Source: Candidatus Aenigmatarchaeota archaeon (GTDB taxonomy: Archaea; Aenigmatarchaeota; Aenigmatarchaeia; CG10238-14). Taken from it: a stretch of 64,000 bases of DNA. Position numbers and translations under genes: made by a program. Each line of letters begins with the position of its first letter. Position 1 is the first letter of the stretch. The stretch covers positions 10,320-74,319 of the forward strand of contig JAWBZR010000003.1 in NCBI GenBank assembly GCA_044343545.1, given 5' to 3'. The notes under the pieces are model-generated. The model ran no database searches. It was not told the origin of the DNA and saw only the letters and a program-made list of their open reading frames with translations. Below are positions 1 through 64,000 of the stretch, piece after piece.

Positions 1-27
1 TCAAGACCTCAAAGATCCACTGCGCAA

Positions 28-375
28 TTGATTGAAATGCAGTCAAAATATGATGCGGCTAAAAAAGCTGTTTTAGGTTTTTATTATACAAAAGTAACTG
101 GTGTGGAAGTTAGTTATGTTACTTTATTAGGTTATAGATTGATAAATGGAAATCCTTTTTACTTCGGGGAATATTATCCTTATGTTGATTGTGACAAGAT
201 GGTGGAGGAATATTTCACCGAACATTTTGCCAATAATTGGGGGTTCGAGCTAAAGGATATATATTTGGGATATAAAAAACCCTCAAGCAATTATCAAACA
301 ATAGAAATTTTAATACCGGTGCCTTCACAAAATAATAGAATAGAAAGAGGATATTTGTATGTCTGGTCAAGCTAG
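28..375 (+). CDS. hypothetical protein (Tyr/Gly-rich)
   Basis: Intact ORF from the track with no recognisable motif. It overlaps the start of the next ORF by 17 nt and may begin upstream of the window. Confidence 0.3.
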   Translation: MIEMQSKYDAAKKAVLGFYYTKVTGVEVSYVTLLGYRLINGNPFYFGEYYPYVDCDKMVEEYFTEHFANNWGFELKDIYLGYKKPSSNYQTIEILIPVPSQNNRIERGYLYVWSS

Positions 376-1585
376 CATCATTATCATAGTAGGCTTGGTG
401 GCAGCTTCTTTGATATTGTGGGTTGTCAACACATACACTCAATATTCAACCAAAACACGAGTTATTACATCCACTGAAGTTGATAAGATTTCGAGTTATA
501 TTGACATTATAAAAAGTTTTAGTAGAAATGCCTTGCAAATTTCCGCGCACAAATCTTTTATGTTTGATGCAAGTAGAGGAAGAACTTTCTATTGTAATGG
601 CCCTTCTCCACCAAGTATAAGAGTTATATTGCATGATGTTGAAATATTAACTAATAGAACATTCAATGAATATTTAAGCAAAGTTAGTTTCGATGATCCA
701 TTACTTGAATTAAACATAACACCATCTACCTGTATAAGTTTTGACATAAATGAGCAACGTTTAAATTCGCATAATTATGATGAAAAATTTAACGCAAGTG
801 AATTTGGAAGTGAAATTAGTATAAAGTATGGCGATAATTTCTTGATAGAAAGTAATGAAATAAAAGATGAAAGTATTGTGAGGAATAGGTTTTGGCTGAT
901 TTACAATGGTTTTAAGAGATGGGCTGAAGAGACACATGCTTTCGATAATATTTGTAATTGCCTTCAAGACCAAAGTATATGCGGATGTGGAAACATTCCA
1001 TGTAATGGTGATTGTAAAAGTTGTATGCCCCTATATTATTGCACAAAAGAAAGTATTATAAAAAGTATCGAAGAACTTGATGCTATATTTTCAAACGAGT
1101 ACATAGAATGTAAAGGTGAAATAGAAAATTGTGTTTTAAACGTTGAAGATAGTAGTTGTAGTGATACTGAAAGTTGCGGGGAATGGGTTAACGATGAATG
1201 TTTCTTCTGTGAATATGATGATGAAGAAAGTTTATGCTCAGATAGTTTATCATATGGTCTGGCAAGAGCGCAAGCAACTACAACAACTGTGACTCAATGG
1301 AGTTGTTTAGTAAGTAAAAAAACTATAAAATACAAGGCAAAAATCAGTTTCGTTTGCATAGATAAAAAATATGCTCTTCCCGTTGAAGCATCGCCAGAGG
1401 AGCAACAATTGAAGTATAAGATTACAGCATATTTTGCTAATGAAGCTTATGGTGTTTGTCCAAGTTATGTAATTACAACAAATCCGCCTCCAAATAATTG
1501 TGGATGTGCGGCTTCTGTTCCTGGACCTCCTGGACCTGGAGATGTTCCCCCTGGTCAACCCTTACCTCCTCCACCAAAAGGTTAA
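359..1585 (+). CDS. secreted/membrane-anchored Cys-rich protein with Pro-rich C-terminus
   Basis: N-terminal hydrophobic segment MSGQASIIIIVGLVAASLILWVV (signal anchor, possibly class III-like). Many Cys clusters (CGCGNIPCNGDCKSC; CSDTESCGEW..CFFC). C-terminus PGPPGPGDVPPGQPLPPPPKG. Confidence 0.45.
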   Translation: MSGQASIIIIVGLVAASLILWVVNTYTQYSTKTRVITSTEVDKISSYIDIIKSFSRNALQISAHKSFMFDASRGRTFYCNGPSPPSIRVILHDVEILTNRTFNEYLSKVSFDDPLLELNITPSTCISFDINEQRLNSHNYDEKFNASEFGSEISIKYGDNFLIESNEIKDESIVRNRFWLIYNGFKRWAEETHAFDNICNCLQDQSICGCGNIPCNGDCKSCMPLYYCTKESIIKSIEELDAIFSNEYIECKGEIENCVLNVEDSSCSDTESCGEWVNDECFFCEYDDEESLCSDSLSYGLARAQATTTTVTQWSCLVSKKTIKYKAKISFVCIDKKYALPVEASPEEQQLKYKITAYFANEAYGVCPSYVITTNPPPNNCGCAASVPGPPGPGDVPPGQPLPPPPKG

Positions 1586-1614
1586 TCTTTTATTAGGTTA
1601 TATAAATATTCAAT

Positions 1615-3714
1615 ATGCTAGTAGGCAAAATTATAGGCAAAACCTCTCCAGAAAGCTATAGTTTTGAAGTTACAGGTATAATTAGAAAAATGGATTTTGT
1701 AGCTACAAGAGACCCAGAAAAAAATTGGGTTTTGGGTAGAATAGATGATATAATACAGCAAGATACGCAAACTATTGCAACAGTTTCAGTAATAGGATAT
1801 GCAGACAAGGATGGAGTAAAGATGCCAAGAATGCCATTCAAGCCTAACACGTATGTTTATAAGGCAGACGACGGTTTGATAAAAAAAGTGTTAGGCTTAA
1901 AAAATTCTGGATTATATGTAGGTCTGCTAGATGGCTCGGAAAAGTTAAAAGTATATCTTGACCCTAAGTTGCTTATGACAAAACATTTAGCTATATTGGC
2001 AAAATCTGGTTTTGGAAAATCTTACCTGGCAGGTATTTTGCTTGAAGAATTCATGGAAAATGAGATTCCTGCAGTGGTTATAGATCCTCACGGTGAATAT
2101 TTAACTTTAAGAAACCCGAACAAAAAACAAGAAGAAATAAAATATATGCCTATGTTTGATGTTGAGCCGAAAGGTTATGCAAAAAATGTCGAAATATATT
2201 GTTTGGATAAAAATTTGACAGAAGGCTCGAGAAGATTGAAACTAAGAGGAAAATTGACGCATCAAGAAATTTTGGACATGCTTCCATTCAAACTATCTCC
2301 TACTCAGCTTAGCATCATTTATACAGCAGTGACGGAATCGGAAAAGCAAGAATATACTATTGATGAGCTTAAAAGGGAAGTTATGAAAAACAAATCTCCG
2401 TCAAAGTGGAGCGTGATTCCTGTATTAGATCTTATAAAATCTACTGGACTTTTTGACATTATTGGTTATGTTACGCCTCAAGACTTGGTTAAAAAAGGAA
2501 AAGTGAGCATAATCAACCTAAAGGGAATAGAGCCGGATATTCAGCAGCTGGTTGTCTACAAGCTTGCTAAGGATTTATTTCATGCAAGAAAGATGAATAG
2601 AATACCCCCTTTTATGTTTATAATAGAGGAAGCACATAATTTTGCTCCAGAAAGAAGTTTTGGCGAAGCGGTCTCGTCTCGTATAATAAGAACAATAGCA
2701 TCTGAAGGTAGAAAGTTTGGTATGGGTCTTTGTGTTATCACCCAAAGACCTGCAAGAATAGATAAAAATGTTTTATCTCAATGTACAACGCAAATATTTT
2801 TGAGGGTAACAAATCCTAATGATTTAAAATCCATAAGTGATTCTGTGGAAGGAATGACAAAAGGTTTAGAATCGCAAATTAAAATATTGCCTGTAGGAAC
2901 TGCATGCATAGTTGGTTTGATAGAGCAACCCTTACTTGTTAATGTAAGAATAAAGAGAAGCGAACATGGTGGTGCTCCTGCATCTTTGACAGAAAAATTC
3001 AAGGAACAAGAAGAGTCTGGCGATACATTATACTTCTATCCAAAATTTTTCGAAGAGGATGTGAAAAAGATTGTTTCAAAAGACATTGAAAGGATAAAAC
3101 TTGTGTATTATCCACTTTATTATCTGAAATGCAAGTTTAGAACAGACGAAGGAGATAAAGTGGACAACATCTTTGTTGACGGTTTTAGTGGAGAACTGGT
3201 TTATTTGAACAAAGGAATTTTGGAAAGAACTGAAGGGTTTAAAAAGCTACTTGATTTGGACACCAAACAGAAAGCTGTTTCAATATTTTTGACAAGTTAT
3301 GGAAGCACGGATTTTAATACCATCAGTAAAAGATTGAAAATAAGAGATGAAGAGTTAATGGAAATATTAGGGACGTTAAAGAAAAAAGGCATAGTATCCA
3401 TGGACGGCTTGTTGTTTAAAAGCAACATAAGGGTGAATTTTGAAGAAATTATTGAAAAACAAATATCCGAAGCGCCTCTATCTTACAAGTATGGTGGCGA
3501 GGTTTTGGAACCAAAAATCAAGAAAGATATCATTCCGAAAGTTTTGGATATATTCAATCCTGATGCTGTGGATAAGAAAACAGCTTTTTATCCTTTTTGG
3601 GTCCTCTCTTTAAGTGACGGGACTATCGAAGTCATAGATGCATTGACTGGAGAAAAAGAAGAATACTTGAAAAGCTTTGGAATATTAGAAAACCTAAAAT
3701 CTATGTTTGATTAA
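1615..3714 (+). CDS. herA: HerA-like (DUF87/FtsK-HerA superfamily) ATPase/helicase with ~250-aa C-terminal extension
   Basis: N-terminal barrel-like region MLVGKIIGKTSPESYSFEV. Walker A: LAILAKSGFGKSY. HerA-typical motifs VIDPHGEY and FIIEEAHNF, plus R-finger-like ITQRPARI. At 699 aa it is longer than canonical HerA (~500 aa). Confidence 0.7.
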   Translation: MLVGKIIGKTSPESYSFEVTGIIRKMDFVATRDPEKNWVLGRIDDIIQQDTQTIATVSVIGYADKDGVKMPRMPFKPNTYVYKADDGLIKKVLGLKNSGLYVGLLDGSEKLKVYLDPKLLMTKHLAILAKSGFGKSYLAGILLEEFMENEIPAVVIDPHGEYLTLRNPNKKQEEIKYMPMFDVEPKGYAKNVEIYCLDKNLTEGSRRLKLRGKLTHQEILDMLPFKLSPTQLSIIYTAVTESEKQEYTIDELKREVMKNKSPSKWSVIPVLDLIKSTGLFDIIGYVTPQDLVKKGKVSIINLKGIEPDIQQLVVYKLAKDLFHARKMNRIPPFMFIIEEAHNFAPERSFGEAVSSRIIRTIASEGRKFGMGLCVITQRPARIDKNVLSQCTTQIFLRVTNPNDLKSISDSVEGMTKGLESQIKILPVGTACIVGLIEQPLLVNVRIKRSEHGGAPASLTEKFKEQEESGDTLYFYPKFFEEDVKKIVSKDIERIKLVYYPLYYLKCKFRTDEGDKVDNIFVDGFSGELVYLNKGILERTEGFKKLLDLDTKQKAVSIFLTSYGSTDFNTISKRLKIRDEELMEILGTLKKKGIVSMDGLLFKSNIRVNFEEIIEKQISEAPLSYKYGGEVLEPKIKKDIIPKVLDIFNPDAVDKKTAFYPFWVLSLSDGTIEVIDALTGEKEEYLKSFGILENLKSMFD

Positions 3715-4006
3715 ATGGTAAAATATGAATCATAAAGATATAATCGATTTTTTGATTATAAAAAGCCAGGAGTTTCTCGAATACTTCAAAGATATCACCA
3801 TCATATTGATCTTTCGCTTTATGAAAACTTGACGTGGGAAAATATAATTTATTCTATAGTAAATTGTAGGATGAATGAATGTATTATATTAACTGAGAGT
3901 TGGGGGAGAAAATTATTTGAAGTTGAAGGTTATGACTTAGACCCGAATACACCTTGGCAAACTCATTGGTTATATGCGCCTGATGTGATGATTAACACGA
4001 CAAATA

Positions 4007-4594
4007 TTGAGGGTAAGAGAAGGTGTAAATTTTAGATTTGTTGATGGTATTAGAAATGCTAACTGGGACTATAATATTCCTCATAGAGGTTTTGGGGTAA
4101 TAGATCCTAGAACACATGTAGAGATACTTTATCCGTTTTTGTATTTAGTAGAAGGATGGAAATTATATGATTTGGCTACGAAAATGATAAAGATCACTTC
4201 AATAGCTGCAGACGTTACCGGCAAAGTGCCCTCTACTTCAGAAATAAAGTATCATACAGTGACTTTAAGAAACATCTCCTCTGATGTGAGAATCCAAACC
4301 TACTCCGATTGCACATGTAACTGGGGTAGATACGGTTTAAGGAGAAGGAGAGAAAGGTATAAAGGTGGTGAAAGATTAATGTGTAGACACGGTGTTGCGC
4401 TTTATCATTATTTGCAAGACAATAAAAAAGTCGATGCTTATTTACCTGTGCCGACAGGCATTCTAAATGTTTGGTTGACGTTAAAGCAAAGAGTAGTTAT
4501 AGGCGTGAGTAAAGTGACGAAAACACAGATGAATGCTTTGTTAGGTATGATAATAGCTTACATGGGTGTAGAAAAAGCTTTTTCTTTGGAATAA
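4007..4594 (+). CDS. hypothetical protein
   Basis: Intact 195-aa ORF downstream of herA with no recognisable motif. It shares a reading frame with a short upstream ORF that is interrupted by stops (see findings). Confidence 0.3.
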   Translation: MRVREGVNFRFVDGIRNANWDYNIPHRGFGVIDPRTHVEILYPFLYLVEGWKLYDLATKMIKITSIAADVTGKVPSTSEIKYHTVTLRNISSDVRIQTYSDCTCNWGRYGLRRRRERYKGGERLMCRHGVALYHYLQDNKKVDAYLPVPTGILNVWLTLKQRVVIGVSKVTKTQMNALLGMIIAYMGVEKAFSLE

Positions 4595-4632
4595 AAATTC
4601 TTTTTGTTTAAACTCTTAAACATCATTAAACT

Positions 4633-4642
4633 TTTATAAAAA
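4633..4642 (+). promoter_or_regulatory. TATA-box-like element upstream of adkA
   Basis: 'ttttataaaa' lies ~30 nt upstream of the adkA ATG at 4672. This spacing is typical of archaeal leaderless transcripts. Confidence 0.3.
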
Positions 4643-4671
4643 CAAAGATACAATTATTTATTCTGAAAGGT

Positions 4672-5268
4672 ATGAGAGTAATAGTTGCTGGTTTGAAGGG
4701 TTGCGGGAAAACAACAGTTTTAAAGTTTGTTTCACAAAAAAGACCTGACATAAAGATATTGAATGCCGGCGATTTCTTTGCCCAAGTCTTTCAAAAATAT
4801 GGACTGAAAAGGGATCAAGGAGATTTGGGTATTCCAAGAGAAAGATATGTGAAGATTCAAAAAGAAATTTTCAAAAACTTGGCAAGAGAAGCGAAAAAAC
4901 ATAAAAATGTTATAATTGATACTCACATTTTTTTGACAAAAAGAGAAGGTTATTACCCTGGCTTGCCTGAATTTGCAATGAAAGAACTCGATCCGGATGT
5001 TATTGTAGTTTTAGAATACGATCCGAAATTGATATTGAAAAGGAGAGAGAAAGATTTGAAAGAGTTAGGTAGAGAGAGAAGCGGTGAATTTAGTGTGGAA
5101 GGCATAGAATGGGAACAACAAGTACAAAGATATTTCGCTTTCGCTTCTGCCGCTTTCACAGCTTCTACAGTTAAAATAATAAAAAGATATGAAAGGGAGA
5201 AAAGAGAATTTGAGCATGCAGAAAAAAATGCAGAAGAAATATTAAAGTTATTTGATGAAAAAACTTGA
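4672..5268 (+). CDS. adkA: archaeal-type adenylate kinase
   Basis: P-loop MRVIVAGLKGCGKTTV. Archaeal AdkA-specific motifs IIDTHIF, GYYPGLP, LDPDVIVVLE and TVKIIKRY match the AdkA architecture. Confidence 0.8.
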   Translation: MRVIVAGLKGCGKTTVLKFVSQKRPDIKILNAGDFFAQVFQKYGLKRDQGDLGIPRERYVKIQKEIFKNLAREAKKHKNVIIDTHIFLTKREGYYPGLPEFAMKELDPDVIVVLEYDPKLILKRREKDLKELGRERSGEFSVEGIEWEQQVQRYFAFASAAFTASTVKIIKRYEREKREFEHAEKNAEEILKLFDEKT

Positions 5269-5381
5269 TTGGTTTTAAATTGTTGATAAAGTTATTTTCC
5301 TGAATATTCTAGGAATATAAGGAAGGTTTTTGAAATAAAAAATTTATAGGATTAAAACATTATTTCTGTTAGAGTAATTTT

Positions 5382-5500
5382 GCTGGAGTAGATCAGCGGT
5401 TAGATCGCCGCGCTCATAAGCTTTTAAGCTTAATGAGCTATGATATGATGATTAGAAAGGTGAACCGCGGAAGTCGGGAGTTCGAATCTCCCCTCCAGCA
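5382..5500 (+). tRNA. tRNA-CAT (elongator Met or Ile2) with ~46-nt intron after position 37
   Basis: Hand-folded cloverleaf. Acceptor gctggag/ctccagc; D stem gatc/gatc; anticodon stem ccgcg/cgcgg; loop ctCATaa; T arm gggag-ttcgaat-ctccc; discriminator A; no encoded CCA. A 46-nt insert (approx 5419-5464) separates the two halves of the anticodon stem at the canonical 37/38 site. G1:C72 argues against initiator tRNA. Confidence 0.8.
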
Positions 5501-5578
5501 CTTTATAAAACCTGTTGAGAAACATTAATCGATTATGGAAGAAAATTAAAAAATTGATTTTCTAAATTATTTTACAAA

Positions 5579-5651
5579 GCCTCAGTAGCTCAGTTGGTAG
5601 AGTACCTGCATGGTAAGCAGGTGGTCGCGGGTTCGATCCCCGCCTGAGGCT
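5579..5651 (+). tRNA. tRNA-Thr (GGT)
   Basis: Acceptor gcctcag/ctgaggc; D arm tagctcagttggtagagt; anticodon stem cctgc/gcagg with loop atGGTaa; T arm gcggg-ttcgatc-cccgc. Confidence 0.85.
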
Positions 5652-5820
5652 AGTCTTCTACCTTTGCTTGGTTTTGAATCAAAAAATTTATTAAATCATC
5701 ATAAGTCTGCAAACCATAAAGATTTCTATATTTATCTAGCAAACTTCTCATTTTTTCAAAAGTTACTTCGCTTATTTCCAAACTTATAGTCTTGTTAACA
5801 GTTTTAGGTTTCATATACAT
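5650..5820 (-). CDS. small hypothetical protein (56 aa), not in ORF track
   Basis: Minus-strand ORF MYMKPKTVNKTISLEISEVTFEKMRSLLDKYRNLYGLQTYDDLINFLIQNQAKVED. Its stop overlaps the 3' end of tRNA-Thr. Possible small RHH-like regulator; speculative. Confidence 0.2.
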   Translation of the reverse strand: MYMKPKTVNKTISLEISEVTFEKMRSLLDKYRNLYGLQTYDDLINFLIQNQAKVED

Positions 5821-5846
5821 TTAAAATTAAAAAAGAAAATTTAAAA

Positions 5847-8051
5847 TTAGCAACCGTGCGGTCCCATGCATCTTTCAGGTTTCTTGTTTCTCTTCTTGCC
5901 AAGCAAAGCAATTAACAGCAATAAAAGTAGCGGTAACAGCAATAAAAGCCATAATAGATTGAATTTGTTTTCAGCTTTTACTCTCATTGTTGAAGTTACC
6001 GAATATTTCGGAGACCCTTGAGCAGTAATTGTGAATTTGTATAAACCACTTGCATCGCATGGAACATTGACATCCACATACACCTTTCTGAATTCACCCG
6101 CGTCAAGCTCGATTGTGCTTGGGTAATTACTCAACCATTTAGCAGGTTCGCCTTCAAAACTTATTGTAAACATATCTTTTGCTTCGCCCACATTCTTGAC
6201 GATAAAGGAGATGTTTGTTTGTTGGCATTGTCTTACAACATATTCACTTTCAGCTCTCACTTGAGGATATCCCATCTTTATTGAAAATTCTCTTTCCAAC
6301 TCATCTGAAGCGTAGGGATTCCAGACGTTTACCTTTACCTTCATTATATCCGTATCTTCCGGAACTCTTATTACGAAGCTTACATCTCTCTCTTCGTTAG
6401 GTTTGAGCATTATTATGCCACCTGACATTGTTTTATTTAATGCATACAATCTTGTCTCTATATTAGGCTCTATATGCATTCCACAATTTCTTACTCTTAC
6501 TTTAAGAGTGGCTGTTTCACCTTCCTTTAACGGTTTTTCTGTCCACAAATCTTTAATTATCAAGCAATGCTCAGGTGTTGTCTTGAAATAGCTACTTTCA
6601 TCTATTATAAATCTTCTCATGGAAGTATCGCTTATTCCATCCAACCAAGCTGTTACTTCTATCGTATGCATTCCTTCTCCATATTTGTCTGCACTAAAGT
6701 AGAATTTGTATTCTTTTGTCTCTATGTGATAAAATCTCAAAGACGATTCTGTTAATACTTTGCCGTCTATCCTTACTTCAACATATACATTTTGTGGCAA
6801 AGAGGGTGCTTCTTTTAATGTGATAGGTACCTTACCTTCAACGAGATCAGAGGAGCGTGGATTTTCTGGATTTAGCCAGATAAATCCTACATCTATATCT
6901 TTTGGTTCAAAACATTTTATCACTCTTATAGCAGAATATCTCGTTTCACTATCTTTTGCACCTTCCACTACCACTTTAATGTCATGAGTTCCATAAGACA
7001 AGTCATAAGCATTATATTCATATTCTATTGAAAATGTTTTTCTTTCTCCAACATCTAATACATGAGTATCCTTGCCTATGTATATGTATCTCCCATCTTC
7101 TTTTATGTAGAATCTTGCCGTAACTTCTGTATCATCCCTACCAGCGACGAGTCTAACTGGGACAGAAATTTCTATGGTCGCGTCTCTTTCCCTGCATATG
7201 GTATATGGTGAAACTTCGATACTTCCCACACTTACATCTTCTGTGTCATAGCAAGATGGGGGGCAAATTGTTGTGGTTGTGCATGGTGGTTGAGGTACTT
7301 GTTTATTTCCAAACTTTACCTCTACTAGCAAGGGTGAATTTATCGTTACATACTGTGGATTTGAAGTAGTTGTTTGCCATCCATCAGGAACGTTTTCTCT
7401 AATGATGTAATAGCCGTAAGGCAAATTTGTCAACAAAGCATAACCGTCTGCATTCGTGTAAACCGTCGTAGTTATGGGGCCTATCACAGTAAAAGCAAAA
7501 CCTTGTAAGGGTTGTTCTCCATAATCCCATTGGCCGTTGCCGTTAGAATCGTAAAACTTGAAAATCTTTAAAGAGCCATATGGTAGTGTAGTTGTGGGTG
7601 GTGGTGTGGGAGTAGGTGGATTGCAATCAGCTGGGCTTTGTCTATCAGAAACCCAGACTATCCAATCTTTAGCTTCTCCTACACTATTCACTACATCTAT
7701 TTGTATAGTTGTGCATGGCTCAACATAGTTGGCAAGCGAAGCTGAAGACAAACCGAATTCGCCATAAATAAAGTTATAGCCTGGCAAATTTATGCACTCG
7801 TAATGAGGAGTGCCAGGTCTCATAGCAATACCTTTGCATTTATACACTGAAACTGTATAGCCTGAAGGTGCATAACAACTTCCTGAATATACATCACAAG
7901 TATTCACGCAATTAGGGTCATTTTCTGTACCTCCACAGACGTTTCTTATCCTTCCACCAAGTATAGGATAGTTTGGATCATATGCCAAGACTAAATTTAA
8001 TAGTAAGAGCAAAATGCTCAATAGTATTATTACTCTCTTCATAATGTTCAC
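5847..8051 (-). CDS. large cell-surface protein (signal peptide, Pro/Thr linker, C-terminal TM anchor + basic tail)
   Basis: N-terminal MNIMKRVIILLSILLLLLNLVLA. Linker PPTPTPPPTTT. C-terminus LLWLLLLLPLLLLLLIALLGKKRNKK (TM + Lys/Arg), the tripartite-like arrangement of sortase-type substrates. Confidence 0.6.
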   Translation of the reverse strand: MNIMKRVIILLSILLLLLNLVLAYDPNYPILGGRIRNVCGGTENDPNCVNTCDVYSGSCYAPSGYTVSVYKCKGIAMRPGTPHYECINLPGYNFIYGEFGLSSASLANYVEPCTTIQIDVVNSVGEAKDWIVWVSDRQSPADCNPPTPTPPPTTTLPYGSLKIFKFYDSNGNGQWDYGEQPLQGFAFTVIGPITTTVYTNADGYALLTNLPYGYYIIRENVPDGWQTTTSNPQYVTINSPLLVEVKFGNKQVPQPPCTTTTICPPSCYDTEDVSVGSIEVSPYTICRERDATIEISVPVRLVAGRDDTEVTARFYIKEDGRYIYIGKDTHVLDVGERKTFSIEYEYNAYDLSYGTHDIKVVVEGAKDSETRYSAIRVIKCFEPKDIDVGFIWLNPENPRSSDLVEGKVPITLKEAPSLPQNVYVEVRIDGKVLTESSLRFYHIETKEYKFYFSADKYGEGMHTIEVTAWLDGISDTSMRRFIIDESSYFKTTPEHCLIIKDLWTEKPLKEGETATLKVRVRNCGMHIEPNIETRLYALNKTMSGGIIMLKPNEERDVSFVIRVPEDTDIMKVKVNVWNPYASDELEREFSIKMGYPQVRAESEYVVRQCQQTNISFIVKNVGEAKDMFTISFEGEPAKWLSNYPSTIELDAGEFRKVYVDVNVPCDASGLYKFTITAQGSPKYSVTSTMRVKAENKFNLLWLLLLLPLLLLLLIALLGKKRNKKPERCMGPHGC

Positions 8052-8113
8052 TATTAAGTGATGGTAAAACTGATATTTAAATATTTCTATTTTATAGTAG
8101 TAAAATTAAAAAA

Positions 8114-8347
8114 TCACTTTATATTCAATGCTTCCTTTAGCTTTTTGACATCATATCCTATTATTACCTTCCCGTCCACTATTGTTACCGGCACGCCCAT
8201 TTGGCCCGTTTTCTCTATCATTTCCATAGCCCCTTCTGGATCCTTGTCAACATTCACTTCCCTAAACTTTATGTTATGTTCTTTTAGAAACTTTTTAGTC
8301 ATCTGACACCAAGGACACCATTCTGCCGAATACAAAACAACTTCCAT
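8114..8347 (-). CDS. glutaredoxin/NrdH-like thiol-disulfide oxidoreductase
   Basis: 77 aa with a CPWC active-site motif near the N-terminus (VLYSAEWCPWCQ) in a thioredoxin-fold pattern. Confidence 0.7.
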   Translation of the reverse strand: MEVVLYSAEWCPWCQMTKKFLKEHNIKFREVNVDKDPEGAMEMIEKTGQMGVPVTIVDGKVIIGYDVKKLKEALNIK

Positions 8348-8415
8348 GCCAAATCACCTCATAAATAGTTTACTTTGTAAACTATTTAAATCTATCTTTC
8401 GAAATTTATATATTT

Positions 8416-8709
8416 ATGGAAAAAATTTGTCCAATAATCGAATCCATAAAAATGATAGGAACTAAGCATAGACTAATAATAATAAGAATGTTAAAAGATG
8501 GGGAAAAAAGTTTTAACGAAATGAAAAAACTATGCAAAATGAGCTCAAAAACGTTGTCCATCAACTTGAAATATCTAGTTGAATGCGAAATAGTAAATAA
8601 AAGAAGTGAAGGGAACAAAAACATTTATTTTTTAACACAAAAAGGGAAAGAAATCACGCCAATTCTTGAAATGATAGGCGAATGGGGAAAAAAGTGGAAA
8701 ATTTGTTAA
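8416..8709 (+). CDS. HxlR-family winged-helix transcriptional regulator
   Basis: 97 aa starting MEKICPIIESIKMIGTKHRLIIIRML..GEKSFNEM, with the conserved N-terminal Cys-Pro typical of HxlR/MarR-like regulators. Divergent to the glutaredoxin gene. Confidence 0.6.
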   Translation: MEKICPIIESIKMIGTKHRLIIIRMLKDGEKSFNEMKKLCKMSSKTLSINLKYLVECEIVNKRSEGNKNIYFLTQKGKEITPILEMIGEWGKKWKIC

Positions 8710-8770
8710 AGTCGACTAAGATTTTAAACAACTCAACACTATTAAAATAATCGGCACGAAGTGAATCTTT

Positions 8771-9901
8771 ATGGAATACTGCTTTATATTAGGAAAAAAT
8801 TGGCTTCTCTCTCTTTCAGAAATAAACAATTATCTAAAAAATAGAAATCTCGATTTTGACATATTAGAGTTCAAAAAGGAATTTGCAATAATCTCTATTG
8901 ATAAACTACCAAAAAATATTATCGACGACCTTGGGGGAACAATAAAAATTTGCCAATACTTATCTGATGATTTAAATTTTTTTGAGAATTTGATTCAAGA
9001 AAAAATAAGGATCGGCATAAGCGTTTATCCTAAAAATAGAAAATTTTATGAAAACATAAAGAAGAGAATAAAAAGTTTGTTAAAGTCTCAAAAAATTAAA
9101 TATACATTTGTAACGCCAAAATATCGTGGAGAAACAAGCCTGAAACACATAGAAGTATTAAAGAAGTTATTGAAAAGAAATGGTAAAGAAATAGTTGTTT
9201 TGTTAAATGATAAGCCAAAATTCTTCCTAACTTTAATGGTTCATGACCCCCGTCAATTCATGATAAGAGATGTTTTGAGACCAAGACAGAGAGTTACATA
9301 TTCCATTCCACCACGGCTCGCAAAAATATTGATAAATCTTGTAGCCAAACCAGGTGATGTACTGCTCGATCCTTTTTGTGGTATTGGGACTATATTACAA
9401 GAAGCGTTGTTAATGAAAATAAAACCTATAGGAATTGATAAAGACGATGAATGCATAAAATATGCAAAGGAAAACATAGAATGGATAAAGAGAAAATATA
9501 TGATCGAAGGTGACGTAAAGTTAATAAACGGTGATGCCACTAGACTATCTGAATTTCTAGGCGAAAAAAGTATAGATTGTATAGCCACCGAACCATATTT
9601 GGGACCGCCATTAAAGAAAAGGCCTACAGTCTTTGAAGCTGAAAAGATTATCAAGGAGCTTGAGGAGCTCTATCTCAATTTCTTTTATGAAGCAAAGAAG
9701 GTTTTAAAACACCAAGGTAAAATGAGTGTTGTTTTTCCTAATTTTTTAACTAACGATGGAAAGGAAATAAAAATAGATATTGAGGATTTGTGCAAGCAAA
9801 GTGGCCTGAAACAAATCGAATTGCTGCGAAATGAAAAAACCATCATAGATGCAGATGAAAAACAAAGGACAAGAAGAGAAGTAGCGCTTTTTGAAAGGTG
9901 A
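8771..9901 (+). CDS. SAM-dependent RNA methyltransferase, Trm11/Trm-G10 (UPF0020)-like
   Basis: Motif I LDPFCGIGTILQEA (hallmark DPFCGxGT of THUMP-associated N2-guanine methyltransferases). Size is appropriate for archaeal Trm-G10. Confidence 0.55.
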   Translation: MEYCFILGKNWLLSLSEINNYLKNRNLDFDILEFKKEFAIISIDKLPKNIIDDLGGTIKICQYLSDDLNFFENLIQEKIRIGISVYPKNRKFYENIKKRIKSLLKSQKIKYTFVTPKYRGETSLKHIEVLKKLLKRNGKEIVVLLNDKPKFFLTLMVHDPRQFMIRDVLRPRQRVTYSIPPRLAKILINLVAKPGDVLLDPFCGIGTILQEALLMKIKPIGIDKDDECIKYAKENIEWIKRKYMIEGDVKLINGDATRLSEFLGEKSIDCIATEPYLGPPLKKRPTVFEAEKIIKELEELYLNFFYEAKKVLKHQGKMSVVFPNFLTNDGKEIKIDIEDLCKQSGLKQIELLRNEKTIIDADEKQRTRREVALFER

Positions 9902-10553
9902 AAAAATGAGGAATATCGATGAAATCATAAAAATATTGAAAAAAGAGACGAAAAAATATATGAAAACTGCCATGAGTCAAATAAAAGAAATAAATGAGAA
10001 TCCTTATATGATATTGATTTCTTGCATCATAAGTCTTAGAACAAGAGATCCTGTGACTATTGAAGCAAGCAAAAAATTATTTTCTCTTGCTAAAACTCCG
10101 GAAGAAATGATAAAAGTTGATGACAAAGAAATAGAAAATGCGATTAGGCCGGCCAATTATTACAAATCAAAGGCAAAAAGAATAAAAGAAATTTCAAGAG
10201 TTTTGGTAGAAAAGTATAACGGAAAGGTTCCAAGCGATTTCGATGAATTAATAAAACTAAAAGGTGTTGGTAGAAAAACGGCAAACATTGTTTTGAGTTA
10301 TGGTTTTAACAAGCATGCGATAGCCGTTGATACCCATGTTCACAGAATTTCTAATAGGCTTGGTTTGGTCAAGACAAGAAAGCCAGAAGAAACAGAAAGG
10401 GAATTGAAAATGATTTTACCAAAAAAATATTGGAAAATATATAATGCTCTTTTGGTCGTGTGGGGGCAAAATGTATGCAAACCAGTAAAACCTATGTGTA
10501 AAGATTGTGCCTTGAAAAATTATTGTGAATATTGGAAAATGAACAAAAACTAA
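9891..10553 (+). CDS. nth: endonuclease III (HhH-GPD DNA glycosylase/AP lyase)
   Basis: HhH-GPD motif LIKLKGVGRKTANIVL. C-terminal 4Fe-4S cluster ligands CKPVKPMCKDCALKNYC. Confidence 0.8.
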   Translation: MKGEKMRNIDEIIKILKKETKKYMKTAMSQIKEINENPYMILISCIISLRTRDPVTIEASKKLFSLAKTPEEMIKVDDKEIENAIRPANYYKSKAKRIKEISRVLVEKYNGKVPSDFDELIKLKGVGRKTANIVLSYGFNKHAIAVDTHVHRISNRLGLVKTRKPEETERELKMILPKKYWKIYNALLVVWGQNVCKPVKPMCKDCALKNYCEYWKMNKN

Positions 10554-11075
10554 TTAAATACTTGGCTCGAAACCTGACTGTATCCAATCTATAATCTTGG
10601 GTTTAAAACAATCATCTATTTTTTTTAATATTTCATTTAGAACTTCTATCTTACTTTTTTCAGAAACGTCTACCTCAAAAAATGTCTTTTTACTTTCCAA
10701 AACCTCGCTGCTAATAATTCCAAGTATTTCAACATCGATGTTTTCTTTAATTTTTGACTGGTTGTTTTTGTATCTTTTTTTAAGCCTTTCAAGCAATATA
10801 TCTGGTCTACATCTTAACACTATAACCAAATCTACATCAAAAAAATGCGAATAGTGAGAATCCAACACATAATTACCTTTCAATTTTTTAACTTCTTTTT
10901 TCAATTTTTTCATATCAATAATTTTTGCTTGCAAGACGTCATCGTAACCATCAAAAGCGTTGATTTTTTCTGCCAGTTCATTTAGATTTATGTATTTCAT
11001 CTTTAGTTTCTTGGCAAGCATTCTAGCTATAGTTGTCTTTCCAACGCCTGGCGTGCCAGTAATTGAAATTTTCAT
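10554..11075 (-). CDS. Fap7/adenylate kinase 6-like NTPase (ribosome biogenesis kinase)
   Basis: Start reassigned to internal ATG at 11075 (MKISITGTPGVGKTT P-loop). The track start at 11186 would overlap rfcS and add a spurious TM. Downstream residues YINLNELAEK..DGYDD and LRCRPDILLERLKKR parallel AK6/Fap7. Confidence 0.6.
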   Translation of the reverse strand: MKISITGTPGVGKTTIARMLAKKLKMKYINLNELAEKINAFDGYDDVLQAKIIDMKKLKKEVKKLKGNYVLDSHYSHFFDVDLVIVLRCRPDILLERLKKRYKNNQSKIKENIDVEILGIISSEVLESKKTFFEVDVSEKSKIEVLNEILKKIDDCFKPKIIDWIQSGFEPSI

Positions 11076-11121
11076 CAAAATTAATTTTGAATTGTTAAAT
11101 ATTAAAAATTGAAATATAATA

Positions 11122-12078
11122 ATGGTTAGTATGGATGTTGTTTGGACCGAAAAGTATAGACCAAAGAGACTTGATGATATCATCAATCAAGCCCACGTTG
11201 TAGAGAGATTAAAAGCTTTTGTTAAAAAGAAAAGTTTACCTCATTGTCTCTTTTCAGGTCCACCAGGAACGGGGAAGACCACGGCTACTTTTGCCTTGGC
11301 ACACGATTTATATGGAGAAAACTGGAAACAAAATTTATTGGAACTTAATGCGAGCGATGAAAGAGGAATAGATGTTATAAGAGGAAAAGTGAAGGATTTC
11401 GCAAAAACAAAACCTATAACAGATGTTCCTTTTAAAATAGTCATGCTAGACGAAGCAGATGCCTTAACAGCAGAAGCACAACATGCATTGAGAAGAACAA
11501 TGGAAGCTTATGCTACGACAACAAGATTTGTTTTGCTTTGCAATTATTCTAGTAAAATAATTGAACCGATACAAAGTAGATGTGCAGTTTTTAGGTTCAA
11601 ACCATTGGGTGAGAGTGATGTCAAAACATTTATCCAAAGAATTGTTACAAATGAAAAATTACAAATAACTGAAGATGGGATTAATGCGATTATAAATCTT
11701 GCTGAAGGTGATTTGAGAAAGGTTGCTAACATACTTCAAGCAGCATCTTCCATAAAAGAAAAAATAACTGAAGATGTTATTTATGATGTGGTTTCTGAAG
11801 CAAAACCAAAAGATGTGAAAGAATTATTAACTTTTGTTTTTAATAGAGATTTCAAAAATTCAAAAAAAATTTTATATAAACTTTTGTATTCTCAAGGTTT
11901 AGCTGCAGAGGATATAATAAAAGAAATGCATAGACAAATATTTGAGATGGAAATTTCTGAAGAAAAAAAATTAGAATCTATAAAACTGTTAGCCGAATAT
12001 GATTTTAGAATTAGCGAAGGTGGAAACGAACTCATACAATTAGAAGCTTTAATAGCTCAAATGATGTTGATAAAGTGA
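11122..12078 (+). CDS. rfcS: replication factor C small subunit
   Basis: RFC box II WTEKYRP; Walker A FSGPPGTGKTT; DEAD box VMLDEADALT; SRC motif QSRCAVFRF. Confidence 0.9.
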   Translation: MVSMDVVWTEKYRPKRLDDIINQAHVVERLKAFVKKKSLPHCLFSGPPGTGKTTATFALAHDLYGENWKQNLLELNASDERGIDVIRGKVKDFAKTKPITDVPFKIVMLDEADALTAEAQHALRRTMEAYATTTRFVLLCNYSSKIIEPIQSRCAVFRFKPLGESDVKTFIQRIVTNEKLQITEDGINAIINLAEGDLRKVANILQAASSIKEKITEDVIYDVVSEAKPKDVKELLTFVFNRDFKNSKKILYKLLYSQGLAAEDIIKEMHRQIFEMEISEEKKLESIKLLAEYDFRISEGGNELIQLEALIAQMMLIK

Positions 12079-12084
12079 ACGGTT

Positions 12085-12729
12085 ATGATGTGGCTTTTTG
12101 AAATATTAAAGAAACGTTCTTGGAAAGTTTACGCATTTATGTTCGGCGTATTTTTGTTTTTCCTTATATTTTCTTACTTTTCATCTCAATATTTAATTGA
12201 AACTGAACCGGAAAAAGTCAAAGAATTTTTGGATCAAATAAGCTCGTCACCATTGATTGTAAAATTCAAAAATCTTCAAAATGAAGGAAAATATGATGAA
12301 ATAGCTTTGTTGATATTCATACATAACTCTCAAATAGCATTAATTAATTACTTTTTTGGTATAGGTTTTGTTTTTTCTGTAATTCTCCAAGCATCGAACG
12401 GATTTCTTTTAGGTTTTCTATTAGGAACATACAACTATTTACATTATCATCCTATTCAAATTCTTGAAATTTTTATTGTGATGATTCTAGAAGTTACGGC
12501 AATAACGGCAATAGCAGTTGAAGGTATGTATTTGACTTATACTTTTATTAGACCGAAAAGAATGTGGAACACGAACAAAAAAATGAAAGCGATTAAAAAA
12601 ACGCTCTCGCAATCTTTGAAAATTATTCTTTTATCGATTTTAATCTTATTAATCTCGGCAATAATAGAAACACTTTTTATATACTATGAAGCATCAAAAA
12701 GTATTGAACCAATAATAATAGGAGTATAG
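12085..12729 (+). CDS. polytopic membrane protein, DUF95/SpoIIM-like
   Basis: 5-6 predicted TM helices. Segment IFIHNSQIALINYFFGIGFVFSVILQASNGFLLGFLLG resembles the HN..NG..G signature of the SpoIIM/DUF95 family. Inserted between rfcS and rfcL. Confidence 0.4.
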   Translation: MMWLFEILKKRSWKVYAFMFGVFLFFLIFSYFSSQYLIETEPEKVKEFLDQISSSPLIVKFKNLQNEGKYDEIALLIFIHNSQIALINYFFGIGFVFSVILQASNGFLLGFLLGTYNYLHYHPIQILEIFIVMILEVTAITAIAVEGMYLTYTFIRPKRMWNTNKKMKAIKKTLSQSLKIILLSILILLISAIIETLFIYYEASKSIEPIIIGV

Positions 12730-12733
12730 ATAT

Positions 12734-13867
12734 ATGTGGGTTCAAAAATATCAACCAAAAAAATTAGATGAAATTGTTGGTCAAGATCTCGCAAAGGAAA
12801 AATTTTTAAAATGGATTGAAAATTGGAAACCTGGAAGTAAGCCTGCCCTTCTATATGGACCTATAGGTGTTGGAAAGACTAGCATGATTTATGCTTACGC
12901 TAAAGAAAAAAACTTGGATGTGATTGAATTAAATGCATCGGATTATAGAACTGCAAAAAAAATTAACGAAGTTATAGGTGCTTCTTTAAAACAAAAATCT
13001 ATATTTAAAAAAGGTAAAATATTTTTGATAGATGAAATAGATGGATTAACATTGGAAGATAAAGGTGGAATTAACGAAATTCTCAAATTAATTAAAGATT
13101 CGCAACATCCAATAGTTTTTATAGCAAACGATGTTTGGAATAAAAAAATTTCGAAAATAAAAGAAATTTGCGTTGAAATTCCTTTTAATTCCATATCTTA
13201 TTGGGACATATTAAAGATTTTAAGAAAAATATGTGAAAGTGAGAAAATAAAACATGATGAAGAGATACTAAAATATATAGCAAAAATATCTTCAGGTGAT
13301 TTGAGGTCAGCTATTAACGATTTGGAAGCCATTTCCTCTGGGAAAAATTCGATAACCATAAAAGATGCTTCCAACATAAGCTTTAGAGAAAGAGAAACAG
13401 AAATTTTTGATGCACTGAAAATTATATTTAAAACTAATAATGTATCGGCTTCGAAAACATCCATACAAAATATTGATAGAGATCTTGAAGAAATTTTTTG
13501 GTGGATAGAAGAAAATATAGCAAATGAATATGAAAAAATAGAAGAAATCGCCTCAGCATATAATATGCTTTCTATTGCCGACATATACCTAAACAGATCA
13601 AAAAGTAAAAGAAATTACAAGCTAATGAAATATTTTATCGATTTTATGACTGCAGGTATCTCTCTATCAAAAAAACAACAATATAAAAAATTTGTAAAAT
13701 ACCAATATCCTACTATGATAAAATTTTTGAGCTTAACAAAAGATTCAAGAAAGGAAGAAAAGGAAAATATACTTGAATTATCTAAAAAATTGCATTGCTC
13801 GACAAGAAAAATAAAGACATATTACCTTCCATTTTTAAAATTTTTATCTCGGGACGATAAAGGATGA
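12734..13867 (+). CDS. rfcL: replication factor C large subunit
   Basis: MWVQKYQPKKLDEIVGQD (RFC box II). Walker A LYGPIGVGKTS. IFLIDEIDG (Walker B). Shortened C-terminal region. Confidence 0.8.
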   Translation: MWVQKYQPKKLDEIVGQDLAKEKFLKWIENWKPGSKPALLYGPIGVGKTSMIYAYAKEKNLDVIELNASDYRTAKKINEVIGASLKQKSIFKKGKIFLIDEIDGLTLEDKGGINEILKLIKDSQHPIVFIANDVWNKKISKIKEICVEIPFNSISYWDILKILRKICESEKIKHDEEILKYIAKISSGDLRSAINDLEAISSGKNSITIKDASNISFRERETEIFDALKIIFKTNNVSASKTSIQNIDRDLEEIFWWIEENIANEYEKIEEIASAYNMLSIADIYLNRSKSKRNYKLMKYFIDFMTAGISLSKKQQYKKFVKYQYPTMIKFLSLTKDSRKEEKENILELSKKLHCSTRKIKTYYLPFLKFLSRDDKG

Positions 13868-14233
13868 TGAAAGACTTACTCTATGAGAGTATAAAGATAT
13901 ATTAAAACTCACTTCGGTTGTTGTGTTATCATATTCAATGAAAATTATATAACCATTCTCCCTCGCTACTTTTTCCGTATAATTTTTGAACTCATATAAA
14001 TTTCGAATCAAATCGTTTGGATTATTTTGTTGAGTAATTTTTACAGTTTTAATAGCATTTTCTCTTACATTATTAAAGAAAAATATTTCGGGTAATGAAG
14101 CATACTTGGATGTATCAACAAAACTATAAGGGTTAATGTATTTGCCTAATATATAGAAAAGGCCTGCAAGTATTACGGCCATTAATATAAAAAACTGTGC
14201 TTTATTGGATATATTGGGCATGAGGTACACCAC
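13844..14233 (-). CDS. hypothetical N-terminally anchored membrane protein
   Basis: N-terminal TM FFILMAVILAGLFYILG; no other motif. Confidence 0.3.
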   Translation of the reverse strand: MVYLMPNISNKAQFFILMAVILAGLFYILGKYINPYSFVDTSKYASLPEIFFFNNVRENAIKTVKITQQNNPNDLIRNLYEFKNYTEKVARENGYIIFIEYDNTTTEVSFNISLYSHRVSLSSSFIVPR

Positions 14234-14492
14234 TAATTATGATTATGTTTTCTTCTGCAATATATTTTTTCTTTATAGCCAAAGAAACTATTCTTTCACC
14301 AACCAAGTTTCCTATATTTGAATTTTCAAGAAGATTTAAAGCTTCATCTTCATTTATTATTTTTCCTCCATAAAATTTTCTACTTATGTGAAACTTTGTA
14401 TCCTCAAAATCAAGAGTTTTTTCTATTAATTCCTCATCACATATCGCAACAACTATTTGATCTTTTACCTTGTAAACTTTCGACCAAAACAT
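14202..14492 (-). CDS. DUF424 (COG2412)-like conserved archaeal protein
   Basis: MFWSKVYKVKDQIVVAICDEELIEK..NLVGERIVSLAIKKKYIAEENIIIISGVPHAQ matches the conserved DUF424 pattern (VAxCDxELLG ... GVPHAQ). Confidence 0.45.
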   Translation of the reverse strand: MFWSKVYKVKDQIVVAICDEELIEKTLDFEDTKFHISRKFYGGKIINEDEALNLLENSNIGNLVGERIVSLAIKKKYIAEENIIIISGVPHAQYIQ

Positions 14493-14533
14493 TAAATAAA
14501 ATTTTGGAAAAAAATATTAAAATTGATTTATGG

Positions 14534-16915
14534 CTATATTGCTGTTACTCGTGTGATTTGACTATATTCATCTTCATCTTTATTTCTATGAATCCTATAA
14601 ATTTCTCCCGTAGCAGCAGCCTCTAAATGAGGATTATGGGTTATTATAAATACTTGACTAACAAATTCTTTTATTCTATCTCTTAAAGCATCGGCCATTT
14701 GTAACACGGATTTTTCATCCAAACTTTCGGTGGGTTCATCAAGTATCAACCAATTAAGATGAGGTACTAACACTATAGAGAATGCTATCCTTAGTGCTAA
14801 GCAAGCCATTCTGCTTTCTCCGCCAGACAAATTTTCTACATCTACCCATTCTCTTTTCTTATTTAACAATTGTAACATATAATTTCCATCTTCGACGGCC
14901 ATCCTTATATCTACATAATCTCCATAAGGATATAATTCTTGCCATATTTCAGACATCTTGTTGTTGACCGATTCGATAAATTCAATCCTTAACTCAGATT
15001 GTGTTTTCTGTAAAGCTTCCTCGAAAGCATTTAAATTTTTAATAGCTTTTTCCAGCTTTAGCATATAATTTTTTTGAGAAATAACTTTTTCAAATTCAAA
15101 TTTTAATTTCTCCAAGAGATTTTTTCTATCATTCAAGCTTTTAACTTTCTCTTCATAAAGAGTTTTTTTCTTTATTAGCATATCTCTTGAGTTTTCATAC
15201 TCTCTTTTCAAATCGTCATAATTTAATTTATTTAGCAAGCTCTCATACTCTATTTTTTTGTTTTCTTCAAAATTTATTTCGCTCATTATTTTTTCGATAT
15301 CCGCTTTCAAGTCTTCAAGTTCTTTCGCTTTTTCAATTAAACTTTGAACTTGCAACATTTTAGCTTTTGCCTGATCTATTTGCTTCTCCAGTCTTTGCAA
15401 ATTATCTTTGCTCGTCGTTAAATTAGAATCTAATTCCAAAAGTATGTTTTCAAAATTTTTTATCTTGCTTTCATTTTCTTCATATTCTTTTAACAACTCT
15501 TCTTTTTTATCTAAATATACCTTCGCTTCTTCCATTTTTTTCGCATCAGACTCTATCTTTTCTATCTCCAACTCTAAATTTTTCTTTTCATTTTTCTTAA
15601 CTTCCAATTCACTTGATATTTTTTGAATTTCTTCTTTTTTATGAATCAATAACTGATGTTTGTTTTCTTTAGATATTAGCGAACCACAAACAGGACATTT
15701 GTTTTCTGTTTTTTCAAGTTGTGAAAATATGTTATCAACATCTTGTTTTTTATATTCTAAAAAAGAAATTTCTGAGTTTAAATCTTCTAACTTTTTTCTT
15801 TTTTCTTTAATAATATCTCTCACATTTTCTCCATAAATGGATAAAAGACTGTTAAAAACATTTATATGTTTCTCTATATTTTTCAATTCTCTCTCAATAT
15901 CAGCATTTCTATTTTTAAGTATTTTGCAATTGTTTTCGTTTTTGATCTTTTCTGAGAAAATTTTTTCATACATACTTTTTTCTTCAACAAATTCTTTTTC
16001 GTATATTTTCAACTCTTCAAAATATGTTTTATTTTTTTCGTTCATTTTTGCTATATCTTCGTTTTCTAACATTTTCATTAATTTCTCTTTCCTTTCAAGT
16101 TTTTCACTCAAAATTTTCTTTAAGCCTTTCAATCTCTCCATCAATCTCTCCAACTCAAATTTTTTTTCTTCAACTTCCTTTAATTTTACCTGTTTTTCTT
16201 CAACAATCAATTTCAATTCTTCTATATTTTTTAAAATGTTGTTAATTTCAATTTCATCAGCACTTATTTTTGCAGACAAATCATCAATTTCTCTTTTTTT
16301 ACCCTCTATATCTTCTTCAGACAGGATTCTTTGCAAACTTGACTTTTCAGCCTCCATTTTTGTTCTCAAATTCACCGTAGCTGATCTTGCTCTCTCAAAA
16401 TCATCTATTCGAAGCAAATTATCTATTTTTTTAGCTCTCTCACTTGGTGAAAGTCTTATGAAATAATCTATATTATTTTGTTCAGAATATATTGCCCTGC
16501 TAAACAATTCATAATCTACTTTTAATATTTTTTCTATAGCTTCAGTGACCCTCCTAGTATTTGGTCCTTCTATCAACTTATATTCTACATTCTCTCTCTT
16601 TCTCAGCTCTGAATATGTCGTGCCTTTATCCCTTTCAATAACTCTATAAACTGAATAGTCTTTACCTTCATAAGAAAATTCTAGTTCAACCCTAGCTTCA
16701 TTTAGCTTTATTGGTTTATTAGTAATCATATCCTCCAAATTTTGCTTTCTCGATTGAACTTTCGGTAAAGTTCCGAATAAAGCAAAAGAAATGGCATCCA
16801 TAATAGAACTTTTACCTGCACCGTTTATGCCAACAATCACATTAGTTCCGTCACTAAACTCAAGAACATTATCTTTATGCATTTTCCAATTAACCAACCT
16901 TATTCTCTTTATCAT
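14534..16915 (-). CDS. rad50: Rad50 DNA double-strand break repair ATPase
   Basis: N-terminal Walker A VGINGAGKSS. Long coiled coil with central CPVCG zinc hook. C-terminal signature LSGGESRMACLALR and Walker B LILDEPTESLD. Confidence 0.9.
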   Translation of the reverse strand: MIKRIRLVNWKMHKDNVLEFSDGTNVIVGINGAGKSSIMDAISFALFGTLPKVQSRKQNLEDMITNKPIKLNEARVELEFSYEGKDYSVYRVIERDKGTTYSELRKRENVEYKLIEGPNTRRVTEAIEKILKVDYELFSRAIYSEQNNIDYFIRLSPSERAKKIDNLLRIDDFERARSATVNLRTKMEAEKSSLQRILSEEDIEGKKREIDDLSAKISADEIEINNILKNIEELKLIVEEKQVKLKEVEEKKFELERLMERLKGLKKILSEKLERKEKLMKMLENEDIAKMNEKNKTYFEELKIYEKEFVEEKSMYEKIFSEKIKNENNCKILKNRNADIERELKNIEKHINVFNSLLSIYGENVRDIIKEKRKKLEDLNSEISFLEYKKQDVDNIFSQLEKTENKCPVCGSLISKENKHQLLIHKKEEIQKISSELEVKKNEKKNLELEIEKIESDAKKMEEAKVYLDKKEELLKEYEENESKIKNFENILLELDSNLTTSKDNLQRLEKQIDQAKAKMLQVQSLIEKAKELEDLKADIEKIMSEINFEENKKIEYESLLNKLNYDDLKREYENSRDMLIKKKTLYEEKVKSLNDRKNLLEKLKFEFEKVISQKNYMLKLEKAIKNLNAFEEALQKTQSELRIEFIESVNNKMSEIWQELYPYGDYVDIRMAVEDGNYMLQLLNKKREWVDVENLSGGESRMACLALRIAFSIVLVPHLNWLILDEPTESLDEKSVLQMADALRDRIKEFVSQVFIITHNPHLEAAATGEIYRIHRNKDEDEYSQITRVTAI

Positions 16916-17535
16916 ATCTTTACACCCAACTTTTTAAGGTCTAACAATAACTGTTTTGGATTCTTATAAACTATGCCATTTATTCCCAACTTGATTGCTG
17001 CCTCTACGTTTTTCTTCTTGTCATCTATGAATATGCATTCTTTCGGTTTTGCATTGATTCTTTCAAGCATCATGATGTAAATTTCTTTATTAGGTTTAGA
17101 TATTCCAACATCGCAAGAATTTATAACTACATCAAAATATTTGTAAAAATCATATTTTTTGTTAATCTCTTCGAGCCATGCATTATTGTTTGTCAAAAGT
17201 CCAAGCTTATAATTTTTTTTAAGATTTTTTATGATGTTTATCACGGGCTCTATAGGCTTGTTTAAGGATATTATTTCTTTTTTTAATTCAGTTTCATCAA
17301 AATCGTAACCCGTTACCTTTTTTATCTTCTTCCAAAACACACTTTCACTTATTTTACCCAAATTAAATTCTTCTACAAGCATCCTTATTTTTTTTCTCTT
17401 TTTAAAATTAAGCAAAAGTGAAAGGATCTTTATCTTTGAAATTTTTGAATTAAACAAAGCTTCTAACAAAAGTTGATTTGTTGTGCCGGGATAAAAACAA
17501 ACACCGCCAAAATCAAATATTATCGCTTTTATCAT
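16912..17535 (-). CDS. HAD-superfamily hydrolase
   Basis: Motif I MIKAIIFDFGGV (DxD nucleophile). Motif III/IV region FIDDKKKNVEAA. Overlaps mre11 (23 nt) and rad50 (4 nt), so it sits inside the mre11-rad50 operon. Confidence 0.7.
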   Translation of the reverse strand: MIKAIIFDFGGVCFYPGTTNQLLLEALFNSKISKIKILSLLLNFKKRKKIRMLVEEFNLGKISESVFWKKIKKVTGYDFDETELKKEIISLNKPIEPVINIIKNLKKNYKLGLLTNNNAWLEEINKKYDFYKYFDVVINSCDVGISKPNKEIYIMMLERINAKPKECIFIDDKKKNVEAAIKLGINGIVYKNPKQLLLDLKKLGVKI

Positions 17536-18730
17536 CCACCAATCCCTCCAAAATAAGTTTCTTAGCTTTCTCTAAATCTCCGCCAGACATGTAACTGTAT
17601 AATTGCAAAAAATCAATTTTATCATCAAAACCTACTTTTCTTATATTTTCTTCCAAAATTTTTATTCCCAATTCTTCAATTGAAATTTTAGATTCTCTCG
17701 CTTCTCTAAGAATTTGAACCTTTTTTTCTAGAAACTCTCCAGTCAACTCTTTAGAATATTTTATTATAAATTCATTAGAATATTCGTCTATTATATTTTT
17801 CATATCCTTATCAACGCTCAAAAGTCTGTTGTATTTAAGTTTTATTTTGAACAGAGGTTTCTTCTGATAGTTTCCTCTATGCTTTTCTATAACTTCCTTT
17901 ATTTGCTCTCCTATACTTCTCTCCTCTTTTATTTCAATTTCTTCATATATGAACTTTCTTTGACCCTTTATAGGTTCAAATTCCACTTTTTCTTCTGGAA
18001 GCAAGAGTTTATAAATGCCCTTTTCAGCCTGCTCCTCTTTTTTAGCTTGCGTGACGATTGTACTACCAGCAAGGATTATTTTCTTATCACCGATTTTTTC
18101 AAACCTCGAAGAATGAATATGACCGTTAATTATGAGATCAAAACCTTCCGGCAAAGAGTCGATTGTGAGAGTGGACGGTTCTGCAGGCGAATATATAAAT
18201 GGCACAATGTTTTGATGAAGCAAGAGTATATTATAGCATCCTTCTTTAGGTTGAGGTGACCATTCTTCTAAAATTTGTGAAGCATATCTTTCTGGCACAC
18301 CAGACATGCCTTGAATTGCCACTTTTATGCCATTTTTTTCGAAAATCAGACCATTCTTGTGTAAGTGATATAGCAATCCTGCTGACTCTAGAAGTTGTAC
18401 AGCATTATATTGTTCCCTTCCGACCCTTTCATGCGTTCCGTGTAGAGCTATGACAGGTATACCTTCGTGTTGTTTGACAACATTCTTTTTAATAGATTCG
18501 AACAATCTTGTCTCGGTTTTAACGGTTGATGGTATTGAAAATATTTGAACGGCCCTTGTTAATATATCTGGCTTTGGAAATCTGTTATCAAATATATCAC
18601 CACACACTATTATTAGGTCGCTATCTAGGCTTTGTTCCATTGCTTGTCTTGCCTGCTCAAAACTATCGTTTTCAAGTGGTGTATTTAGGGCAAAACCCAG
18701 ATGTAAATCAGAAAATATGGAAATTTTCAT
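17513..18730 (-). CDS. mre11: Mre11 nuclease (calcineurin-like phosphoesterase)
   Basis: Phosphoesterase motifs I-IV: ISIFSDLHLG, CGDIFD, GTHE, and GHIH in INGHIHSS. Confidence 0.85.
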   Translation of the reverse strand: MKISIFSDLHLGFALNTPLENDSFEQARQAMEQSLDSDLIIVCGDIFDNRFPKPDILTRAVQIFSIPSTVKTETRLFESIKKNVVKQHEGIPVIALHGTHERVGREQYNAVQLLESAGLLYHLHKNGLIFEKNGIKVAIQGMSGVPERYASQILEEWSPQPKEGCYNILLLHQNIVPFIYSPAEPSTLTIDSLPEGFDLIINGHIHSSRFEKIGDKKIILAGSTIVTQAKKEEQAEKGIYKLLLPEEKVEFEPIKGQRKFIYEEIEIKEERSIGEQIKEVIEKHRGNYQKKPLFKIKLKYNRLLSVDKDMKNIIDEYSNEFIIKYSKELTGEFLEKKVQILREARESKISIEELGIKILEENIRKVGFDDKIDFLQLYSYMSGGDLEKAKKLILEGLVDDKSDNI

Positions 18731-18805
18731 GATTAATTTGTATCAAAATAAAAAGATTAATTTTTGCACTTATTGCTTTTAAAAACAAAAAACCATATAT
18801 TGTTT

Positions 18806-19720
18806 ATGTTAAAAGATTTCTTAAGTATAAATGACATAAAAAGGGAAGAAATTTTGGATTTGTTCAAATTAACAGACAAGGTGAAAAAACATCCATACTC
18901 TGACGTGCTGAAAAATAAAATTTTTTGCTTATATTTTGAAAAACCTTCAATCAAAACAAAAATATCTTTTGAATCTGGAATAAAACAGTTGGGTGGCGAA
19001 GTTGTTTTTATCGAGAAAAATCAAATGCTGAAAGAATTACTTGAAGATTTAATAAGAACTTTGGAAAGATATGTTCATGTAATAGTTGCAAAGGATTTTT
19101 CTCAAAAAGATTTGGAATTAATGTCCAAGATGTCAAAAATAAACATTATTAATGCCTCATCTGACTTGGAAGACCCCTGTCAAGCTTTAGCAGATATTTA
19201 TACAATAAGAGAAAAATTCGGTACATTTAAAGATATAAAATTAGCTTTTTTAGGTAATGGATGTGATAATGTCTTACATTCGCTTCTCTTAGCTGCGACA
19301 AAACTTGGTATACATGTAAATATAGCTTGTCCTGAAGGATTTGAACCTAATAAGGAAGTGTTAGAAAGAGCACAAACTCAAGCAAAAATAAGTGGAAGTA
19401 AGGTTTCGGTGGTGAGAGATCCTCAAAAAGCTGTGAAAGATGCTCACGTAATTTATACTAGTAACCAAGAAGGAAAAACTACAAAAAAACTCTTACCGAA
19501 ATATCGCATTACACAAAAACTTTTGGATAAAGTTGGAAGTGCTCTTTTCATGCACTCTTTACCTGCTTATAGAGGGGAAGAAGTTGATGAAAAAGTTATA
19601 GATGATATTAGGTCGATAGTTTTTGAGCAAGCAGAAAATAGATTGCATGTACAAAAAGCATTGATTCTTAAGATATTGGGTTTGGATAAAATTTATAATT
19701 TAAAATTTTTGATGGATTGA
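18806..19720 (+). CDS. aspartate/ornithine carbamoyltransferase-family protein with substituted catalytic motifs
   Basis: ATCase/OTCase fold landmarks are present (DPCQALADIYTIREKFG; LAFLGNGCDNVLHSLLLAATKLG; HSLPAYRGEEV). However STRTR is SIKTK, HPxQ is DPCQ, HCLP is HSLP and SMG is SNQ. Start moved to internal ATG at 18806. Confidence 0.55.
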   Translation: MLKDFLSINDIKREEILDLFKLTDKVKKHPYSDVLKNKIFCLYFEKPSIKTKISFESGIKQLGGEVVFIEKNQMLKELLEDLIRTLERYVHVIVAKDFSQKDLELMSKMSKINIINASSDLEDPCQALADIYTIREKFGTFKDIKLAFLGNGCDNVLHSLLLAATKLGIHVNIACPEGFEPNKEVLERAQTQAKISGSKVSVVRDPQKAVKDAHVIYTSNQEGKTTKKLLPKYRITQKLLDKVGSALFMHSLPAYRGEEVDEKVIDDIRSIVFEQAENRLHVQKALILKILGLDKIYNLKFLMD

Positions 19721-20725
19721 AATTGGTGTAGCTAGAGTTTCTTCATCCACGTAAAGTTTTTCATCCATCACAACCTCGCCTTCTACTATTGGCTTGGGTT
19801 CTTTCACAGCCTCTATTCTCAAAAAACTTGAACAGTACCAATCTTTTCCACTCTCAAACTGGATATGTTTAAATAAAGGTGTAATTTCTATTGGATACAT
19901 TTCATCTGAGGGATAAATGCTAAACCTTCTCTTTATGTCTGTGATGACGAAACCCATTTCCAGGAGCATTTTTTCAACCTCATACCACTTTTTTCTTGAT
20001 GCTTCAAGAGTTGTCAAGCCAAAATAACCAGAGGCTCCTATACCATTTAAAGCTGAGACTCCACGAGACAAGAAAAGTTTCAATCCTTCCAATGCTTCTA
20101 CAGGGTCTGTAATAAAAACATCAAATTTTCTTTTAAATTCTTTAGGTAATTCTTTTTGAACGTCATAAACAAAAGCTTCCAAATTTAGAGATAGTTTTTT
20201 TGAAACCTGGTTTATAAAATCTATAATTCTTTTATCAACATCTACAACGACTATTTTTTGAGGCAAACCTGTTAATGAAAGAGCTATACTGAGCAGATCA
20301 TCATCGCCTATTATAAATATATTTCCGTGAATATCACCTCTTTGGCTAATAAACTCTACTCTCCTTATCACATCCTCAACTCTCATAGGGTCTTGATCAT
20401 ACTCTTCTTTTCCATTTGGTCTACCTTTTACTATCTTTTTAAATTTTTGAAAAATTTTCTTATAAACACCTCTAATAGCTATTCCGCTTACACAATTCTT
20501 ACAATCTACACTTGTTTTCAAAAAATTTTTTGCAATTTCTCTACCTTTTTTTGTCAAAGAAACCGTGTTTCTATTTATGTCTACAATCCCTTTAGTTTTC
20601 ATCTCTTCCATTTTTTCGATAAATTCTTTTATGGAAGCATCCTGCTTACTTAGAATTGAAAAATAATCAGTTTCTCCCAATAAGATATTCTGTATTATTT
20701 GTGCTTCTATTCTATCCATTATCAT
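19700..20725 (-). CDS. bpsA: BpsA-like aminopropyltransferase (DUF43; branched-chain polyamine synthase family)
   Basis: N-terminal wHTH-like region plus a Rossmann-like catalytic domain with the characteristic GDDDLLS motif (NIFIIGDDDLLSIALS). Adjacent to speH. Confidence 0.55.
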   Translation of the reverse strand: MIMDRIEAQIIQNILLGETDYFSILSKQDASIKEFIEKMEEMKTKGIVDINRNTVSLTKKGREIAKNFLKTSVDCKNCVSGIAIRGVYKKIFQKFKKIVKGRPNGKEEYDQDPMRVEDVIRRVEFISQRGDIHGNIFIIGDDDLLSIALSLTGLPQKIVVVDVDKRIIDFINQVSKKLSLNLEAFVYDVQKELPKEFKRKFDVFITDPVEALEGLKLFLSRGVSALNGIGASGYFGLTTLEASRKKWYEVEKMLLEMGFVITDIKRRFSIYPSDEMYPIEITPLFKHIQFESGKDWYCSSFLRIEAVKEPKPIVEGEVVMDEKLYVDEETLATPISIHQKF

Positions 20726-21066
20726 CCCCTGTCAAGTATATAATGTCGATAAGATTTTGGTTTGAATTTTTTCAAAAACAATTTAAATGCCCTCTCTGCC
20801 TTTTTTTCATCTCCACAGGTGAAAATATCTACATTTACTAATTCATACTCAGGCCATGTATGAATAGATATATGGCTTTCTGCTATTAAAACAATCCCTG
20901 TAACACCTTGTTTGTCAAATTGTTTGAAAATTGCACCGACCTTATTTAATTTTGCAGAATTAACAACATCTTCGATAATCTTTCTAACTTGGGCTTCCTT
21001 GGAAATGATCCCCGGATCCACTCCATAGAGCTCTGCAATTATATGCTTTCCTACTATCATCTTCAT
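20722..21066 (-). CDS. speH: S-adenosylmethionine decarboxylase proenzyme (pyruvoyl-dependent, archaeal SpeH type)
   Basis: MKMIVGKHIIAELYGV..; processing/active-site region IAESHISIHTWPE. The track ORF starts 6 codons upstream on GTG; ATG at 21066 is preferred. Confidence 0.8.
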   Translation of the reverse strand: MKMIVGKHIIAELYGVDPGIISKEAQVRKIIEDVVNSAKLNKVGAIFKQFDKQGVTGIVLIAESHISIHTWPEYELVNVDIFTCGDEKKAERAFKLFLKKFKPKSYRHYILDRG

Positions 21067-21199
21067 CTTGCATCTAAAAATCACTTTAATTTTATCATGA
21101 AAAATTTTAATAAAAATTTTAATTACATATTTTTAAAATTATCTTTTTCAAAATATTAGTTAGACAATATAAAGTATTAAATTTTTATATTGAAAAAGG

Positions 21200-22246
21200 G
21201 TGAGCCTCATAAGGCTTTTGATTGTGGGTTTTGATCCTGGCGAAAAGGCTGGGTTAGCTTTAATAGATACGTTTGGAAGATTGATTCTCTTGACAAGTAA
21301 AAGTTCTGCAAGCCTATCTCATTTTTCTCAGATAATATTAAAATATGGTAAACCGATAATAGTGGCTACGGATAGAAAACCAACACCTAAATCAGTTGAA
21401 AAGCTGGCAAAATCCTTGGGTGCAAAAATCTACACGCCTTCGGAAACATTAACTGTAAAAGAAAAAAATGATATGGTAAAAAGATATGAAATAAACGTAA
21501 AAAATGATCATGAAAGAGATGCTGTTACCGCTGCATTAAAAGCTTACAAGCATTATGTGTCATTGTTTAAAAAAGTAAATATATCTCTTCATTCGTTGGG
21601 ATTGAATAATATATATAGCAATGTAGTCGAAAGTCTCGTGTTCGGCAAAGCAGAAAATTTGGATGAAGCAATTAATAAGGCTTTAAGTTTTAATAAGGAA
21701 GAAGTTAAAGTCGTAAAGCATTCTAGCAAAACCGAAAAGAAGGTTGATGTGGGCAGACTTGAAAAAGATTTGGAAATTTTGAGAAAGTATAATGAAAGGT
21801 TGAAAGAAGAAATAAAAAGGTTGAAAATGAAACCTAAGATAAAAGTTGTTATTCCAAAAAAAGAATTAGATGAAATGAATAAAACTTTGGAATTTATAAA
21901 GGCTTTGAGAAGACTAGAATTGCAAGGTTTCATACCAATAATAGAAGTAAATTTCGAAAATGCAGAAGATATTGATAAGAAAATAGATTTGATGGGTAGG
22001 GTTGTACATTGCGAGGAAAATAACTTGGAGTTTCTCAATAAATATCAAGTAAAAGCCTTGATAAGTTTCAAAGAAATTTCTATAGGAAAGTTGGACTATC
22101 CTGTCATTGTTTTAGATGAAAAAGAACTGAAAGAAAAGGATGGAATAAAGTATATAGAGAAAGAAATTTTGGAAGAAAAATTAAAAGAAGCGAGGAAAAA
22201 AGGGCTGATTGAATGGATAAAAGATTACAAAAAGAGAAGAATTTAA
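21200..22246 (+). CDS. RNase H-fold (RuvC/YqgF-like, DUF460/COG2433-like) protein with C-terminal coiled coil
   Basis: GTG start. N-terminal LLIVGFDPGEKAGLALID (YqgF/RuvC-like first Asp), then IIVATDR and NDHERDAVTAA acidic motifs. C-terminal half is Lys/Glu-rich coiled coil. Confidence 0.45.
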   Translation: MSLIRLLIVGFDPGEKAGLALIDTFGRLILLTSKSSASLSHFSQIILKYGKPIIVATDRKPTPKSVEKLAKSLGAKIYTPSETLTVKEKNDMVKRYEINVKNDHERDAVTAALKAYKHYVSLFKKVNISLHSLGLNNIYSNVVESLVFGKAENLDEAINKALSFNKEEVKVVKHSSKTEKKVDVGRLEKDLEILRKYNERLKEEIKRLKMKPKIKVVIPKKELDEMNKTLEFIKALRRLELQGFIPIIEVNFENAEDIDKKIDLMGRVVHCEENNLEFLNKYQVKALISFKEISIGKLDYPVIVLDEKELKEKDGIKYIEKEILEEKLKEARKKGLIEWIKDYKKRRI

Positions 22247-22731
22247 AGAACGTTTTATGGTTTTTTTTAAAGTTGAATCTTTTCTTAATACCGTTTTATC
22301 TTGTTATATATTTTGATGTAAAATATGAACCCCTACAAATTTTGTTCGCAAGTGCAATAAAAAAGTTCTTGAGTGTTTTTGGTTTTGAAATATTACAAGA
22401 CAGTTTTATTCTCTATCTTGGCCCTGAGAGGTATGCTGTAGACATATCTTTCGATTGTATAGGATGGAAATCTGCTTACTCACTCTTCGCCTTGGTAATT
22501 TCTTCGCCGGGTTTGTGGAAAGAGAAATTTGCCTTTTTATCTAAATGGTTGCCGTTAACATTTTTAATAAATTTTCTTAGAGTCATATTTGCATTGATCG
22601 TTGGTTTTGTCTTTGGGTTTAGAATAATGGCTCCCTTACATGATTACGTACTTCAACCCTTTATGATTGTGTTGGTTTTGTCTTTGTGGATGCTCTATAT
22701 GAATAGGAGAAGATTTATAGAGAAGAAATGA
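22213..22731 (+). CDS. minimal exosortase/archaeosortase-family membrane protein
   Basis: 172 aa, ~5 TM. Conserved-looking Cys motif SFDCIGWKSAYSLFAL (exosortase CxGxRS-like), N..R motif INFLRVIF and His APLHDY in the order seen in the EpsH/ArtA family. Overlaps both neighbours, so it is in an operon. Confidence 0.45.
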   Translation: MDKRLQKEKNLKNVLWFFLKLNLFLIPFYLVIYFDVKYEPLQILFASAIKKFLSVFGFEILQDSFILYLGPERYAVDISFDCIGWKSAYSLFALVISSPGLWKEKFAFLSKWLPLTFLINFLRVIFALIVGFVFGFRIMAPLHDYVLQPFMIVLVLSLWMLYMNRRRFIEKK

Positions 22732-23939
22732 TAATTAATATTAAGATGTCTGCGTCTAGAGAAGAAACAAAAACGAAAATATTGGAATTTGAGAGACGCA
22801 TAGCTGAGTTAGGTTTAGAAATAGAAAAAATAAAAAAAGATTTTAATGATGTTTGGGGCATAGTACCATATGTAAAAGGAAGGGTAGAAGACTTGGAGAT
22901 AAATGTAGATGTAATTATATTGGGCCTCAGCGACTTGAAAGACCAAATATCATCGATCTCGGGAGAACTAAATTCTTTCAAAAAGACTTTTTTCGAAAAT
23001 GTAGAAGAATATAACAATCGATTACAAGCTCTCAAAATGGATTTAAATCGAATTGTGGCGACGATTGAAAATAACAAGCTAAGCAATGAAAGTAATTTAA
23101 AAGCGATGAATGAAGATTTCCAGAAAAGGATAGATGTCTTAAAAGAAGTCATAGATAAATGTTTGGCACAAATAGATTTGATGCAAAAAAACATTGATTC
23201 AATTAATGGTAACGTTAAAGCGTTGCAAAAAGTTATTGAAATGACGGATAATTCTGCTTTGGTAAAACAAATAGATGTTCTAAATAGCAAAATAGTGAAT
23301 TTAAACGTAGCTTTAGAACAAGTAAAAAATTCTATACCTGACAATAGTGGCTTGGCTAGGGATATAAGCATCTTAAATAGCAAGATACAAACCGTTCAAA
23401 TGAACTTGATGGATGTTAAAAATGATCTTGCAGAGAAAGAAAAAAGAATAGCTCTAAATGAAATCGAGATTGAAAAGATAAAAGGTTCCACTAAAACTTC
23501 CATCGAGGAAATTAATGAAAAAATTAAAGAACAGGATGAAAAATTCATAAAGGCAAAAAATTTGGATGTTTTAGCTACCTTCGGTCTTGAAGCAAAAAAA
23601 AGAATTAATGAGATGGAAAAGATGAAAATGGATACAGAGGTAATGTATAAATCAATGCAAAAAATGAGTTATGAGATGAATAAGAGAATGTATGATTTTG
23701 CTTTGTTAAAAAACGAATTCGAAAAGATTAAAAAAGATGTTGAAAATTTGAGAGTTTTAATAGAAAAGCCAAAAGTTGAGCAATATGATATGGGTAAATT
23801 TTTGGAAGAACTGAAAAACAAAATAGCAGTTCCTGATAAAACTTTATTGGAAATAATTGAAAAAATGAAAAAGTTGGAAGAAAGGTTAGCTTTACTTGAA
23901 ATTTCGAGAAAGACAGAAATACCTGCTATTCTTGAATAA
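22728..23939 (+). CDS. long coiled-coil protein (403 aa)
   Basis: Heptad-rich Lys/Glu/Ile sequence throughout with no TM. Last gene of the three-gene operon. Confidence 0.5.
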   Translation: MIINIKMSASREETKTKILEFERRIAELGLEIEKIKKDFNDVWGIVPYVKGRVEDLEINVDVIILGLSDLKDQISSISGELNSFKKTFFENVEEYNNRLQALKMDLNRIVATIENNKLSNESNLKAMNEDFQKRIDVLKEVIDKCLAQIDLMQKNIDSINGNVKALQKVIEMTDNSALVKQIDVLNSKIVNLNVALEQVKNSIPDNSGLARDISILNSKIQTVQMNLMDVKNDLAEKEKRIALNEIEIEKIKGSTKTSIEEINEKIKEQDEKFIKAKNLDVLATFGLEAKKRINEMEKMKMDTEVMYKSMQKMSYEMNKRMYDFALLKNEFEKIKKDVENLRVLIEKPKVEQYDMGKFLEELKNKIAVPDKTLLEIIEKMKKLEERLALLEISRKTEIPAILE

Positions 23940-23950
23940 AGTTAAAAATT

Positions 23951-24382
23951 TTAAAATTTAATTTTTTCCCAATCCTCAATGCCACCATCAACCACATTGA
24001 AAAGAGGTGAAGGTTCTATTTCCTCGTTCATTATTTCTTTAAATTTTTTCTTATCTCTTCTTTCAAGTTTTTTCAACAAATATCGAAATTCATACTTCAA
24101 TTGGCCCCTCTTGACATCTATAACACCTTTCAAATGTGTAATCTGTATTTTTGACCTGTCAAACTTGTAACCTCTTCTTTCAGCTTCTTCTAAAGTATAT
24201 GTTAAAAAAGAATTTATAGCCTTTATCGGCTCAGGGTAAAGTTTGAATCTTTGAAGCTGAGGATGATTTTTATAACCTTTCGTTTTCCCTTCTAAAACTT
24301 TCTTTGCTAACAATCCTTCTCTCCATTGAGCTACTAATCCTTTTGAATCAAGATACTTTGGGTGCAAACTCCATAAACGCAT
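23951..24382 (-). CDS. pyrimidine-dimer DNA glycosylase (T4 endoV-like) family protein
   Basis: N-terminus MRLWSLHPKYLDSKGLVAQWREGLLAKKVL matches the conserved start of the Pyr_excise family as annotated in archaea and bacteria. Confidence 0.5.
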   Translation of the reverse strand: MRLWSLHPKYLDSKGLVAQWREGLLAKKVLEGKTKGYKNHPQLQRFKLYPEPIKAINSFLTYTLEEAERRGYKFDRSKIQITHLKGVIDVKRGQLKYEFRYLLKKLERRDKKKFKEIMNEEIEPSPLFNVVDGGIEDWEKIKF

Positions 24383-24438
24383 ATTAAGTATTTTTAAAAA
24401 AATGTTTTATAAGTTTGAAACTTTTACGTGGGAGCTAT

Positions 24439-25521
24439 TTACGTAGGAATAACAGCCATATTATCAAAATCTTCCCAACGAGGTATATTGAACAAAGTAT
24501 ATACTCCACTTATAGGATCATTTACTATAAATGCTCTTTGTCCATATCTATAAGTCACGCCAGTAACAACCACTGCGTGTTCGCCATATATTAGCTTGAA
24601 AGTTTGACCTGTTTCTGGATCAGTTTCGGTTTCTACCGGGTTTGTGCGTCTGGATAACCAAACTATTACTGGCTTTCCTTGCATTATTGCATCTTCTAAC
24701 ATATCATAGTTTGCACTAACAGCTATTGAAGGAATACCATTATTGGTTAATAATTCGGCTATAGGCTCATTATATACCCCGTATCCTACAGGATTATTAT
24801 ATCCAGGTGGTGGGTTGCAATACGTAGATACATAACCATTTATTTCGCCTCTAAAGCCTCTGTGTGGATTGCAATGTTTGGGAATTTCTCTAACAAATTT
24901 TTCTTCCCAATAATCTGTTGATCCTTTTTTATAATAGGAAGCTATCATTGCAGCTGATGATAACTCGCAACTTAATTTATAATTTTGGCGATCCAGGGGT
25001 ACGTTTAATATTTTTTCCAAAAAAGTTGTTGTTGTTTGGCGAGTTGTTGTTGTTCTTGTGGTTGTTGTTGTTTGGCGAGTTGTTGTTGTTCTTGTGGTTG
25101 TTGTTTGGCGAGTTGTTGTTGTTCTTGTGGTTGTTGTTTGGCGAGTTGTTGTTGTTCTTGTGGTTGTTGTTGTTTGGCGAGTTGTTGTTGTTCTTGTGGT
25201 TGTTGGAGTAGAAGTAATTTGCGGACAATTAACTGTTCTGCAACAATATTCGTTTGGTTTGCATTGATATCTACCTAAACTTCCTATTCTACCTGCGACA
25301 CAACAATCTGATCTACAAGAAGCATAACCAGAACCGTCAAGAAATGTATTACACGGTGGGTCTGTTGTAGCAGAACTATAACGTATTGCTCCAAAATATT
25401 TTTTGAAAAAATCTAACACAGCATTTAAAAATTTTCCTTGAATATTATATTGAACTATAGCCGCAAATATTATTAACAAAACCAAAATTGAAACAAAAAT
25501 TAAAATTTTTTCCATAAACAA
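24439..25521 (-). CDS. secreted protein: signal peptide, Cys-rich module, Thr/Arg tandem repeats, C-terminal papain-like (C39-like) peptidase domain
   Basis: Signal/TM ILIFVSILVLLIIFAAIV. CNTF..CRSDCC..C..CC..C module. (TTTRTTTTRQTTTT)n linker. C-terminal domain with Cys (KLSCELSSAAMIASYY) and later His (GEHAVVVTGV) plus ND, the arrangement of C39-like peptidases. Confidence 0.5.
   Translation of the reverse strand: MFMEKILIFVSILVLLIIFAAIVQYNIQGKFLNAVLDFFKKYFGAIRYSSATTDPPCNTFLDGSGYASCRSDCCVAGRIGSLGRYQCKPNEYCCRTVNCPQITSTPTTTRTTTTRQTTTTTRTTTTRQTTTTRTTTTRQTTTTRTTTTRQTTTTTRTTTTRQTTTTFLEKILNVPLDRQNYKLSCELSSAAMIASYYKKGSTDYWEEKFVREIPKHCNPHRGFRGEINGYVSTYCNPPPGYNNPVGYGVYNEPIAELLTNNGIPSIAVSANYDMLEDAIMQGKPVIVWLSRRTNPVETETDPETGQTFKLIYGEHAVVVTGVTYRYGQRAFIVNDPISGVYTLFNIPRWEDFDNMAVIPT
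25034..25208. repeat. tandem repeat, 33/36-nt period, ~5 copies (encodes TTTRTTTTRQTT linker)
   Basis: Unit ggcgagttgttgttgttcttgtggttgttgtt(gtt) recurs at 25037, 25073, 25106, 25139 and 25175. Confidence 0.8.
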
Positions 25522-25602
25522 TTAATTTTGATTTCTTAAATATAAATATTTTTTTCGGCTAAATAGCTTACACATTTAAACTAATTTTCTAAAATTAAAG
25601 TA

Positions 25603-27645
25603 ATGCAAAGCTTTATTGTTCTTTTAGCAGAAAAACCTCAAGCAGCATTGAAAATAGCACAAGCATTAGCTGAAGGAGAAATTAACAAGAAAAGCGCAAA
25701 CAACGCTTATTGGTTTGAATTCTATAGAAATGGAGTAAAGCATGTCTGCTTACCTGCAGCAGGTCACTTGTTCGTATTGGATTCCAAAAATAAAAAATGG
25801 GATTATCCCATTTTTGAAATGGAGTGGGTTCCACCTCACAAAAAAAAGGTTAAATTTTCCTTAGCATATTACAAGAATCTAAAAAAATTTGAAAACGCAA
25901 AGAATGTCATTATCTGTTGCGATTACGATGTAGAAGGAGAAGTTATAGGATATAATATTTTAAGATTTATTTTTGGCAAAGAAGATGCGAAAAGGATGAA
26001 GTTTTCTACCCTCACAAAAACTGAGCTAATTGAAGCATATGAGAATGCTATGGATCATTTGGATTTTGGCCAAGTCAAAGCAGGTCTAACGAGACATTAC
26101 TTGGATTTTTTATGGGGAATAAACACAACAAGAGCCCTCACCATTTCAATGAAAAAAGCTATGGGTGGCTTTTCCATAGTTTCAACTGGAAGAGTTCAAG
26201 GACCTACTCTCTATTTGCTCACGAAAAGAGAAAGAGAAATAGCTAATTTTGTACCAAAACCATATTGGGAATTGGAATTGGTTGTATTAAAAAATGACAA
26301 AGAGATAATAGCAACATACGAAAAAGGAAAGTTATGGTCGAAAGAAGAAGCTGAAAAAATACTGAATGATTGCAAAGATAAAGATGTTATCGTCGTTGAA
26401 GTTAAAAAAAAGGAAAGTAAATTGATGCCTCCCACACCTTTCGACACGACAAGTTTGCAGACAGAAGCCTATAGATGTTTCGGTTTTTCACCAACACAAA
26501 CCTTAAACATAGCAGAATCTCTTTATACTTCAGGTTTTATTTCTTATCCGCGAACTAGCAGTCAAAAGTTACCTGAAAAGATAGGATATAAAAGCATATT
26601 TCAAGCATTAAAAAATATTAAAGAATTTTCGCTTTATGCGGAAGAAATTTTAAGTAAAAATGTTCTCAAGCCAAGAGAAGGCAAGAAAGATGATCCTGCT
26701 CATCCCGCTATATATCCCACCTCGCAAACACCAAAATTGAATGATCTGAATCAACAAGAAAGAAAGCTTTACGAGCTAATTGTAAGAAGATTTTTTGCTG
26801 TTTTTGCAGATGAAGCCATAAGAAAATTGTTAAAAATAGTTATGGACATAAACGGATACAAATTCGTTGCGAGAGGTTATGAAACTTTAAGTTTGGGATG
26901 GATGAAATATTATCCTTTTGTTGAAGCAAAAAAAGTTGAGTTGCCTGAAGTGAAAAAAGGTGAATTGTTGAAGCAAAAAAAGTTGAGCTTGTTAGAAAAA
27001 CAAACAAAACCGCCAGAGAGATATACTCAAGCTTCGATTTTAAAAGAAATGGAAAAGAATAATTTGGGTACGAAAGCAACGAGAGCCCAAATATTACAAA
27101 CTTTATATGACAGAGGTTATATAGAAGGGAAAAGTATCAAAGTTACTAGTTTTGGAATGGCAGTAATAGAAGCATTGGAAAAATATTGTCCAGAAATCAT
27201 AGATGTAAATCTAACCGCAAAATTCGAAAAGGAAATGGAGCTAATAAGAGAAAAAAAGAAGGAAATGGAAGACGTGATAGAAGAAGCGAAAAATGTTTTG
27301 CAAGTAATATTGAAAGAATTTAAAGAAAATGAAAGAGACATAGGTGGATTTTTGGCAAAAAAATACAATATCATGAGGAAAGAAAAAAATGTTTTAGGCA
27401 AATGTCCCTATTGTGGAAGTGATATATTAGTTATAACATCAAAATCTTCTGGTAAAAGATTTGCCGGATGCTCTAACCATAAAAATGGCTGTAATTTTTC
27501 TTTATCTTTACCCCAGAAAGGTGAGATTTACCATACACAAAAAAAATGTGAAAAATGTGGGATGCCGATGATAACGATAAAATATAAAGGTAAAAAACCT
27601 TTTTCTACGTGCATGAATTATCAATGTAGAAAAAAATCAGCATGA
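25603..27645 (+). CDS. topA: DNA topoisomerase, type IA (TopA / topo III-like) with C-terminal zinc ribbons
   Basis: Toprim start VLLAEKPQAAL. Active-site region GFISYPRTSS (catalytic Tyr). C-terminal CPYCG..C.NHKNGC and CEKCGMPM..C zinc ribbons. Confidence 0.85.
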   Translation: MQSFIVLLAEKPQAALKIAQALAEGEINKKSANNAYWFEFYRNGVKHVCLPAAGHLFVLDSKNKKWDYPIFEMEWVPPHKKKVKFSLAYYKNLKKFENAKNVIICCDYDVEGEVIGYNILRFIFGKEDAKRMKFSTLTKTELIEAYENAMDHLDFGQVKAGLTRHYLDFLWGINTTRALTISMKKAMGGFSIVSTGRVQGPTLYLLTKREREIANFVPKPYWELELVVLKNDKEIIATYEKGKLWSKEEAEKILNDCKDKDVIVVEVKKKESKLMPPTPFDTTSLQTEAYRCFGFSPTQTLNIAESLYTSGFISYPRTSSQKLPEKIGYKSIFQALKNIKEFSLYAEEILSKNVLKPREGKKDDPAHPAIYPTSQTPKLNDLNQQERKLYELIVRRFFAVFADEAIRKLLKIVMDINGYKFVARGYETLSLGWMKYYPFVEAKKVELPEVKKGELLKQKKLSLLEKQTKPPERYTQASILKEMEKNNLGTKATRAQILQTLYDRGYIEGKSIKVTSFGMAVIEALEKYCPEIIDVNLTAKFEKEMELIREKKKEMEDVIEEAKNVLQVILKEFKENERDIGGFLAKKYNIMRKEKNVLGKCPYCGSDILVITSKSSGKRFAGCSNHKNGCNFSLSLPQKGEIYHTQKKCEKCGMPMITIKYKGKKPFSTCMNYQCRKKSA

Positions 27646-28257
27646 GTATTCAATTGCGCCACTGAATGTTGTATTGAAGCAAGTAATGTCATTATTTGAA
27701 AAGATGTAATAAGTTTTTGATGTGTTGGTGTTTTTAAATTTCAAGCAACAAAAACCACCGACATAATCGTTTATGTAGTTTAACTTTAATTGCTCAAAAC
27801 TTGACTGCAAATTGTTTTTATCTCTCTCAGAATTTCGCAAATCATCTTTACACTCGTCATAATCATCCTTAAGTTGACTGTATTTTATTTTTAATTCATC
27901 ATAATTATCTTCACATTTTGTCAAATCCTTCGTGCAAATTGTTAATTTATCATTCAAGTTGTTCCTTTCAGTTTGGCAAGAAGTAAGAGAGGATATTTTT
28001 CCTTGCAAGTTTAAGCTACAAGTTTCCAGATCTGCATTGGATTGCTCCTGGGCTGTTAAGCAATTAGATAATTCTGACTTTAATGTCGTTACATTTGATT
28101 CCAAGATTTTAACATACTTTCCTGTTTTGATGGAAACACCCGTCAAGCCAACGACTAGAAGAATTAAAACGGTAACGAGAACCCAAATGTTTATAAGTGG
28201 ATTTTGTGTATTGTAGCTTCTCCAGTAATTTTTCCATTGACAAATCATCATAATCAC
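27637..28257 (-). CDS. type II membrane protein with coiled-coil and Cys-rich ectodomain
   Basis: N-terminal TM IWVLVTVLILLVVGLTGV. Then a coiled coil with regularly spaced Cys, ending GGFCCLKF...TCF..SC. Confidence 0.35.
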   Translation of the reverse strand: MIMMICQWKNYWRSYNTQNPLINIWVLVTVLILLVVGLTGVSIKTGKYVKILESNVTTLKSELSNCLTAQEQSNADLETCSLNLQGKISSLTSCQTERNNLNDKLTICTKDLTKCEDNYDELKIKYSQLKDDYDECKDDLRNSERDKNNLQSSFEQLKLNYINDYVGGFCCLKFKNTNTSKTYYIFSNNDITCFNTTFSGAIEYSC

Positions 28258-28276
28258 TTTGGTTTTTCTTGTTTAT

Positions 28277-28603
28277 TTATTTTTCTGTCTTGAAACTAAG
28301 TTTCAATTCTGGTATTTTTGGTGGTGTATTCATTATATCCATCGCTGCTTCTATCGCTTTCAAACCTCTTAAAGTGAGGACGTAGGAATTACCTTTTTTC
28401 GTGATAAAACCATTTTCAAGCAGACAGTTTAGATGCTTGTAGACTTCGCTGCTTCCTATCGGTATTCCCATTCTTTCGAACCACTTTGTAATCATTGTAT
28501 AGCCCATCGGCTCGCTCTGTAATATGAAGAGCAATAACAGCCTTTTTCCTGAAGCAAATGTTTGACTTATATCAAAAATATCCTGTATTGTTTTTTCGTT
28601 CAT
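28277..28603 (-). CDS. winged-helix DNA-binding protein
   Basis: 108 aa; LLLFILQSEPMGYTMITKWFERMG..KHLNCLLENGFITKKGNSYVLTLRG reads as a wHTH. Immediately downstream of the pilin-like gene. Confidence 0.4.
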   Translation of the reverse strand: MNEKTIQDIFDISQTFASGKRLLLLFILQSEPMGYTMITKWFERMGIPIGSSEVYKHLNCLLENGFITKKGNSYVLTLRGLKAIEAAMDIMNTPPKIPELKLSFKTEK

Positions 28604-28675
28604 ATAATTACCTTAAAGTAAGTAAAATTTATAACCTTTTAATGAAAAAGAATTTAAAGTTTATTGAAATTTTGG

Positions 28676-29347
28676 CTAAATAGGAACTCCTCTTGAACAA
28701 CGATAACAATCAAAATTGTTTCCACATGGTTCTCGTACACAAATACCAAACCCACAGCTTTTAGAACATTCACCTAATGTTTGAAGACCACAAAAGCTAC
28801 AAGGTACTATAGTTGGAGGTGTCGGTGTTGTAGATGTGATTATAGTAGGTCTAGTGGTTGTTGGTTGAGTTGTTGTGGGTAGGGTGGTTGTTGGTTGAGT
28901 TGTTGTGGGTAGGGTGGTTGTTGGTTGAGTTGTTGTGGGTAGGGTGGTTGTCGGAAGTGTAGTAACTGTATAAGCAACATAAGGAGAATAGTAAAACGTG
29001 AGTGTTTGAGAATAACCTTTGTTAAAAACCATTAATTTATGCATACCTTCACTTAAACTCCAACTTGCTATAACTCTACCAACATTGTTTGGTTGAATAC
29101 TTCCACCATCAATACTAAAACTTACTTGTGTGCCGTCTACAACAATCTTTAAATTATTCGCTAAAATAGGTTCGGTTCCCAAGTTAGAAATAACTATTAT
29201 ATTTCCAGATACTTCCAATATTTGAAATGCATTTTGTGTTTGCCTTTGTGCTATGTTGTTGATAAAAAAATATGCGCTCCCAGCTAAACCTATGGTTATA
29301 ACTACGAGTAAAAGTGTGGCTATGACGCTTGAAATACCTTTTTTCAT
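28676..29347 (-). CDS. archaeal type IV pilin-like protein (class III signal peptide) with Thr/Pro repeats and Cys-rich C-terminal domain
   Basis: MKKGISSVIATLLLVVITIGLAG fits the KG|IS FlaFind-type cleavage motif plus hydrophobic stretch (DUF361-like). (TTLPTTTQPTTT)n. C-terminus CSFCGLQTLGECSKSCGFGICVREPCGNNFDCYRCS. Confidence 0.6.
   Translation of the reverse strand: MKKGISSVIATLLLVVITIGLAGSAYFFINNIAQRQTQNAFQILEVSGNIIVISNLGTEPILANNLKIVVDGTQVSFSIDGGSIQPNNVGRVIASWSLSEGMHKLMVFNKGYSQTLTFYYSPYVAYTVTTLPTTTLPTTTQPTTTLPTTTQPTTTLPTTTQPTTTRPTIITSTTPTPPTIVPCSFCGLQTLGECSKSCGFGICVREPCGNNFDCYRCSRGVPI
28854..28947. repeat. tandem repeat, 30-nt period, 3 copies (TTLPTTTQPT linker)
   Basis: Unit gtggttgttggttgagttgttgtgggtagg begins at 28854, 28884 and 28914. 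Confidence 0.75.
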
Positions 29348-29471
29348 GGTTATTTAATTTTTAATATTATCTTAGTAATATTTAAAAACAACACACAAAA
29401 AATAATGCAACTTTATGGTGATAATTATTTAAAATTAATGTTTAAATATTTGTCAGAAATTAAGTGATTTT

Positions 29472-30557
29472 ATGGCCATAAAAACAGATTCGAAACAAAG
29501 TAGAACCAAAAAAATAGACGAAGAGTTGAAACAGCTTCTTGAGTCAAAATTCAACAAAATAAAAATAATAGGTTGCGGCGGGGCAGGAAATAATACGATC
29601 ACTCGACTTATGGATGCTGGAATAGATGGTGCGGAAACTATCGCTATAAATACTGATGCGCAAGATTTAATTTACTCTGAAGCTCACACAAAAATATTGA
29701 TAGGGAAGACTCTCACTAAGGGTTTGGGTGCTGGTGGGGATCCTCAAGTAGGAATGGAAGCAGCTAAAGAAAGCAAAGAAGAAATAAAAAAAGCTATAGA
29801 AGGAAGTGATATGATTTTCATTACTTGTGGCTTGGGTGGAGGAACCGGTACTGGTTCGGCACCAATAGTAGCTGAGATTGCAAAATCGATGAATATATTG
29901 ACTGTTGCCGTGGTTACTTTACCCTTTAGCATGGAAGGTCAAGTGAGAATGAGAAATGCATTGCAAGGATTAAAACAATTGAGAAATAATGTGGACACGA
30001 TTGTTATCATACCTAATGACAAGCTATTAGATGTTTTGCCAGATGTTTCCCTACATAAAGCTTTTAGGGCGTTGGATGAAATATTGGTAAATGCTGTTAA
30101 AGGTTCTGTTGAGCTCATAACCACACCCGGATTGGTAAACTTGGATTTCGCTGATGTAAAAGCTGTTATGAAAGAAGGGGGATTAGCGATGATTGGCTTA
30201 GGCGAAAGCAACTCGGAATCGAGAGCAATAGAAGCGATAAGCAAAGCAGTCAATTCACCTTTTTTGCCTGTTGATATAGAGGGTGCTAGTGGAGCGCTGA
30301 TAAGCATAACTGGCGGATCTAATATGACTTTGGGTGAAGCAAACGAAATGGTAAAGTTTATTGCTGAAAAATTGGATGAAGATGCTAAGATAATTTGGGG
30401 TGCGAAAATTGATGATTCTTTGAAAGATAAAATAAGAGCGATGGTTATAGTTACTGGAGTAAAAGAAAAAGAAGTTTATGGTCAAGTCAACATGATTCAA
30501 ACTTTGAAAAAGAGTAATAGACTTGAAGAAATTTTGGGAATAAAGTTTGTAGGGTAA
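29472..30557 (+). CDS. ftsZ: cell division GTPase FtsZ
   Basis: GCGGAGNN (T1) and tubulin signature [11 protein letters not shown]7 loop region NLDFADV. Confidence 0.9.
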
Positions 30558-31116
30558 AATTATGACAGAATTAGATTTTGACAAGTTAGAGGCATTTTTA
30601 ATAGCTACTACACGTAGATTTTTAGATTATTTAGAAGAAGATCCTTCAATTAAAAGAATTAGTACACCCTACAGATCACAGAAGAAAAAAAGAGAAGGAG
30701 AGAAATTGCAAGAGAAAATTTAGAAAAATTTTTAAACTCTCCTCACGAAGAGCTTAATAGAATAAAACATTCAAATTTAGGTGTTAATATATTGTATCCA
30801 TCACCAAATATAAAAAGAAGTCCCTCTTCATCTTCTAAGCTTAGGGATGGGAATGGTGGCTACAGCTATCTCCGGAAATCCTTTATATCTGCTTTCCCCT
30901 TTACCGTTTTTATTAATGAGTTATTTTTTTCCCCTACTCTCGTAGTGTACCTGAAGGTTATGAGATAGATGATGATATGGGCAATCATAAAATTCCATCA
31001 GGTATGAGATTGGTGTTTGGAAGGGAAAAACCTTGGTTAACAGGTTATCTCACCCAAATGGCTTTAAACCATTATCTAACTCGTGAAAATCCATACTATG
31101 AAATTCTTACACGCCT

Positions 31117-33438
31117 TTAAATATTTTTAAATCTAGAATGTCTCCAACCTTTACCTACTATATAGCCACTTTTTTTCAGTCGTGGATAATAAAACCATAA
31201 TAATATTGCTAAAAATATCAAGGCCAATGCTATGGCCGTCCATTTGAAAAATGTAGCTACTGTTAAACCTGTAATTTCTCTCTTTTCTTGCAGTGTTGTC
31301 GTAGTAGAAACAGGTGTTGTTGTTATACTCTCCTTGACTTGCAAATACATCGTTTTGGCATAAGTTCTCGTGCCATATTCAGATTTTGAAGGAAATCTAA
31401 AGAAAATTTTGTAAGTGTAAATCTTTGCATTTTCAGGTATATGAATTTGCATCCTCATAATCTTTTCTTGTTTTGGCTGCAAAACATCGATTTCCTTTGG
31501 CTCGAACGCATACCATCTAACATCGAAGCCTTCACTATCAACTAAAGGATAGATATCATAAATTGGATAATCTAATGGATTGTAGAATTTTATTTCGATT
31601 GAAACTTTTTCGCCTTGTAAGAGCTCCACTTTGCTTGGCAGAGTGATGTTAATATCACCTTGCTCTCTAAAAATTAATGTGGTTGTCGTTCCTTCGCCAA
31701 CCCTCCCTCTCGAATATTCGTAAGCTAGCTCGTAAGAAATCACATACGATTTCGATAACTGATTATTATTTTCATTCCTTTCAAACACACTATTTTGTTG
31801 ATCGACTATTGCTTTGATTTCATGATGTCCTTTGGGTAAATTTTGAATCTCTAAATTTACTACATATTGCTGGTTTGCATCGAGAGATGGAATGTTTTTA
31901 CTCTCAAGCAGCGTTGAATCAAACAAAACAACAAGATTAAAGTTTCTTGCAATGCCACTTCCTATGTTTTTGGCCGTGATCCTTACGTTTAGTTTTCCTC
32001 CTTCAGTTGGCTCATCCAAAAAATTTATTGATTCTATTGTTAAATCTGGCAAACCTATCAAAAAACCTCTATCATATATATAATCATAATTACCATCTGC
32101 GTCTATGTCTATAGCATACACCCCATATTCTTTCATAAACACATTAGTTATCATTCCTCTACTAGGATCCCAATATTTTTCATAAATTCCATCCTTACCC
32201 AAATCTACCAAAAATTGTCTTGAATTATCGCCATACACGTTTATTGGCAACAAATTATAATCTCCGATGAATGGTTGTGTGGGGAGGATGTACTCGTTAT
32301 TTAATAACCAATTTACGGAATTCTTGAACATCAACTCAACATCGTCTGTCCAATAGATCGGCTCCGCTATGCCAAAAAAAACTATCCTTGCTGAAGTGAT
32401 ATTATTATTTAACAACAAAGTTCCTGGCTCTGCGTAAGCTATAACAGCATAGTTGCTTGAGCTGGTTAAAGAAGCTGCGACAGATAAAGGTGAGCGAAAC
32501 AGCTCCACGTTTAAAACTGGTTGATTGTTAATTATATGCGCTCTTACCCTTGCATTTAATTGATAACCGTGAAGCATTGTTGAATTATCCACTATAGTTA
32601 TGTAAGTGGGGTTGCTCGAAAAAACACTACCAATAGCTCCTGGATGGACCCAACCAAAATCATCTGGATACACAGAATCTATGACCAAAGTGGGTTTACT
32701 ATTAACAGGCAAAGAAGCGACAAAACTGTCCAGATGCTCGCTTGCATACACATTCGAAGGTCTTCCTGCTATTATTATTGCTGAAAAAGAATTAAAGTCA
32801 TAATTTTTATAATTAGAGTTGTCTATTAGCATTACATCATGATGCATGTCTTTCAATATTCTATGAATTCTGTATTCGTGCACATAATCTAAATCGGTTG
32901 AGTTTTTCACTATTAAAGCAATGTTTGCTGCTTGAGTTAGAGGTAAAAACATCAAAAGAAGCATCAAAATCTTACCTTTTTTTGTACGCATAAACATCAA
33001 GATGGCTAAAAGGATCAAGGGCAATAAAAGAAAGTAGTAAGGTGGATTGCTTGATTTTTTTTCACCTGAAGCTATTATTATTATTTCTGACTGCAAGGCA
33101 ACCGGAATTTCACCTTCTTTTGTGTAGGTGACTACCACGCCTCCCTCGTATATTCCAGGTTTATCAACAATTAAAGTAAAGTTTTCTTGTCTCAATTCTC
33201 CCGGTTTTAATTCAATCTTTTTCGAAATGCGAATTTTGTCTGTAATATTTCCTATGGGAGTAAAGCTCACGTTGACGGTTTCGTTGTTATTATTTTTCAC
33301 TTCTATGAAACCATGCCAACTGTTGGTTTGCGTTAAATTTATTCTTGCAATCATCCTTGGCGGTCTTACATAAACTTCTAAAGCGTAAACAAAAGATATG
33401 CTTAAAAGTAGTAATAGGAGGATTAATTTCCATCTCAT
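31117..33438 (-). CDS. large secreted/surface protein, apparently two signal-peptide-bearing modules fused in frame
   Basis: Start moved to MRWKLILLLLLLSISFVYA (signal peptide). Residues ~135-160 of this CDS (165-190 of the track ORF) look like a C-terminal TM + basic tail (YYFLLLPLILLAILMFMRTKKGK). A second signal-peptide-like segment ILMLLLMFLPLTQA follows. C-terminus is Thr-rich + TM (FFKWTAIALALIFLAILLWFYY) + basic tail. Confidence 0.5.
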   Translation of the reverse strand: MRWKLILLLLLLSISFVYALEVYVRPPRMIARINLTQTNSWHGFIEVKNNNNETVNVSFTPIGNITDKIRISKKIELKPGELRQENFTLIVDKPGIYEGGVVVTYTKEGEIPVALQSEIIIIASGEKKSSNPPYYFLLLPLILLAILMFMRTKKGKILMLLLMFLPLTQAANIALIVKNSTDLDYVHEYRIHRILKDMHHDVMLIDNSNYKNYDFNSFSAIIIAGRPSNVYASEHLDSFVASLPVNSKPTLVIDSVYPDDFGWVHPGAIGSVFSSNPTYITIVDNSTMLHGYQLNARVRAHIINNQPVLNVELFRSPLSVAASLTSSSNYAVIAYAEPGTLLLNNNITSARIVFFGIAEPIYWTDDVELMFKNSVNWLLNNEYILPTQPFIGDYNLLPINVYGDNSRQFLVDLGKDGIYEKYWDPSRGMITNVFMKEYGVYAIDIDADGNYDYIYDRGFLIGLPDLTIESINFLDEPTEGGKLNVRITAKNIGSGIARNFNLVVLFDSTLLESKNIPSLDANQQYVVNLEIQNLPKGHHEIKAIVDQQNSVFERNENNNQLSKSYVISYELAYEYSRGRVGEGTTTTLIFREQGDINITLPSKVELLQGEKVSIEIKFYNPLDYPIYDIYPLVDSEGFDVRWYAFEPKEIDVLQPKQEKIMRMQIHIPENAKIYTYKIFFRFPSKSEYGTRTYAKTMYLQVKESITTTPVSTTTTLQEKREITGLTVATFFKWTAIALALIFLAILLWFYYPRLKKSGYIVGKGWRHSRFKNI

Positions 33439-33540
33439 ATTCTTCACAACTGATGTATAGTAAAAAATTAAAGTATTTAAAATTTGATTTAACGCTATTC
33501 GATAGAAAAATTTTTTCATTAACATTTGCATATTTCATAC

Positions 33541-34002
33541 ATGGACGTGTTTTTAAGATTGTTAGATGTCTTGCTGGAAGCAAAAGTAGAATTTACTATA
33601 ATGTCTCATGAACCTGTAACTACTTCAGAAGAAGCTGCAAAAGTGAGAGGAACTACTCTTGAAAGTGGTGCTAAAGCAATAATAGCAAAGACAGACAGAT
33701 TTTTTATGCTTGTCTTGCCTTCCAACTTGAAAGTGGATTCAAAGAAAATTAAAAAGATTTTTGAAACCAAGAATTTTAGATTTGCCACGGAAGAAGAATT
33801 ATATAAGCTGACATCATGCAAAAAAGGCGCTGTTCCTCCGTTTGGTTTTCTTTTTGGTTTGGACACTATTGTTGATGAAGAATTGTTGAAACAAAAGGAA
33901 ATAAATTTTAATGCTGGAAGAAATGACAAATCAATTAACATGAAACTAGAAGATTATCTGAAAATTGTAAAACCAAAAATAGAAAAATTCAGCCAAGATT
34001 AA
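33541..34002 (+). CDS. YbaK/ProX-family aminoacyl-tRNA deacylase
   Basis: Conserved ESGAKAIIAK ... CKKGAVPPFGF (GxVxPFG hallmark of YbaK/ProX). Start moved to internal ATG MDVFL. Confidence 0.7.
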   Translation: MDVFLRLLDVLLEAKVEFTIMSHEPVTTSEEAAKVRGTTLESGAKAIIAKTDRFFMLVLPSNLKVDSKKIKKIFETKNFRFATEEELYKLTSCKKGAVPPFGFLFGLDTIVDEELLKQKEINFNAGRNDKSINMKLEDYLKIVKPKIEKFSQD

Positions 34003-35465
34003 CGTTTTTTATTGCTCATTGCCCTTTCTCTTATTTCCTTTATGACTTTCTTTCTTATTTTTTCGTCTATGTCTCTTTTCGGCTTCACAGGCAGCTCGAC
34101 TTGCTTTTCATCTTCTGGTTCTTTAATTTTTATCTCGACGAAATCTTCCGCATAATCTTTTTCTTCTTCAGGAAATGCGTATACCGAGCCTTTTGATTTT
34201 TTCTTTTCGCTTATTAGAGGTAAAGCTGCAAGTGATACTAGCAACACTATAGGTATCGCAGCAAGATACCAATAATTGCTTGCAAGTTGCCCTGCTCTTG
34301 CAAAGAATCCTGTAGATTCTTGTTTTTGTTGAATAGTTGTAGTTGTTGTTGCTAAAGTTGTTATGACTTTTTCTGTTACAGCCAAAGTCATTGATTTTTC
34401 ATAATTCACTCCAGTTTTTGCAACTAGCTTGAATACATATGATTCTGGTTTAGTGTTTTCTGGAACTTTAATAGTAACTGTAAGGTTTACAGTTTCGCCT
34501 TTTCTTATTGTTTGCACGGATGATGGTGTTATGGTAAACCAATTTACATCCAATCCGGCAACTTGAAAATCGACATTATTCAAATCTTTAGCTGCATAAA
34601 AACTTCCCTTGATGGTTTTTTCTCCTCCTGTTTGGACTTGAATGAACGATGGAAAATCATAAAAACCTGTAGACTTTCCTGAGCTACTGCTACTGCTACT
34701 AGACCATCCACTGCCACTACTGCTACTGCTCGAACCTGAAGTACCGCTTGAAGGTGTATTTTGAATAATTTCCACGGTTGTTGTAGTTGTTGTTAACACT
34801 AAGGTTGTTGTAGTTGTAGTTGCTACAGTCCTGCAATAACCTGTAGTTGGTGAACCAACCCATTCACAACCAGGTATTAAATTACATGTGGCAAAACTCC
34901 TTCCATTACAATTGGAAGTTTGCTGGAGAGTTGTGGTGGTTGTTAATTGAGTTGTTGTAGGAGATGTTGAAACATATGTAGTTGAAGTAGTTGTCGTAGG
35001 AGATGAAGACGAGCCCGTACAGTAGCCTGATATGCCTATGGATATCCAAATACAACCGGCTGCTCTACAGGCTGAAGAAGTTGTATAACTTGAGCAATCT
35101 CCTCCCTGCTGAAGAGTGGTGGTAGTGGTTGTGCTATAAGATCCTGAAGTTGCATAAACATAACATTGCAAGCTTGCAGAAATATTTGTTACAGCATCTG
35201 CATAGGTGACAAGCACTTGCGCCGCCATATTTGATGGCGCTCTAAATTCTACAAGTTGAGACGCACCGGGAGCTAATTGAAAATTATTTGGAGAAGCTGA
35301 AATAGGCGTTCCTAAAGTGTTTATAAAAACTCTTACTGGCACGAAATCTCTGTTGTAAAACCTGTAGTTGCCGGGAGATTCTGGAGTACCGCAAGATACA
35401 GTAACTGCTAAAACTGGATGTAGCATTGCCAAAATCACGAAAATTAATGAAAAATACTTTTTCAT
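33999..35465 (-). CDS. Thr-rich surface protein with 'AVTVSCG' N-domain, two 4-Cys modules and C-terminal TM (family B, copy 0)
   Basis: Signal MKKYFSLIFVILAMLHPVLA|VTVSCGTPESP. Modules DCSSYTTSSACRAAGCIWISIGISGYC and CNGRSFATCNLIPGCEWVGSPTTGYC. Poly-Thr/Ser linkers. TM AAIPIVLLVSLAALPLI + KKKSKG tail. Confidence 0.55.
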   Translation of the reverse strand: MKKYFSLIFVILAMLHPVLAVTVSCGTPESPGNYRFYNRDFVPVRVFINTLGTPISASPNNFQLAPGASQLVEFRAPSNMAAQVLVTYADAVTNISASLQCYVYATSGSYSTTTTTTLQQGGDCSSYTTSSACRAAGCIWISIGISGYCTGSSSSPTTTTSTTYVSTSPTTTQLTTTTTLQQTSNCNGRSFATCNLIPGCEWVGSPTTGYCRTVATTTTTTLVLTTTTTTVEIIQNTPSSGTSGSSSSSSGSGWSSSSSSSSGKSTGFYDFPSFIQVQTGGEKTIKGSFYAAKDLNNVDFQVAGLDVNWFTITPSSVQTIRKGETVNLTVTIKVPENTKPESYVFKLVAKTGVNYEKSMTLAVTEKVITTLATTTTTIQQKQESTGFFARAGQLASNYWYLAAIPIVLLVSLAALPLISEKKKSKGSVYAFPEEEKDYAEDFVEIKIKEPEDEKQVELPVKPKRDIDEKIRKKVIKEIRERAMSNKKR

Positions 35466-35541
35466 TTTCTCACCACTGATTTATCACTTTAAAGAAATAA
35501 GGATTTATATTTTATTTGAAAATTTTATAGAAATTTTTTTT

Positions 35542-35994
35542 CTATTTTAACCAACAATACCAATCTGCCTGCTTAAAGTCTTTCGGCCTATCGAACCCTT
35601 TTATGTAAGGTTTTATATCTATGACAGGTGTTTTGTCTATTGCATCCAGACCTTTAACATACAATACATTTTTTTGCACTTTTTGCAGCCTTACCAATCT
35701 TAGCCCAATCTTATTTGGCCTATATTGACTTCTTGAAGCAAATACACCTACTTTTGGTAGCTCTTTTACTGTTATTGGTCCGGGATATGTTTCTATTTCT
35801 ATTTTTTTGGCTTTGTGAAGATAATATATTACAAATATATGAGAAAATTTTTCTATACCTTTCAGGCCCGATTCATATTTTTTGTTAATCACTATCTTTG
35901 ATATGGTTTTTGTTGCCAACCCTTTTTCGCAAGCTTCCCATGCTTGCTGAGGTGTTTTATAGCTTGAAGAAACGTAACCTATTGGAGTTTTCAT
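35542..35994 (-). CDS. trmO: TsaA/YaeB-family tRNA (m6t6A37) methyltransferase TrmO-like protein
   Basis: N-terminal MKTPIGYVSSSYKTPQQA. RPNKIGLRLVRL and GLDAIDKTPVIDIKPY match the TrmO/UPF0066 signature (RPNPIGLS..; DGTPVLDIKPY). Confidence 0.7.
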   Translation of the reverse strand: MKTPIGYVSSSYKTPQQAWEACEKGLATKTISKIVINKKYESGLKGIEKFSHIFVIYYLHKAKKIEIETYPGPITVKELPKVGVFASRSQYRPNKIGLRLVRLQKVQKNVLYVKGLDAIDKTPVIDIKPYIKGFDRPKDFKQADWYCWLK

Positions 35995-36061
35995 AAAAAC
36001 AATATTTTAGTAAAAAATAAAAAAATAAAAAGGCCAAGAGAGTTACAAAGTTCTAGCAACT

Positions 36062-37108
36062 TTAGATTGCTTTACCAAATACCATTATTTGGCCCTGTGT
36101 GAAGGTACCAATGCATGGCATTGGATACGTTAACTTGAATTCTACTTCTGCCAATCCACCGTTTGTTAATATGTTATCTGCTGGTGATGGTGATAATCCA
36201 TTGCCTCTGAATGTCAATGGACTACCTCCATAGCATGTGTTTTCAGTCCAGCTAATTACACATTGTGCGTTTTGATTGTATTCTGTCATTTGTCTCCAGC
36301 CATCTTCTCCTTGCCATTGAGAGCCAGACCAACCTCTGTATTTCATGTATGTCTCAACATCTATCTTGTTTGTATCTGGACATTTTGATGCACCGTTCGG
36401 ATCATACAAATCTGTAGCGGCTATATACATCCACATGTTAACGCCGCCTTCTGCTGTGTTTCTTACTTGTAGTCTATTCAAAGAGTGCACTGTTCTTTCT
36501 TCTGGTGTATCAGCTCCATATGGTAGAGGTTCAAATCTTATTGGTTGTCCGTCATTTGTGGACACAGATAGAGACAATACTGGATTGAAATACCATGTCT
36601 CTACGTGTGTTCCGTCTGTTGGCACATTAGCAGAGTTGTAGGCTGTTAGCTTGACTTCGGTATAGCCATACCATTGTGGCTCTACCGTTATCAAGCATTC
36701 AAATGCTTTATCTGTTTCAAGATTTACCTCGCCCATGCCGTTGCATGTCATGTTTTTTGGCAAGCTAACTGGGTTGCACACTACTTCTGGGTTACCTCCA
36801 ACTCTTGCCTTTAGCCAACCAATATCCAATGCACCATTAGGATCCCTTACTATGGCAAAAAGTTGAATTTGCTCGCCTGTAAAGGCATAAGAGCTTACTC
36901 TGTAGTCAAATGGGTTTATGCTTGCACCGGATCCTAAAGATGCATTTGCTCCTATTGTTATATTTCTGTCATATACGCAGATTCTTGGTGTTTGGTCGCC
37001 AGGGCCTGCGCTTGCTCCCACGCCGCCGACTGCTACATCAGCAGCTACTAGGGAAACTACCATAGTTGCTAGAACCAAAGATACTACCAATGCTGCTAAA
37101 TATTTCAT
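36062..37108 (-). CDS. secreted protein, family A copy 1 (paralog of 39721-40761); visibly higher G+C than surroundings
   Basis: Sec signal MKYLAALVVSLVLATMVVSLVAA. Shares with the 39721 ORF the blocks CNGMGEVNLETDKAFECLITVEPQWY / PIRFEPLPYG / NTAEGGVNMWMYIA / C-terminal YPMPCIGTFTQGQIMVFGKAI. Confidence 0.55.
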   Translation of the reverse strand: MKYLAALVVSLVLATMVVSLVAADVAVGGVGASAGPGDQTPRICVYDRNITIGANASLGSGASINPFDYRVSSYAFTGEQIQLFAIVRDPNGALDIGWLKARVGGNPEVVCNPVSLPKNMTCNGMGEVNLETDKAFECLITVEPQWYGYTEVKLTAYNSANVPTDGTHVETWYFNPVLSLSVSTNDGQPIRFEPLPYGADTPEERTVHSLNRLQVRNTAEGGVNMWMYIAATDLYDPNGASKCPDTNKIDVETYMKYRGWSGSQWQGEDGWRQMTEYNQNAQCVISWTENTCYGGSPLTFRGNGLSPSPADNILTNGGLAEVEFKLTYPMPCIGTFTQGQIMVFGKAI

Positions 37109-37321
37109 CTTTGGTTCACCCCTAATAAGAAATAGATGAGATATTAATTATTTAAACTTAATTCGACATAAAATTTAAGATTTTAGCTTATAAATAATAA
37201 AAAACTCATTTCTTAAACAAATAAGCATTTTTAACACTTTTTATTAAATTTATTTCTATTTTTTTTGAGTTTTTTTATATTATATATGAAAAATCTGTAA
37301 CCACTTTACAGTTGCTATTAA

Positions 37322-37978
37322 TTATTGACATTTCGATACAAACGTGGAAAATATGCAAAATCCTAGTATTGATCTGCCTAGGCACTTTCTCTCACATACA
37401 TTGCTGCAACATTCGCTGTTACTTTGACAAAATTGTCCTTTTATTAAACAAGATTGAATTTGTTGTGTGGTTGTTGTTACAGTCGTTAAAGTTGTTTGTG
37501 CCATATAATCCTTGTTAACACATCTTCCCATTACCATATCGCCTATCCATTTACAGTCATGGCTGGAGACGCATAGAGAAAAAGATCTTTTATTGCAAGA
37601 AGATATCGTGGTTGTAGAAAACTGGGTAGTTTCGGTTGTTGTAAATACAGTTGTTTGAGTTGCAATCTCTTCTGACTCATTTGTTATTTTATAGGCTCTA
37701 AACAAACTTGCACCAAATACAATATCTCCAGGTAAAACCCTAAAACCAAATGAGCTACCAACATCGTTTGCATACTTACATACCCCAGGAGTACAAGTCA
37801 TTACCAAACGAGGTGGTGTTATATTTCTACTCATAGAGTCTACTTCTTCATATAGCTCACATCTTTCAGCATCATTAGGGCAAACAAAGTATGGATGAGA
37901 TGTGTAAGCTGAATATATTTCTGTCTTTTTTGCAAACACTAGTGGTATTAGCAATATTAAAATCAATAATTTTTTCAT
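37322..37978 (-). CDS. Thr-rich secreted protein with 4-Cys module (family B, copy 1)
   Basis: Signal MKKLLILILLIPLVFA. Module SSCNKRSFSLCVSSHDCKWIGDMVMGRC plus a second module CLIKGQFCQSNSECCSNVCERKC. Poly-Thr linkers. Confidence 0.5.
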   Translation of the reverse strand: MKKLLILILLIPLVFAKKTEIYSAYTSHPYFVCPNDAERCELYEEVDSMSRNITPPRLVMTCTPGVCKYANDVGSSFGFRVLPGDIVFGASLFRAYKITNESEEIATQTTVFTTTETTQFSTTTISSCNKRSFSLCVSSHDCKWIGDMVMGRCVNKDYMAQTTLTTVTTTTQQIQSCLIKGQFCQSNSECCSNVCERKCLGRSILGFCIFSTFVSKCQ

Positions 37979-38033
37979 AGTCTTTTATTGGATGATGAGA
38001 TTTTTAATGAGATAAGGAATTAAAATAGAAAAT

Positions 38034-38429
38034 TCAGATATTTTTGTTTACAAATTTTTTTGCTTCTTTTATAAAATACTCTGCCTCCTTGATCAAAAGC
38101 TCTACTTCATCCTTCTCTATTACAACATTTAGATAATAGTCAGCACTTTCTCTTAATTCAAAAGATTTTCTTAATATTTTACCCATTTTTTTATCTGCTT
38201 TTTTTTCTTTAACTATTTTTGAGCCAAACTCGGAAATTAACCCTGCGTGTGTTTTGGCATCATATCCGATTGCATTGAGCATAGCTTTGGCAGCATAAAA
38301 CAAAGAGTAATATATTCTATTTGCAGCATCCTCTATTAAATCTTTGCTTAAGAGCAATTTCGCAGCTGACAGCCTTTTTTCTGCCTTCTCAATTTCTCCT
38401 TTTATTATATCTTTTGTAATTTCATTCAT
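38034..38429 (-). CDS. HEPN-domain protein (toxin component of HEPN/MNT pair)
   Basis: All-helical, 131 aa; AKAMLNAIGYDAKTHAGLISEFG and LRESADYY resemble PF05168 HEPN. Overlaps the upstream MNT gene by 8 nt. Confidence 0.55.
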   Translation of the reverse strand: MNEITKDIIKGEIEKAEKRLSAAKLLLSKDLIEDAANRIYYSLFYAAKAMLNAIGYDAKTHAGLISEFGSKIVKEKKADKKMGKILRKSFELRESADYYLNVVIEKDEVELLIKEAEYFIKEAKKFVNKNI

Positions 38430-38721
38430 TGTAAATCACCCTGCCTTTGATTATTTCAAGCACAAAAGGATCTTTTTTATTTATCTTTTTGTAAAAATCA
38501 TCTTTGGTAAAAAATTTTAGAGAAACAACTTTACCATACTTGAATAATATCTTATCAGCAATTTTTTCAGCCTTTTGCTTAATTTTTTTATTATTAGAAA
38601 TTATTGCTAAATCTATATCCGAATCAAGCCTATAGTTGCCCCTGGCAACAGAACCGAACAATATTATAGTTGCCTTTAATCCTTCAAACTCTTTTATTAT
38701 GTTTTTATGATATTTTAGCAT
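38422..38721 (-). CDS. minimal nucleotidyltransferase (MNT antitoxin component)
   Basis: ILFGSVARGNYRLDSDIDLAII is the GSxxxG..DxD Pol-beta-type NTase motif. Confidence 0.7.
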   Translation of the reverse strand: MLKYHKNIIKEFEGLKATIILFGSVARGNYRLDSDIDLAIISNNKKIKQKAEKIADKILFKYGKVVSLKFFTKDDFYKKINKKDPFVLEIIKGRVIYNE

Positions 38722-38745
38722 AATTATATTTTTTTACTTTAATAA

Positions 38746-39597
38746 TTAAAAAACACATATCGTCTTCCATTCCAAGCAAACAAGTCTTAACCATCTATTA
38801 CAAACAGTAGAGCAAATTGTTGTGGTTGTTGTTGGGGTTGTAACAGTTGTGGTTGAAGTGGTTGTGGTTGTGTTTTGAGTTGTAACAGTTGTGCTTGAAG
38901 TTGAAATGCATTTACCAAATCTTATATCACCTGTCCATCTACAATTTGAATTTAACTGACATTGCCAAAAATTCAAAGACTGACAAATATTTGTTGGTGT
39001 AGTGATTGTTGTTGGCGTTATATTTGTGTTTTGAGTTGTTGACGTCATTGTTGTTGTCGTGGTTGTTGTCTGTGAATTTTCTGGAACCGTAGTTGTTGTT
39101 CCATAAATACTTGCACAATAACCTGTAAACATATTGCCTATCCATTTGCAACCTGGCAAAGTGGCACAGTTATAAAATGATCTTCCGTTGCAATCATATA
39201 CCACTTGAGGTGTCGTTGTTGTGGTTGTAGTAGTTGTCATCACTGGAGTAAAACTTCCTTCTGGCAAAGCATAATATTTGCATTCTAAAGAAGAAGAAAA
39301 ACCATTTCTTGTATCTGTCACAAAAACAAACAAAGTAGCAACCGTTCCAGAATATGATCTAAAAGATATTACTTTGCTTTCATTCGGCTCTAAATAAAAA
39401 AGATTTGTTGGATATATGTTGATCAAAGAAAATTTATTATCGATATAAACCTTAACAGTAAAATTTTCTGGATTAGTAAAAATATAATCACCTGTAAAAA
39501 CATTATTTGGCATATATGGTCTGCCGCATGAAACAGTAACTGCAAAAACATCTTTGATTAAAAAAAGCATAAAAATAATTATCAGAATTTTTTTCAT
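38746..39597 (-). CDS. Thr-rich secreted protein with 'AVTVSCG' N-domain and two 4-Cys modules (family B, copy 2)
   Basis: Signal MKKILIIIFMLFLIKDVFA|VTVSCGRPYMP (paralogous to the 33999 ORF N-domain, incl. SLECKYYA vs SLQCYVYA). Modules CNGRSFYNCATLPGCKWIGNMFTGYC and CQSLNFWQCQLNSNCRWTGDIRFGKC. Confidence 0.5.
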   Translation of the reverse strand: MKKILIIIFMLFLIKDVFAVTVSCGRPYMPNNVFTGDYIFTNPENFTVKVYIDNKFSLINIYPTNLFYLEPNESKVISFRSYSGTVATLFVFVTDTRNGFSSSLECKYYALPEGSFTPVMTTTTTTTTTPQVVYDCNGRSFYNCATLPGCKWIGNMFTGYCASIYGTTTTVPENSQTTTTTTTMTSTTQNTNITPTTITTPTNICQSLNFWQCQLNSNCRWTGDIRFGKCISTSSTTVTTQNTTTTTSTTTVTTPTTTTTICSTVCNRWLRLVCLEWKTICVF

Positions 39598-39720
39598 TTA
39601 ACACACCTCTTAATGTATTTTAAAATAAAATTAAACTATTTAAACAGAGATAATGTTACCCAAAAGTGGATTTGATTTAAGCTATAAAAAATAAAAAAAA
39701 TGGAAAAAAAATAGCAAAAC

Positions 39721-40761
39721 TTAAACTGGTCTTGCTATTATTAAAATACTGCCTTGATCAAATGTTCCTATGCATGGACTTGGATAATGTATCTTGAAGT
39801 AAATGTTTGCTGTTCCTTGGTTTGTCAAAATGTTTTGCATTGGTGCATCTGTTGGTACAGGCATGCCATCAAAGCAGTTGAACAAGCTGCAGCCTTTATT
39901 TGGATCATATTTTCTCATCCAAAGCCATGGTGTTTGTAAAGTTCCTGAAACAGCTCTATATGCTATACCTGTATCAGGATCTTCATCTTCGACTTGAGTA
40001 TTTCCTATCGGTTCAACATCTCTATGCCATTCTAAAACATTTGTTGTTGGGCAAATGCTTACACTGCCGGTTGATGTCAACCCTGGACCTTCACCTGCTA
40101 TCCATACCCACAAGTTAACACCTGCTTCTGCTGTATTTTTCAAAATGATATAGTTCTCGCTATCTGCCCAATCTCCTGGATTAGCTGGTTTGAATCTTAT
40201 TGGTTGATTGTCGCTTGTTGTCAATCTCATAGATATTTGAGGATTGAAATCCCAAACTTCCTCATGCGTGCTGTTAACAAAAGACATTCCTGAAACATCT
40301 AGAACAGATATCTTCACTTTGCTATTCAAATACCAAGATGGTTGTACTGTTAAAATGCATTGATAAGATCTATCTGTAGCTGGATTAAAGTTACCTAAAC
40401 CGTCACAGTTAGGTATATTTGTGATTTGAGTGCAAATAACACCTGTTGGGTCTGGCCCAAAAACTTTAACACTACCGATGTTTATCCATCCATTTGGATC
40501 TCTGACTGTTACATTGAATTTAATTTGCTCCCCTGTAAATGCATATTGGCCTGTTCTTAGATTTAAAATATTTATTCCGTCAACTACCACTTCTCTATTT
40601 TTCACGCATATTTGTTTCGGTGCAATAGCTGGACCTGCTGTAATGTTCACTGAACTTAGAACTGTTTGATAGTTTTGTGCATGCAAAAGTGGCAATAGTA
40701 GCTCTACTGCTACTAATAATAAAATTATTTTATATGATTTTTTCAATTTATCACCCCGCAA
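39721..40761 (-). CDS. secreted protein, family A copy 2
   Basis: Sec signal KSYKIILLLVAVELLLPLLHA. Conserved blocks CDGLGNFNPATDRSYQCILTVQPSWY / PIRFKPANPG / NTAEAGVNLWVWIA / C-terminal YPSPCIGTFDQGSILIIARPV. Confidence 0.55.
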   Translation of the reverse strand: MRGDKLKKSYKIILLLVAVELLLPLLHAQNYQTVLSSVNITAGPAIAPKQICVKNREVVVDGINILNLRTGQYAFTGEQIKFNVTVRDPNGWINIGSVKVFGPDPTGVICTQITNIPNCDGLGNFNPATDRSYQCILTVQPSWYLNSKVKISVLDVSGMSFVNSTHEEVWDFNPQISMRLTTSDNQPIRFKPANPGDWADSENYIILKNTAEAGVNLWVWIAGEGPGLTSTGSVSICPTTNVLEWHRDVEPIGNTQVEDEDPDTGIAYRAVSGTLQTPWLWMRKYDPNKGCSLFNCFDGMPVPTDAPMQNILTNQGTANIYFKIHYPSPCIGTFDQGSILIIARPV

Positions 40762-41135
40762 TATGAATTCAAGTAATTTATTTTAGAAAAAAGATTTTTA
40801 TTTTAGTATAATGCCACAATGAAGTAAATCTAATATAAAATAGAAAATTAACTTATTAAAAAGGAAAAATTATTTTCTAAAATCTATTAATTGTGAATTT
40901 TTTGAAAAAAAAAATTAAATTCGTTTATTTTCTCTTAGTTTCATTGCATTGATTAAAATTTCCAGGTCGATCTCTTCCTTACATTTAGGACAAGTCACTT
41001 TCCAAAAAACATCTAATTGTTTGTTATGCATACAAATTATCTTTACTTTTTATTTAAGAAAAATTTTTGTATTTTATACAATATATTATAATTTTTACTA
41101 TGAAATGGTTTTTAGCTTTTATAAGAAATAGAAAA

Positions 41136-43115
41136 TTAAATTCTATTTTGAACCAACCAATTTACCAACTTATTAAAAAGCAAGTTGCCTGCATCGTTCA
41201 AATCTTTTGGTGTGCTTGAAGCGAACCAACCAACATACGCATAATTGTTTGCGACGAACAAAGTGGATGATTGATGATTTCCAGAGTCGGCCAAGTCGGT
41301 GACGGAGGAAGCTAAATTGTAATCTTGTACGACATTGAATTTTGGTTTATTCATGATATTTACAAATCCAGATAAACCTTGAGTTATTTGGTGAGTTTTA
41401 GTTATGTATAAAGATTCGGATCTGACAAATCCCACATATCCTTTCGTATATCCAAATCTCCAACCTGCATTAACATAAGGTTGATCTGCTATTTCCAAGA
41501 ATGGAATGCCCGACTTGTGTGCAGAAAATGCTGGATGAGATCCATCTATCTTGCAAGCTCTTAGCTCATCGCTGCAAGCTATGAGTTTGTAATTTCTTAT
41601 TTCGCTTCCCCAAGACCAATAACCTTTAGCGTCAACAGTCCAACCTCTCTCTTCAAGCCACCTTATCGTATCTTTTTCTATTCCGTGATTGCATTCGTCT
41701 GTTCTGCAAATGAATGCTATATCTCTATAAACAGGTAAATCTATTTTGAAAAACCACGATACCTCAGGTAATTCGTTTCCATTTAGATCTTTACACCTTG
41801 CATAAACTACATAAGTATTGTTGGGTAATTCGAAATCAATTTGGTATTCATGCAATGGAAGATTGTATGGGAATTCGAAATCCATTGACTCGTAAGGTTT
41901 TCTGACATTCAAGGAAAATTTGCACACCGTCTTTTCATCAGTTAATATTCTTATCAAAGGTTTTCTTGTATTCACGTTACCTATAGGAGAATATTCTAAG
42001 ATTTTTGGTAATTTAACTTCACTCTCTATTGATTCTGAAGTTAACCATTCCAATATTCTATTAAATATTGTCGCACCACTATCTGTCAAACCTTCGCTTC
42101 CTATTTCGTTAAACCAACCAACATACGCATAATTGTTTGCGACGAACAAAGTGGATGATTGATGATTTCCAGAGTCGGCCAAGTCGGTGACGGAGGAAGA
42201 TAATAAATCATCCGGAATTACATTGAACTTGCTTCCTATCAACACGTCCACGGAACCTGAAAATCCACTGGTTATTTGATGATTTTTAGTTATGTAGAGT
42301 TCTTCATTGTTTGTCAATCCCACATATCCTTTCGTATATCCAAATCTCCAACCTGCATTAACATAAGGTTGATCTGCTATTTCCAAGAATGGAATGCCCG
42401 ACTTGTGTGCAGAAAATGCTGGATGAGATCCATCTATCTTGCAAGCTCTTAGCTCATCGCTGCAAGCTATGAGTTTGTAATTTCTTATTTCGCTTCCCCA
42501 AGACCAATAACCTTTAGCGTCAACAGTCCAACCATTCTCTGCCAAGAATGATATCATAGATTTTTCTATTCCGTGATTGCATTCGTCTGTTCTGCAAATG
42601 AATGCTACCTTACCTAATTTTTCTCTAATTTTAAAAGTTGTGTTAGCATAATATCCCTTGTTTTCAGAAAACAAAATTACTCTTGCTTCATAGTTGCCAA
42701 ATTGCAAATCTTCAAAGGACCATAATATTTCCAATTCAACATGTTTAGTGATATCGTATCCGTAATATCCATAACCGTATCCGTAATCTAAATTTTCACG
42801 CTTCAATTCCACTGAAACAAATCTTTTATCTTGCTGCGAACATTCACTATGAAATCCTTCATCTAAACTTGAAAGAATGCACAAACTAGTTATATTATTG
42901 TGCTCTTCTAAACCTCTTATTTCAATCGAGATATTTTCTATTAAATTCCATTCGTCTATGTTTTCTATTTTCACGTTGAGCTTGACTAAACTACCCTTGA
43001 AGTAAGTTTTCTTATCAGTAAAAATTTGAATGTTAAAGGCCGTTGTGCTTTCTGAGAATATTATAAGTAGAATTAAAATCGAAGTTGAAAGAATAGGTAA
43101 AAATTTTTCATTCAA
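41136..43115 (-). CDS. secreted protein with two copies of a ~200-aa Cys-containing domain (recent internal duplication)
   Basis: Signal ILSTSILILLIIFSESTTA. Domain FICRTDECNHGIEK..GWTVDAKGYWSWGSEIRNYKLIACSDELRACKIDGSHPAFSAHKSGIPFLEIADQPYVNAGWRFGYTKGYVG occurs twice, nearly identical. Confidence 0.55.
   Translation of the reverse strand: MNEKFLPILSTSILILLIIFSESTTAFNIQIFTDKKTYFKGSLVKLNVKIENIDEWNLIENISIEIRGLEEHNNITSLCILSSLDEGFHSECSQQDKRFVSVELKRENLDYGYGYGYYGYDITKHVELEILWSFEDLQFGNYEARVILFSENKGYYANTTFKIREKLGKVAFICRTDECNHGIEKSMISFLAENGWTVDAKGYWSWGSEIRNYKLIACSDELRACKIDGSHPAFSAHKSGIPFLEIADQPYVNAGWRFGYTKGYVGLTNNEELYITKNHQITSGFSGSVDVLIGSKFNVIPDDLLSSSVTDLADSGNHQSSTLFVANNYAYVGWFNEIGSEGLTDSGATIFNRILEWLTSESIESEVKLPKILEYSPIGNVNTRKPLIRILTDEKTVCKFSLNVRKPYESMDFEFPYNLPLHEYQIDFELPNNTYVVYARCKDLNGNELPEVSWFFKIDLPVYRDIAFICRTDECNHGIEKDTIRWLEERGWTVDAKGYWSWGSEIRNYKLIACSDELRACKIDGSHPAFSAHKSGIPFLEIADQPYVNAGWRFGYTKGYVGFVRSESLYITKTHQITQGLSGFVNIMNKPKFNVVQDYNLASSVTDLADSGNHQSSTLFVANNYAYVGWFASSTPKDLNDAGNLLFNKLVNWLVQNRI
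41225..41716. repeat. direct repeat copy 1 (intragenic, ~490 bp)
   Basis: Blocks 41225-41311 and 41431-41645 are identical to 42113-42199 and 42319-42533 (offset 888). Intervening blocks are diverged. Confidence 0.8.
42113..42604. repeat. direct repeat copy 2 (intragenic, ~490 bp)
   Basis: See copy 1; mosaic identical/diverged pattern. Confidence 0.8.
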
Positions 43116-43314
43116 ACGATCATCACCTCTATTTTAATAATGAAAAATTATTAAAATAAATATGATTATAAAACTACTGAAAAATGAGAATTTTAAACTA
43201 AATAAAAATATAAAAATTTTTTCTACAAAAAATAAGTTTTTGCCATTCGAAAAATATCATTCGCTTCGTTTTTTTGCAAAAAATCTCGTAATTTTTTCAA
43301 TAATCATTTAAGTG

Positions 43315-44616
43315 TCAACTGAATGAATATACATAAATGTTCTCGTGTACTTGACTTAACGTGCAATTACCTCTCGTGTAAACTATAGTTATGTTGTTTT
43401 GTTTCAAAAAGTTTATGTTGGTACAATTTTTATTTATAAAATCTTCTGCTTTTCTTACTTTATCTAGTTCCGACTCTACAGGACCGAAAGGCATAACTGC
43501 ATACACAGGTTTTTCAGCAACAAAAGCAAATGCTCTTGCCTTCCATGGATCTAATATTGCTTTCCCTTGTAGATTATATCTTATCCACAAAAAACTCTCG
43601 TAATCGTGATCATCAATTATCTTGTAATGTTGCTGCTTCGATATTGCATTAACAGATAAAACTAAAATAATTGCTAATAACATAGTCATTAATTTTTTTC
43701 CAAACTTTGCTATACTGTAAGAAGCTACTATATTCATGAAAAGTATGAGGGGTATGTATATTCTTATGTATGGAATTAGCAATGTTTGACCAAACCTTGC
43801 ATGTAAAACTATCAAAAATATTAAAAACATACTTGTGTACGCGATATCTTTATGCTTTGTTTTAAGAATAAAATAGAAACCTATAACAAAAAACACTGTT
43901 TGTATATAACCATATATTTGTGGAAGTTGTCTTAAACTTATCCAAAAATCGAACTTTATTGCATTTATACCTTTATTTAATTCATTGTAATAGTTTGGTA
44001 AAGATAGCAATATTGCTAAAACTACAAAAAGTATGAGTTGTTTGTTTTTTGCCATCAAAAAATTGAAAAACAGATAAATCATCAAAACCATAGCTGATGG
44101 TGGATGAGCTAAAAGGAGGAAAAGAAGCGAAGAAAACAGTATTGTCATTTTACCTTCTTTTGTTGCTCTTATTGATAGAGGAATGAATATTAAACTCAAA
44201 TTAACAGGCATAAGATAAACTGGTCCTCCCATAGTAGCGTTGCTCGGAATCAAAGCTGTTAAAACACTTGCTATTAATGCCTCCTTTTTTCCGAACAATC
44301 TTGTAGTGCATGCATAAACAGATAAAACTGAGATCGCATGAAAAATGGCTGGTAATATTATCCATTGTGTGGCTTCTAAATTTAATGCTTGAAAAGAAGC
44401 TAAAAGATAATGCCAAACAGGCTCCATACTCAGCTTGAAAGGTTTGTTATCAAACCAATTTATTGGTGAAAAATACAAAATCATCTTTGCTTCTGCTATG
44501 TGAAACCATTCATCAACATGAAAAGGATAGGGGTAATTTATATGCGGATAGTAAGTAAGTGAAAAAGCTAATAGAATTGAAAAAAACAAAATAACACTTT
44601 CTTTTGATGATTTCAT
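43315..44616 (-). CDS. polytopic membrane protein, GT-C-fold glycosyltransferase-like (PMT_2/ArnT-like)
   Basis: ~11 TM helices. First extracytoplasmic loop HVDEWFH resembles the DE(x) catalytic loop of GT-C mannosyl/arabinosyl transferases. Confidence 0.4.
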   Translation of the reverse strand: MKSSKESVILFFSILLAFSLTYYPHINYPYPFHVDEWFHIAEAKMILYFSPINWFDNKPFKLSMEPVWHYLLASFQALNLEATQWIILPAIFHAISVLSVYACTTRLFGKKEALIASVLTALIPSNATMGGPVYLMPVNLSLIFIPLSIRATKEGKMTILFSSLLFLLLAHPPSAMVLMIYLFFNFLMAKNKQLILFVVLAILLSLPNYYNELNKGINAIKFDFWISLRQLPQIYGYIQTVFFVIGFYFILKTKHKDIAYTSMFLIFLIVLHARFGQTLLIPYIRIYIPLILFMNIVASYSIAKFGKKLMTMLLAIILVLSVNAISKQQHYKIIDDHDYESFLWIRYNLQGKAILDPWKARAFAFVAEKPVYAVMPFGPVESELDKVRKAEDFINKNCTNINFLKQNNITIVYTRGNCTLSQVHENIYVYSFS

Positions 44617-44905
44617 AAAGTCTGATTATGTATTTAATGAAAAGTTTTATAAAATTTTGTTAAAATCATATGACATATACCAATTCGGGTTTTATTCTAC
44701 TTAAGATGTAAAAAGCATAGAAAGCTATTGTGGTTACAATTGGATTTTTAGTTATATAAATTGTTTGAGTTGAATAACCATAACGAGTTATACCTAAAAC
44801 TTTCCTTCCATATAGTTCTCCAAGAGATATTTCATTGGGACCTATAAACATAAACTGCGGAAAATTTACCATATTTTTTAATATAAAATTTAATATATTT
44901 AATTT

Positions 44906-46219
44906 TTAAGGGTTAATTTGAAAAAGATACAGAGGAACTCCTCTCCTCGCATGCTCAATTGAAAAAGGAGTTCCTAACATCATAGCTTCTTCAGGAGTTA
45001 ATCTTCGTACCGAAACACTGTAACCACCAATCTTTCTTATAGCTGTAGGTAATTCACATTCAAAAAGAATTATACTAAAATTTTTATAATCAGGATAATT
45101 TATGAGCAAACCGTTTAATGGCAGACCTCTTGCAGTTATTCCCAGAACAGCATCAGTAGCTTCTATTGCATCATTAACATAGTCAGGTAATATTCCTGCA
45201 GCATAACCTCCAAGTACGGAACTAGTATTAAGTACATATACCTTTGAATAATCTGCTGCTACAACACGTTCAGACAATAAACTTGATAAACCACTTCCGC
45301 TGGGATTTACTGAGAATAATAGTATATTTCTTGGGAGCACTTCACCATTATGAAAAGGTCGTCTTAATAATACATAATTACCTTCACCGTATATTGCCGC
45401 CGCATGAGGTTGTTGTCTTAACATTCTTAACACATCTGGGTTGGGTTCCAAACCATAATAGAATAATTTTGGTGGTTTTTTAATTCCTGCCAACTCAAAT
45501 AATGGTCCTACTTTCATTGAATATCCTGGGCCTACATTCACTATAACATCAGAACCATCAAGTGCTGTTAATAATAATCTTTCAACCTCATCTATCTCTA
45601 CCTGACTTATTTCTAAATGACTATATCTATATAAATATCTTCCACTTGAAAAGAATACATCATCACCTAATCGAAGTATACCTTTTCCTCTTGCTACAGC
45701 ATTTAATATATCTGTAGGGTCTGGATACATTGTTGCTAGACTGATGCCTATAAAAACTCCATCAAAAATTGTCACAGGTCTTCCTGATGATGTTGTTCCA
45801 ACGAAAGCGTTTCTTAAATCTAATAATGGCACAGGTAAAAGTCCGTAAAGAAATTCACACAATTTTATTTCATCTTCTTCAATTTCTCGTAGATATCTAC
45901 TTTTTAAATCACCAACAAAACAACCTCTTCCTTCCATCTCTTGAAGTATTCTATATGTTTCTGTTGAAGTTAAGAGTGATTCCCGTAAAGTTTCAAGACC
46001 TTTTGGGCTGCAACCGTTACTAATAACTGAAAAATTATACATTCCCATTAAATGAGCAGCATCAAGAGGATATTGTTGCTCAAATTGTGCGGCCAATCTT
46101 TCACATACTGTTGCTTGTGGAGGTAATGGCGTTGGTGGCGGTGTTGGTGTTTCTGCACAAGCAATCCCTGCTGCAACTAAAGATGCTAATGAAAACATTA
46201 TTATCCCTCTGTTTCTCAT
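44906..46219 (-). CDS. secreted hypothetical protein, compositionally atypical (Ala/Gly/Leu/Arg-rich; higher G+C)
   Basis: Signal MRNRGIIMFSLASLVAAGIACA then PTPPPTPLPP. No recognised motif. Confidence 0.4.
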   Translation of the reverse strand: MRNRGIIMFSLASLVAAGIACAETPTPPPTPLPPQATVCERLAAQFEQQYPLDAAHLMGMYNFSVISNGCSPKGLETLRESLLTSTETYRILQEMEGRGCFVGDLKSRYLREIEEDEIKLCEFLYGLLPVPLLDLRNAFVGTTSSGRPVTIFDGVFIGISLATMYPDPTDILNAVARGKGILRLGDDVFFSSGRYLYRYSHLEISQVEIDEVERLLLTALDGSDVIVNVGPGYSMKVGPLFELAGIKKPPKLFYYGLEPNPDVLRMLRQQPHAAAIYGEGNYVLLRRPFHNGEVLPRNILLFSVNPSGSGLSSLLSERVVAADYSKVYVLNTSSVLGGYAAGILPDYVNDAIEATDAVLGITARGLPLNGLLINYPDYKNFSIILFECELPTAIRKIGGYSVSVRRLTPEEAMMLGTPFSIEHARRGVPLYLFQINP

Positions 46220-46286
46220 AGCTTTTATAAAAAAAATAAAATTTTTTAAACTTTTCGTTTATTTTTAATTAGATAATTCAAACTAG

Positions 46287-46640
46287 TTACTCTTTGGAAT
46301 TTTTACTTTCTCTTATGTATTCTACACTTAAACACGTTACACCTACAACAAAAAGCCAATAAACATATATAGCTAGCTGATTGGCTAGAGATTCATTTTT
46401 TAAAAAAACCAAAACTATCGAGGCTATTATGAGCATTAACAAAGCATATCCTATAGGTATTCTGCCGTCCCATTTAAAATAAATAAATATTGGGATAAGT
46501 ACTACAAAAGATAAAAACGTTTTTAAGTCTTCGCCTTTGAAGACAAAGTGAGACAAAAAGATAGAAATTATAACAAGCAAGTAGGGTATATTTAACAATA
46601 TGTGATGTTTTATATCCTTTTTTCCATACTTGTATGACAT
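46287..46640 (-). CDS. small membrane protein (3 TM)
   Basis: Hydrophobic segments only. Confidence 0.3.
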   Translation of the reverse strand: MSYKYGKKDIKHHILLNIPYLLVIISIFLSHFVFKGEDLKTFLSFVVLIPIFIYFKWDGRIPIGYALLMLIIASIVLVFLKNESLANQLAIYVYWLFVVGVTCLSVEYIRESKNSKE

Positions 46641-46896
46641 TTTATCTACAATACTTTAAGAAGTTGATACAGTTATTTATAGTTGATTGATTAATGAGTT
46701 CTAGTCTTCATATTATAGATGTATAATCATCTCTTCATCATTAACATATCTAATTTTAACAAATCTAAAATGTTGTATTGGAAGATTATATTTTCCCATC
46801 AACTCTTAAAGACACTGTCTTCCTCTTCGAATATAGTTATACTGAGGATTTGTATGAAAAAATTAATATTTAAAAACATTATAGAATAAGATAATT

Positions 46897-47793
46897 ATGA
46901 AAAGCAAAATAATTTTGTTCCTTTTTTTGCTTTTTACTTTGAAAATTGCTTATGCGGCTGACAAGAATGTTTATACTAGCATTTATTTACTTAATCTTGG
47001 AAAGTTTGATATATCAACAGGCTCATTCACTGCTGACTTTTATCTCAATTTTGATTGTGAAAACGAATGCCCGCAAATAGATTTTGAATTTATGAATGGC
47101 AGAGCAAACAGTTTAGATAAATTAATTGACACGCCAAAATCAAAAACATACAGAATACAAGCTAATCTTGTTAGCCATATAGATTTGAAAAAATTTCCGT
47201 TTGATAATCAAACATTAAAGATAATAATAGAGGATAAAACCAAAACTATAGATGAACTTGTATTTGTGGCAAAAAATGAATATAGTGGTATTGATCCTTC
47301 CATTGTTTTCATAGGTTGGGAAATGGGTCAATGGAAAGCTTATTCAACAGAGCATTATTATGATGTGTATAACGAAACTTATTCGCAATATGTATTTGAA
47401 ATACCTATTTACAGAATAACAATAAATGCTGTTTTCAAAACATTTTTGCCAATAATATTCATTATATTGATAATGCTTTCCAGTTTTGTATTAGACCCGG
47501 ATAAGATAACTACAAGATTGGGAATGGTCGGCTCTGCTTTAGTTGCATCTGTAATGTATCATGTCTCTATAGCAAATCAAATACCACCTGTAAGCTATTT
47601 AACATTTGTGGACAAATTCATGATTTTGACTTATTTTATAACACTATTGAGTTTTGGATTTAACGTGTTTTTGCTCGAGCTAAATGAAGAAAAAAAGAAA
47701 AAGCTTGTAAATAAATTGCACAAATATACAGAATTTACTATGTTTATAGTTGTTCCGATTCTTTATGTTTTGTTATTCCTGCTGTTTTTGTGA
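46897..47793 (+). CDS. pentameric ligand-gated ion channel (Cys-loop/pLGIC superfamily) homolog
   Basis: Signal peptide + ~170-aa extracellular domain + 4 TM. Pre-M1 YRITINAVFKTFLPIIFIILIML. M2 TRLGMVGSALVASVMYHVSI. M2-M3 loop NQIPPVSYLTFVDKFMILTYF (cf. GABA-A LPKVSYVKAIDIWM). M3, loop and M4 follow in canonical order. Confidence 0.6.
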   Translation: MKSKIILFLFLLFTLKIAYAADKNVYTSIYLLNLGKFDISTGSFTADFYLNFDCENECPQIDFEFMNGRANSLDKLIDTPKSKTYRIQANLVSHIDLKKFPFDNQTLKIIIEDKTKTIDELVFVAKNEYSGIDPSIVFIGWEMGQWKAYSTEHYYDVYNETYSQYVFEIPIYRITINAVFKTFLPIIFIILIMLSSFVLDPDKITTRLGMVGSALVASVMYHVSIANQIPPVSYLTFVDKFMILTYFITLLSFGFNVFLLELNEEKKKKLVNKLHKYTEFTMFIVVPILYVLLFLLFL

Positions 47794-47816
47794 AAATTAA
47801 ATGAAACAACAAAATT

Positions 47817-48395
47817 TTAATCATCCAAATTAAATGTTTTTAGAAATCTTTTCTTCACAAATTTTGGATATTTTTTTATGTATTCTTTCATTCTTTTCTT
47901 GTCAATTTTTAGTTTAGAAATTATTTTCTTATCAAGTGGTTGCTTGAAATAAATTAAATCTATTAGTGTTTTTTCTTTGTCTGAAACTGGAATAAGAAAA
48001 TTGTCGTAGTTGATTAGCTCGTATCCGAAAAAATATTTTTTGTTTATTCTTCTCACTATGACATTTGTGCCAAAAACCTCTCTCTTCCCACTTCTTATTT
48101 TTTTAGGTGTTACTATTATTGTGTTTGTTTCTTGCTCCCAAAGATTATGTATGCTTAAAGCAGCTTGCAAACCTATATAAGATGGTCTTATGGCAAACAC
48201 AATTAATGTAGGATCATCGTATAAAGTGTAAAATCCTTTTTCAATTCTTTTGATTTTGTCTTTTTTCAACAAATAATTTAACAAGACATTTGCATAATTT
48301 TCGTTTCTTGTCAAGAGTATTATATCTCTAGTACTCACCACAGGATTTTTCTTGAATAAATCCATTATTCGTGACAAATATTTTATTTTGCCCAT
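47817..48395 (-). CDS. AbiEi-like (COG5340) antitoxin/transcriptional regulator
   Basis: N-terminal wHTH-like KYLSRIMDLFKKNPVVSTRDIILLT plus a C-terminal domain. Overlaps the upstream AbiEii-like gene by 13 nt. Confidence 0.45.
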   Translation of the reverse strand: MGKIKYLSRIMDLFKKNPVVSTRDIILLTRNENYANVLLNYLLKKDKIKRIEKGFYTLYDDPTLIVFAIRPSYIGLQAALSIHNLWEQETNTIIVTPKKIRSGKREVFGTNVIVRRINKKYFFGYELINYDNFLIPVSDKEKTLIDLIYFKQPLDKKIISKLKIDKKRMKEYIKKYPKFVKKRFLKTFNLDD

Positions 48396-49039
48396 ATTTC
48401 TATCGCCTTTATTAAATCTTCCAGCTTTGGAACGGCACCTGAAATTATCAAAGTAGGTAAATTCTTTTCGTCTAACGGTGGTTTGAAATTTTTTAAAAGG
48501 TTGTTTATCAATTTTGAAATTTCTTTTTTTTCTTTTACGTAATTTAGCAAAAAGTATATATCGTAAAGATCTCTTACTTTTTGTCTTTTTTCATATGCCT
48601 TTATTTTTTCCTTAATTATTTCTTCTGGAGTTAAAGTGTAAACAATAATAAATGTTCCGTCAGATAATTCAAACTCTTTTGAAACATAGTTTTTTATGTT
48701 TTCAAAAACAACTTCGAATCTAATTATTGCATTGTTGTAGGCAAATGCTGAATATATGGAATTTTCTGTTTCTTTGAATTTTTGCGTTTGGAAGCCAATC
48801 TTTTCTAGATTTTCCCTGAATTTTTTTAATTGAGTTGAATTTTTTAGTTTTTTCGGTAAATATACATCTATATCTTCTGAAAATCTATTGCCAGAATAAC
48901 ACCTCCATATTGCTGTGCCGCCGTGTATGATAGGAGTAGTTAATGTTTTGTACATCTCAATTACCAATAAATCTTGGGCTAAAGCTATGTCTTTATGATG
49001 CTTTTTTTTGAGTTTTTTTTCTATTGGAAGTATGACCAT
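48383..49039 (-). CDS. AbiEii/DUF1814-family nucleotidyltransferase (type IV TA toxin)
   Basis: IHGGTAIWRCYSGNRFSEDIDVYLP matches the GGTAL...R.SEDIDF signature of AbiEii. Confidence 0.6.
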   Translation of the reverse strand: MVILPIEKKLKKKHHKDIALAQDLLVIEMYKTLTTPIIHGGTAIWRCYSGNRFSEDIDVYLPKKLKNSTQLKKFRENLEKIGFQTQKFKETENSIYSAFAYNNAIIRFEVVFENIKNYVSKEFELSDGTFIIVYTLTPEEIIKEKIKAYEKRQKVRDLYDIYFLLNYVKEKKEISKLINNLLKNFKPPLDEKNLPTLIISGAVPKLEDLIKAIEIWAK

Positions 49040-49463
49040 AAATATAAATTAACCATACTTATATATAAATATAATTTTGGTTGATTTAATCTAAAATTTT
49101 ATAAAATAATTTTAGAGTTTTTGGACTCCAAAACCTTAAATTAAAATACAGTTAAATTTTAATCATACCAAAATTAAATTGTTTTATTAGATTTTAATTT
49201 TTTGAATGTTTTTACATTTCATTTTTTTGGCTTGTAAGTGTATTTCTGCTTTTTTATTTTAACTTTTACTTGGTAGAATTTGTCGTTGAAGAAACATATT
49301 AAAAAATTTTATAATTTTTTAAGAATTTCCAACATTCCTTTATATCTTTTTATTATTCTAGAAATTTCCTTATCTATTTCATTTAAAGGCACTTTCATCG
49401 TATCTATTCTATCATCAGGATATATTATTTATAATGGTACCTCTATTACAGATTCTAACTATT

Positions 49464-50606
49464 TTATAATGCTTTCTGTTTTTTATAAAATTCATGTTTT
49501 TTATATGAAATAAATTTTTTAAAATTATGAATGCCGTCATCATTACTTGTAATATTTTTAGATTTAAAAAATTTCATAGTTTTTCTTAATTTTGTTAACT
49601 CAAATAATTTAATAAATCCACCTTTTTTAAGAGATTGGTACCAAATTTTAACTTTAAAATTTGTATCATAAAACATCCAAAATTGTAATAAAAAATTATA
49701 TATTATATAATCAAATATCCACATCAACTTATCTTTTATTAATAAATTTTTATTACAAAAAATTTTTTTTGCTATATAAATATTCGATAAAAAACTGATA
49801 ATAAAAGTGAAAAATATCATACCAAGTTTTTTATCAAGTTTTGAACAAAATTTGAAAAAAATCCTAAACATTTTTACATGTTTTTCAGAAAAATATAAAG
49901 GATTACCATCTATTTTATATACTTTATTGCCATAATTTAAAATTAATAGTAATTTGTAACCAAACTGATAAGAATCTATAAATGTTTGATTAATTACATT
50001 TTTTAATCTTTTTTTAAGATAATAATTTGAATTATGAAATATAATAACTTTATTTAAGTGCTGCGGTTTTTCTTTAGTAAAGTAATGCCAATGTATTATA
50101 CCTATTGGAGTTACATAATTTTTATTGAAAAATCTTATTAATATAGATTGAAATCTTTTTGACGGATAATCTTCTTTTCTTACTATTGTAAATACATTAG
50201 ATTTAAATGATTTATTTTTGCTTAAATTGTATAAACTTTTATCATTTATATTTTCATCATCTTCTATAATAAATATCCATCTATATTTACATAAAGAAAA
50301 TCCTATATAATAAAAAAATACAGACGTCCCTAAAGGAGGAAAATTAAATATTCTTATTTTATTTTCTTTTTCTAAATGTTTTTTTATTTCATAATAAAAT
50401 TCTAATTTGCTATTATCTAAAATTATTATTTCATCAAAATATTTTTTTAATTTTTTAGCTAATTTTATTACATTTTCCGGTTTATTCATCGAAATAATAA
50501 TTGCAGATACTTTATTCATAAAGATACCTCGATATACTTTCATTATATAAACTTTTAACTTCATCTGATGACAAACTTTTATTATAAATTCTAATTTCAC
50601 CGACAA
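49464..50606 (-). CDS. glycosyltransferase family 2-like protein (start uncertain)
   Basis: VSAIIISMNKPENV..FDEIIILDNS resembles the GT2 N-terminal Rossmann segment. Extremely AT-rich. Likely true start at internal MNKVSAII. Confidence 0.4.
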   Translation of the reverse strand: MSVKLEFIIKVCHQMKLKVYIMKVYRGIFMNKVSAIIISMNKPENVIKLAKKLKKYFDEIIILDNSKLEFYYEIKKHLEKENKIRIFNFPPLGTSVFFYYIGFSLCKYRWIFIIEDDENINDKSLYNLSKNKSFKSNVFTIVRKEDYPSKRFQSILIRFFNKNYVTPIGIIHWHYFTKEKPQHLNKVIIFHNSNYYLKKRLKNVINQTFIDSYQFGYKLLLILNYGNKVYKIDGNPLYFSEKHVKMFRIFFKFCSKLDKKLGMIFFTFIISFLSNIYIAKKIFCNKNLLIKDKLMWIFDYIIYNFLLQFWMFYDTNFKVKIWYQSLKKGGFIKLFELTKLRKTMKFFKSKNITSNDDGIHNFKKFISYKKHEFYKKQKAL

Positions 50607-52878
50607 TTATTTTTCCAAAATAACCAACCGGCTCTTTTGCAATAGTAATAGGATCTTTAAGATTTATTACATCATAAAAATACATATATTCATTATTTAA
50701 TTCACCATCAACATAAATTTTTAAAAATGTTTTATTTTTAGAAATAGTAAACATATGCCAAGAATTTTCAATTCTAGAAGGTGAAGTATTAAAATCAAAA
50801 ATATGCCAAACATAACTTGAATTTTGCAAATGAAAACTTATTCTAGTATAATTATTATTAATTTGTAAACTCCATTCTCTATCTTTTCTTATTATGTTTT
50901 GAATTTTGTTATGTGTTGTACCATTGAGTTTTAGCCAAATAGATATTGTAAATGTTTCACCTGTTTCTAAAGAATCAGAATGTGGAATATATATATATGA
51001 ATTATTGCCGTTTAAATATAAAATGCAACTATTAAGTTTTGTTTTTAACCACACGCCATTATTTATTTTTCCATTATTTCCATAACCCGAATAATCATAA
51101 ATCATATCACCGGAACATTCGTCTATTTTCCAAAAACCTAATAAGTTGTCATGATTTTCAGTATATAGATTTACTTTGTATATAGTAATATTTTCTAATT
51201 TTAAAACCGGTGTGAAATATTTAAAAGATGTATTAATATATGTTTTTATTGTGTCATAATAAAATTGATTAACCAAAATATAATTATTTTCAAATATTAT
51301 AAAGCTAATATTGTTTTTTTCAAAAATTTCTCTTGGAAAATTTTGATTATTAAGATTTTCAAGAATTTTATGATATACATCCGATTTTGGAATATTAATT
51401 TTAGTATCATATAAATTGGAAATATAAAGAGGAATGTTGCTCATAAATGATTGTCGCCAATCAACAATACCATAAACTGGAATCCAAATATAATTTTGAT
51501 TTGGATTTTGCTTTATAAATTCAAAAACACTATCATAATATTGTGGTATACTCACTGGATTTAAAAGCTTAGAATATATTTTTGTTTGAACATAGAAATA
51601 GTAACAAACTGGCGGTAATATAATTACTAATGATAAAATGAGTATAAAAATAGGATATTTTTTTGTATAATAAATTAATAATATGGAAACTAAAATAAAA
51701 CCAAAAGAAAAAACTATATTTAAATTAGCAAGAGCATTTATAAATGGGGAAAAGATAATATTAGGTAAGATTTTAGAAATATTTAATAATATTTTAGAAA
51801 TAAAATTAGAATTATGAAACCCGTTCATAAAAAACATAAAAATAATTATCGTCAAAAAAATACCTAAAGAAATTTCATACAACCAATTATTGTTTTTATT
51901 TAAAAAAATAATAGTTGACCAAAATACAAATGCAAATGGAAGGTAAACTAAAAAATTTGAAGGAAAAACAATTTGTTCTTTGTATATTATACTATATTTT
52001 GTATTTATTTCTTCTTCTTTAAATGAGAATGTTAATATGTTGATAAAAGGCTGGCCCCAATAATCAATTTTAGATTTTGTAAATTTTATCATTTCTTGAG
52101 TTGGATTAATATAAGTAAAGTATATAATATCAAAAAAAATATAACAACTAGATATAATAATTGGGAGGAAGAACAATAAAAAATATTTAAAATTTTTTTT
52201 GTAAATAACTATATTTAAATAGAGAAAAAATACGAAAGTATATGCCAGAATAAAAAATGGTGGATTTGCTACCAAAAAAAATCCCACAAAGCCAAGTAAA
52301 ATATTTTCGAAAATCAATTTTTTTATGTCAAAATTATTAATAAGTTTAAAATAAATATTGATCATAAGAGAAAAAAATATCGGCGCAAAAATATACGGTA
52401 TTTGAAATTGAGGCAAAAAATAATTCTTAATAAGACCTGCATTTGTATATATATTAAAAGCGTAAAACAAAGAAAGTAGATATATTATTATATTAACAAA
52501 ATTAGATTTATTTTTTGAAAATATCAAATTACTTATTTTATTTAAAGACAATATGGAAGAGCAAAAAGATAAATAATGATAAATTATAATTGATAGTTTC
52601 CATGATAAAATTTTATTTCTTAAAAAAAGAAATATTATTTCAACAATAATATAAGATGGGAAGAACCAAAAACCAAAAGGTGATTTAGACATTCTTAAAA
52701 ATTCAGAAAAAGAGATAGCTGCCGATCCATTATCTACAAAACCGCTATATCCTTCTTTTAATAAGTATCTACATATTAATAAAGAAAATAAAATTGGAAT
52801 GAAAAAATAAAACAATAATGTTTTTAAAATTTTTTTAAAATTTAACTTTTTACAATTTGTTTCCATTGGAATTGTCAC
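50512..52878 (-). CDS. large polytopic membrane protein with C-terminal LamG/concanavalin-A-like jelly-roll domain
   Basis: ~14 TM helices, then WKIDECSGDMIYDYSGYGNNGKINNGVWL..FTISIWLKL..GEIRIYNKSLSSDEVKSLY (Laminin_G_3-type pattern). Overlaps neighbouring GT genes. Confidence 0.5.
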   Translation of the reverse strand: MTIPMETNCKKLNFKKILKTLLFYFFIPILFSLLICRYLLKEGYSGFVDNGSAAISFSEFLRMSKSPFGFWFFPSYIIVEIIFLFLRNKILSWKLSIIIYHYLSFCSSILSLNKISNLIFSKNKSNFVNIIIYLLSLFYAFNIYTNAGLIKNYFLPQFQIPYIFAPIFFSLMINIYFKLINNFDIKKLIFENILLGFVGFFLVANPPFFILAYTFVFFLYLNIVIYKKNFKYFLLFFLPIIISSCYIFFDIIYFTYINPTQEMIKFTKSKIDYWGQPFINILTFSFKEEEINTKYSIIYKEQIVFPSNFLVYLPFAFVFWSTIIFLNKNNNWLYEISLGIFLTIIIFMFFMNGFHNSNFISKILLNISKILPNIIFSPFINALANLNIVFSFGFILVSILLIYYTKKYPIFILILSLVIILPPVCYYFYVQTKIYSKLLNPVSIPQYYDSVFEFIKQNPNQNYIWIPVYGIVDWRQSFMSNIPLYISNLYDTKINIPKSDVYHKILENLNNQNFPREIFEKNNISFIIFENNYILVNQFYYDTIKTYINTSFKYFTPVLKLENITIYKVNLYTENHDNLLGFWKIDECSGDMIYDYSGYGNNGKINNGVWLKTKLNSCILYLNGNNSYIYIPHSDSLETGETFTISIWLKLNGTTHNKIQNIIRKDREWSLQINNNYTRISFHLQNSSYVWHIFDFNTSPSRIENSWHMFTISKNKTFLKIYVDGELNNEYMYFYDVINLKDPITIAKEPVGYFGKIIVGEIRIYNKSLSSDEVKSLYNESISRYLYE

Positions 52879-53794
52879 CTTTTTTAATTTTTAAAAGTAA
52901 ATTAAATGCATCTATAGTTCCAGAAAAATATGCTTTTATTAATATCAACTTTTTTTTTAAACTAAAATCAGATTTAAGTAAAATATTTATAATATAGAAT
53001 AACAAAATTATCCAATTAAAAATTGAAACAAAAATAATAAATTCGTATAAATTCGAATATTTAAAATGAAAAATTATTCTGTTTCTAGCAGTAAAATATG
53101 TTCTACTATATGTTTCAAAACCTGTAAATTTTGTTCTTTTAGCATTATGCCAAATTTTAGCGTCTGTATTACAAAAAATTCTAAATTTTGATTGTTTAAC
53201 TCTTTGACAAAAATCTGCTTCATCATAATGGATAGGGAATTCTTTATGATTTAATAATCCAACTTTATAAAAAACTTTCCTTCTTACCATAAAAGCATTT
53301 GGAAAATCGTCAGATGGTATTAATTTTTTTATTTTACCATTATCTATTTTATCTTTGTAGATAAAAAGTGTTGAAGATGTTACCATATTTCTTCTTATAC
53401 CAGCACACCAAATTCTTTTTGGATCAGAAAGATAATACATAGTTGGCCCTAATACTCCTATCATATTATCTTTTTCCATTGTTTTAACAAGTTCAAAAAT
53501 ACAATTCTTATCTATTACATTATCATCATCTATTAAAAAAACATAATCACCTACTGAATTTTTAATACCAATATTTCTAGAATTTGCCAAAAGAAGATTT
53601 TTTTTATTTCTAATAATTTTTACAGATGGATACTTTTTTCTTATTAAATCATATGTTCCATCAGTAGAGGCATCATCTATGACAATTATTTCTAATTTAT
53701 TTTTAGGATAATTACTATTTAATATTGATTCAATTAATGATAGTAGTTCGTTCTTACGGTTATAAGTCGGGATTACTACGGACACTTTTTTCAT
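52850..53794 (-). CDS. glycosyltransferase family 2
   Basis: VSVVIPTYNRKNEL; VIDDASTDGT; DxD FLIDDDN; C-terminal TM helices. Confidence 0.75.
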   Translation of the reverse strand: MKKVSVVIPTYNRKNELLSLIESILNSNYPKNKLEIIVIDDASTDGTYDLIRKKYPSVKIIRNKKNLLLANSRNIGIKNSVGDYVFLIDDDNVIDKNCIFELVKTMEKDNMIGVLGPTMYYLSDPKRIWCAGIRRNMVTSSTLFIYKDKIDNGKIKKLIPSDDFPNAFMVRRKVFYKVGLLNHKEFPIHYDEADFCQRVKQSKFRIFCNTDAKIWHNAKRTKFTGFETYSRTYFTARNRIIFHFKYSNLYEFIIFVSIFNWIILLFYIINILLKSDFSLKKKLILIKAYFSGTIDAFNLLLKIKKGDNSNGNKL

Positions 53795-54612
53795 AATTTC
53801 ACCTTACTCGCTAAAGAACCAAAGACAACGGAAAAATATTCCATTAACTTAAAAAAAATTAAACTACTAGCTAATATAGGCTTTGAATAAAATTTTTTAT
53901 TTTTTAAAAATATCGAAAATCTATAAAAAATACTTGTCTGCTTTTTTGCATAATCACCAAATTTATTTTTATAAACCGACAATGTTTTTCCATAATAGAA
54001 TTTCTTTTTCATCCACTTCAAAAAAGAAAAATTATATTCATTATGAATTATTTCACTGGAAATTCTGTAATTCACTTTATATCCTAACTTTTCTATTTTC
54101 TGTGGCAAAGTGTTTTCTTCAAAAAAAACAACACTTTCATCAAAACCATTGACTTTAATAACTAAATCTTTAGGAAAGAACCTTGCAGATTCTATAGGAG
54201 TATTAGCATAAAAACTTCTTTCAAAATCTCTTACTCTAACCCAGTATGATCTGCCTATAGATCTTTCTGGAATTATTATACCACCTATTTTTTCTTTTGA
54301 ACATAAATCAACACAATCTTTAATTACATTTTTTGTTAATTCCATATCAGAATCTATAAAAAGCAAATATTCACCTTTTGCTTTTTTAGCCCCAAAATTC
54401 TTCTGCTCACTCCTTTCAGATGCTTTGATCTGAAAAACTTTTCTAGTATATTTTCTAGCAATCTCCACAGTTCTATCCTTTGAAAACTTGTCTACAACGA
54501 TTATCTCAATATTCTTGTAGCTTTGATTCTTAACAGACTCTAAACATCTTTCTAAAGTCTTTTCAGAGTTAAAAGTTGGTATAATAACCGAAACTAGAGA
54601 ATCATTAAACAT
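53791..54612 (-). CDS. glycosyltransferase family 2
   Basis: VSVIIPTFNSEKTLERCL; IIVVDKFSKDRT; FIDSDM (DxD). Confidence 0.75.
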   Translation of the reverse strand: MFNDSLVSVIIPTFNSEKTLERCLESVKNQSYKNIEIIVVDKFSKDRTVEIARKYTRKVFQIKASERSEQKNFGAKKAKGEYLLFIDSDMELTKNVIKDCVDLCSKEKIGGIIIPERSIGRSYWVRVRDFERSFYANTPIESARFFPKDLVIKVNGFDESVVFFEENTLPQKIEKLGYKVNYRISSEIIHNEYNFSFLKWMKKKFYYGKTLSVYKNKFGDYAKKQTSIFYRFSIFLKNKKFYSKPILASSLIFFKLMEYFSVVFGSLASKVKL

Positions 54613-54989
54613 AATTTAATAATGAAAGAAAAAAAACATTAATAAATTTCGTAAAAACTTCAATAAGAAAAAATTAAATACTTAAAATGAAAGCTGGAAA
54701 TAAGGGAGAGAATGATGGAGAGGAGAGGGTATAGAGAAGGTTATCCGTATGGTTGTTTAGGTATTTGTACAAGCATACTTTTTTTGTGTTCCTGCCTATC
54801 TTGTGCAATTTATATTGTTTCATTATACTACCTGAACAATTTAACACAAATCAAAGAGGTATATGAAAATCTATTGAGGTTGGTTTTCCATTAATTAAAA
54901 TTTTATAAACTAAAACTAGCCTTCACGTAAATTCTAAATAAATATTCTGAATTGAAAGAAAGGCTGAGAAACAAAACATTGCAATTAAG

Positions 54990-55062
54990 CGCCCTGGGCC
55001 GGACTCGAACCGGCGACCTTTTGGTTAACAGCCAACTGCTCTACCTGCTGAGCTACCAGGGC
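54990..55062 (-). tRNA. tRNA-Asn (GTT)
   Basis: Reverse complement folds as acceptor gccctgg/ccagggc, D arm tagctcagcaggtagagc, anticodon loop ctGTTaa, T arm gccgg-ttcgagt-ccggc, discriminator G. Immediately downstream of gatB. Confidence 0.85.
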
Positions 55063-55094
55063 ACAAACAATTCATAATTATTCAACTATAATTT

Positions 55095-56486
55095 TTATAT
55101 TTTCCTCAATAAAATTTCCCTAATTTTCTTTGGGTCAGCTTGTTTATTTGTCTTTGCCAACACAACTCCTATGAGAAATTCTATTACCTTTGTCTTTCCT
55201 GCCTTGTACTCTTCCACCACCTTGCTATTTTCCTTCACGGTTTTTTCAACTATCTCTTCCAAAGTAGCATCATCTATCTTCTTCAACTTACCTTCAACAA
55301 TCTTTCTCGGAGAAATTCCAGTATCGACATATTCTTTTATGAGCTCCTTTGCATATCTTTCAGTAATAATTTTTTTATCTATCAATTCGAGAAACTCTAC
55401 AAATTCTGTTGGTTTGACTTTTGACTCTCTTATGCTTATGTTATGCCAATTCAAGCTTTTCAACAAGTAAGTGATTATCCATTTTGCCGCTTCAGGTGGC
55501 TTGTTATATATCTTGCAGCAATCTTCGAAAAAGTCAGCCAAATATTTATCCGTGTAAACTATCACCTTTGCCTGATATTCGCTCAAGCCATAATCAGAAA
55601 TAAACCTTTTAACTCTATCATTTGGCAATTCAGGCATGACGGCTTTTATTTGCTCTATCCACTCGTCTGTTATCTCTATCTTCGGCAAGTCCGGATCAAA
55701 AATATAACCATAATCTTCTTCATACTCTTTCTTTCTCAAACTCTTAGTAATTCTTCTCTCAGCATCATAATGCCTTGTTTCTCTTTCTATCTTGACATTC
55801 ATCCTCAACAATCCTTTCTGCCTCACTATTTCATAGTTTAAAGCCTTTTCGACGTCGGCAAACCCACTAACATTTTTTATTTCTATTCTTTCCCCACCCT
55901 CCAAGGAGATATTTGCATCGACTCTTAGAGATGCCTCACGAGAAGCATCATAAACACCTAAATGTTCTAAAATAGAAGAAAGTTTCTCCAAAAATTCTCT
56001 AACCTGCTTCGGTGACGTAAAGTCAGGCTCGGTGACGATTTCTAAGAGTGGCACGCCAGCTCTATTATAATCAACTAAAACATACTTTGCGGTGGTGATA
56101 TCGCCACCCACATGCAAAAGTTTGGCCGGATCTTCCTCCAAGTGAATTCTTCTTATCCTTACCTTTCCTTCCTCTGTCTCTAAAAAACCATCAACAGCCA
56201 AGGGTATCTCGTATTGCGTTATTTGATAATTTTTTGCCATGTCAGGATAAAAATAGGACTTTCTCGAAAAAAAGATAGTTTTGTTTATTTTACAATTTAA
56301 AGCCAAAGCAACCATTATACCATAATCCAAGGCTTTCTTATTAATTTTTGGCTTCGAACCAGGAAAACCTAAACAAATGGGGCAAACATTTTTATTGGGT
56401 TCCGCAACTTCGATGCCATCGCTACAAAAAAGTTTTGTTTTCGTCGAAAGCTGGCAATGAATTTCCAAACCAATCATCACTTTCAT
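55095..56486 (-). CDS. gatB: aspartyl/glutamyl-tRNA(Asn/Gln) amidotransferase subunit B
   Basis: N-terminus MKVMIGLEIHCQL and GatB catalytic core; C-terminal YqeY-like tail. Confidence 0.9.
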   Translation of the reverse strand: MKVMIGLEIHCQLSTKTKLFCSDGIEVAEPNKNVCPICLGFPGSKPKINKKALDYGIMVALALNCKINKTIFFSRKSYFYPDMAKNYQITQYEIPLAVDGFLETEEGKVRIRRIHLEEDPAKLLHVGGDITTAKYVLVDYNRAGVPLLEIVTEPDFTSPKQVREFLEKLSSILEHLGVYDASREASLRVDANISLEGGERIEIKNVSGFADVEKALNYEIVRQKGLLRMNVKIERETRHYDAERRITKSLRKKEYEEDYGYIFDPDLPKIEITDEWIEQIKAVMPELPNDRVKRFISDYGLSEYQAKVIVYTDKYLADFFEDCCKIYNKPPEAAKWIITYLLKSLNWHNISIRESKVKPTEFVEFLELIDKKIITERYAKELIKEYVDTGISPRKIVEGKLKKIDDATLEEIVEKTVKENSKVVEEYKAGKTKVIEFLIGVVLAKTNKQADPKKIREILLRKI

Positions 56487-57859
56487 TCTATCGCCCCTGC
56501 CACCGTTATCAACTTACCTTCTTGAAAGTGATCTGCCATTAAATGTATACCAGCCGGCAAGCCGTTAACAAAACCTGCAGGTAAAGATATCATAGGTATG
56601 CCTGCCATATTGGGAGCGATGGTTAAAACATCCATCATATAATTTTCTATTGGTTTCAGTTTTTCTATTTCATCAAACCTTAAAGGTAAAACAGGCATAG
56701 ATGGAGCTGCCAAGATATCAAATTTCTTGAATGCTTGCTTAAATTCTTGAATTATTTTTGTCCTTATTTTCAAAGCTTTCAAATAATAAGCATCTCTGTA
56801 ACCTGCCATTCTTGCATATGTACCCAAAATGATTCTTCTTTTAGCCTCTTCGCCGAAGTTCTTGCTCCTCACTTTGGAAAAAAATTCTTCAAAGTTACCT
56901 TTTATTTCTTCCGTAGCACCATACCTCATTCCACAATATTTTGCTAAATTAGTCGAAGCCTCGCTAACAGCGATTAGATAATAAGCAGGTATTGCATATT
57001 TTGTCATAGGTAAAGAAATCTCTTCATAATGAGCTCCTAAAGATTCTAACTGCTTTATTTTTTGCCACACAAGCTTTGCTATCCTTTCATCCACACCCTC
57101 GCTAAAATATTCTTTCGGTACACCAATCTTCATCCCCTTAACATCCTTGTCTAAGTATTTTGTAAAATCTTCCTCAGGCAAATCTTGACTTGTGGAATCT
57201 AAAGGATCGTAACCGGCAATTATTGAAAGCATAAATGCGACATCAAAAACTTCCTTTGCTATCACGCCTATTTTATCCATGCTATTAGCATAATCTATCA
57301 AACCAAAACGGGAAACCCTGCCATAGGTTGGAGTTAAACCTACGGTTCCAGTGAAAGCTGCCGGTGCTGTAATGCTTCCTCCAGTTGATTCAGCTATGGC
57401 TATATGAGGAAAATCGGCTGCCGCAGCTATACAACCAGCACCACCACTGCTACCTCCACAACTTCTCTCGACGTCAAAAGGATTTTTTGGTATAACATAC
57501 GCACAATTTGTACAAAAAGTGCCAAAACCAAACTCGTCTTGAGCTGTCTTGCCCAATATAAAACCTCCTTCTTTTTTTATTTTAGCTATGCAAGTGGCAT
57601 CAAAAGGTGGTATGTAACCTTCCAATATTTTGGAGCCAGCAGTAGTTTGTAGATCTTTAGTACATATACAATCTTTAACTGAAATTGGTAAACCGAACAA
57701 TCTCTTGCCAAAATTGCCCTCTATTTTTTTGTTTATTGTTATAAAAGGCTTGTATTTTTCCTGTATTTTTTCAGTTTTTTCCAAAACTTTTGAAAGAAAA
57801 TCCAATATATCTATATCACCTGCTTCGGCTCTTTCTAAAAATTCTCTCACGCTTTTCAT
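56483..57859 (-). CDS. gatA: aspartyl/glutamyl-tRNA(Asn/Gln) amidotransferase subunit A (amidase signature)
   Basis: Amidase signature GGSSGGAGCIAAAAD. Overlaps gatB by 4 nt. Confidence 0.9.
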   Translation of the reverse strand: MKSVREFLERAEAGDIDILDFLSKVLEKTEKIQEKYKPFITINKKIEGNFGKRLFGLPISVKDCICTKDLQTTAGSKILEGYIPPFDATCIAKIKKEGGFILGKTAQDEFGFGTFCTNCAYVIPKNPFDVERSCGGSSGGAGCIAAAADFPHIAIAESTGGSITAPAAFTGTVGLTPTYGRVSRFGLIDYANSMDKIGVIAKEVFDVAFMLSIIAGYDPLDSTSQDLPEEDFTKYLDKDVKGMKIGVPKEYFSEGVDERIAKLVWQKIKQLESLGAHYEEISLPMTKYAIPAYYLIAVSEASTNLAKYCGMRYGATEEIKGNFEEFFSKVRSKNFGEEAKRRIILGTYARMAGYRDAYYLKALKIRTKIIQEFKQAFKKFDILAAPSMPVLPLRFDEIEKLKPIENYMMDVLTIAPNMAGIPMISLPAGFVNGLPAGIHLMADHFQEGKLITVAGAIE

Positions 57860-57865
57860 GAGGCA

Positions 57866-58165
57866 TCACACGATTTTCGGTCCTTTAAAGTATCCGTTCT
57901 CTTTATGAATTGTGTTTGACAAAGGATCCCACTTGAAATCCTTTTGTTCATCTTCTCTCCACTGATTTTTAATTTCAATAGGATGAAAAGATGGTTCGAC
58001 ATCGCGTGTATCAACCTCATCAATCTCTTTAAATACTTGTAATATCTCTTCAAGTTGTTTTAGATACTTTTTCTTTTCATCCTCCGTTAATTCAAGCTTG
58101 GCAACCATACAAACATGCTCTACGAGCTTTTCATCCATTTTCCAATAATCGGTCATTTTTATCAC
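57866..58165 (-). CDS. gatC: aspartyl/glutamyl-tRNA(Asn/Gln) amidotransferase subunit C
   Basis: ~95 aa; EHVCMVAKLELTEDEKKKYLKQLEEIL is the typical GatC helix. Overlaps the aspS stop. Confidence 0.7.
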   Translation of the reverse strand: MIKMTDYWKMDEKLVEHVCMVAKLELTEDEKKKYLKQLEEILQVFKEIDEVDTRDVEPSFHPIEIKNQWREDEQKDFKWDPLSNTIHKENGYFKGPKIV

Positions 58166-59445
58166 GGTAACAATCTTTCAGGCGTTCTTGGAAAGAGGAC
58201 AGCTTCCCTGACATTTTTTATGTCAAGCATTTGCATTGTTAACCTTTCCAAACCCACGGCAAATCCGCCTAAAGTAGGAGCGCCGTACTTGAAAAACTTG
58301 ACGAACCATTCGATTGAATCAAAATTCATCTTTTTTTCTTTAACTTGCTCTACAAGCTTTTCATACCTATGCTCTCTCTGTCCTCCAGAGCTCAATTCAA
58401 CACCCTTGTAAATCATATCAACGCTTCTTGCCCATATTGGTTCGTCATCTACCCGCATAACATAAAATGGTTTTACAGCAAAGGGAAACCTGTTGACAAA
58501 AAAGAAATCTGATTTGTACTTTTCCTTCACATACTTCCATAATATAATTTCTGACTCTCTGTCATAATCTTCTCCTATCTCGTATTTCTTACCAAATTCT
58601 GCCAATATATCGTAAACTTTCGGGAATTCTAAAACAGGGAAAGGCAACTTGGGTACCTGCAACTCGACCTCTAATAATTTTAATTCCTTTTCGCAGTCTT
58701 CGCGGACCTTTTTGAAAGCTGCTTCCATTAATTCTTGCTCGACCTTCATAACATCATACTCATCCTTTATGAATGCCAACTCAACTGCACACGCTCTGTG
58801 CTCGCATAAATGTCGAGTGGTATGGCTTAATTCCGCTCTCCAACTTGGGCCTAAATCAAAAAGTTTTTCTATCCCACCCAGTATAGTAAGCTCTCTATGC
58901 AATTGTGGGTCTTGCCTCAAAAATGCTTCTTTATCGAAGTAAGCTACTGGAAATACTTCTGAACCTCCTTCGGAAGCCGCACCCATTAGGCAAGGTGTAA
59001 AAACTTGCAAGAAGCCGTTTTTAGTAAGATATTCTGTCATTCCTTCGACAATCTTTGATTGAATTTTGAATATAGCTTTATTCTTGGGATGCCTCAAGTC
59101 TAAACTTCTCCAATCGAGCCTTGTTTCAAGCTCAGCTTTAGTTTTGCCGGAAGGATCTAAAGGTAAGGGGGTGTGAGCTACGCTTACAATTTCTATATTC
59201 TTGGGAAATATTTCGAAACCTTGAGGTGCTTTTTCATTTTCTATCCTCTCACCCTCAACTATTATGCATGATTGTCTCGTTAATTTTTCGACCTTTTCAA
59301 TTATATCTGGTGTAGCCAAGCTTTTATTGACAGTTACTTGGATGTAGCCGTCATAAGTATTCAATTTTAAAAATTTTATTCCTCCCAAATCTCTTATCTC
59401 GTCTACAAAACCTCTCACCAGCATTGAATGCACCTCGAAAAGCAA
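58162..59445 (-). CDS. aspS: aspartyl-tRNA synthetase, archaeal type (likely non-discriminating)
   Basis: N-terminal OB fold. Class II motif 2 region FRAELSHTTRHLCE. Motif 3 GGFAVGLERLTMQML. ~427 aa, as for archaeal AspRS. Confidence 0.85.
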   Translation of the reverse strand: MLFEVHSMLVRGFVDEIRDLGGIKFLKLNTYDGYIQVTVNKSLATPDIIEKVEKLTRQSCIIVEGERIENEKAPQGFEIFPKNIEIVSVAHTPLPLDPSGKTKAELETRLDWRSLDLRHPKNKAIFKIQSKIVEGMTEYLTKNGFLQVFTPCLMGAASEGGSEVFPVAYFDKEAFLRQDPQLHRELTILGGIEKLFDLGPSWRAELSHTTRHLCEHRACAVELAFIKDEYDVMKVEQELMEAAFKKVREDCEKELKLLEVELQVPKLPFPVLEFPKVYDILAEFGKKYEIGEDYDRESEIILWKYVKEKYKSDFFFVNRFPFAVKPFYVMRVDDEPIWARSVDMIYKGVELSSGGQREHRYEKLVEQVKEKKMNFDSIEWFVKFFKYGAPTLGGFAVGLERLTMQMLDIKNVREAVLFPRTPERLLP

Positions 59446-59537
59446 GAATGAGTGGATTCAAAAATTAAAACATTCGCCCTGCATCTTTACACCTTAAAAA
59501 ATAAAATGATTTGAATGTATTTAAAGCCAATGGTGAA

Positions 59538-60122
59538 TTAATCTGGATTTCTTCCTTGCGGAGTATTGTCTTTTTCGCTTATTATCCAACCTATTAACAC
59601 TACAGTAAGAATAACTAGTATTGCCAAAGCTACATCTTCACCACTAATTCTAAGGTTTGGAGGAATAACATTTGCAAAAAGCAAAACGCCTCCACTTGAA
59701 ATAAACATCGCTATCGCAATTAAACCTGCCACAGCTAATAGAATTTTTAATGTTTTTTCTTGAAGTGAAATTGGAGTAAAATTAAAAATGGAAGAGGATA
59801 GTATCATTGAGATTAGCATAATAGCAACCATTATTGTTACAAGAGCTACAGATGATTGAGTAAAAAAATTGGCGAAAAACCTGCTTATTGGTATTGCTGC
59901 AGGGGAAAAGATAGTAACATACATTGCTGCTACGAATGCAACCATTGCAGTTATCCTGTTAGCTGTTTTATCCTCCTGTCCTTGCGTTACTACCTTAAAT
60001 ATTCCTATCTTTCTTAGTATGCCGTAAAACAAGGCGAAAGTTAAAAGAAAGGGAAGATATACTTCAAAAACCCCTTGACTTTGCAAGGCTTTTATAAAAG
60101 TGGGAAACACAGGTTGTGGCAT
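59538..60122 (-). CDS. hypothetical polytopic membrane protein
   Basis: 5-6 TM helices; no motif recognised. Confidence 0.35.
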   Translation of the reverse strand: MPQPVFPTFIKALQSQGVFEVYLPFLLTFALFYGILRKIGIFKVVTQGQEDKTANRITAMVAFVAAMYVTIFSPAAIPISRFFANFFTQSSVALVTIMVAIMLISMILSSSIFNFTPISLQEKTLKILLAVAGLIAIAMFISSGGVLLFANVIPPNLRISGEDVALAILVILTVVLIGWIISEKDNTPQGRNPD

Positions 60123-60265
60123 TAAATTTAAATTTGAAGTTTTTAGTTAATAAAACTTTCAAGTTGTTAAAAAGTTTTTGGGACTTTTAATTAAATTCTG
60201 CTCAACATCAAGGAGTTTGAAGTGTGGAGAATAAAATATTAAAATTTTAGTGTATATAATTTTTT

Positions 60266-61135
60266 ATGATGGTTTATAGACAAAATATTCAAAATCAAAA
60301 TAATAAAAGACGATTTTCAATAAAAAGCCTCTTGATTGTAAGTGTATTAGTTCTGGCTTCTATTTGTGTTGGTGTTGGGTATTCTAATAATCTTAGAAGT
60401 GTGAGTTTATTTCGACCGACACCGACGGCGACTTATACGGCTACACCGACGGCGACTTATACGGCTACACCGACGGCGACTTATACGGCTACACCGACGG
60501 CGACTTATACGGCTACACCTAGACCGACGAATACACCGACGGCGACGGCCACACGAAAACCAATTCCTACACCAACTCCAGATCCTTGTGCTGGTGCAAC
60601 AGAACCCGGTGCAAGAAAAAATTTTACATATAATCAAATAGTACCTTGCCTTGACACACCTCAAAAAATAGCTGCATTTCTAAACAACAATATAACTTAT
60701 GAGCCTGATGATGTAAACAATTATCTGCCAGCAGAAGAGGTATATAACAAAGGTAAAGATGATTGTGACGGTTTTGCTATTTTTGCAGCATGTACAGCAG
60801 CAATGAATGGGTATGAAGCATACCATGTAGGTATAGAAGTAGAAACAAGTTGGGGTCATAATATAGCTATAGTTGGATATAAAGGAAGGTATTATGTTAT
60901 AGATAATTCTACTCTTTTGGGTCCATTTTCAACACCCGAAGAGGGTATTGTAGTTGTAGTTAGAAATATAGCAAGCTACGAGCCATACGGATACCCTTTT
61001 ACAGAATATGCCAACCTTCTTCGAAACAGAAGAGAAATACATGTAATATATTTCCCTCCTTGTATTTATCAAAAATATATAGATATTTCTCATATTCCCG
61101 GCCAAACATCTGAAACAATTCAAATACCACCATAG
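60266..61135 (+). CDS. secreted protein with (TATYTATP)n repeat linker and C-terminal papain/transglutaminase-like cysteine peptidase domain
   Basis: Signal SLLIVSVLVLASICVGVGYS. Repeats TATYTATP x4 + PTP-rich segment. C-domain Cys GKDDCDGFAIFAACTAA, His SWGHNIAIVGY, Asp VIDNS. Confidence 0.5.
   Translation: MMVYRQNIQNQNNKRRFSIKSLLIVSVLVLASICVGVGYSNNLRSVSLFRPTPTATYTATPTATYTATPTATYTATPTATYTATPRPTNTPTATATRKPIPTPTPDPCAGATEPGARKNFTYNQIVPCLDTPQKIAAFLNNNITYEPDDVNNYLPAEEVYNKGKDDCDGFAIFAACTAAMNGYEAYHVGIEVETSWGHNIAIVGYKGRYYVIDNSTLLGPFSTPEEGIVVVVRNIASYEPYGYPFTEYANLLRNRREIHVIYFPPCIYQKYIDISHIPGQTSETIQIPP
60421..60516. repeat. tandem repeat, 24-nt period, 4 perfect copies
   Basis: accgacggcgacttatacggctac x4, followed by degenerate copies to ~60550. 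Confidence 0.8.
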
Positions 61136-62826
61136 CAAAAAATAAAACAACCGATCACATAAAATGTAATTATAAAATCTGATGCAAAGCAATTTACCGA
61201 AAATCCACCATCACTATTCTGAAAGTTTTTTAACCATTCAACTAATTCTTTCTTTTTATCGATTTCCTTGTTCAACATCCAAAGAGAATACAACGCATAA
61301 AAAGTTGCTTGAATGTTAGAATTTTCATCGGGTGCGTATCCAAAACCACCGTCAGCATTTTGACAGGATAAAATCCACTTTGCGCACTTTTCTTTAATTT
61401 CCTTTATGAAATTTTCTCTTCTCGTTTTTTCTAAACCGAAAAATCTTTCTAAAAGATATACAATTCTTACAGCTAAGAAAGTAGTATACATGAAAGATCT
61501 TTTTGGATCTCCAAACCCGCCATCATCATTAAAAAACTTTAAAACTCTGTAAAGAATTTGCTCTGAAATTAACCAATTCAATAGTTCTTCTTGTTCTATT
61601 TTTTCTTTCATAATGTAAAAACATTCCAATGTTTCTTTAAAGGTTCTAAGTAAATCGATACAAGATGTTTCTTTCGTTAAATATTCTTTAAGTTTATTTT
61701 TCAATCTTAAAAACAGCAGCTTTTTCCAGGTTTTTTTCAACTTGAAATTCGAAAACTTGAAAACTTCCAGAGAGCTTCTGGTATAATGTTCCATGTGTGT
61801 TTCAAAACCAGGTAAATGTCCCCACGAATAATTCGTTGATGATTGTAACAGCCAATTCAAGTATCTTTTCACACCTACATTGTTTATTTTACCTAAAAGA
61901 TATAAAGTGTGAAAACCTTTGTTGTTTTTAAAAATATACTTTTCATTTGAGTGATAAAAACCACCTTGAGGTATTTCAAGAATTTTAACCATTTCTAAAA
62001 CTTTCTCAGATATTTTTTTCAATTTTCCTATCTTTTTGAAAATTTTAACTATAAAGTAGACGTCATTTAGCTCATATTGTTGAATGTTTTCCTCTATTAT
62101 TTTTATTTGATCGTCTAACCAATCAGGCAAATCTATATTTTCAATTAATATTGATCTTAATTCTAAAAAATAAAATACCTCTTCAAAATTATTTTTTTTA
62201 ATTGAATTTTCCATAAAATTGAGAAAATCTATTACACTTTTATTAAAATTTACATTACCTCTCAATATTTTATAACATTTTACATAATTAAAAAAAGTTT
62301 TAATATCAGAAAAAATGTTGTTTGATTCCATATATTTTATAGCTCCTTCTACATCTATAGGTTTTGAATCTAACAGATCTAGAATTTGAATAACTTGAAA
62401 GGTATCTATCAAATTAGATCGACTATTTCCGATAGAACCAAAACCACCATCTTTATTTTGCAAACTTTGGTAAAATTTTATCATTTTTTCTTTATATTTC
62501 GGTTCTTTACCTATGATTTTCATCATTTGAAGGCCATAAAAAGTTCTATCCGTCCAAGGCATTTCTCCTGGAAGCTCGGCAAAACCCCAAGAACCTTCCT
62601 GCAAGCTTTCTATAAATCTTTTTGTATTTTCAGAAATCTCGTAACCACAATCATTCAAAACAGAAACACAAAGATATGTTGTATATATCATTGGTGAGGG
62701 AACACTAAAACATCCTTCAGTTAATTGTGAGTTTATTATAAAATTTGCTACCTTTTCAGTATCGATTATCTCATTCAACCTTTTCACAATCACTTTATCA
62801 AATTTGAATAGTGGTTCATTCAACAT
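61120..62826 (-). CDS. prenyltransferase/squalene-oxidase-repeat (alpha/alpha-toroid) protein
   Basis: Five QxxDGGFG-type repeats (QEGSWGFAEL; QNKDGGFGSIG; QGGFYH; QNADGGFGYAPDE; QNSDGGFSV), each followed by an aromatic, as in PF00432/PF13243. Confidence 0.5.
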   Translation of the reverse strand: MLNEPLFKFDKVIVKRLNEIIDTEKVANFIINSQLTEGCFSVPSPMIYTTYLCVSVLNDCGYEISENTKRFIESLQEGSWGFAELPGEMPWTDRTFYGLQMMKIIGKEPKYKEKMIKFYQSLQNKDGGFGSIGNSRSNLIDTFQVIQILDLLDSKPIDVEGAIKYMESNNIFSDIKTFFNYVKCYKILRGNVNFNKSVIDFLNFMENSIKKNNFEEVFYFLELRSILIENIDLPDWLDDQIKIIEENIQQYELNDVYFIVKIFKKIGKLKKISEKVLEMVKILEIPQGGFYHSNEKYIFKNNKGFHTLYLLGKINNVGVKRYLNWLLQSSTNYSWGHLPGFETHMEHYTRSSLEVFKFSNFKLKKTWKKLLFLRLKNKLKEYLTKETSCIDLLRTFKETLECFYIMKEKIEQEELLNWLISEQILYRVLKFFNDDGGFGDPKRSFMYTTFLAVRIVYLLERFFGLEKTRRENFIKEIKEKCAKWILSCQNADGGFGYAPDENSNIQATFYALYSLWMLNKEIDKKKELVEWLKNFQNSDGGFSVNCFASDFIITFYVIGCFIFCYGGI

Positions 62827-62874
62827 TGTTTACTTTAATAAAATTTCAGAAATTTTAAGTTTTATCAAAATGTT

Positions 62875-63090
62875 TTAAACATCCTTTACCATAGATAAAA
62901 CATAATTATAAAATTCGTCTTTAAGTTTTTCGACATCCATTTCTTCTTTCGGAATTAAAACGGCATATATCTTTTCATCTGAGCCGTCAACCAATATCCA
63001 ACATAAATGAATATAATCGTTAGCTGCCAATATTACATGTTCTTTTTTGAAAAACTTTGTATCAAACTCTAATACTATTCTATCTTTCAC
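62875..63090 (-). CDS. hypothetical protein
   Basis: 71-aa ORF with no motif; forms a small operon with 63087-63422. Confidence 0.25.
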   Translation of the reverse strand: MKDRIVLEFDTKFFKKEHVILAANDYIHLCWILVDGSDEKIYAVLIPKEEMDVEKLKDEFYNYVLSMVKDV

Positions 63091-63422
63091 ACTCCTTCAC
63101 CTTGAGATTTTAACGCTCTTTCTATTATCGTCTTTCTCAAATCAGCAGTTTTCCAACCTCTAATAGCAGCAGCCGCGTAGCTAATTAACTCGTTATTAAA
63201 CTCTCTTCCAACCTTTTCCAAATCAACCTTACCTTCTTTCGGCTTTAACTTAACAATCACTTCCTCCTCAGGTTCACCTTCTATCTTAACATAATACTTG
63301 TCCAAAAAAACATAAATGGCAGAATAAATGACATCCAAGTTATAAAATTTTGGATTAATTAAAACCTGAACAAAATTCTCGTCTTCGTTAACAACCAAGT
63401 TATCTAAAACTTTTTTCCCCAT
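63087..63422 (-). CDS. hypothetical protein
   Basis: 111-aa ORF with no motif. Confidence 0.3.
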   Translation of the reverse strand: MGKKVLDNLVVNEDENFVQVLINPKFYNLDVIYSAIYVFLDKYYVKIEGEPEEEVIVKLKPKEGKVDLEKVGREFNNELISYAAAAIRGWKTADLRKTIIERALKSQGEGV

Positions 63423-63466
63423 ACCACAAGCACTAATTTATATTTTTAGTTTAAATAAATTTATTT

Positions 63467-64000
63467 ATGTTCGTTGCCATTACGTTGATATTGATATTCG
63501 GTTTGCTCACATCGTATGCTGACATAAAGCAAGGAAAAATAAAAAATTCTATAATAGTTGCGATGCTGATCTCCTCAATAATAATAAATGCATTTATATT
63601 GAAAATTACGGGAGAAGTGGCGGTAAAATATATTATCAACCTCTTTGCTTCCTTAATTTTCAGTTTTGTGCTTTGGTACTTGAATTTTTGGACAGCTGGC
63701 GATGCAAAACTTTTTTTCGCATACTCAGCTCTCTTACCACTTTCCATTTACAAGTTCGGTATTTTTGAGTTTTTTCCTTCCTTCACACTAATAATAAATT
63801 CTTTCACTCCGATAGCCGTTTATATTTTCATAATTTCTTTAAAAAATTTTAACAGAAATTTATTTTTAAAAGAATTCAAAGAAAGTTTTTCTCCAAAAAA
63901 TATATTGAGTGTTTTGATGACTATTTCAGGCGTGCTGATGGCTATAAAGCTACTTTTTTCAATTTTAAAATATCAACCAAATTTCCTAACAAACACAATT
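63467..64000 (+). CDS. class III signal peptidase (A24-family prepilin/preflagellin peptidase, PibD/FlaK-like), 3'-truncated by window end
   Basis: Open frame from ATG ~63467 to the window end (not in ORF track). Polytopic. First Asp in LLTSYADIKQGKIKN; second catalytic motif NFWTAGDAKLFFAY (GxGDxKL-like). Confidence 0.5.
   Translation, partial: MFVAITLILIFGLLTSYADIKQGKIKNSIIVAMLISSIIINAFILKITGEVAVKYIINLFASLIFSFVLWYLNFWTAGDAKLFFAYSALLPLSIYKFGIFEFFPSFTLIINSFTPIAVYIFIISLKNFNRNLFLKEFKESFSPKNILSVLMTISGVLMAIKLLFSILKYQPNFLTNTI

Follow-up and report, generated by a model that had tools for sequence, protein, structure and literature searches.

The OTC-like gene of the 64-kb stretch of DNA from a Ca. 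Aenigmatarchaeota MAG analyzed here (the window) encodes an ornithine carbamoyltransferase (OTC) fold whose catalytic residues have largely been replaced or deleted. We lean towards the view that it is the OTC ortholog of its lineage, which lost carbamoyltransferase chemistry after the split from its nearest relative, L007 (Aenigmatarchaeota SKYB117), and stayed an intact, folded pseudoenzyme. The features on which this view is based are listed in Table 1.

Table 1. Genes and altered sites at the OTC-like locus (positions in the window)
Feature	Position	Strand	Description
mre11	17513-18730	-	Divergent from the OTC-like gene
Divergent intergenic region, mre11/OTC-like gene	18731..18805		75 bp, read directly
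OTC-like gene	18806..19720	+	304 aa; two-domain OTC fold, degenerate active site; NCBI annotation, ornithine carbamoyltransferase
S48-I49-K50-T51-K52	18947..18961	+	In place of STRTR; SxRT phosphate-binding Arg to Lys, AGA to AAA
Remodelled 80's loop, IEKNQMLKE	19010..19036	+	LDKxTSQLSRGE in relatives; 3 residues gone in frame; R76K
K96-D97	19091..19096	+	In place of R-V; R96 is the equivalent of E. coli OTC R106/human R141
D123-P-C-Q126	19172..19183	+	In place of HPCQ; carbamoyl-binding His to Asp
G150-N151-G152	19253..19261	+	In place of invariant GDG; D151N, from alignments
Junction of T218 and S219	19457..19462	+	In-frame deletion; ornithine-binding DxxxSMG loop gone
H250-S-L-P-A-Y255	19553..19570	+	In place of HCLPAH; superfamily HxLP kept, OTC-specific Cys lost, H255Y
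bpsA	19700..20725	-	Bis-aminopropyl spermidine synthase type, 341 aa; PF01861, 284 bits, 8.7e-85; GDDDLLS present
speH	20722..21084	-	Pyruvoyl-type S-adenosylmethionine decarboxylase; PF02675, 6.4e-36; TIGR03330, 132 bits (cut-off 75.65)

The initial annotation had described a full-length protein with the ATCase/OTCase fold, and this description was borne out. The ORF is intact, and the carbamoyl phosphate-binding domain (PF02729) and the Asp/Orn-binding domain (PF00185) are both present, each matched over its full length (Pfam OTCace_N, 3.4e-37; OTCace, 3e-44). The AF2 model had a pLDDT of 91.5 and a pTM of 0.90, a confidence on par with that of a normal OTC, and Foldseek matched the protein to many OTC structures with a TM of 0.9. 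The same two-domain fold is found in solved OTCs (EC 2.1.3.3; ArgF/ArcB; TIGR00658) such as those of Pyrococcus furiosus (1a1s) and Bacillus anthracis (4nf2), which are 39–41% identical to the OTC-like protein. Identity to canonical OTCs from sister Aenigmatarchaeota MAGs was 72–73%, and canonical motifs were present in all seven sister sequences examined (66–73% identity) and in L007–L010. In a neighbor-joining tree, the protein was sister to P0002/L007. Descent from the OTC clade is thus indicated by the canonical OTCs nearest to it, by the tree placement, and by the downstream bpsA gene in common with L007.

The protein narrowly missed the cut-off of the OTC equivalog TIGR00658 (277.5 versus 280.85 bits), and it also scored below those of NF001986 (289.4 versus 306) and of the putrescine carbamoyltransferase model TIGR04384 (203 versus 500 bits). 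A related dead OTC copy, P0277, passes the curated OTC cut-off with 333 bits, and the family score is therefore no test of activity. An identical OTC-like protein was present in two assemblies, and two other assemblies showed five SNPs across 16 kb, one of which was in the OTC-like gene and synonymous, numbers too small for statistics. An assembly or sequencing artefact was considered and rejected, given the many coordinated in-frame changes and the occurrence of the same protein in independent assemblies.

Motif positions were set by alignment to 4nf2 and 1a1s, and then to 24 and to 120 homologs. Because SIKTK aligned on STRTR, DPCQ on HPCQ, and HSLP on HCLP, both with the solved OTCs and with the homologs, the motif assignment of the initial annotation holds, and the canonical STRTR and HCLP residues are not shifted elsewhere in the protein. 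The change of STRTR to SIKTK is real, but natural variation at positions 2 and 5 of this motif is seen in homologs that look normal (SLRTR, STRTK, SNRTY, and others), and R50K alone falls outside the family range. SxRT was broken in two of the 120 closest homologs, namely the OTC-like protein and P0017. The reported change of HPxQ to DPCQ was confirmed, and the His was replaced in the OTC-like protein alone among these 120 sequences. As for HSLP, the reported replacement is real and removes the OTC-specific Cys, but the tetrapeptide remains within the HxLP consensus of the superfamily (PMC4581275).

The fourth motif had been read as SMG changed to SNQ. It is not a mutated SMG, because eight codons are missing in frame; the codon alignment contained a single 24-nt gap over DVFVSMGQ, while the other alignments shifted the missing eight residues slightly. 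No DxxxSMG motif is left in the protein, and the essential Asp (E. coli D231/human D263) is gone with it. R96K, R76K together with the shortening of the 80's loop by three residues, D151N, T82L, and H255Y had been overlooked. The pLDDT block mean of the AF2 model fell to 71 at the 80's loop. The equivalents of R57 and R106 in E. coli numbering are now Lys (K50 and K96), and that of R319 is kept (R279). S48, T51, Q126, N155, L252, and K46 are also kept. In terms of the OTC family, the protein shares FxKxS, T58, Q136, N167, HxLP, and R319, and differs in that the SxRT Arg, R106, the HPxQ His, C273, and the DxxxSMG loop are missing, the 80's loop is shorter, and the score lies just below the equivalog cut-off.

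In all transcarbamylases, SxRT binds the phosphate of carbamoyl phosphate and HPxQ binds its carbamoyl group (PMC4581275), and R141 of human OTC is a carbamoyl phosphate-binding Arg (PMC11256359). The human D263A enzyme had no detectable activity, and the activity of D263N was reduced 1.4e5-fold; that of C303A was 25-fold lower, and C303S was tolerated in yeast (PMC11256359). With the SxRT Arg, the R106 equivalent, the HPxQ His, and the entire DxxxSMG loop all missing, the sequence makes canonical OTC, ATC, or PTC activity very unlikely, as the initial annotation had argued. The alignments and the mutational literature together indicate the loss of residues required for catalysis, one of the two marks of a pseudoenzyme, the other being retention by selection; this label, offered earlier as one possibility, fits best.

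A weak but working OTC, or an enzyme for a close substrate such as putrescine in which Lys stands in for Arg at the phosphate, would account for the seven kept residues, and it may draw on the tolerance of human OTC to C303S and on P0281, which has SIKTK but is intact in every other motif, an indication that this clade may tolerate an R-to-K change in SxRT. Such an enzyme would, however, have to work with an acidic residue at the HPxQ His, with three phosphate-site Arg lost together, and with the complete DxxxSMG loop deleted, including the Asp whose replacement by Ala abolishes detectable activity in the human enzyme; the low score against the PTCase model also argues against it, and we regard it as highly improbable. 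In PTCase, AOTCase, SOTCase, and YgeW/oxamate TCase, which belong to the same superfamily, the 80's and 240's loops that select the second substrate likewise depart from those of OTC. SxRT and HPxQ are retained for carbamoyl phosphate in every one of these enzymes (PMC4581275), whereas the OTC-like protein keeps neither and scores far below the cut-offs of their models.

The distribution of the replacements was examined on the window branch. The OTC-like protein had 13 private changes at near-invariant columns, compared with 0–2 in close relatives. Replacements had occurred at 8/15 ligand-contact positions versus 2/46 other positions conserved at ≥95% (Fisher p = 8e-5), the counts being small and the ligand-contact set having been chosen by us from the literature. 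Four of the 10 ancestral Arg residues were changed; each of these lies in the active-site cleft and became Lys, and the other six were kept. The remaining 40-odd replacements were mostly conservative (D/E, I/V/L/M). All three indels, of two, one, and eight codons, were in frame. In a neutral simulation, the probability of finding no stop codon was 0.05–0.10 given 30–40 excess replacements; the intactness of the ORF is partly a matter of ascertainment, since an intact ORF had been picked in the initial annotation.

The three-point dN was 0.133 on the window branch and 0.033 on the L007 branch, and this approximately 4-fold difference, measured for the OTC gene alone, shows relaxed constraint. 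Pairwise NG86 dS ranged from 1.4 to above 3 or was undefined, was about 1.8 per pair, and was saturated. The branch-average omega of roughly 0.1–0.15 is accordingly a rough value, averaged over the time both preceding and following inactivation. The only gene common to the window and the fetched loci of relatives was bpsA, in L007. No second carrier of the substitution set was found in a collection of 5.8 billion proteins, and for such a singleton, post-inactivation selection is not directly measurable. Multi-hit codons at catalytic positions were considered as an inactivation clock and rejected, as most of the second hits were synonymous changes at third positions, where the ancestral base was uncertain.

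The main rival to a retained pseudoenzyme is a decaying relic, in which the citrulline/ornithine pathway was abandoned and the gene is a non-functional remnant caught before any stop codon, frameshift, or deletion. Uniform neutral decay would be expected to give equal rates at structural and catalytic positions, in conflict with the 2/46 and 8/15 observed, and it does not readily explain the mostly conservative replacements elsewhere, the three in-frame indels, the low probability of an ORF without stops, and a model confidence equal to that of a normal OTC. The relic reading is consistent with the singleton allele, the 4-fold raised dN, the broken upstream synteny, the absence of a pathway partner from the 64-kb window, and the predominance of single GC-to-AT steps among the key changes, as mutation pressure predicts in a genome of 30% GC. 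The demonstrable persistence of inactive OTC copies in lineages related to this one also speaks against it, and we consider it unlikely. The site pattern, the in-frame indels, and the stop-codon simulation favour purifying selection after the loss of catalysis. Counted on the other side of the retained-pseudoenzyme reading were the singleton status, the dS saturation, the raised dN, the lost upstream neighborhood, and the lack of a partner gene in the 64-kb window.

The closest relatives of the OTC-like protein are canonical OTCs. On the branch of its own, four active-site Arg changed to Lys, the HPxQ His to Asp, and the OTC Cys to Ser, and the entire ornithine-recognition loop was deleted in frame, with mostly conservative change in the rest of the protein. 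If the protein is a retained pseudoenzyme, citrulline would be neither made nor cleaved by it. Selection would continue on the fold and probably also on trimer formation, anion binding in the Lys-lined pocket may persist, and the role would be non-catalytic, that of a structural or regulatory partner or of a ligand binder.

The neighboring genes were analyzed for a link with polyamine metabolism. The adjacency of speH to a bpsA-like gene with GDDDLLS, as reported in the initial annotation, was verified. The bpsA product, named 'bis-aminopropyl spermidine synthase family protein' in the source, contains the BpsA_C domain as well as GDDDLLS. The speH product has 120 aa if translated from the GTG at 21084 and 112 aa if the ATG at 21060 (the NCBI call) is taken as the start, and its translation contains the E-S self-cleavage site 'AESHISIHTWPE' of SpeH. 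The OTC-like gene had been described as divergent from these genes. It is instead convergent with bpsA, their 3' ends overlapping by 21 bp (19700-19720), and divergent from mre11 only; being convergent, the OTC-like gene and bpsA are not co-transcribed. A TTTAAAAA box about 26 nt ahead of the OTC-like ATG might serve a leaderless mRNA as an archaeal TATA box, which in AT-rich DNA is weak evidence.

In L007, a fully canonical OTC gene is equally convergent with a bpsA gene that is 72.6% identical to that of the window; the adjacency is therefore older than, and independent of, the degeneration. The OTC orthologs L003–L006 and L008–L014 are located after beta-CASP and RTC, and neither bpsA nor speH was found in their fetched flanks (up to 8–10 kb, less on short contigs), an outcome named in advance as speaking against the polyamine link. 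This ancestral upstream beta-CASP–RTC neighborhood has been lost at the OTC-like gene. No polyamine genes were found near the dead OTCs P0017, P0263, P0277, P0299, and P0302. Since the substitution set is unique, there is no ortholog with the same substitutions that could co-localize with bpsA/speH. The nearest complete bpsA homologs, from Archaeoglobaceae, are only 56% identical, which suggests from sequence comparison that the polyamine genes came beside OTC through a lineage-specific event. The bpsA/speH adjacency appears to be inherited synteny, common to a relative with a normal OTC, and not a polyamine operon. A search of the 64-kb window by tblastn and in the Pfam tables of called genes found no second OTC, carbamate kinase, RTC, or beta-CASP, and no partner transcarbamylase or arginine gene was found within it.

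These observations bear on the proposal that the protein is a neofunctionalized enzyme or ligand-binding subunit of branched-polyamine metabolism, whose Lys-lined pocket takes another acyl-phosphate or an amine and which partners BpsA/SpeH. The gene does adjoin bpsA-speH, but without a common transcript, in the same arrangement as the canonical OTC gene of L007, and the other examined orthologs, including the dead ones, lie away from polyamine genes; the distant nearest relatives of bpsA point the same way. All four changed Arg became Lys, so that the positive charge is kept, but AGA to AAA is also the likeliest mutational path, and the new residues are not conserved in any other sequence. A further point in favour is that the second-substrate site is opened by the loss of the SMG loop. 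On balance, a role in polyamine metabolism, inferred earlier from adjacency, appears improbable, and the branched-polyamine link that made the locus look special fails.

About a dozen similarly degenerate OTCs were found among related archaea, and several of these immediately follow a second transcarbamylase that is intact. Among related Aenigmatarchaeota, dead OTC copies are located 25–33 nt after an intact, divergent transcarbamylase, forming conserved tandem modules, and at the L091 locus a carbamate kinase gene is also present just upstream. P0300, P0302, and P0305 have the derived changes S55L/T56P/R57W/R106G in common with a mutual identity of only 66–72%. The tandem arrangement, together with the carbamate kinase of L091, suggests that the dead copy may be a heteromeric or regulatory 'prozyme-like' partner of the intact transcarbamylase for carbamoyl phosphate-linked ATP generation. 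Dead paralogs that partner active enzymes are exemplified by the trypanosomatid AdoMetDC 'prozyme', and an inactive dihydroorotase, PyrC', is needed for the assembly of Pseudomonas ATCase (PMC4581275). Like these proteins, the OTC-like protein is an intact enzyme fold in which catalytic residues have been lost, and by analogy the position of the related dead OTCs behind an intact transcarbamylase suggests a partner role. Unlike them, it has no adjacent partner gene in the window and derives from the single-copy ortholog rather than an evident paralog. We tentatively propose, as a possibility rather than an expectation, that Aenigmatarchaeota repeatedly turned OTC into a retained non-catalytic protein, that this happened independently at least four times, the OTC-like gene being one instance, and that its product keeps such a role with a partner encoded elsewhere or as an anion/amine sensor.

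Because the gene carries the annotation ornithine carbamoyltransferase and even a dead copy related to it passes the curated cut-off, metabolic reconstructions of small-genome DPANN archaea would credit a citrulline/arginine step of which the OTC-like protein is almost certainly incapable. Nothing relevant emerged from literature searches on Aenigmarchaeota OTC or on dead or pseudo-OTCs, and to our knowledge, no pseudoenzyme branch has been described earlier in the OTC family. That dead OTCs recur, and that in relatives they are paired in tandem with a transcarbamylase that is intact, suggests that selection maintains them. If so, they would represent the first known pseudoenzyme branch of the OTC family and a tractable case of the conversion of an enzyme into a non-enzyme in reduced genomes.

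The genes named in the initial annotation were confirmed at the locus, although the OTC-like gene, described there as divergent from bpsA, was convergent with it, the divergent neighbor being mre11. The 3′ ends of the OTC-like gene and bpsA overlapped by 21 bp (19700-19720); in L007, the locus of the nearest sampled relative (Aenigmatarchaeota SKYB117), the stop codons of OTC and bpsA were 1 bp apart, without overlap. An identical protein was found in the Candidatus Aenigmatarchaeota MAG GCA_044343435.1 and in the Logan assembly of SRR21619491, whose contig, compared over 16 kb, showed 5 SNPs against the window, including a single synonymous one inside the OTC-like gene. Among the Pfam matches of the called genes, neither herA nor nurA was identified beside mre11 and rad50. 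Elsewhere in the window, a region with a GC content of 0.21-0.24, compared with about 0.32 in the rest, looks like a variable surface-glycan island, and nucleotidyltransferase/HEPN pairs similar to that of the window flanked the OTC gene of another relative (L004).

Positions, strands and supporting matches of the features in the window and, where a locus handle is given, in related contigs
Feature	Coordinates	Strand	Evidence or content
OTC-like gene	18806-19720	+	304 aa from ATG; PF02729 3.4e-37, PF00185 3e-44 (ORF listing, profile search)
bpsA-type bis-aminopropyl spermidine synthase	19700-20725	-	PF01861 8.7e-85; GDDDLLS present
speH	20722-21084	-	TIGR03330 132 bits (cut-off 75.65)
mre11	17513-18730	-	followed by HAD hydrolase and rad50
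mre11-HAD-rad50	14534-18730
HAD-family hydrolase gene	16912-17535		overlapping, between mre11 and rad50
DUF460 protein, then overlapping exosortase/archaeosortase-family (EpsH) membrane protein	21200-22731		adjoins speH
Nucleotidyltransferase/HEPN pair	38034-38721		toxin-antitoxin-like module
Low-GC region	48000-54600		several family-2 glycosyltransferases, Laminin_G_3/Toxin_R_bind_N protein, AbiEii-like protein
Divergent transcarbamylase + degenerate OTC	L090:7052-8930		two-gene module
Divergent transcarbamylase + degenerate OTC	L091:2281-5167		two-gene module
Degenerate OTC P0277	L091:4241-5167		SIRSK, RPCQ, NAFFSFG, HPFP
Divergent transcarbamylase + degenerate OTC	L092:266-2131		two-gene module
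Divergent transcarbamylase + degenerate OTC	L093:136-2026		two-gene module

Alignments made by HMMER to OTCs of known structure (B. anthracis 4nf2 and P. furiosus 1a1s) and by MAFFT with 24 and 120 homologs agreed in placing SIKTK on STRTR, DPCQ on HPCQ, and HSLP on HCLP, as originally assigned. Within SxRT, the Arg alone was essentially invariant; homologs of normal appearance varied at the second and fifth positions of STRTR (57 of the 120 had SLRTR, with STRTK and SNRTY also occurring), so that R50K is the meaningful change in SIKTK. HSLP was compatible with the superfamily consensus HxLP (PMC4581275), only the OTC-specific Cys being lost, and this loss, taken alone, is mild. Activity falls 25-fold in C303A, and yeast assays showed no impairment of C303S (PMC11256359). 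The proposed substitution of SMG by SNQ had to be revised: there was no mutated SMG, and eight codons were missing, with the whole DxxxSMG motif gone. The codon alignment contained a single 24-nt gap exactly over D-V-F-V-S-M-G-Q, which protein alignments shifted slightly. Further changes were R96K (equivalent to E. coli R106 and human R141), R76K, accompanied by a three-residue loss in the 80's loop, T82L, V97D, L118S, D151N in the invariant GDG, and H255Y. The ligand-contact residues K46, S48, T51, Q126, N155, L252, and R279 were kept.

It is very unlikely that the window protein still functions as an OTC. The equivalents of R57, R106, H133, D231, S235, M236, and C273 were missing simultaneously, in agreement with the earlier argument against canonical activity. 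All known transcarbamylases use SxRT and HPxQ to bind carbamoyl phosphate (PMC4581275), and human OTC cannot do without the Asp of DxxxSMG, activity being undetectable in D263A and 1.4e5-fold lower in D263N (PMC11256359); the SxRT Arg, the HPxQ His, and this Asp were all absent here. The protein scored just under the cut-off of the NCBIfam OTC equivalog model (277.5 vs 280.85) and far under those of the PTCase, AOTCase, and YgeW models. The replacements R57G in E. coli OTC and R54A and R105A in ATCase reportedly lower activity by three to four orders of magnitude.

Every canonical motif was present in the seven closest other sequences (homologs P0002-P0008; 66-73% identity, 316 aa) and in the corresponding genes of four Aenigmatarchaeota MAGs (L007-L010), indicating that the window protein was derived from an ordinary OTC within its own lineage and does not belong to an old, divergent family of paralogs. 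No other carrier of its substitution set was found in a collection of 5.8 billion proteins. The window protein evolves faster than its relatives: its identity to the outgroup (P0009-P0011) was 60-62%, compared with 72-76% for its sisters, its dN to the clade was 0.17-0.23 vs 0.05-0.11 within the clade, and three-point dN values were 0.133 for the window branch and 0.033 for the L007 branch. The branch-average omega of about 0.1-0.15 is rough only, dS being saturated (1.4 or more).

The branched-polyamine role suggested in the initial annotation was not supported and failed the refuting check proposed there, as the orthologs other than that of L007 lacked polyamine neighbors and the L007 protein was canonical. 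At the relatives' loci L003-L006 and L008-L014, the OTC ortholog came after beta-CASP and RTC, and neither bpsA nor speH was present in flanks of up to 8-10 kb (shorter at contig ends). The order in L007 was beta-CASP, RTC, and OTC, followed by a convergent, partial bpsA 72.6% identical to that of the window. Because the L007 OTC was fully canonical despite adjoining bpsA, the adjacency is older than the degeneration and independent of it. Apart from the L007 gene, the nearest bpsA homologs, all complete, were only 52-56% identical, those with a named source being mainly from Archaeoglobaceae. This suggests that bpsA, perhaps with speH, came to lie beside OTC in an ancestor shared by L007 and the window lineage, and that the branched-polyamine genes of this sub-lineage were acquired laterally. 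Such acquisition is compatible with a hot habitat. Upstream of the OTC-like gene, mre11-HAD-rad50 replaced the ancestral beta-CASP-RTC, neither of which occurred anywhere in the 64-kb window. The relatives examined (L003-L014) kept the ancestral order, and the absence of both genes here places a rearrangement breakpoint immediately before the OTC-like gene.

The scaffold looks intact in the model that AlphaFold2 produced from the homolog alignment (mean pLDDT 91.5, pTM 0.90), in which lower confidence was confined to the remodelled 80's loop, the deleted-loop stump, and the HSLP loop, and Foldseek matched it to OTC structures at a TM of about 0.9 and an rmsd of 1.5-2.2 Å. The window protein had 13 private changes, and its close relatives 0-2, at alignment columns that were conserved in 23 or all of the 24 other sequences. 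Of the 62 positions with a conservation of 95% or more among 119 homologs, 11 had changed along the inferred window branch, nearly all of these 11 being catalytic. Changes affected 8 of 15 ligand-contact positions, compared with 2 of 46 highly conserved positions outside the contact set (Fisher p = 8e-5; counts are small, and we defined the contact set from the literature). The substitution pattern is real and non-random. Radical changes were concentrated in five cleft-lining segments. The four cleft arginines among the ten ancestral ones had all become Lys and the other six were unchanged, which is weak evidence of selection, since at a genomic GC content of 30% the step from AGA to AAA is also the most probable mutation. 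The gene could be a relic whose disruption is yet to come, given that the dead allele is a singleton and constraint is clearly relaxed. This explanation is doubtful, since uniform neutral decay would not have spared the structural positions, the indels were all in frame, most of the 61 differences from the sister consensus that lay outside the cleft were conservative (D/E, I/V/L/M), and neutral simulation from the L007 gene gave only a 5-10% chance of remaining free of stop codons across 30-40 replacements. We lean toward a retained dead enzyme with continuing selection on the fold, and the window protein is best described, from its sequence, as a catalytically dead OTC ortholog with the fold kept.

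A search seeded with P0017, a degenerate sequence from the first alignment, yielded a larger homolog set; among 231 close homologs that were aligned, 12 had replacements at two or more of 14 contact residues. The 11 other degenerate homologs (P0017, P0254, P0260, P0263, P0277, P0281, P0296, P0299, P0300, P0302, and P0305) had lost 2-9 of the 14. In a crude NJ tree, degenerate homologs occupied at least four positions: the window protein was sister to P0002/L007, P0017 was sister to the canonical P0241, and two clusters comprised P0277, P0254, P0260, and P0263, and P0296, P0299, P0300, P0302, and P0305, respectively. SIKTK had arisen independently in P0281, all other motifs of which were intact. 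P0300, P0302, and P0305 had S55L, T56P, R57W, and R106G in common at a mutual identity of only 66-72%; these shared derived inactivating states show that a dead OTC persisted through speciation in this clade.

At all four loci examined from the two degenerate clusters (L090, L091, L092, and L093/L094), a second, divergent transcarbamylase preceded the dead OTC at a distance of 25-33 nt, the two being 33-42% identical. The divergent protein had intact STRTR and HPCQ, with DTWI[ND]ME instead of DxxxSMG and GI[AG]-NNV instead of GDG. The L091 module was directly preceded by a carbamate kinase gene (TIGR00746, 380 bits vs cut-off 358) and followed by a class-III aminotransferase gene; the carbamate kinase and the tandem modules suggest that the normal work of the family is carbamoyl-phosphate-linked catabolism. 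Inactive partners are known in the dihydroorotase of Pseudomonas ATCase and the trypanosomatid prozymes, and by analogy the dead OTC copies may be partners of the active transcarbamylase. As the window gene has no transcarbamylase neighbor, such a role is only inferred for its product. P0277 scored 333 bits with TIGR00658, over the cut-off of 280.85, and annotation by curated models is thus unable to separate dead from live OTCs. The finding matters mainly because dead OTCs recur in this archaeal group and because of the accompanying risk of annotation error.

Follow-up and report, generated by a model that had tools for sequence, protein, structure and literature searches.

Why does a gene for a small sortase-like membrane protein lie between, and overlap with, the genes for an RNase-H-fold protein and a coiled-coil protein? 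The question is raised by a locus in a Candidatus Aenigmatarchaeota (DPANN) genome, of which a 64 kb stretch, referred to here as the window, was analysed.

Organisation of the locus

The locus consists of three genes and two overlaps, the longer of which is read from the DNA in two frames:

21200-22246, plus strand: DUF460 protein (ORF1), 348 aa, GTG start
22213-22731, plus strand: sortase-like protein (ORF2), 172 aa, a minimal exosortase/archaeosortase-family membrane protein
22728-23939, plus strand: coiled-coil protein (ORF3), 403 aa
22213-22246, plus strand: ORF1/ORF2 overlap, 34 nt

The three overlapping frames are real, with coordinates and overlap lengths identical to those of a preliminary description of the window. 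Within the 34-nt overlap, one frame codes for the basic C-terminus of the DUF460 protein and the other for the basic N-terminus of ORF2, whilst the second overlap is the ATGA at 22728-22731, where the ATG of ORF3 lies over the TGA stop of ORF2. As read from the sequence, the trio leaves no intergenic DNA for a separate promoter. An identical 34-nt overlap is present in nearly all long-form loci; in short-form loci the DUF460 and sortase-like genes overlap by 4 nt (L008) or 17 nt (L006), or are separated by a gap of 4-11 nt without overlap (L024, L025). Both the overlaps and the gene order are found again in 30 related loci, and hence are not due to chance.

Since the 34-nt overlap sets ORF2 in the -1 frame, a programmed -1 frameshift yielding a DUF460/sortase-like fusion protein was considered. 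This was rejected, as the sortase-like N-terminus, MxKRxQKKKxxK, is conserved as a real start, the short-form loci show 4- or 17-nt overlaps or small gaps, and a sortase-domain fusion occurs in none of 293 DUF460 proteins. The antisense ORFs 21589-22038 and 22715-23383 (both minus strand) were dismissed as low-complexity shadows of the coding strand, and no structured RNAs were found in 19000-26000.

The sortase-like protein

The sortase-like protein scores above the curated cut-offs of both TIGR04178 (35.9 bits, cut-off 23) and PF09721 (Exosortase_EpsH; 35.5 bits, cut-off 25.7), so that the exosortase-family HMM check suggested in the preliminary description is positive. All 29 orthologues match TIGR04178 with E below 0.001, and seven of seven divergent members match it with 39-56 bits (36 of 36 clade members tested). 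By these profile scores, the 172-aa protein is a true member of the exosortase/archaeosortase superfamily, and the NCBI name for exactly this protein is "archaeosortase/exosortase family protein". The motifs DCIGWKS (Cys82), NFLRV (Arg123), and APLHDY (His143) are present in this order, with the following codons:

22456-22458, plus strand: Cys82, invariant in orthologues
22579-22581, plus strand: Arg123, invariant in orthologues
22639-22641, plus strand: His143, invariant in orthologues

The triad, in the order first noted, is invariant across 29 orthologues, as are D81, W85, K86, and N120. Among 10 more divergent members Arg and His are invariant and Cys is present in 9, with Ser in its place in L008. 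The protein is probably catalytically active.

The AF2 model of the sortase-like protein (pLDDT 86.8) comprises four long helices and a small three-stranded sheet, with helices at residues 3-33, 39-55, 85-97, 102-134, and 136-171, and strands at 60-77. From the AF2 helices and the charge distribution (the positive-inside rule applied to the basic tails), four TM helices are predicted, with both the N- and C-terminus inside. The net charge is about +3 for the N-tail and about +4 for the C-tail, rising to about +12 in L025, and very basic, putatively cytoplasmic extensions are formed by a 45-aa N-tail in L021 and L022 and by the C-tail in L025. In this topology the Cys-Arg-His triad would lie at the outer membrane face, and the basic N- and C-tails in the cytoplasm. 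No solved structure of a homologue was found.

The protein had been regarded as a novel minimal archaeosortase, which is correct in that its subfamily is unnamed, but both the family name and models of 150-170 aa already exist. The sortases of the ~160-aa class in NCBIfam are ArtB (156), XrtH (158), ArtF (166), XrtX (168), and the DPANN "pacearchaeosortase" (167). The first four share the size class and catalytic-helix core of the window protein, and XrtX (38.4 bits, cut-off 170), XrtH (34.1 bits, cut-off 86), and ArtF (25.6 bits, cut-off 150) are its best-scoring specific models, yet all lie far below their cut-offs, as does ArtB (16.2 bits, cut-off 150). These named short families pair with specific C-terminal signals, among them VPXXXP-CTERM for ArtB and IPTLxxWG-CTERM for XrtH, whereas such signals were not found in the window. 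The pacearchaeosortase model NF033505 is likewise minimal, about 170 aa, and from DPANN, and is matched by 23 of 29 orthologues at E below 0.001; however, the best clade member reaches 43.4 bits, far under the cut-off of 80, and the window protein is not among its matches at E up to 1. ArtA of Haloferax volcanii (TIGR04125) has the same triad, but its model is of 271 positions, with more TM helices, and is not matched by the sortase-like protein at E up to 1, with relatives reaching at most about 29 bits (cut-off 75). No named subfamily's cut-off is reached, and the protein therefore belongs to an unnamed minimal subfamily, which is confined to Aenigmatarchaeota.

Candidate substrates

Several surface proteins of the window had been said to end in a TM helix followed by a Lys/Arg cluster. 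Two proteins (three termini) do so, but they are the only ones among about 55 window ORFs:

5847-8051, minus strand: 734-aa CARDB/SpaA-domain surface protein, the best, still weak, candidate substrate
31117-33531, minus strand: 804-aa CARDB surface protein (Pfam CARDB, E 3.8e-18), the second candidate substrate

The 734-aa protein has a signal peptide, Pfam domains CARDB, SdrD_B, and SpaA, a C-terminal TM helix, and a basic tail, its C-terminus reading ...LLLLLPLLLLLLIALLGKKRNKK followed by 10 more residues, PERCMGPHGC. Residues 611-714 score 27 bits against the C-terminal part of NCBIfam PACE-CTERM-PROT (NF033506), the putative S-layer substrate of the pacearchaeosortase pair, far under the cut-off of 110. 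A scan of metagenomes for relatives that would show conservation of this candidate gave none. The 804-aa protein also has a C-terminal TM helix and basic tail, and carries an internal ...NPPYYFLLLPLILLAILMFMRTKKGK segment (NPPYY-TM-RTKKGK) that runs on without a stop codon into a signal-peptide-like stretch; the start at 33438 given previously is Met32 of this longest ORF.

Neither candidate contains a PGF or PEF motif, as had been noted, in contrast to the substrates of ArtA, which carry PGF-CTERM. The two proteins have 17-20 residues after the TM helix, share no Pro-containing motif, and show no match above cut-off to any known CTERM sorting model, including PGF-CTERM. With two candidates, no shared motif, and no CTERM match, the undescribed sorting signal put forward in the preliminary description is unsupported within 64 kb of one genome.

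The DUF460 protein

ORF1 matches Pfam DUF460 (PF04312/COG2433) with an E value of 2.8e-33 and 114.9 bits (cut-off 28), and its AF2 model has a pLDDT of 85.6. A RuvC-like RNase-H-fold domain (about residues 1-133) is followed by a helical linker, coiled-coil helices (residues 184-241), and an alpha/beta C-terminal domain with a basic helix at its end. The C-terminal half is family-wide, and matches a split Methanobacterium gene with an E value of 3e-8. The fold is of the RuvC-type RNase-H-like kind, consistent with the initial view of the protein as RuvC/YqgF-like, and alignments give the following putative catalytic codons:

21233-21235, plus strand: Asp12
21461-21463, plus strand: Glu88
21509-21511, plus strand: His104
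21518-21520, plus strand: Asp107

All four residues are invariant in alignment A2. Alignment A3 (33 full-length homologues) shows no variation at D12, H104, or D107 and at least 90% conservation of E88, with the corresponding Asp, His, and Asp invariant, and Glu at least 90%, among the 20 distant family members of alignment A4, a broad alignment too diverse for the scan, for which A5 was used in its place. The catalytic set of T. thermophilus RuvC is D-E-H-D, of which D12, E88, H104, and D107 would be the equivalents, assigned from fold and motif rather than by residue-level superposition. Whilst DUF460 resembles RuvC and YqgF/RuvX in having Asp, Glu, His, and Asp conserved in putatively RuvC-like positions, it differs from RuvC in its extra coiled coil and C-terminal domain, and the sequence identity is about 16-17%. 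The family comprises about 1,600 clusters, all archaeal, and we know of no biochemical activity for it. Majorek et al. (2014) placed DUF460 beside junction resolvases (PMC3985635).

The coiled-coil protein

The coiled-coil protein is built from an N-terminal module, conserved in the alignment, a variable coiled-coil rod, and a conserved C-terminal helix and tail. It has neither a TM helix nor a signal peptide, and in profile searches gives sub-threshold coiled-coil matches only. The tail is formed by the last five residues:

23922-23936, plus strand: C-terminal pentapeptide Pro-Ala-Ile-Leu-Glu, the tail motif

The consensus of the tail in the family is [QK]-P-[VIA]-[IV]-[LI]-E, followed directly by the stop codon. 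In 20 distinct tailed proteins, Pro at -5 and Glu at -1 are each present in 20 of 20, with V/I/A/F, I/V, and L/I/M at the positions between. In a set of 1107 ORFs with 100 aa or more, the motif was observed 22 times, compared with 0.19 expected, and all 22 of these ORFs are the gene right after the sortase-like gene. The invariant tail is not mentioned in the preliminary description, nor is the DNA-repair operon context described below (Hef, XPF, topoisomerase IA).

The tail was rejected as a sortase sorting signal, as it has no TM helix or basic cluster and the protein has no signal peptide. The predicted outward-facing position of the triad, together with the lack of a signal peptide or TM helix in both partners, likewise means that the tail is not a conventional sortase signal. 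A further possibility, that the coiled-coil protein is a split-off C-terminal half of DUF460, was also rejected, with the DUF460 C-half profile giving generic coiled-coil noise only, and none of 293 DUF460 proteins checked ending in the tail.

Gene neighbourhood

The DUF460 gene lies directly upstream of the sortase-like gene in all 30 loci examined, made up of 21 retrieved via the sortase-like protein (21 of 21 with DUF460 directly upstream) and 9 of Aenigmarchaeota type retrieved via DUF460, with room downstream, in each of which the sortase-like gene is present. A tailed coiled-coil gene follows in 21 of the 23 loci with enough downstream DNA, and is missing in L015 and L022, where the topoisomerase is also lost. 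The usual operon order is Hef, XPF, DUF460, sortase-like, coiled-coil, topoisomerase IA. In the window Hef and XPF are lost and the adjacency of DUF460 and the sortase-like gene is kept; this adjacency is also kept in loci whose DUF460 protein has a changed architecture, of about 160 aa instead of about 350 aa. The preliminary description raised conservation of this gene order in other archaea: the order is conserved in Aenigmatarchaeota, but neither a sortase-like nor a tailed coiled-coil gene was found at about 65 DUF460 loci of other archaea, and the two genes occur together in Aenigmatarchaeota only. Hef still adjoins DUF460 in L055, a lineage without the sortase-like gene.

Two minus-strand genes separate the trio from the topoisomerase in the window, one of them also found in this place in the closest relatives, L001 and L010; that gene and the topoisomerase gene are as follows:

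23951-24382, minus strand: pyrimidine-dimer DNA glycosylase (Pfam Pyr_excise, E 3.5e-24)
25603-27645, plus strand: type IA DNA topoisomerase (Pfam Topoisom_bac, E 7.8e-127, plus Toprim)

The topoisomerase gene is usually the last of the cluster, and follows the coiled-coil gene in most related loci. Rad50 and Mre11 are also encoded nearby in the window, with ftsZ 5.5 kb downstream.

Discussion

The window protein resembles the exosortase/archaeosortase superfamily in the cut-offs passed, in the conserved Cys/Arg/His order, and in being a predicted polytopic membrane protein, but differs in that no cognate C-terminal sorting signal was found in 64 kb. Other superfamily genes adjoin substrates, lipid-synthesis, or polysaccharide genes, with artA adjoining pssA in Methanosarcina, whereas the window gene lies among DNA enzymes in a DNA-repair operon. 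Neither a DUF460-sortase link nor the function of COG2433 came up in a literature search, and neither did pacearchaeosortase, XrtX, or XrtH. It is this context that is novel, a sortase-like gene beside a RuvC-like nuclease and a tailed coiled coil in a DNA-repair operon being previously unreported.

The best overall explanation, to which we give an even chance of being right, is that the sortase-like enzyme works with the tailed coiled-coil protein as its scaffold, with DUF460 possibly in the same membrane-proximal assembly. The trio would be co-transcribed and translationally coupled, yielding one membrane enzyme and two cytoplasmic proteins. Outside the cell, the enzyme would, like other archaeosortases, cleave or re-anchor surface proteins held by a C-terminal anchor; inside, the coiled-coil protein would dock by its tail, hypothetically on the short cytoplasmic loops of the sortase-like protein, and so position the enzyme, and DUF460 may join them. 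ArtA is both a peptidase and a lipid-anchoring enzyme (PMC6098224), and in Haloferax is placed at midcell together with FtsZ1 (PMC7157517), which, with ftsZ 5.5 kb from the trio here, may by analogy serve as a precedent for such positioning. The evidence for a functional link consists wholly of gene order in a single phylum, and vertical inheritance and overlapping frames could hold unrelated genes together. Against the scaffold explanation are also the predicted outward-facing catalytic residues, given that neither partner has a signal peptide or TM helix, the Ser in place of Cys in L008, the two loci without the tailed gene, and the absence of a shared tripartite signal in the two candidate substrates.

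A rival account, which we consider possible though rather unlikely, is that the gene encodes a housekeeping sorting enzyme of the ordinary kind for surface proteins. A single insertion would have brought it into an essential DNA-repair operon in the Aenigmatarchaeota ancestor, and it would have hitchhiked there since, its place kept by vertical inheritance, compact genomes, and overlapping frames, without any relation to DUF460, the coiled coil, or the topoisomerase. This is consistent with all loci coming from one phylum, with a triad conserved as in a normal sortase, and with the about 65 DUF460 loci of other archaea, which have no sortase-like neighbour, so that DUF460 needs no such partner. 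Furthermore, conserved operons can contain unrelated membrane proteins, with secY sitting within the ribosomal spc operon. However, the adjacency outlasts several independent rearrangements of the flanks as well as the change in DUF460 architecture, even where the genes do not overlap (L024, L025), and the finding of the tailed coiled-coil gene only with the sortase-like gene is hard to explain if the two are unrelated.

We regard as improbable, and more so than hitchhiking, a membrane-tethered DNA-processing machine. In it the sortase fold would have been taken over chiefly as a hub in the membrane, its very basic, putatively cytoplasmic tails forming one membrane complex with the tailed coiled coil and the RuvC-like DUF460. 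At the envelope or the site of division, this complex would resolve or decatenate DNA together with Hef, XPF, and topoisomerase IA, loosely analogous to bacterial septum-linked chromosome resolution. In a variant, serving as an envelope hub would be a second role of the enzyme, and the coiled coil would here too dock by its tail, so that DUF460 would be kept at the membrane or division site. Such a machine would fit the conserved operon, the RuvC-like fold and conserved catalytic set of DUF460, the adjacency of Hef and DUF460 even in the lineage without a sortase, the nearby Rad50, Mre11, and ftsZ, and the extremely basic, putatively cytoplasmic extensions of L021, L022, and L025. Basic tails are, however, also ordinary topology determinants, and the strictly conserved, predicted outward-facing Cys, Arg, and His argue for an enzymatic role outside the cell. 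We know of no earlier case of a DNA-associated protein with a sortase fold, and the literature search returned no paper with both "exosortase" and "Holliday junction".

A defence system or mobile element, in which a nuclease, a membrane effector, and an SMC-like coiled coil would act against viruses, draws on weak matches of the coiled-coil protein to LmuB, DruC, and JetC in their coiled-coil arms (PADLOC, E 1e-6 to 1e-3), but such an origin, or a phage one, is effectively refuted by the lack of PADLOC or PHROG matches for DUF460 and the sortase-like protein and by a fixed syntenic core-genome position beside housekeeping repair genes in every genome examined, and the G+C content is typical of the window, with no flanking repeats, integrase, or tRNA found.

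Archaeosortases, described as restricted to some Euryarchaeota (PMC6098224), have so far been studied almost only in haloarchaea, and here a distinct minimal subfamily has become fixed throughout a DPANN phylum, in a context unlike any described for a sortase, with apparent translational coupling to a RuvC-like nuclease and a new tailed coiled-coil family. If the genes are merely neighbours, the result is a new sortase subfamily with substrates still to find. If the functional link is true, the trio would illustrate how positioning or regulation of a sortase can come from the cytoplasmic side or, alternatively, would represent a membrane-tethered DNA-processing assembly, in which case envelope growth would be coupled to chromosome resolution in a DPANN phylum. 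These results strengthen the case for DUF460 as a putative junction-resolvase-like repair nuclease working with Hef, and a DNA-processing role of the trio would provide the first functional handle on this archaea-wide family.

The trio of overlapping reading frames

The three ORFs of the preliminary description were borne out exactly, with both their coordinates and their overlaps read directly in the DNA:

21200-22246, + strand, ORF1, DUF460 protein, 348 aa
22213-22731, + strand, ORF2, sortase-like protein of the exosortase/archaeosortase family, 172 aa
22728-23939, + strand, ORF3, coiled-coil protein, 403 aa

The start of ORF2 is overlapped by 34 nt of ORF1, and the ATG of ORF3 shares bases with the TGA stop of ORF2 (ATGA), leaving no space for internal promoters, so that the trio is almost certainly a single transcript with coupled translation. 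The window has a G+C content of ~30%, and within the trio region no Rfam family was matched, with long antisense ORFs dismissed as low-complexity shadows. Upstream of the trio, at a distance of 2.5 kb (14534-18730, - strand), a HAD-family hydrolase gene is inserted between genes for a 793-aa Rad50-like ATPase and a 405-aa Mre11-like phosphoesterase.

A minimal archaeosortase subfamily

ORF2 exceeds the cut-offs of both Pfam Exosortase_EpsH (35.5 bits, curated cut-off 25.7) and the NCBIfam signature model TIGR04178 (35.9 bits, cut-off 23), the latter matched by all 36 clade members tested, and the family assignment first made from motifs is thereby upheld. The motifs themselves hold equally well, with Cys82, Arg123, and His143 invariant in an alignment of 29 orthologs (40–62% identity), as are D81, W85, K86, and N120. 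Among ten divergent relatives the Arg and His are invariant and the Cys is present in nine; in the other sortase-like lineage (related locus L008, 5459-5992) the motif reads DSTGWKS, with Ser replacing the catalytic Cys, and Arg and His retained.

The earlier phrase “novel minimal archaeosortase” was overstated, as a protein 100% identical to ORF2 (Candidatus Aenigmatarchaeota MAG, DPANN) is already named at NCBI as a family member, and NCBIfam models of 150–170 aa, the size class of ORF2, exist (ArtB, XrtH, ArtF, XrtX, and XrtY), one further model, pacearchaeosortase, being a DPANN model of 167 positions with a companion putative S-layer model. However, the highest scores of the clade against XrtX (51 bits, cut-off 170) and pacearchaeosortase (43 bits, cut-off 80) are too low for membership, and as the clade falls below the cut-off of every named subfamily, it constitutes an unnamed one. 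A minimal archaeosortase subfamily that is new, restricted to one phylum, and intact in its triad is firmly established.

The AlphaFold2 model of ORF2 is confident (pLDDT 86.8), and consists of four long helices (residues 3-33, 80-97 in two parts, 102-134, and 136-171), a short helix (39-55), and a three-stranded sheet (60-77), with no similar solved structure found for the fold. Because the tails at both termini are strongly basic, we infer that they lie inside the cell (N-in, C-in) and that Cys82 and His143 sit at the outer face, as would be expected of a sortase with exported substrates. Basic extensions occur in related proteins, with a ~45-aa Lys/Arg-rich N-terminal stretch, predicted to be cytoplasmic, in those of L021 (1464-2120) and L022 (1091-1741), and a very basic, predicted-cytoplasmic C-tail ending KGSRRPKKKKRVLVRRKR in that of L025 (5528-6193).

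The RuvC-like DUF460 partner

The RNase-H-fold (DUF460-like) assignment of ORF1 is confirmed by a DUF460 match (E 2.8e-33), with a predicted structure of pLDDT 85.6. Residues Asp12, Glu88, His104, and Asp107 are conserved among close and distant DUF460 members, and resemble the catalytic D-E-H-D set of Thermus RuvC, a putative equivalence drawn from fold and motif. The DUF460 partner of the sortase-like gene is firmly RuvC-like, in agreement with the work of Majorek et al. 2014 (PMC3985635), who placed DUF460 beside the junction resolvases by sequence and recovered the family from Archaea alone. An exhaustive search recovered ~1,600 clusters in size classes of ~160, ~350, and ~650 aa, and the 350-aa form has a coiled coil and a C-terminal domain that occur family-wide. 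In L007 (2182-3695, Methanobacterium sp.), DUF460 is spread over two adjacent ORFs, one of 207 aa for the nuclease domain and one of 261 aa for the coiled coil with C-domain, perhaps by a genuine split of the gene, perhaps by a frameshift in the assembly.

Conservation of the gene neighbourhood

Related loci were collected via the sortase-like protein (21), via DUF460 of the Aenigmarchaeota type (9), and via DUF460 of other archaea (~65, including ~50 of the 650-aa class). DUF460 lies directly upstream of the sortase-like gene in 30 of the 30 loci bearing the latter, and the canonical order runs Hef-like helicase, XPF nuclease, DUF460, sortase-like gene, one or two coiled-coil genes, and type IA topoisomerase, sometimes with a pyrimidine-dimer glycosylase gene before the topoisomerase. 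The adjacency of DUF460 and the sortase-like gene is kept when Hef and XPF are lost (as in the window, where polyamine genes lie upstream), when both the coiled-coil gene and the topoisomerase have gone (L015 and L022), when a 160-aa stand-alone nuclease domain replaces the 350-aa DUF460, and when the ORF overlap itself is lost (L024 and L025). The gene order is firmly shown to be strictly conserved inside a DNA-repair operon. The conservation does not extend to other archaea, with neither a sortase-like gene nor a downstream protein of at least three TM helices found in any of their ~65 DUF460 loci.

In one of these ~65 loci, L055 (1536-5959), from a lineage without the sortase-like gene, a full-length Hef (799 aa; helicase, ERCC4, and HhH) divergently adjoins a 369-aa DUF460 gene that is followed by a KaiC/RecA-like ATPase gene, and the Hef pairing supports a DNA-repair role of DUF460 independent of the sortase. 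In five others, from another archaeal lineage (L077, L082, L088, L090, and L098), a gene for an Alba chromatin or RNA-binding protein lies directly 3' of DUF460, with Pfam Alba confirmed for L090.

The coiled-coil protein and its tail

ORF3 has no TM helix or signal peptide, and its coiled-coil matches are all sub-threshold. Its relatives range from 146 to 608 aa, are sometimes encoded by two genes, and share a conserved N-terminal module and an invariant C-terminal end, [QK]-P-[VIA]-[IV]-[LI]-E right before the stop codon (tails such as PAILE, PVILE, PVVIE, and PIVLE):

23922-23936, C-terminal pentapeptide (tail) of the coiled-coil protein after the sortase-like gene; equivalent position in L001-L026 and L046

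All the DNA retrieved contains 1,107 ORFs of 100 aa or more, among which the tail was observed 22 times versus 0.19 expected from composition, with every one of the 22 tailed ORFs belonging to the gene(s) immediately following the sortase-like gene, and none found among DUF460 proteins. These relatives, with their invariant tail, are firmly established as a new family of coiled-coil proteins. Having neither a TM helix nor a basic cluster, and belonging to a cytoplasmic protein, the tail does not qualify as a sortase signal; it looks like a docking peptide. The preceding helix often reads L-x-x-R-L-x-x-L-E, resembling an ESCRT-III MIM1-type motif, which may be a mere heptad pattern. In L015 (2297-2761; MAG labelled Micrarchaeota), the sortase-like gene is followed by one for a 154-aa DUF7365-like coiled-coil protein with an N-terminal TM helix as its anchor, in place of the tailed cytoplasmic coiled coil of other loci.

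Candidate substrates and other window features

Of ~55 window proteins, only two combine export with a C-terminal TM helix and basic residues after it:

5847-8051, CARDB-domain surface protein
31117-33531, - strand, 804-aa CARDB-domain surface protein

The proposal that window surface proteins carry an undescribed sorting signal processed by ORF2 found no clear backing within these 64 kb of one genome, with only two candidates, no Pro-containing motif common to both before the helix, and no match of either to known CTERM sorting models. Between 17 and 20 residues follow their C-terminal helices, whereas the tails of known sortase signals are generally shorter. The sole hint favouring a substrate role is a sub-threshold PACE-CTERM-PROT match in the C-terminal 100 residues of the 5847-8051 protein (27 bits, cut-off 110), for which no relatives were found in metagenomes. 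In the 31117-33531 protein, an internal NPPYY-TM-RTKKGK segment runs on, without an intervening stop codon, into an in-frame signal-peptide-like stretch, and would therefore, as encoded, be a membrane hairpin inside a single polypeptide; the arrangement looks like either this or two fused anchored surface proteins.

Other exported proteins include a membrane-anchored or secreted Peptidase_C39-like protein (24439-25521, - strand) with a Thr-rich linker (TTTTRQTTTT...) encoded by ~5 copies of a 36-nt tandem repeat (25024-25205), and two paralogous secreted proteins of ~347 aa without family match (36062-37108 and 39721-40761, both - strand), with the common C-terminus ...YP.PCIGTF.QG.I.... A 298-aa signal-peptide protein (46897-47793, + strand) has sub-threshold ligand-gated ion channel matches (LGIC_1, 64.7 bits, cut-off 500), an apparent resemblance that is unusual in an archaeon. 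The stretch 48000-54000, with a G+C of 0.21-0.24 compared with 0.28-0.38 in the rest of the window and several minus-strand ORFs, may represent an island that was acquired or that evolves fast.

Interpretation

The reading we favour, at about an even chance, is that ORF2 would be an active sortase processing surface proteins, with the co-acquired coiled-coil protein serving as its cytoplasmic scaffold and DUF460 possibly belonging to the same assembly. What makes such a scaffold role plausible is the midcell placement of Haloferax ArtA alongside FtsZ1 (PMC7157517) and the location of ftsZ in the window, 5.5 kb downstream. Pure hitchhiking of the sortase-like gene in a compact genome is a lesser possibility. 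A membrane-tethered DNA-resolution machine with the sortase fold as its hub is improbable, and an origin as a defence system or mobile element is effectively excluded.

Whilst membership of the family was already annotated, no paper found by a search that lacked many subscription papers describes the subfamily, its association with the operon, or the tail motif. The association, based on gene order in uncultured organisms, is surprising, and from it follow testable hypotheses about two families of which little is understood.

Follow-up and report, generated by a model that had tools for sequence, protein, structure and literature searches.

We propose that the genes listed in Table 1 form part of a conserved chromosomal cell-envelope cluster of Aenigmatarchaeota, in which the secreted protein A1 would be an envelope subunit of the S-layer type, the membrane protein B0 its stalk, and an MNT/HEPN toxin-antitoxin (TA) pair a passenger in a block that was exchanged laterally, without a role in the surface system. 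To this joint reading, taken as a whole, we give a probability of about one half. The genes lie in the window, by which we mean the whole 64-kb stretch of DNA analysed, and the aenigmatarchaeal host is a tiny symbiotic archaeon. The surface location of the system is evident from gene content and folds. Sec signal peptides are found in A1, A2, B0, B1 and B2, all-beta Ig-like folds are predicted, and CARDB proteins, a type IV pilin and a GT2 island are encoded nearby. An earlier note on this DNA had placed eight minus-strand ORFs here and described a lineage-specific cell-surface system; the ORFs were recovered at the same coordinates and the description found support.

Table 1. Features of the cluster and its surroundings, with positions in the window (the A1 upstream spacer and the oligo-T run were read from sequence)
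Feature	Position	Strand	Description
Downstream CARDB neighbour	31117..33531	-	Pfam CARDB 4e-18; conserved
B0	33999..35465	-	putative membrane-anchored stalk protein
Recombination breakpoint	35466..35541	.	TrmO-B0 spacer; sliding identity to L007 drops from ~90% to ~68%
TrmO-like protein	35542..35994	-	tRNA methyltransferase N-domain protein; Pfam TrmO_N 2e-34; housekeeping gene inside cluster
Oligo-T run TTTTTATTTTTTTATTTTTT	36010..36032	-	directly 3' of A1 stop
A1	36062..37108	-	conserved family-A protein, 348 aa; ORF and AF2 model
A1 upstream spacer	37109..37321	-	213 bp, AT-rich, TATA-like boxes; candidate promoter
A1 Shine-Dalgarno AGGGGTGA	37116-37123	-	strong, 7 nt ahead of ATG
B1	37322..37978	-	secreted Cys-rich protein; one Cys module, knottin-like 6-Cys C-terminus
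HEPN	38034..38429	-	AF0298/UPF0332 subfamily, toxin-type partner; Pfam HEPN 3e-16
MNT	38422..38721	-	minimal nucleotidyltransferase, antitoxin-type HEPN partner; Pfam NTP_transf_2 1e-13
B2	38746..39597	-	stalk-type protein, secreted; has a signal peptide and an N-terminal beta-sandwich like that of B0
A2	39721..40761	-	secreted paralogue in family A, 346 aa; Sec signal peptide and a module of two beta-sandwiches
p659	41136..43115	-	secreted protein, internal duplication ~300 aa; ORF

Family A, the B proteins and their neighbours

By their alignment (34% identity over ~344 aa, E 1e-60), A1 and A2 are true paralogues, as the earlier note had seen; no further A or B copy was found in the 64-kb window. 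A1 is composed of a Sec signal (residues 1-23), a disordered arm (24-41) and two beta-sandwiches (42-175 and 176-348), contains eight Cys residues and is modelled by AF2 with a pLDDT of 88 and a pTM of 0.78. Only three loops (~112-131, 196-204 and 284-310) vary among orthologues, and in domain 1 the charged residues R70, E79, R88, D89, D133, E143 and E170 are invariant. A1 has 87 close homologues, and family A amounts to 399 clusters at 50% identity. Searches of Pfam, NCBIfam and PHROGs returned no family for A or B, in keeping with the earlier note, and a PDB relative of A was not found either; family A is an undescribed secreted family restricted to the phylum Aenigmatarchaeota. Orthologues of A2 occur in the related loci L007/L011 (90%) and L001 (75%) and not in L009/L012, so that A2 is confined to a subclade; a hairpin with a T-run lies 3' of its stop.

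Across the family, the two-domain A module of about 310 aa is C-terminal, with at most 5 aa behind it in 221 of 225 proteins. Inserts of 200-900 aa enter it at profile positions ~108-125 and ~260-305, which coincide with variable loops of the A1 orthologues, while N-terminal payloads consist of TSP3 with a beta-helix, DUF4215, or VWA with CBM96. The constancy of the module and these payload rules suggest that it behaves as a scaffold.

Judged by codon statistics, few genes of the cell are likely to be expressed as strongly as A1. Its Nc of 35.9 departs further from the GC3-based expectation (54.3) than that of any other of the 51 ORFs of the window, with A2 showing the second-strongest bias, and the preference of A1 for NNC codons is 0.46 versus 0.18-0.39 (0.51-0.52 in the orthologues versus 0.22-0.43 in their neighbours). 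The earlier note had attributed the higher GC content of A1 relative to A2 (42.5% vs 37.0%; GC3 0.33 vs 0.25) to either very high expression or a different origin. The codon bias favours the former; the latter is contradicted by orthologues that occupy one and the same syntenic position in different lineages and by a GC excess which lies mainly in codon positions 1 and 2, in addition to the shared NNC preference. A1 is under purifying selection. For every pair of lineages its dS is 0.5-1.1, against 1.1-5 for other genes, and it is 80-86% identical between lineages with 83-85% identical FtsZ. All genes have dN/dS values of 0.04-0.26, those of the A and B genes being 0.11-0.26, so that the system can hardly be called rapidly diversifying, as it had been. 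The oligo-T run after A1 might act as a terminator signal of the archaeal type; together with the gene's own spacer, strong Shine-Dalgarno sequence, codon bias and low dS, it suggests that A1 is abundant.

B0 contains an N-terminal beta-sandwich (21-108), Cys modules (124-149 and 186-211) in disordered Thr/Ser linkers, an Ig-like domain (262-365), a TM helix (387-413) and a Lys/Glu-rich cytoplasmic tail with a terminal helix. It has the N-terminal domain and the Cys modules in common with B2 (E 1e-20), an observation of the earlier note that was borne out. In B2, two 26-aa 4-Cys modules are set in linkers of 23% Thr (12-23% for the linkers overall) and followed by a conserved Cys-rich C-terminal motif; its 15 homologues are all from Aenigmatarchaeota or metagenomic. 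The N-domain of B1 is of its own type, unrelated to those of B0 and B2, and the part common to B1 and B2 is only one Cys module of 26-29 aa (E 3e-7), which speaks against a duplicated two-gene cassette. The module, C-x8-C-x5-C-x-W-x-G-x5-G-x-C, was found five times, only in B0 (2), B1 (1) and B2 (2). A natural fusion in L003 joins Cys modules to a domain resembling A domain 2, which speaks for a coupling of A and B.

Among the neighbours, the CARDB gene of this lineage fuses, in frame, a small signal+Ig+TM protein to a C-terminally TM-anchored CARDB surface protein, the two being encoded separately in L001, L007 and L009; the C-terminal Ig+TM parts of the fusion and of B0 are homologous. Upstream, p659 is a recurrent neighbour, with homologues beside A genes in L009 (50%), L012, L020 and L005. 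The glycosyltransferase island near the cluster has a low GC content.

Candidate roles of the surface proteins

We infer self-assembly of A1, anchoring by B0 and glycosylation, as well as the high expression of A1. A1 would self-assemble into an outer protein layer, an S-layer-type array of hypothetical geometry (lattice or fibre), in which the short conserved N-terminal arm may make the inter-subunit contacts. In the paralogues the A module would be a C-terminal 'foot' that co-assembles into the array and displays adhesin-like or enzyme-like payloads, either N-terminally or in two exposed loops. B0 would be a type-I membrane stalk tethering or spacing the layer, as SlaB does for SlaA, with Ig-like domains and disulfide-locked small modules on Thr/Ser-rich, presumably O-glycosylated linkers; B1 and B2 may be secreted relatives of this stalk with an accessory role.

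The SlaA/SlaB two-component S-layer of Sulfolobales is similar in that the anchorless, secreted, beta-rich A1 is encoded beside a type-I membrane protein whose beta-sandwich domains are set on an extended stalk, the adjacency is conserved, and Ser/Thr-rich, probably glycosylated regions occur in the cluster. However, sequence or specific structural homology to A or B was not seen, SlaA has ~1,400 aa versus 348 aa of A1, and B0 lacks a coiled coil and carries 4-Cys modules and mucin-like linkers. The A-B0 pairing is also limited to a subclade, and a lattice of A1 is hypothetical. S-layer proteins usually diverge fast. The conservation of A1 across its family, 45-86%, is unusually high for such a protein and counts against the S-layer reading, as does the lack of a membrane anchor in family A, whose pairing with B0 is putative. 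Because the more distant A-containing loci (L005, L006, L015-L021) have no B-type neighbours, B0 is not a universal anchor for the family. The neighbouring COG1361-like, TM-anchored CARDB protein is an equally plausible S-layer candidate.

The arm could also be read differently. Family A might consist of fibre or pilus-like subunits joined by N-terminal arm exchange (donor-strand or arm complementation), modelled on chaperone-usher pili, TasA, archaeal bundling pili (AbpA) and Sulfolobus threads, with A1 as major subunit and the arm-less payload paralogues as tip or decorating adhesins following a FimH-type logic. Residues 24-41 are as conserved as the folded domains yet disordered in the monomer model, and they are kept in stand-alone subunits, whereas 25 of 27 fusions with an N-terminal payload lack them. 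As in pili, a constant Ig-like module is always C-terminal and variable binding domains N-terminal, the payloads are adhesin-like, and A genes of L005 adjoin genes for Peptidase_M73 (TasA/camelysin family) and an S26 signal peptidase. Nevertheless, we regard this possibility as unlikely. The A1 monomer model is a confident, seemingly complete pair of sandwiches with no self-complemented strand, two domains and not one pilin domain, and loop inserts of the size found here are unusual for fibre subunits. No chaperone, usher, SipW-like or other dedicated peptidase, or sortase-like gene was found in the window cluster; homology of A to pilus systems was not detectable, pilins matching it no better than any other Ig-like domain does.

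It is likewise doubtful that family A comprises non-structural binding proteins, secreted or surface-attached, which would serve an episymbiont as host-interaction adhesins like two-Ig-domain MSCRAMM or antigen I/II, the real S-layer being the CARDB protein, alone or with B0. The best Foldseek matches of the A model are indeed two-Ig adhesins and matrix proteins (SdrE, ClfB, AspA/SpaP, PrgB and RbmA; E 3e-5 to 3e-3), of which SdrE, ClfB and SpaP/AspA (E 3e-5 to 2e-4) share its tandem Ig-like surface domains. The invariant charged residues of domain 1 might make up a site for a ligand or metal, variation is found mainly in loops, and the CARDB protein is conserved beside A genes throughout the phylum, even at loci that have no B genes. 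But TM-scores of the matches are just 0.16-0.28, with identities of 8-12%, and the likeness, as modelled, is therefore generic, which agrees with the lack of a described family. A has no LPXTG motif or sortase and is an archaeal, phylum-restricted family. Moreover, A1 combines extreme codon bias with a low dS, which indicates abundance at a structural level, and the A module acts as the constant anchor part, with the other domains as the variable binding part.

Gene order, block exchange and the MNT/HEPN pair

The order (p659)-A2-B2-B1-A1-TrmO-B0-...-small TM Ig protein/CARDB protein-FtsZ is common to L001, L007/L011, L009/L012 and L024 and partly to L003, L020 and L023, TrmO being absent from its slot in L009. 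Two adjacencies recur in synteny across related loci, A then B0 and B1 then A1, the latter with B1 directly upstream in L001, L003, L007, L009, L011, L012, L013 and L024; the A-B neighbourhood is evidently conserved in related genomes. Other lineages carry a separate orthologue of each cluster gene, and the paralogy is therefore old. A tandem or inverted duplication A2-B2...B1-A1 was ruled out because all genes are co-oriented. Long direct or inverted DNA repeats were not found in the region, only low complexity of Thr codons and a 33-nt N-terminal match of B0 and B2.

The block from A2 to TrmO has been exchanged between lineages. Between the window lineage and the other TA-bearing lineage it is ~90% identical at the nucleotide level with a dS of 0.2-0.4 (0.2-0.5 on the block side of the breakpoint), whereas B0, CARDB and FtsZ in the flanks show a dS of 1.5-2.0 for the same pair; the block therefore moved laterally. 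B1, B2 and TrmO are 88-94% identical between the window and L007 versus 58-70% between L007 and L001, in conflict with FtsZ (85% and 95%, respectively). The independent MAG L024 matches the configuration of the window at 99.93%, so that the junction is found in independent assemblies. A1, itself inside the block, does not show the closeness to L007 seen in its flanks, which a simple single-transfer account leaves unexplained.

B2 and B1 flank the TA pair, in which MNT is directly upstream of HEPN and overlaps it by 8 nt, as in HepT/MntA-type (type VII) systems; the identities of TrmO, HEPN and MNT in the earlier note agree with Pfam (Table 1). MNT has an intact GS...DxD motif, also a feature of that type, and matches the PADLOC PDC-S09/M05A nucleotidyltransferase models. 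HEPN matches the solved AF0298 (PDB 2hsb, 8e-17), with KTH and R-E-x-x-D-Y motifs in common. Unlike HepT/MntA, its motif region reads R-E-S-A-D-Y and not the canonical Rx4-6H, as is also the case in AF0298, and the pair, whose toxicity and AMPylation activity are putative, lies inside a surface-protein block and was transferred along with it. The pair is a late, lineage-specific insertion: MNT is present in the B2-B1 spacer only in the window/L024 and in L007/L008/L011, the syntenic L001, L009 and L012 lack the pair, and it replaces the middle of the ancestral spacer with both edges kept. MNT/HEPN pairs are also present near A genes in L006. We suppose that a selfish TA module inserted into the spacer and was then carried by homologous recombination, inside a block that spans A2 to TrmO and measures at least 5.8 kb, between two lineages as diverged as 85% amino acid identity in FtsZ.

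The model of the earlier note, an A-B cassette duplicated around a TA pair that stabilises or regulates the surface system, fits the position of the pair, its strong purifying selection (dN/dS 0.04-0.08; 0.04 for HEPN vs L007), the pairs in L006 and the lateral spread of the very block that bears it, but appears highly improbable, as the A2-B2-B1-A1-TrmO-B0 order occurs without the pair in other Aenigmatarchaeota (L001, L009, L012) and nothing was thus built around it at a duplication junction, B1 is not a duplicate of B2, repeats are absent, the paralogy is old, the A and B genes are constrained, a stabilising or regulatory role found no support, and MNT/HEPN pairs are ubiquitous across archaea (PMC6393860).

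The exchange recalls surface islands such as bacterial O-antigen or capsule loci and haloarchaeal S-layer and glycosylation islands, in that the phylogeny of the block conflicts with its flanks, the breakpoint is sharp and a low-GC glycosyltransferase island is nearby. It differs from them in that the partner lineages have only ~85% FtsZ identity, A1, presumably the most abundant product, is the least affected, and a TA pair rides inside the exchanged block.

Gene content and age of the cluster

All eight genes of the cluster, which read A2, B2, MNT, HEPN, B1, A1, TrmO and B0 in the order of transcription, were recovered on the minus strand where the earlier note had placed them. A 100% match (P0001) assigns the source to a Candidatus Aenigmatarchaeota MAG. 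The setting is that of an ordinary chromosome (HerA, Rad50/Mre11, topoisomerase I, type IV pilin, FtsZ, GatA/GatB, AspRS), and a viral origin was ruled out by zero PHROG matches. The secreted family-A proteins A1 and A2 are paralogues with 34% identity across ~344 residues (E 1e-60), and B0 and B2 have in common a signal peptide, an N-terminal domain of ~85 aa and Cys modules (E 1e-20), while B1 shares with B0/B2 one 26-aa module and nothing else (E 3e-7). The Cys module, C-x8-C-x5-C-x-W-x-G-x5-G-x-C, is present in five copies within the window, confined to B0, B1 and B2. Pfam agrees with the TrmO_N, HEPN and MNT nucleotidyltransferase identities. A known-family assignment for A and B was dropped as nothing significant was found in Pfam, NCBIfam, PHROGs or the PDB sequence search. 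Neither family A nor the B Cys module has been described before, as had been supposed, yet both are of a familiar kind, that of secreted Ig-like archaeal surface proteins with Thr-rich stalks.

Features of the cluster and its surroundings (window coordinates, nt)
Feature	Coordinates	Strand	Remarks
734-aa CARDB/SdrD_B/SpaA-like protein	5847-8051	-	further surface component
Archaeal type IV pilin (Pilin_N)	28676-29347	-	beside FtsZ; further surface component
804-aa ORF	31117-33531	-	in-frame fusion of a 155-157-aa signal+Ig+TM protein and a 623-627-aa CARDB surface protein
B0	35465-33999	-	ORF call
A1	37108-36062	-	ORF call
HEPN	38034-38429	-	ORF call
MNT	38422-38721	-	ORF call
A2	40761-39721	-	ORF call
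p659	41136-43115	-	secreted; ~300-aa internal duplication (AFICRTDECNHGIEK... repeated)
437-aa ORF	44906-46219	-	GC3 0.16; lipobox-like N-terminus (…AAGIAC), then Pro/Thr-rich stretch
AbiEi (192 aa) + AbiEii (218 aa)	47817-49039	-	second TA pair; directly adjoins low-GC island
Low-GC island	49400-54600		18-24% GC vs ~32% for the window; GC3 0.13-0.21

The reading of the locus as a duplicated A-B cassette built around the MNT/HEPN pair, a predicted toxin-antitoxin (TA) module, is not supported, because syntenic contigs without the pair exist and the paralogy is old. Contig L001 (GCA_017880035.1) carries A2-B2-B1-A1-TrmO-(256 aa)-B0-...-YbaK-157 aa-CARDB-FtsZ with MNT/HEPN missing, and L009/L010 and L012 carry B2-B1-A1-(TrmO)-B0-YbaK-157 aa-CARDB-FtsZ with neither the TA pair nor A2. 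Since A1, A2, B0, B1 and B2 each have their own orthologue in other lineages, the paralogy is older than these lineages; together with the absence of long direct or inverted DNA repeats in 33999-40800, this rules out a recent duplication. No extra A or B copies were found elsewhere within the window. Among the compared contigs, MNT/HEPN is carried only by L007/L008 (GCA_038998695.1), L011 and L024, the near-identical twin of the window, and always in the slot between B2 and B1. Spacer alignment showed that the ancestral B2-B1 spacer of ~290 bp has kept both of its edges, including a conserved motif 5′ of B1, around the ~700-bp TA insert. The same alignment revealed neither target-site duplication nor terminal (inverted) repeats at the insert, and a transposon-like footprint was accordingly dropped. 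The TA pair is therefore a newcomer to an old gene order. The A-B neighbourhood itself recurs in relatives, B-type genes flanking A genes in L001, L003, L007, L009, L011, L012, L023 and L024. In the more distant loci L005, L006 and L015-L021, A genes number two or three and are not flanked by B-type genes, CARDB proteins often being close by.

MNT and HEPN are adjacent and co-oriented with an 8-nt overlap. HEPN/MNT genes usually overlap, and the HEPN RNase motif is Rx4-6H. MNT matches Pfam NTP_transf_2 (1.2e-13) and Polbeta (1.5e-11) and has the G-S...D-x-D nucleotidyltransferase motif, in a sequence that reads GSVARGNYRLDSDID. HEPN matches Pfam HEPN (3e-16); its motif region, R-E-S-A-D-Y, is without His and of the same type as that of the solved AF0298 (LREESDY), and a conserved K-T-H is found elsewhere in the protein. 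The pair looks like an ordinary HEPN/MNT module of the AF0298 type, and the best-supported reading makes it a selfish passenger of the surface block. Its position is a caution against taking location inside a cluster as functional coupling. In the groundwater Aenigmatarchaeota locus L006 (13678-17157), three A paralogues are interspersed with two larger MNT genes, one of which is paired with a weak-HEPN gene. This co-occurrence is probably coincidental, as MNT/HEPN modules are common in archaea.

Exchange of the block between lineages

Comparison with L007 divides the locus into two parts. For A2, B2, MNT, HEPN, B1 and TrmO, dS is 0.19-0.38, whereas for B0, CARDB and FtsZ it is 1.4-2.0, and nucleotide identity falls from ~90% to ~68% inside the TrmO-B0 spacer, at about position 35,500 of the window. 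The trees are in conflict: FtsZ makes sisters of L007 and L001 (95% aa) with the window lineage as outgroup (84-85%), whereas in B1, B2 and TrmO the window groups with L007 (88-94%) and the L007-L001 identity is just 58-70%. An assembly chimera behind the breakpoint was ruled out, as each configuration was recovered in independent assemblies, the window arrangement at 99.93% across 8,089 bp over the breakpoint in L024 and the other arrangement in L007, L008 and L011. Taken together, the dS contrast, the identity drop, the tree conflict and the reproduced junctions show that two well-diverged lineages have exchanged at least 5.8 kb of the locus, the TA pair with it, through homologous replacement. 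A TA-carrying surface-gene block has here been replaced laterally, allele for allele, between well-diverged DPANN lineages; the case is a clean one and bears on how symbiont surfaces diversify.

The contigs L007, L008 and L011 all end just 5′ of A2, which limits the comparison on the side of the second breakpoint. The ends (L007 1-418, L008 1-185, L011 1-110) put the breaks 110-420 bp upstream of A2, and a break common to three independent assemblies may reflect a repeat, or heterogeneity among strains, at the far edge of the block. Within this recently exchanged block, A1 forms a divergence island. Against L007 (4091-5143) it is 75-90% identical at the nucleotide level, as in all lineage pairs, and the window lineage and L007 are no closer to each other in A1 than either is to L001. 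The flanking B1 and TrmO are 87-98% identical between window and L007, but 52-74% to L001. Moreover, in loop 196-204 of A1 the window agrees with L001, L009 and L012 and not with L007. This may stem from a further recombination event or from selection acting on the loops.

Family A, the B proteins and the envelope

The AF2 model of A1, obtained with a 72-sequence alignment (pLDDT 88, pTM 0.78), consists of a signal helix, disorder up to about residue 40 and two beta-sandwich domains. The N-terminus, MKYLAALVVSLVLATMVVSLVAA/DVA with cleavage predicted before DVA, is a Sec-type n-h-c signal peptide, so the protein is secreted; in the model residues 5-16 are helical and the remaining N-terminus is disordered. 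An exhaustive profile search retrieved 399 family-A clusters (50% identity), of which 184 have E <=1e-30, and all named members and GTDB hits are from Aenigmatarchaeota, the one exception being a partial protein with a Micrarchaeia label. Stand-alone proteins of <=450 aa make up 182 of the 237 retrieved members, and the A module ends <=5 residues from the C-terminus in 221 of 225 cases. The longer proteins are extended in one of two ways, by payloads at the N-terminus or by 200-900 aa inserted at two hotspots (profile positions ~108-125 and ~260-305); among the payloads are TSP3 repeats plus a beta-helix, DUF4215 Cys repeats, and VWA together with CBM96. The hotspots overlap the variable loops of A1 orthologues, the cores of which are otherwise near-invariant. 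The arm that follows the signal peptide (24-41) is as conserved (0.62) as the folded domains (0.61-0.64) and is missing in 25 of 27 N-terminal fusions. Such behaviour is that of a constant unit, serving assembly or anchoring, on which variable parts are displayed. In A1 and A2 no TM or sorting signal was found, the module running to the C-terminus, and no homology of family A was detected to described S-layer families (Pfam/NCBIfam S-layer models, SlaA/SlaB, csg, SbsC and others).

The composition of A1 had been taken to reflect either very high expression or a different origin. The higher GC is real (42.5% vs 37.0% in A2 and ~32% in the window), with the excess mainly in codon positions 1 and 2. 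The effective number of codons is 35.9 vs 54.3 expected from GC3, the largest codon-bias deviation among 51 ORFs, A2 being second, and the preference for NNC codons is 0.46 vs 0.18-0.39 in other genes. In A1 orthologues this preference is 0.51 and 0.52 vs 0.22-0.43 in their neighbours. A foreign origin was ruled out by these same-slot orthologues, the excess in positions 1/2 and the NNC preference, and from its codon bias A1 looks very highly expressed. In each lineage pair A1 has the lowest dS of any gene. The gene has an AT-rich 5′ spacer of 213 bp, a strong SD (AGGGGTGA, 7 nt from ATG) and an oligo-T run 3′ of the stop; a bacterial sigma-70 and terminator scan gave counts equal to those of shuffles, the models being bacterial and uninformative for an archaeon. 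The view of the earlier note that the system diversifies rapidly is not borne out, as purifying selection acts throughout, dN/dS being 0.04-0.26 for all locus genes and 0.14-0.19 for A1. The latter is about as conserved as FtsZ (80-86% between lineages in which FtsZ is 83-85% identical).

The alignment for B0 was shallow (18 sequences), since the search with its C-terminal half gave two proteins only. The model shows an N-terminal beta-sandwich (21-108) and an Ig-like domain (262-365), both with pLDDT above 90, two small Cys modules inside disordered Thr/Ser linkers, and a TM helix (387-413) followed by a Lys/Glu-rich tail ending in a helix, linker and tail being its low-confidence parts. The Ig domain has a homologue in the CARDB neighbour, namely its C-terminal Ig domain (30% identity, E 8e-9), and the C-terminal domain scores 22.2 bits against NPCBM_assoc, below the Pfam cut-off of 24.4. 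In L003 (1391-2296), a fusion joins a signal peptide and two B-type Cys modules with Thr linkers to an A-domain-2-like domain (E 1e-9). The C-terminus of B1 (37322-37450) has a knottin-like 6-Cys pattern, CLIKGQFCQSNSECCSNVCERKC, with a weak UPF0506 match (E 0.036), and B2 orthologues (38746-38830 in the window) conserve C-x3-C-x-RWLRL-x-CLEW-x3-C at the extreme C-terminus.

A conserved envelope gene cluster is the best-supported reading of the region. In this model A1 would be an abundant self-assembling outer-layer (S-layer-type) subunit, and the A module would serve as a C-terminal foot for the payload-bearing paralogues too. B0, likened to SlaB in role only, would be a membrane-anchored, probably glycosylated stalk in contact with A, and B1 and B2 would be accessory proteins. 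There are two main rivals, and neither the monomer fold nor the gene neighbourhood separates the readings. According to one, family A would form a donor-arm fibre with adhesin-tipped paralogues. In donor-strand pilins an N-terminal extension complements the adjacent subunit; the stand-alone A subunits carry a conserved disordered arm, mostly gone from fusions, that might act in this way. Dedicated assembly genes (chaperone/usher, SipW-type peptidase) are absent among the window neighbours, and Peptidase_M73/S26 genes are near A only in the distant locus L005. There (8307-13589), the A genes have as neighbours Peptidase_M73 (TasA/camelysin-like) proteins, one Laminin_G_3 protein and an S24/S26 signal peptidase, which from gene content may be a separate TasA-like fibre system; an archaeosortase (Exosortase_EpsH) gene is found upstream at 693-1304. 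According to the other, family A would be non-structural adhesins and the CARDB protein the true S-layer. MSCRAMM adhesins are marked by a DEv-IgG N2-N3 fold with latch and an LPXTG anchor; A1 differs from them, with Foldseek TM of 0.16-0.18 to SdrE/ClfB and no LPXTG in its sequence.

Returning to the envelope-cluster reading, a much bolder version would have family A as an undescribed phylum-specific envelope architecture, in which A1 is a small, two-beta-sandwich, arm-linked outer-layer subunit and also the universal C-terminal plug-in foot for dozens of adhesin/enzyme payloads, some as long as 3,000 aa, shown on one lattice to which disulfide-knotted mucin-like stalks give the tether. DPANN lineages diverged at genus level would trade whole surface blocks, and the embedded HEPN/MNT would promote retention of the incoming allele, the TA pair driving cassette fixation rather than being a neutral passenger. 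We consider it improbable that all of this holds jointly.

We know of no member of Aenigmatarchaeota that has been cultivated or imaged in detail, nor of any identified envelope protein. Genome papers on the phylum give generic ‘S-layer’ annotations only (PMC8407114), and our literature search found nothing specific on family A or the Aenigmatarchaeota envelope. As a member of a phylum-wide family and probably very abundant, A1 is put forward as a specific candidate for the main subunit of the envelope. The paralogues that bear payloads are obvious candidates for attaching these episymbionts to their hosts. This candidate, the architecture rules (C-terminal module, two insertion loops, N-terminal arm) and B0 as candidate membrane stalk provide targets for metaproteomics, antibody/cryo-ET labelling and recombinant assembly. 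The value of the locus thus lies in a testable envelope candidate and a plug-in A-module architecture, besides the example of block replacement.

Other surface-related features nearby

The two parts of the 804-aa ORF are separate genes with a 4-nt overlap in relatives, and the fusion is also present in the independent MAG L024. Neither p659 nor the 437-aa ORF gave a family match. Homologues of p659 adjoin A genes in L009 (50% identity), L012, L020 and L005. Genes for three family-2 glycosyltransferases and for one Laminin_G_3 (ConA-like) protein of 788 aa lie in the low-GC island, which is probably a horizontally variable surface-glycan island.
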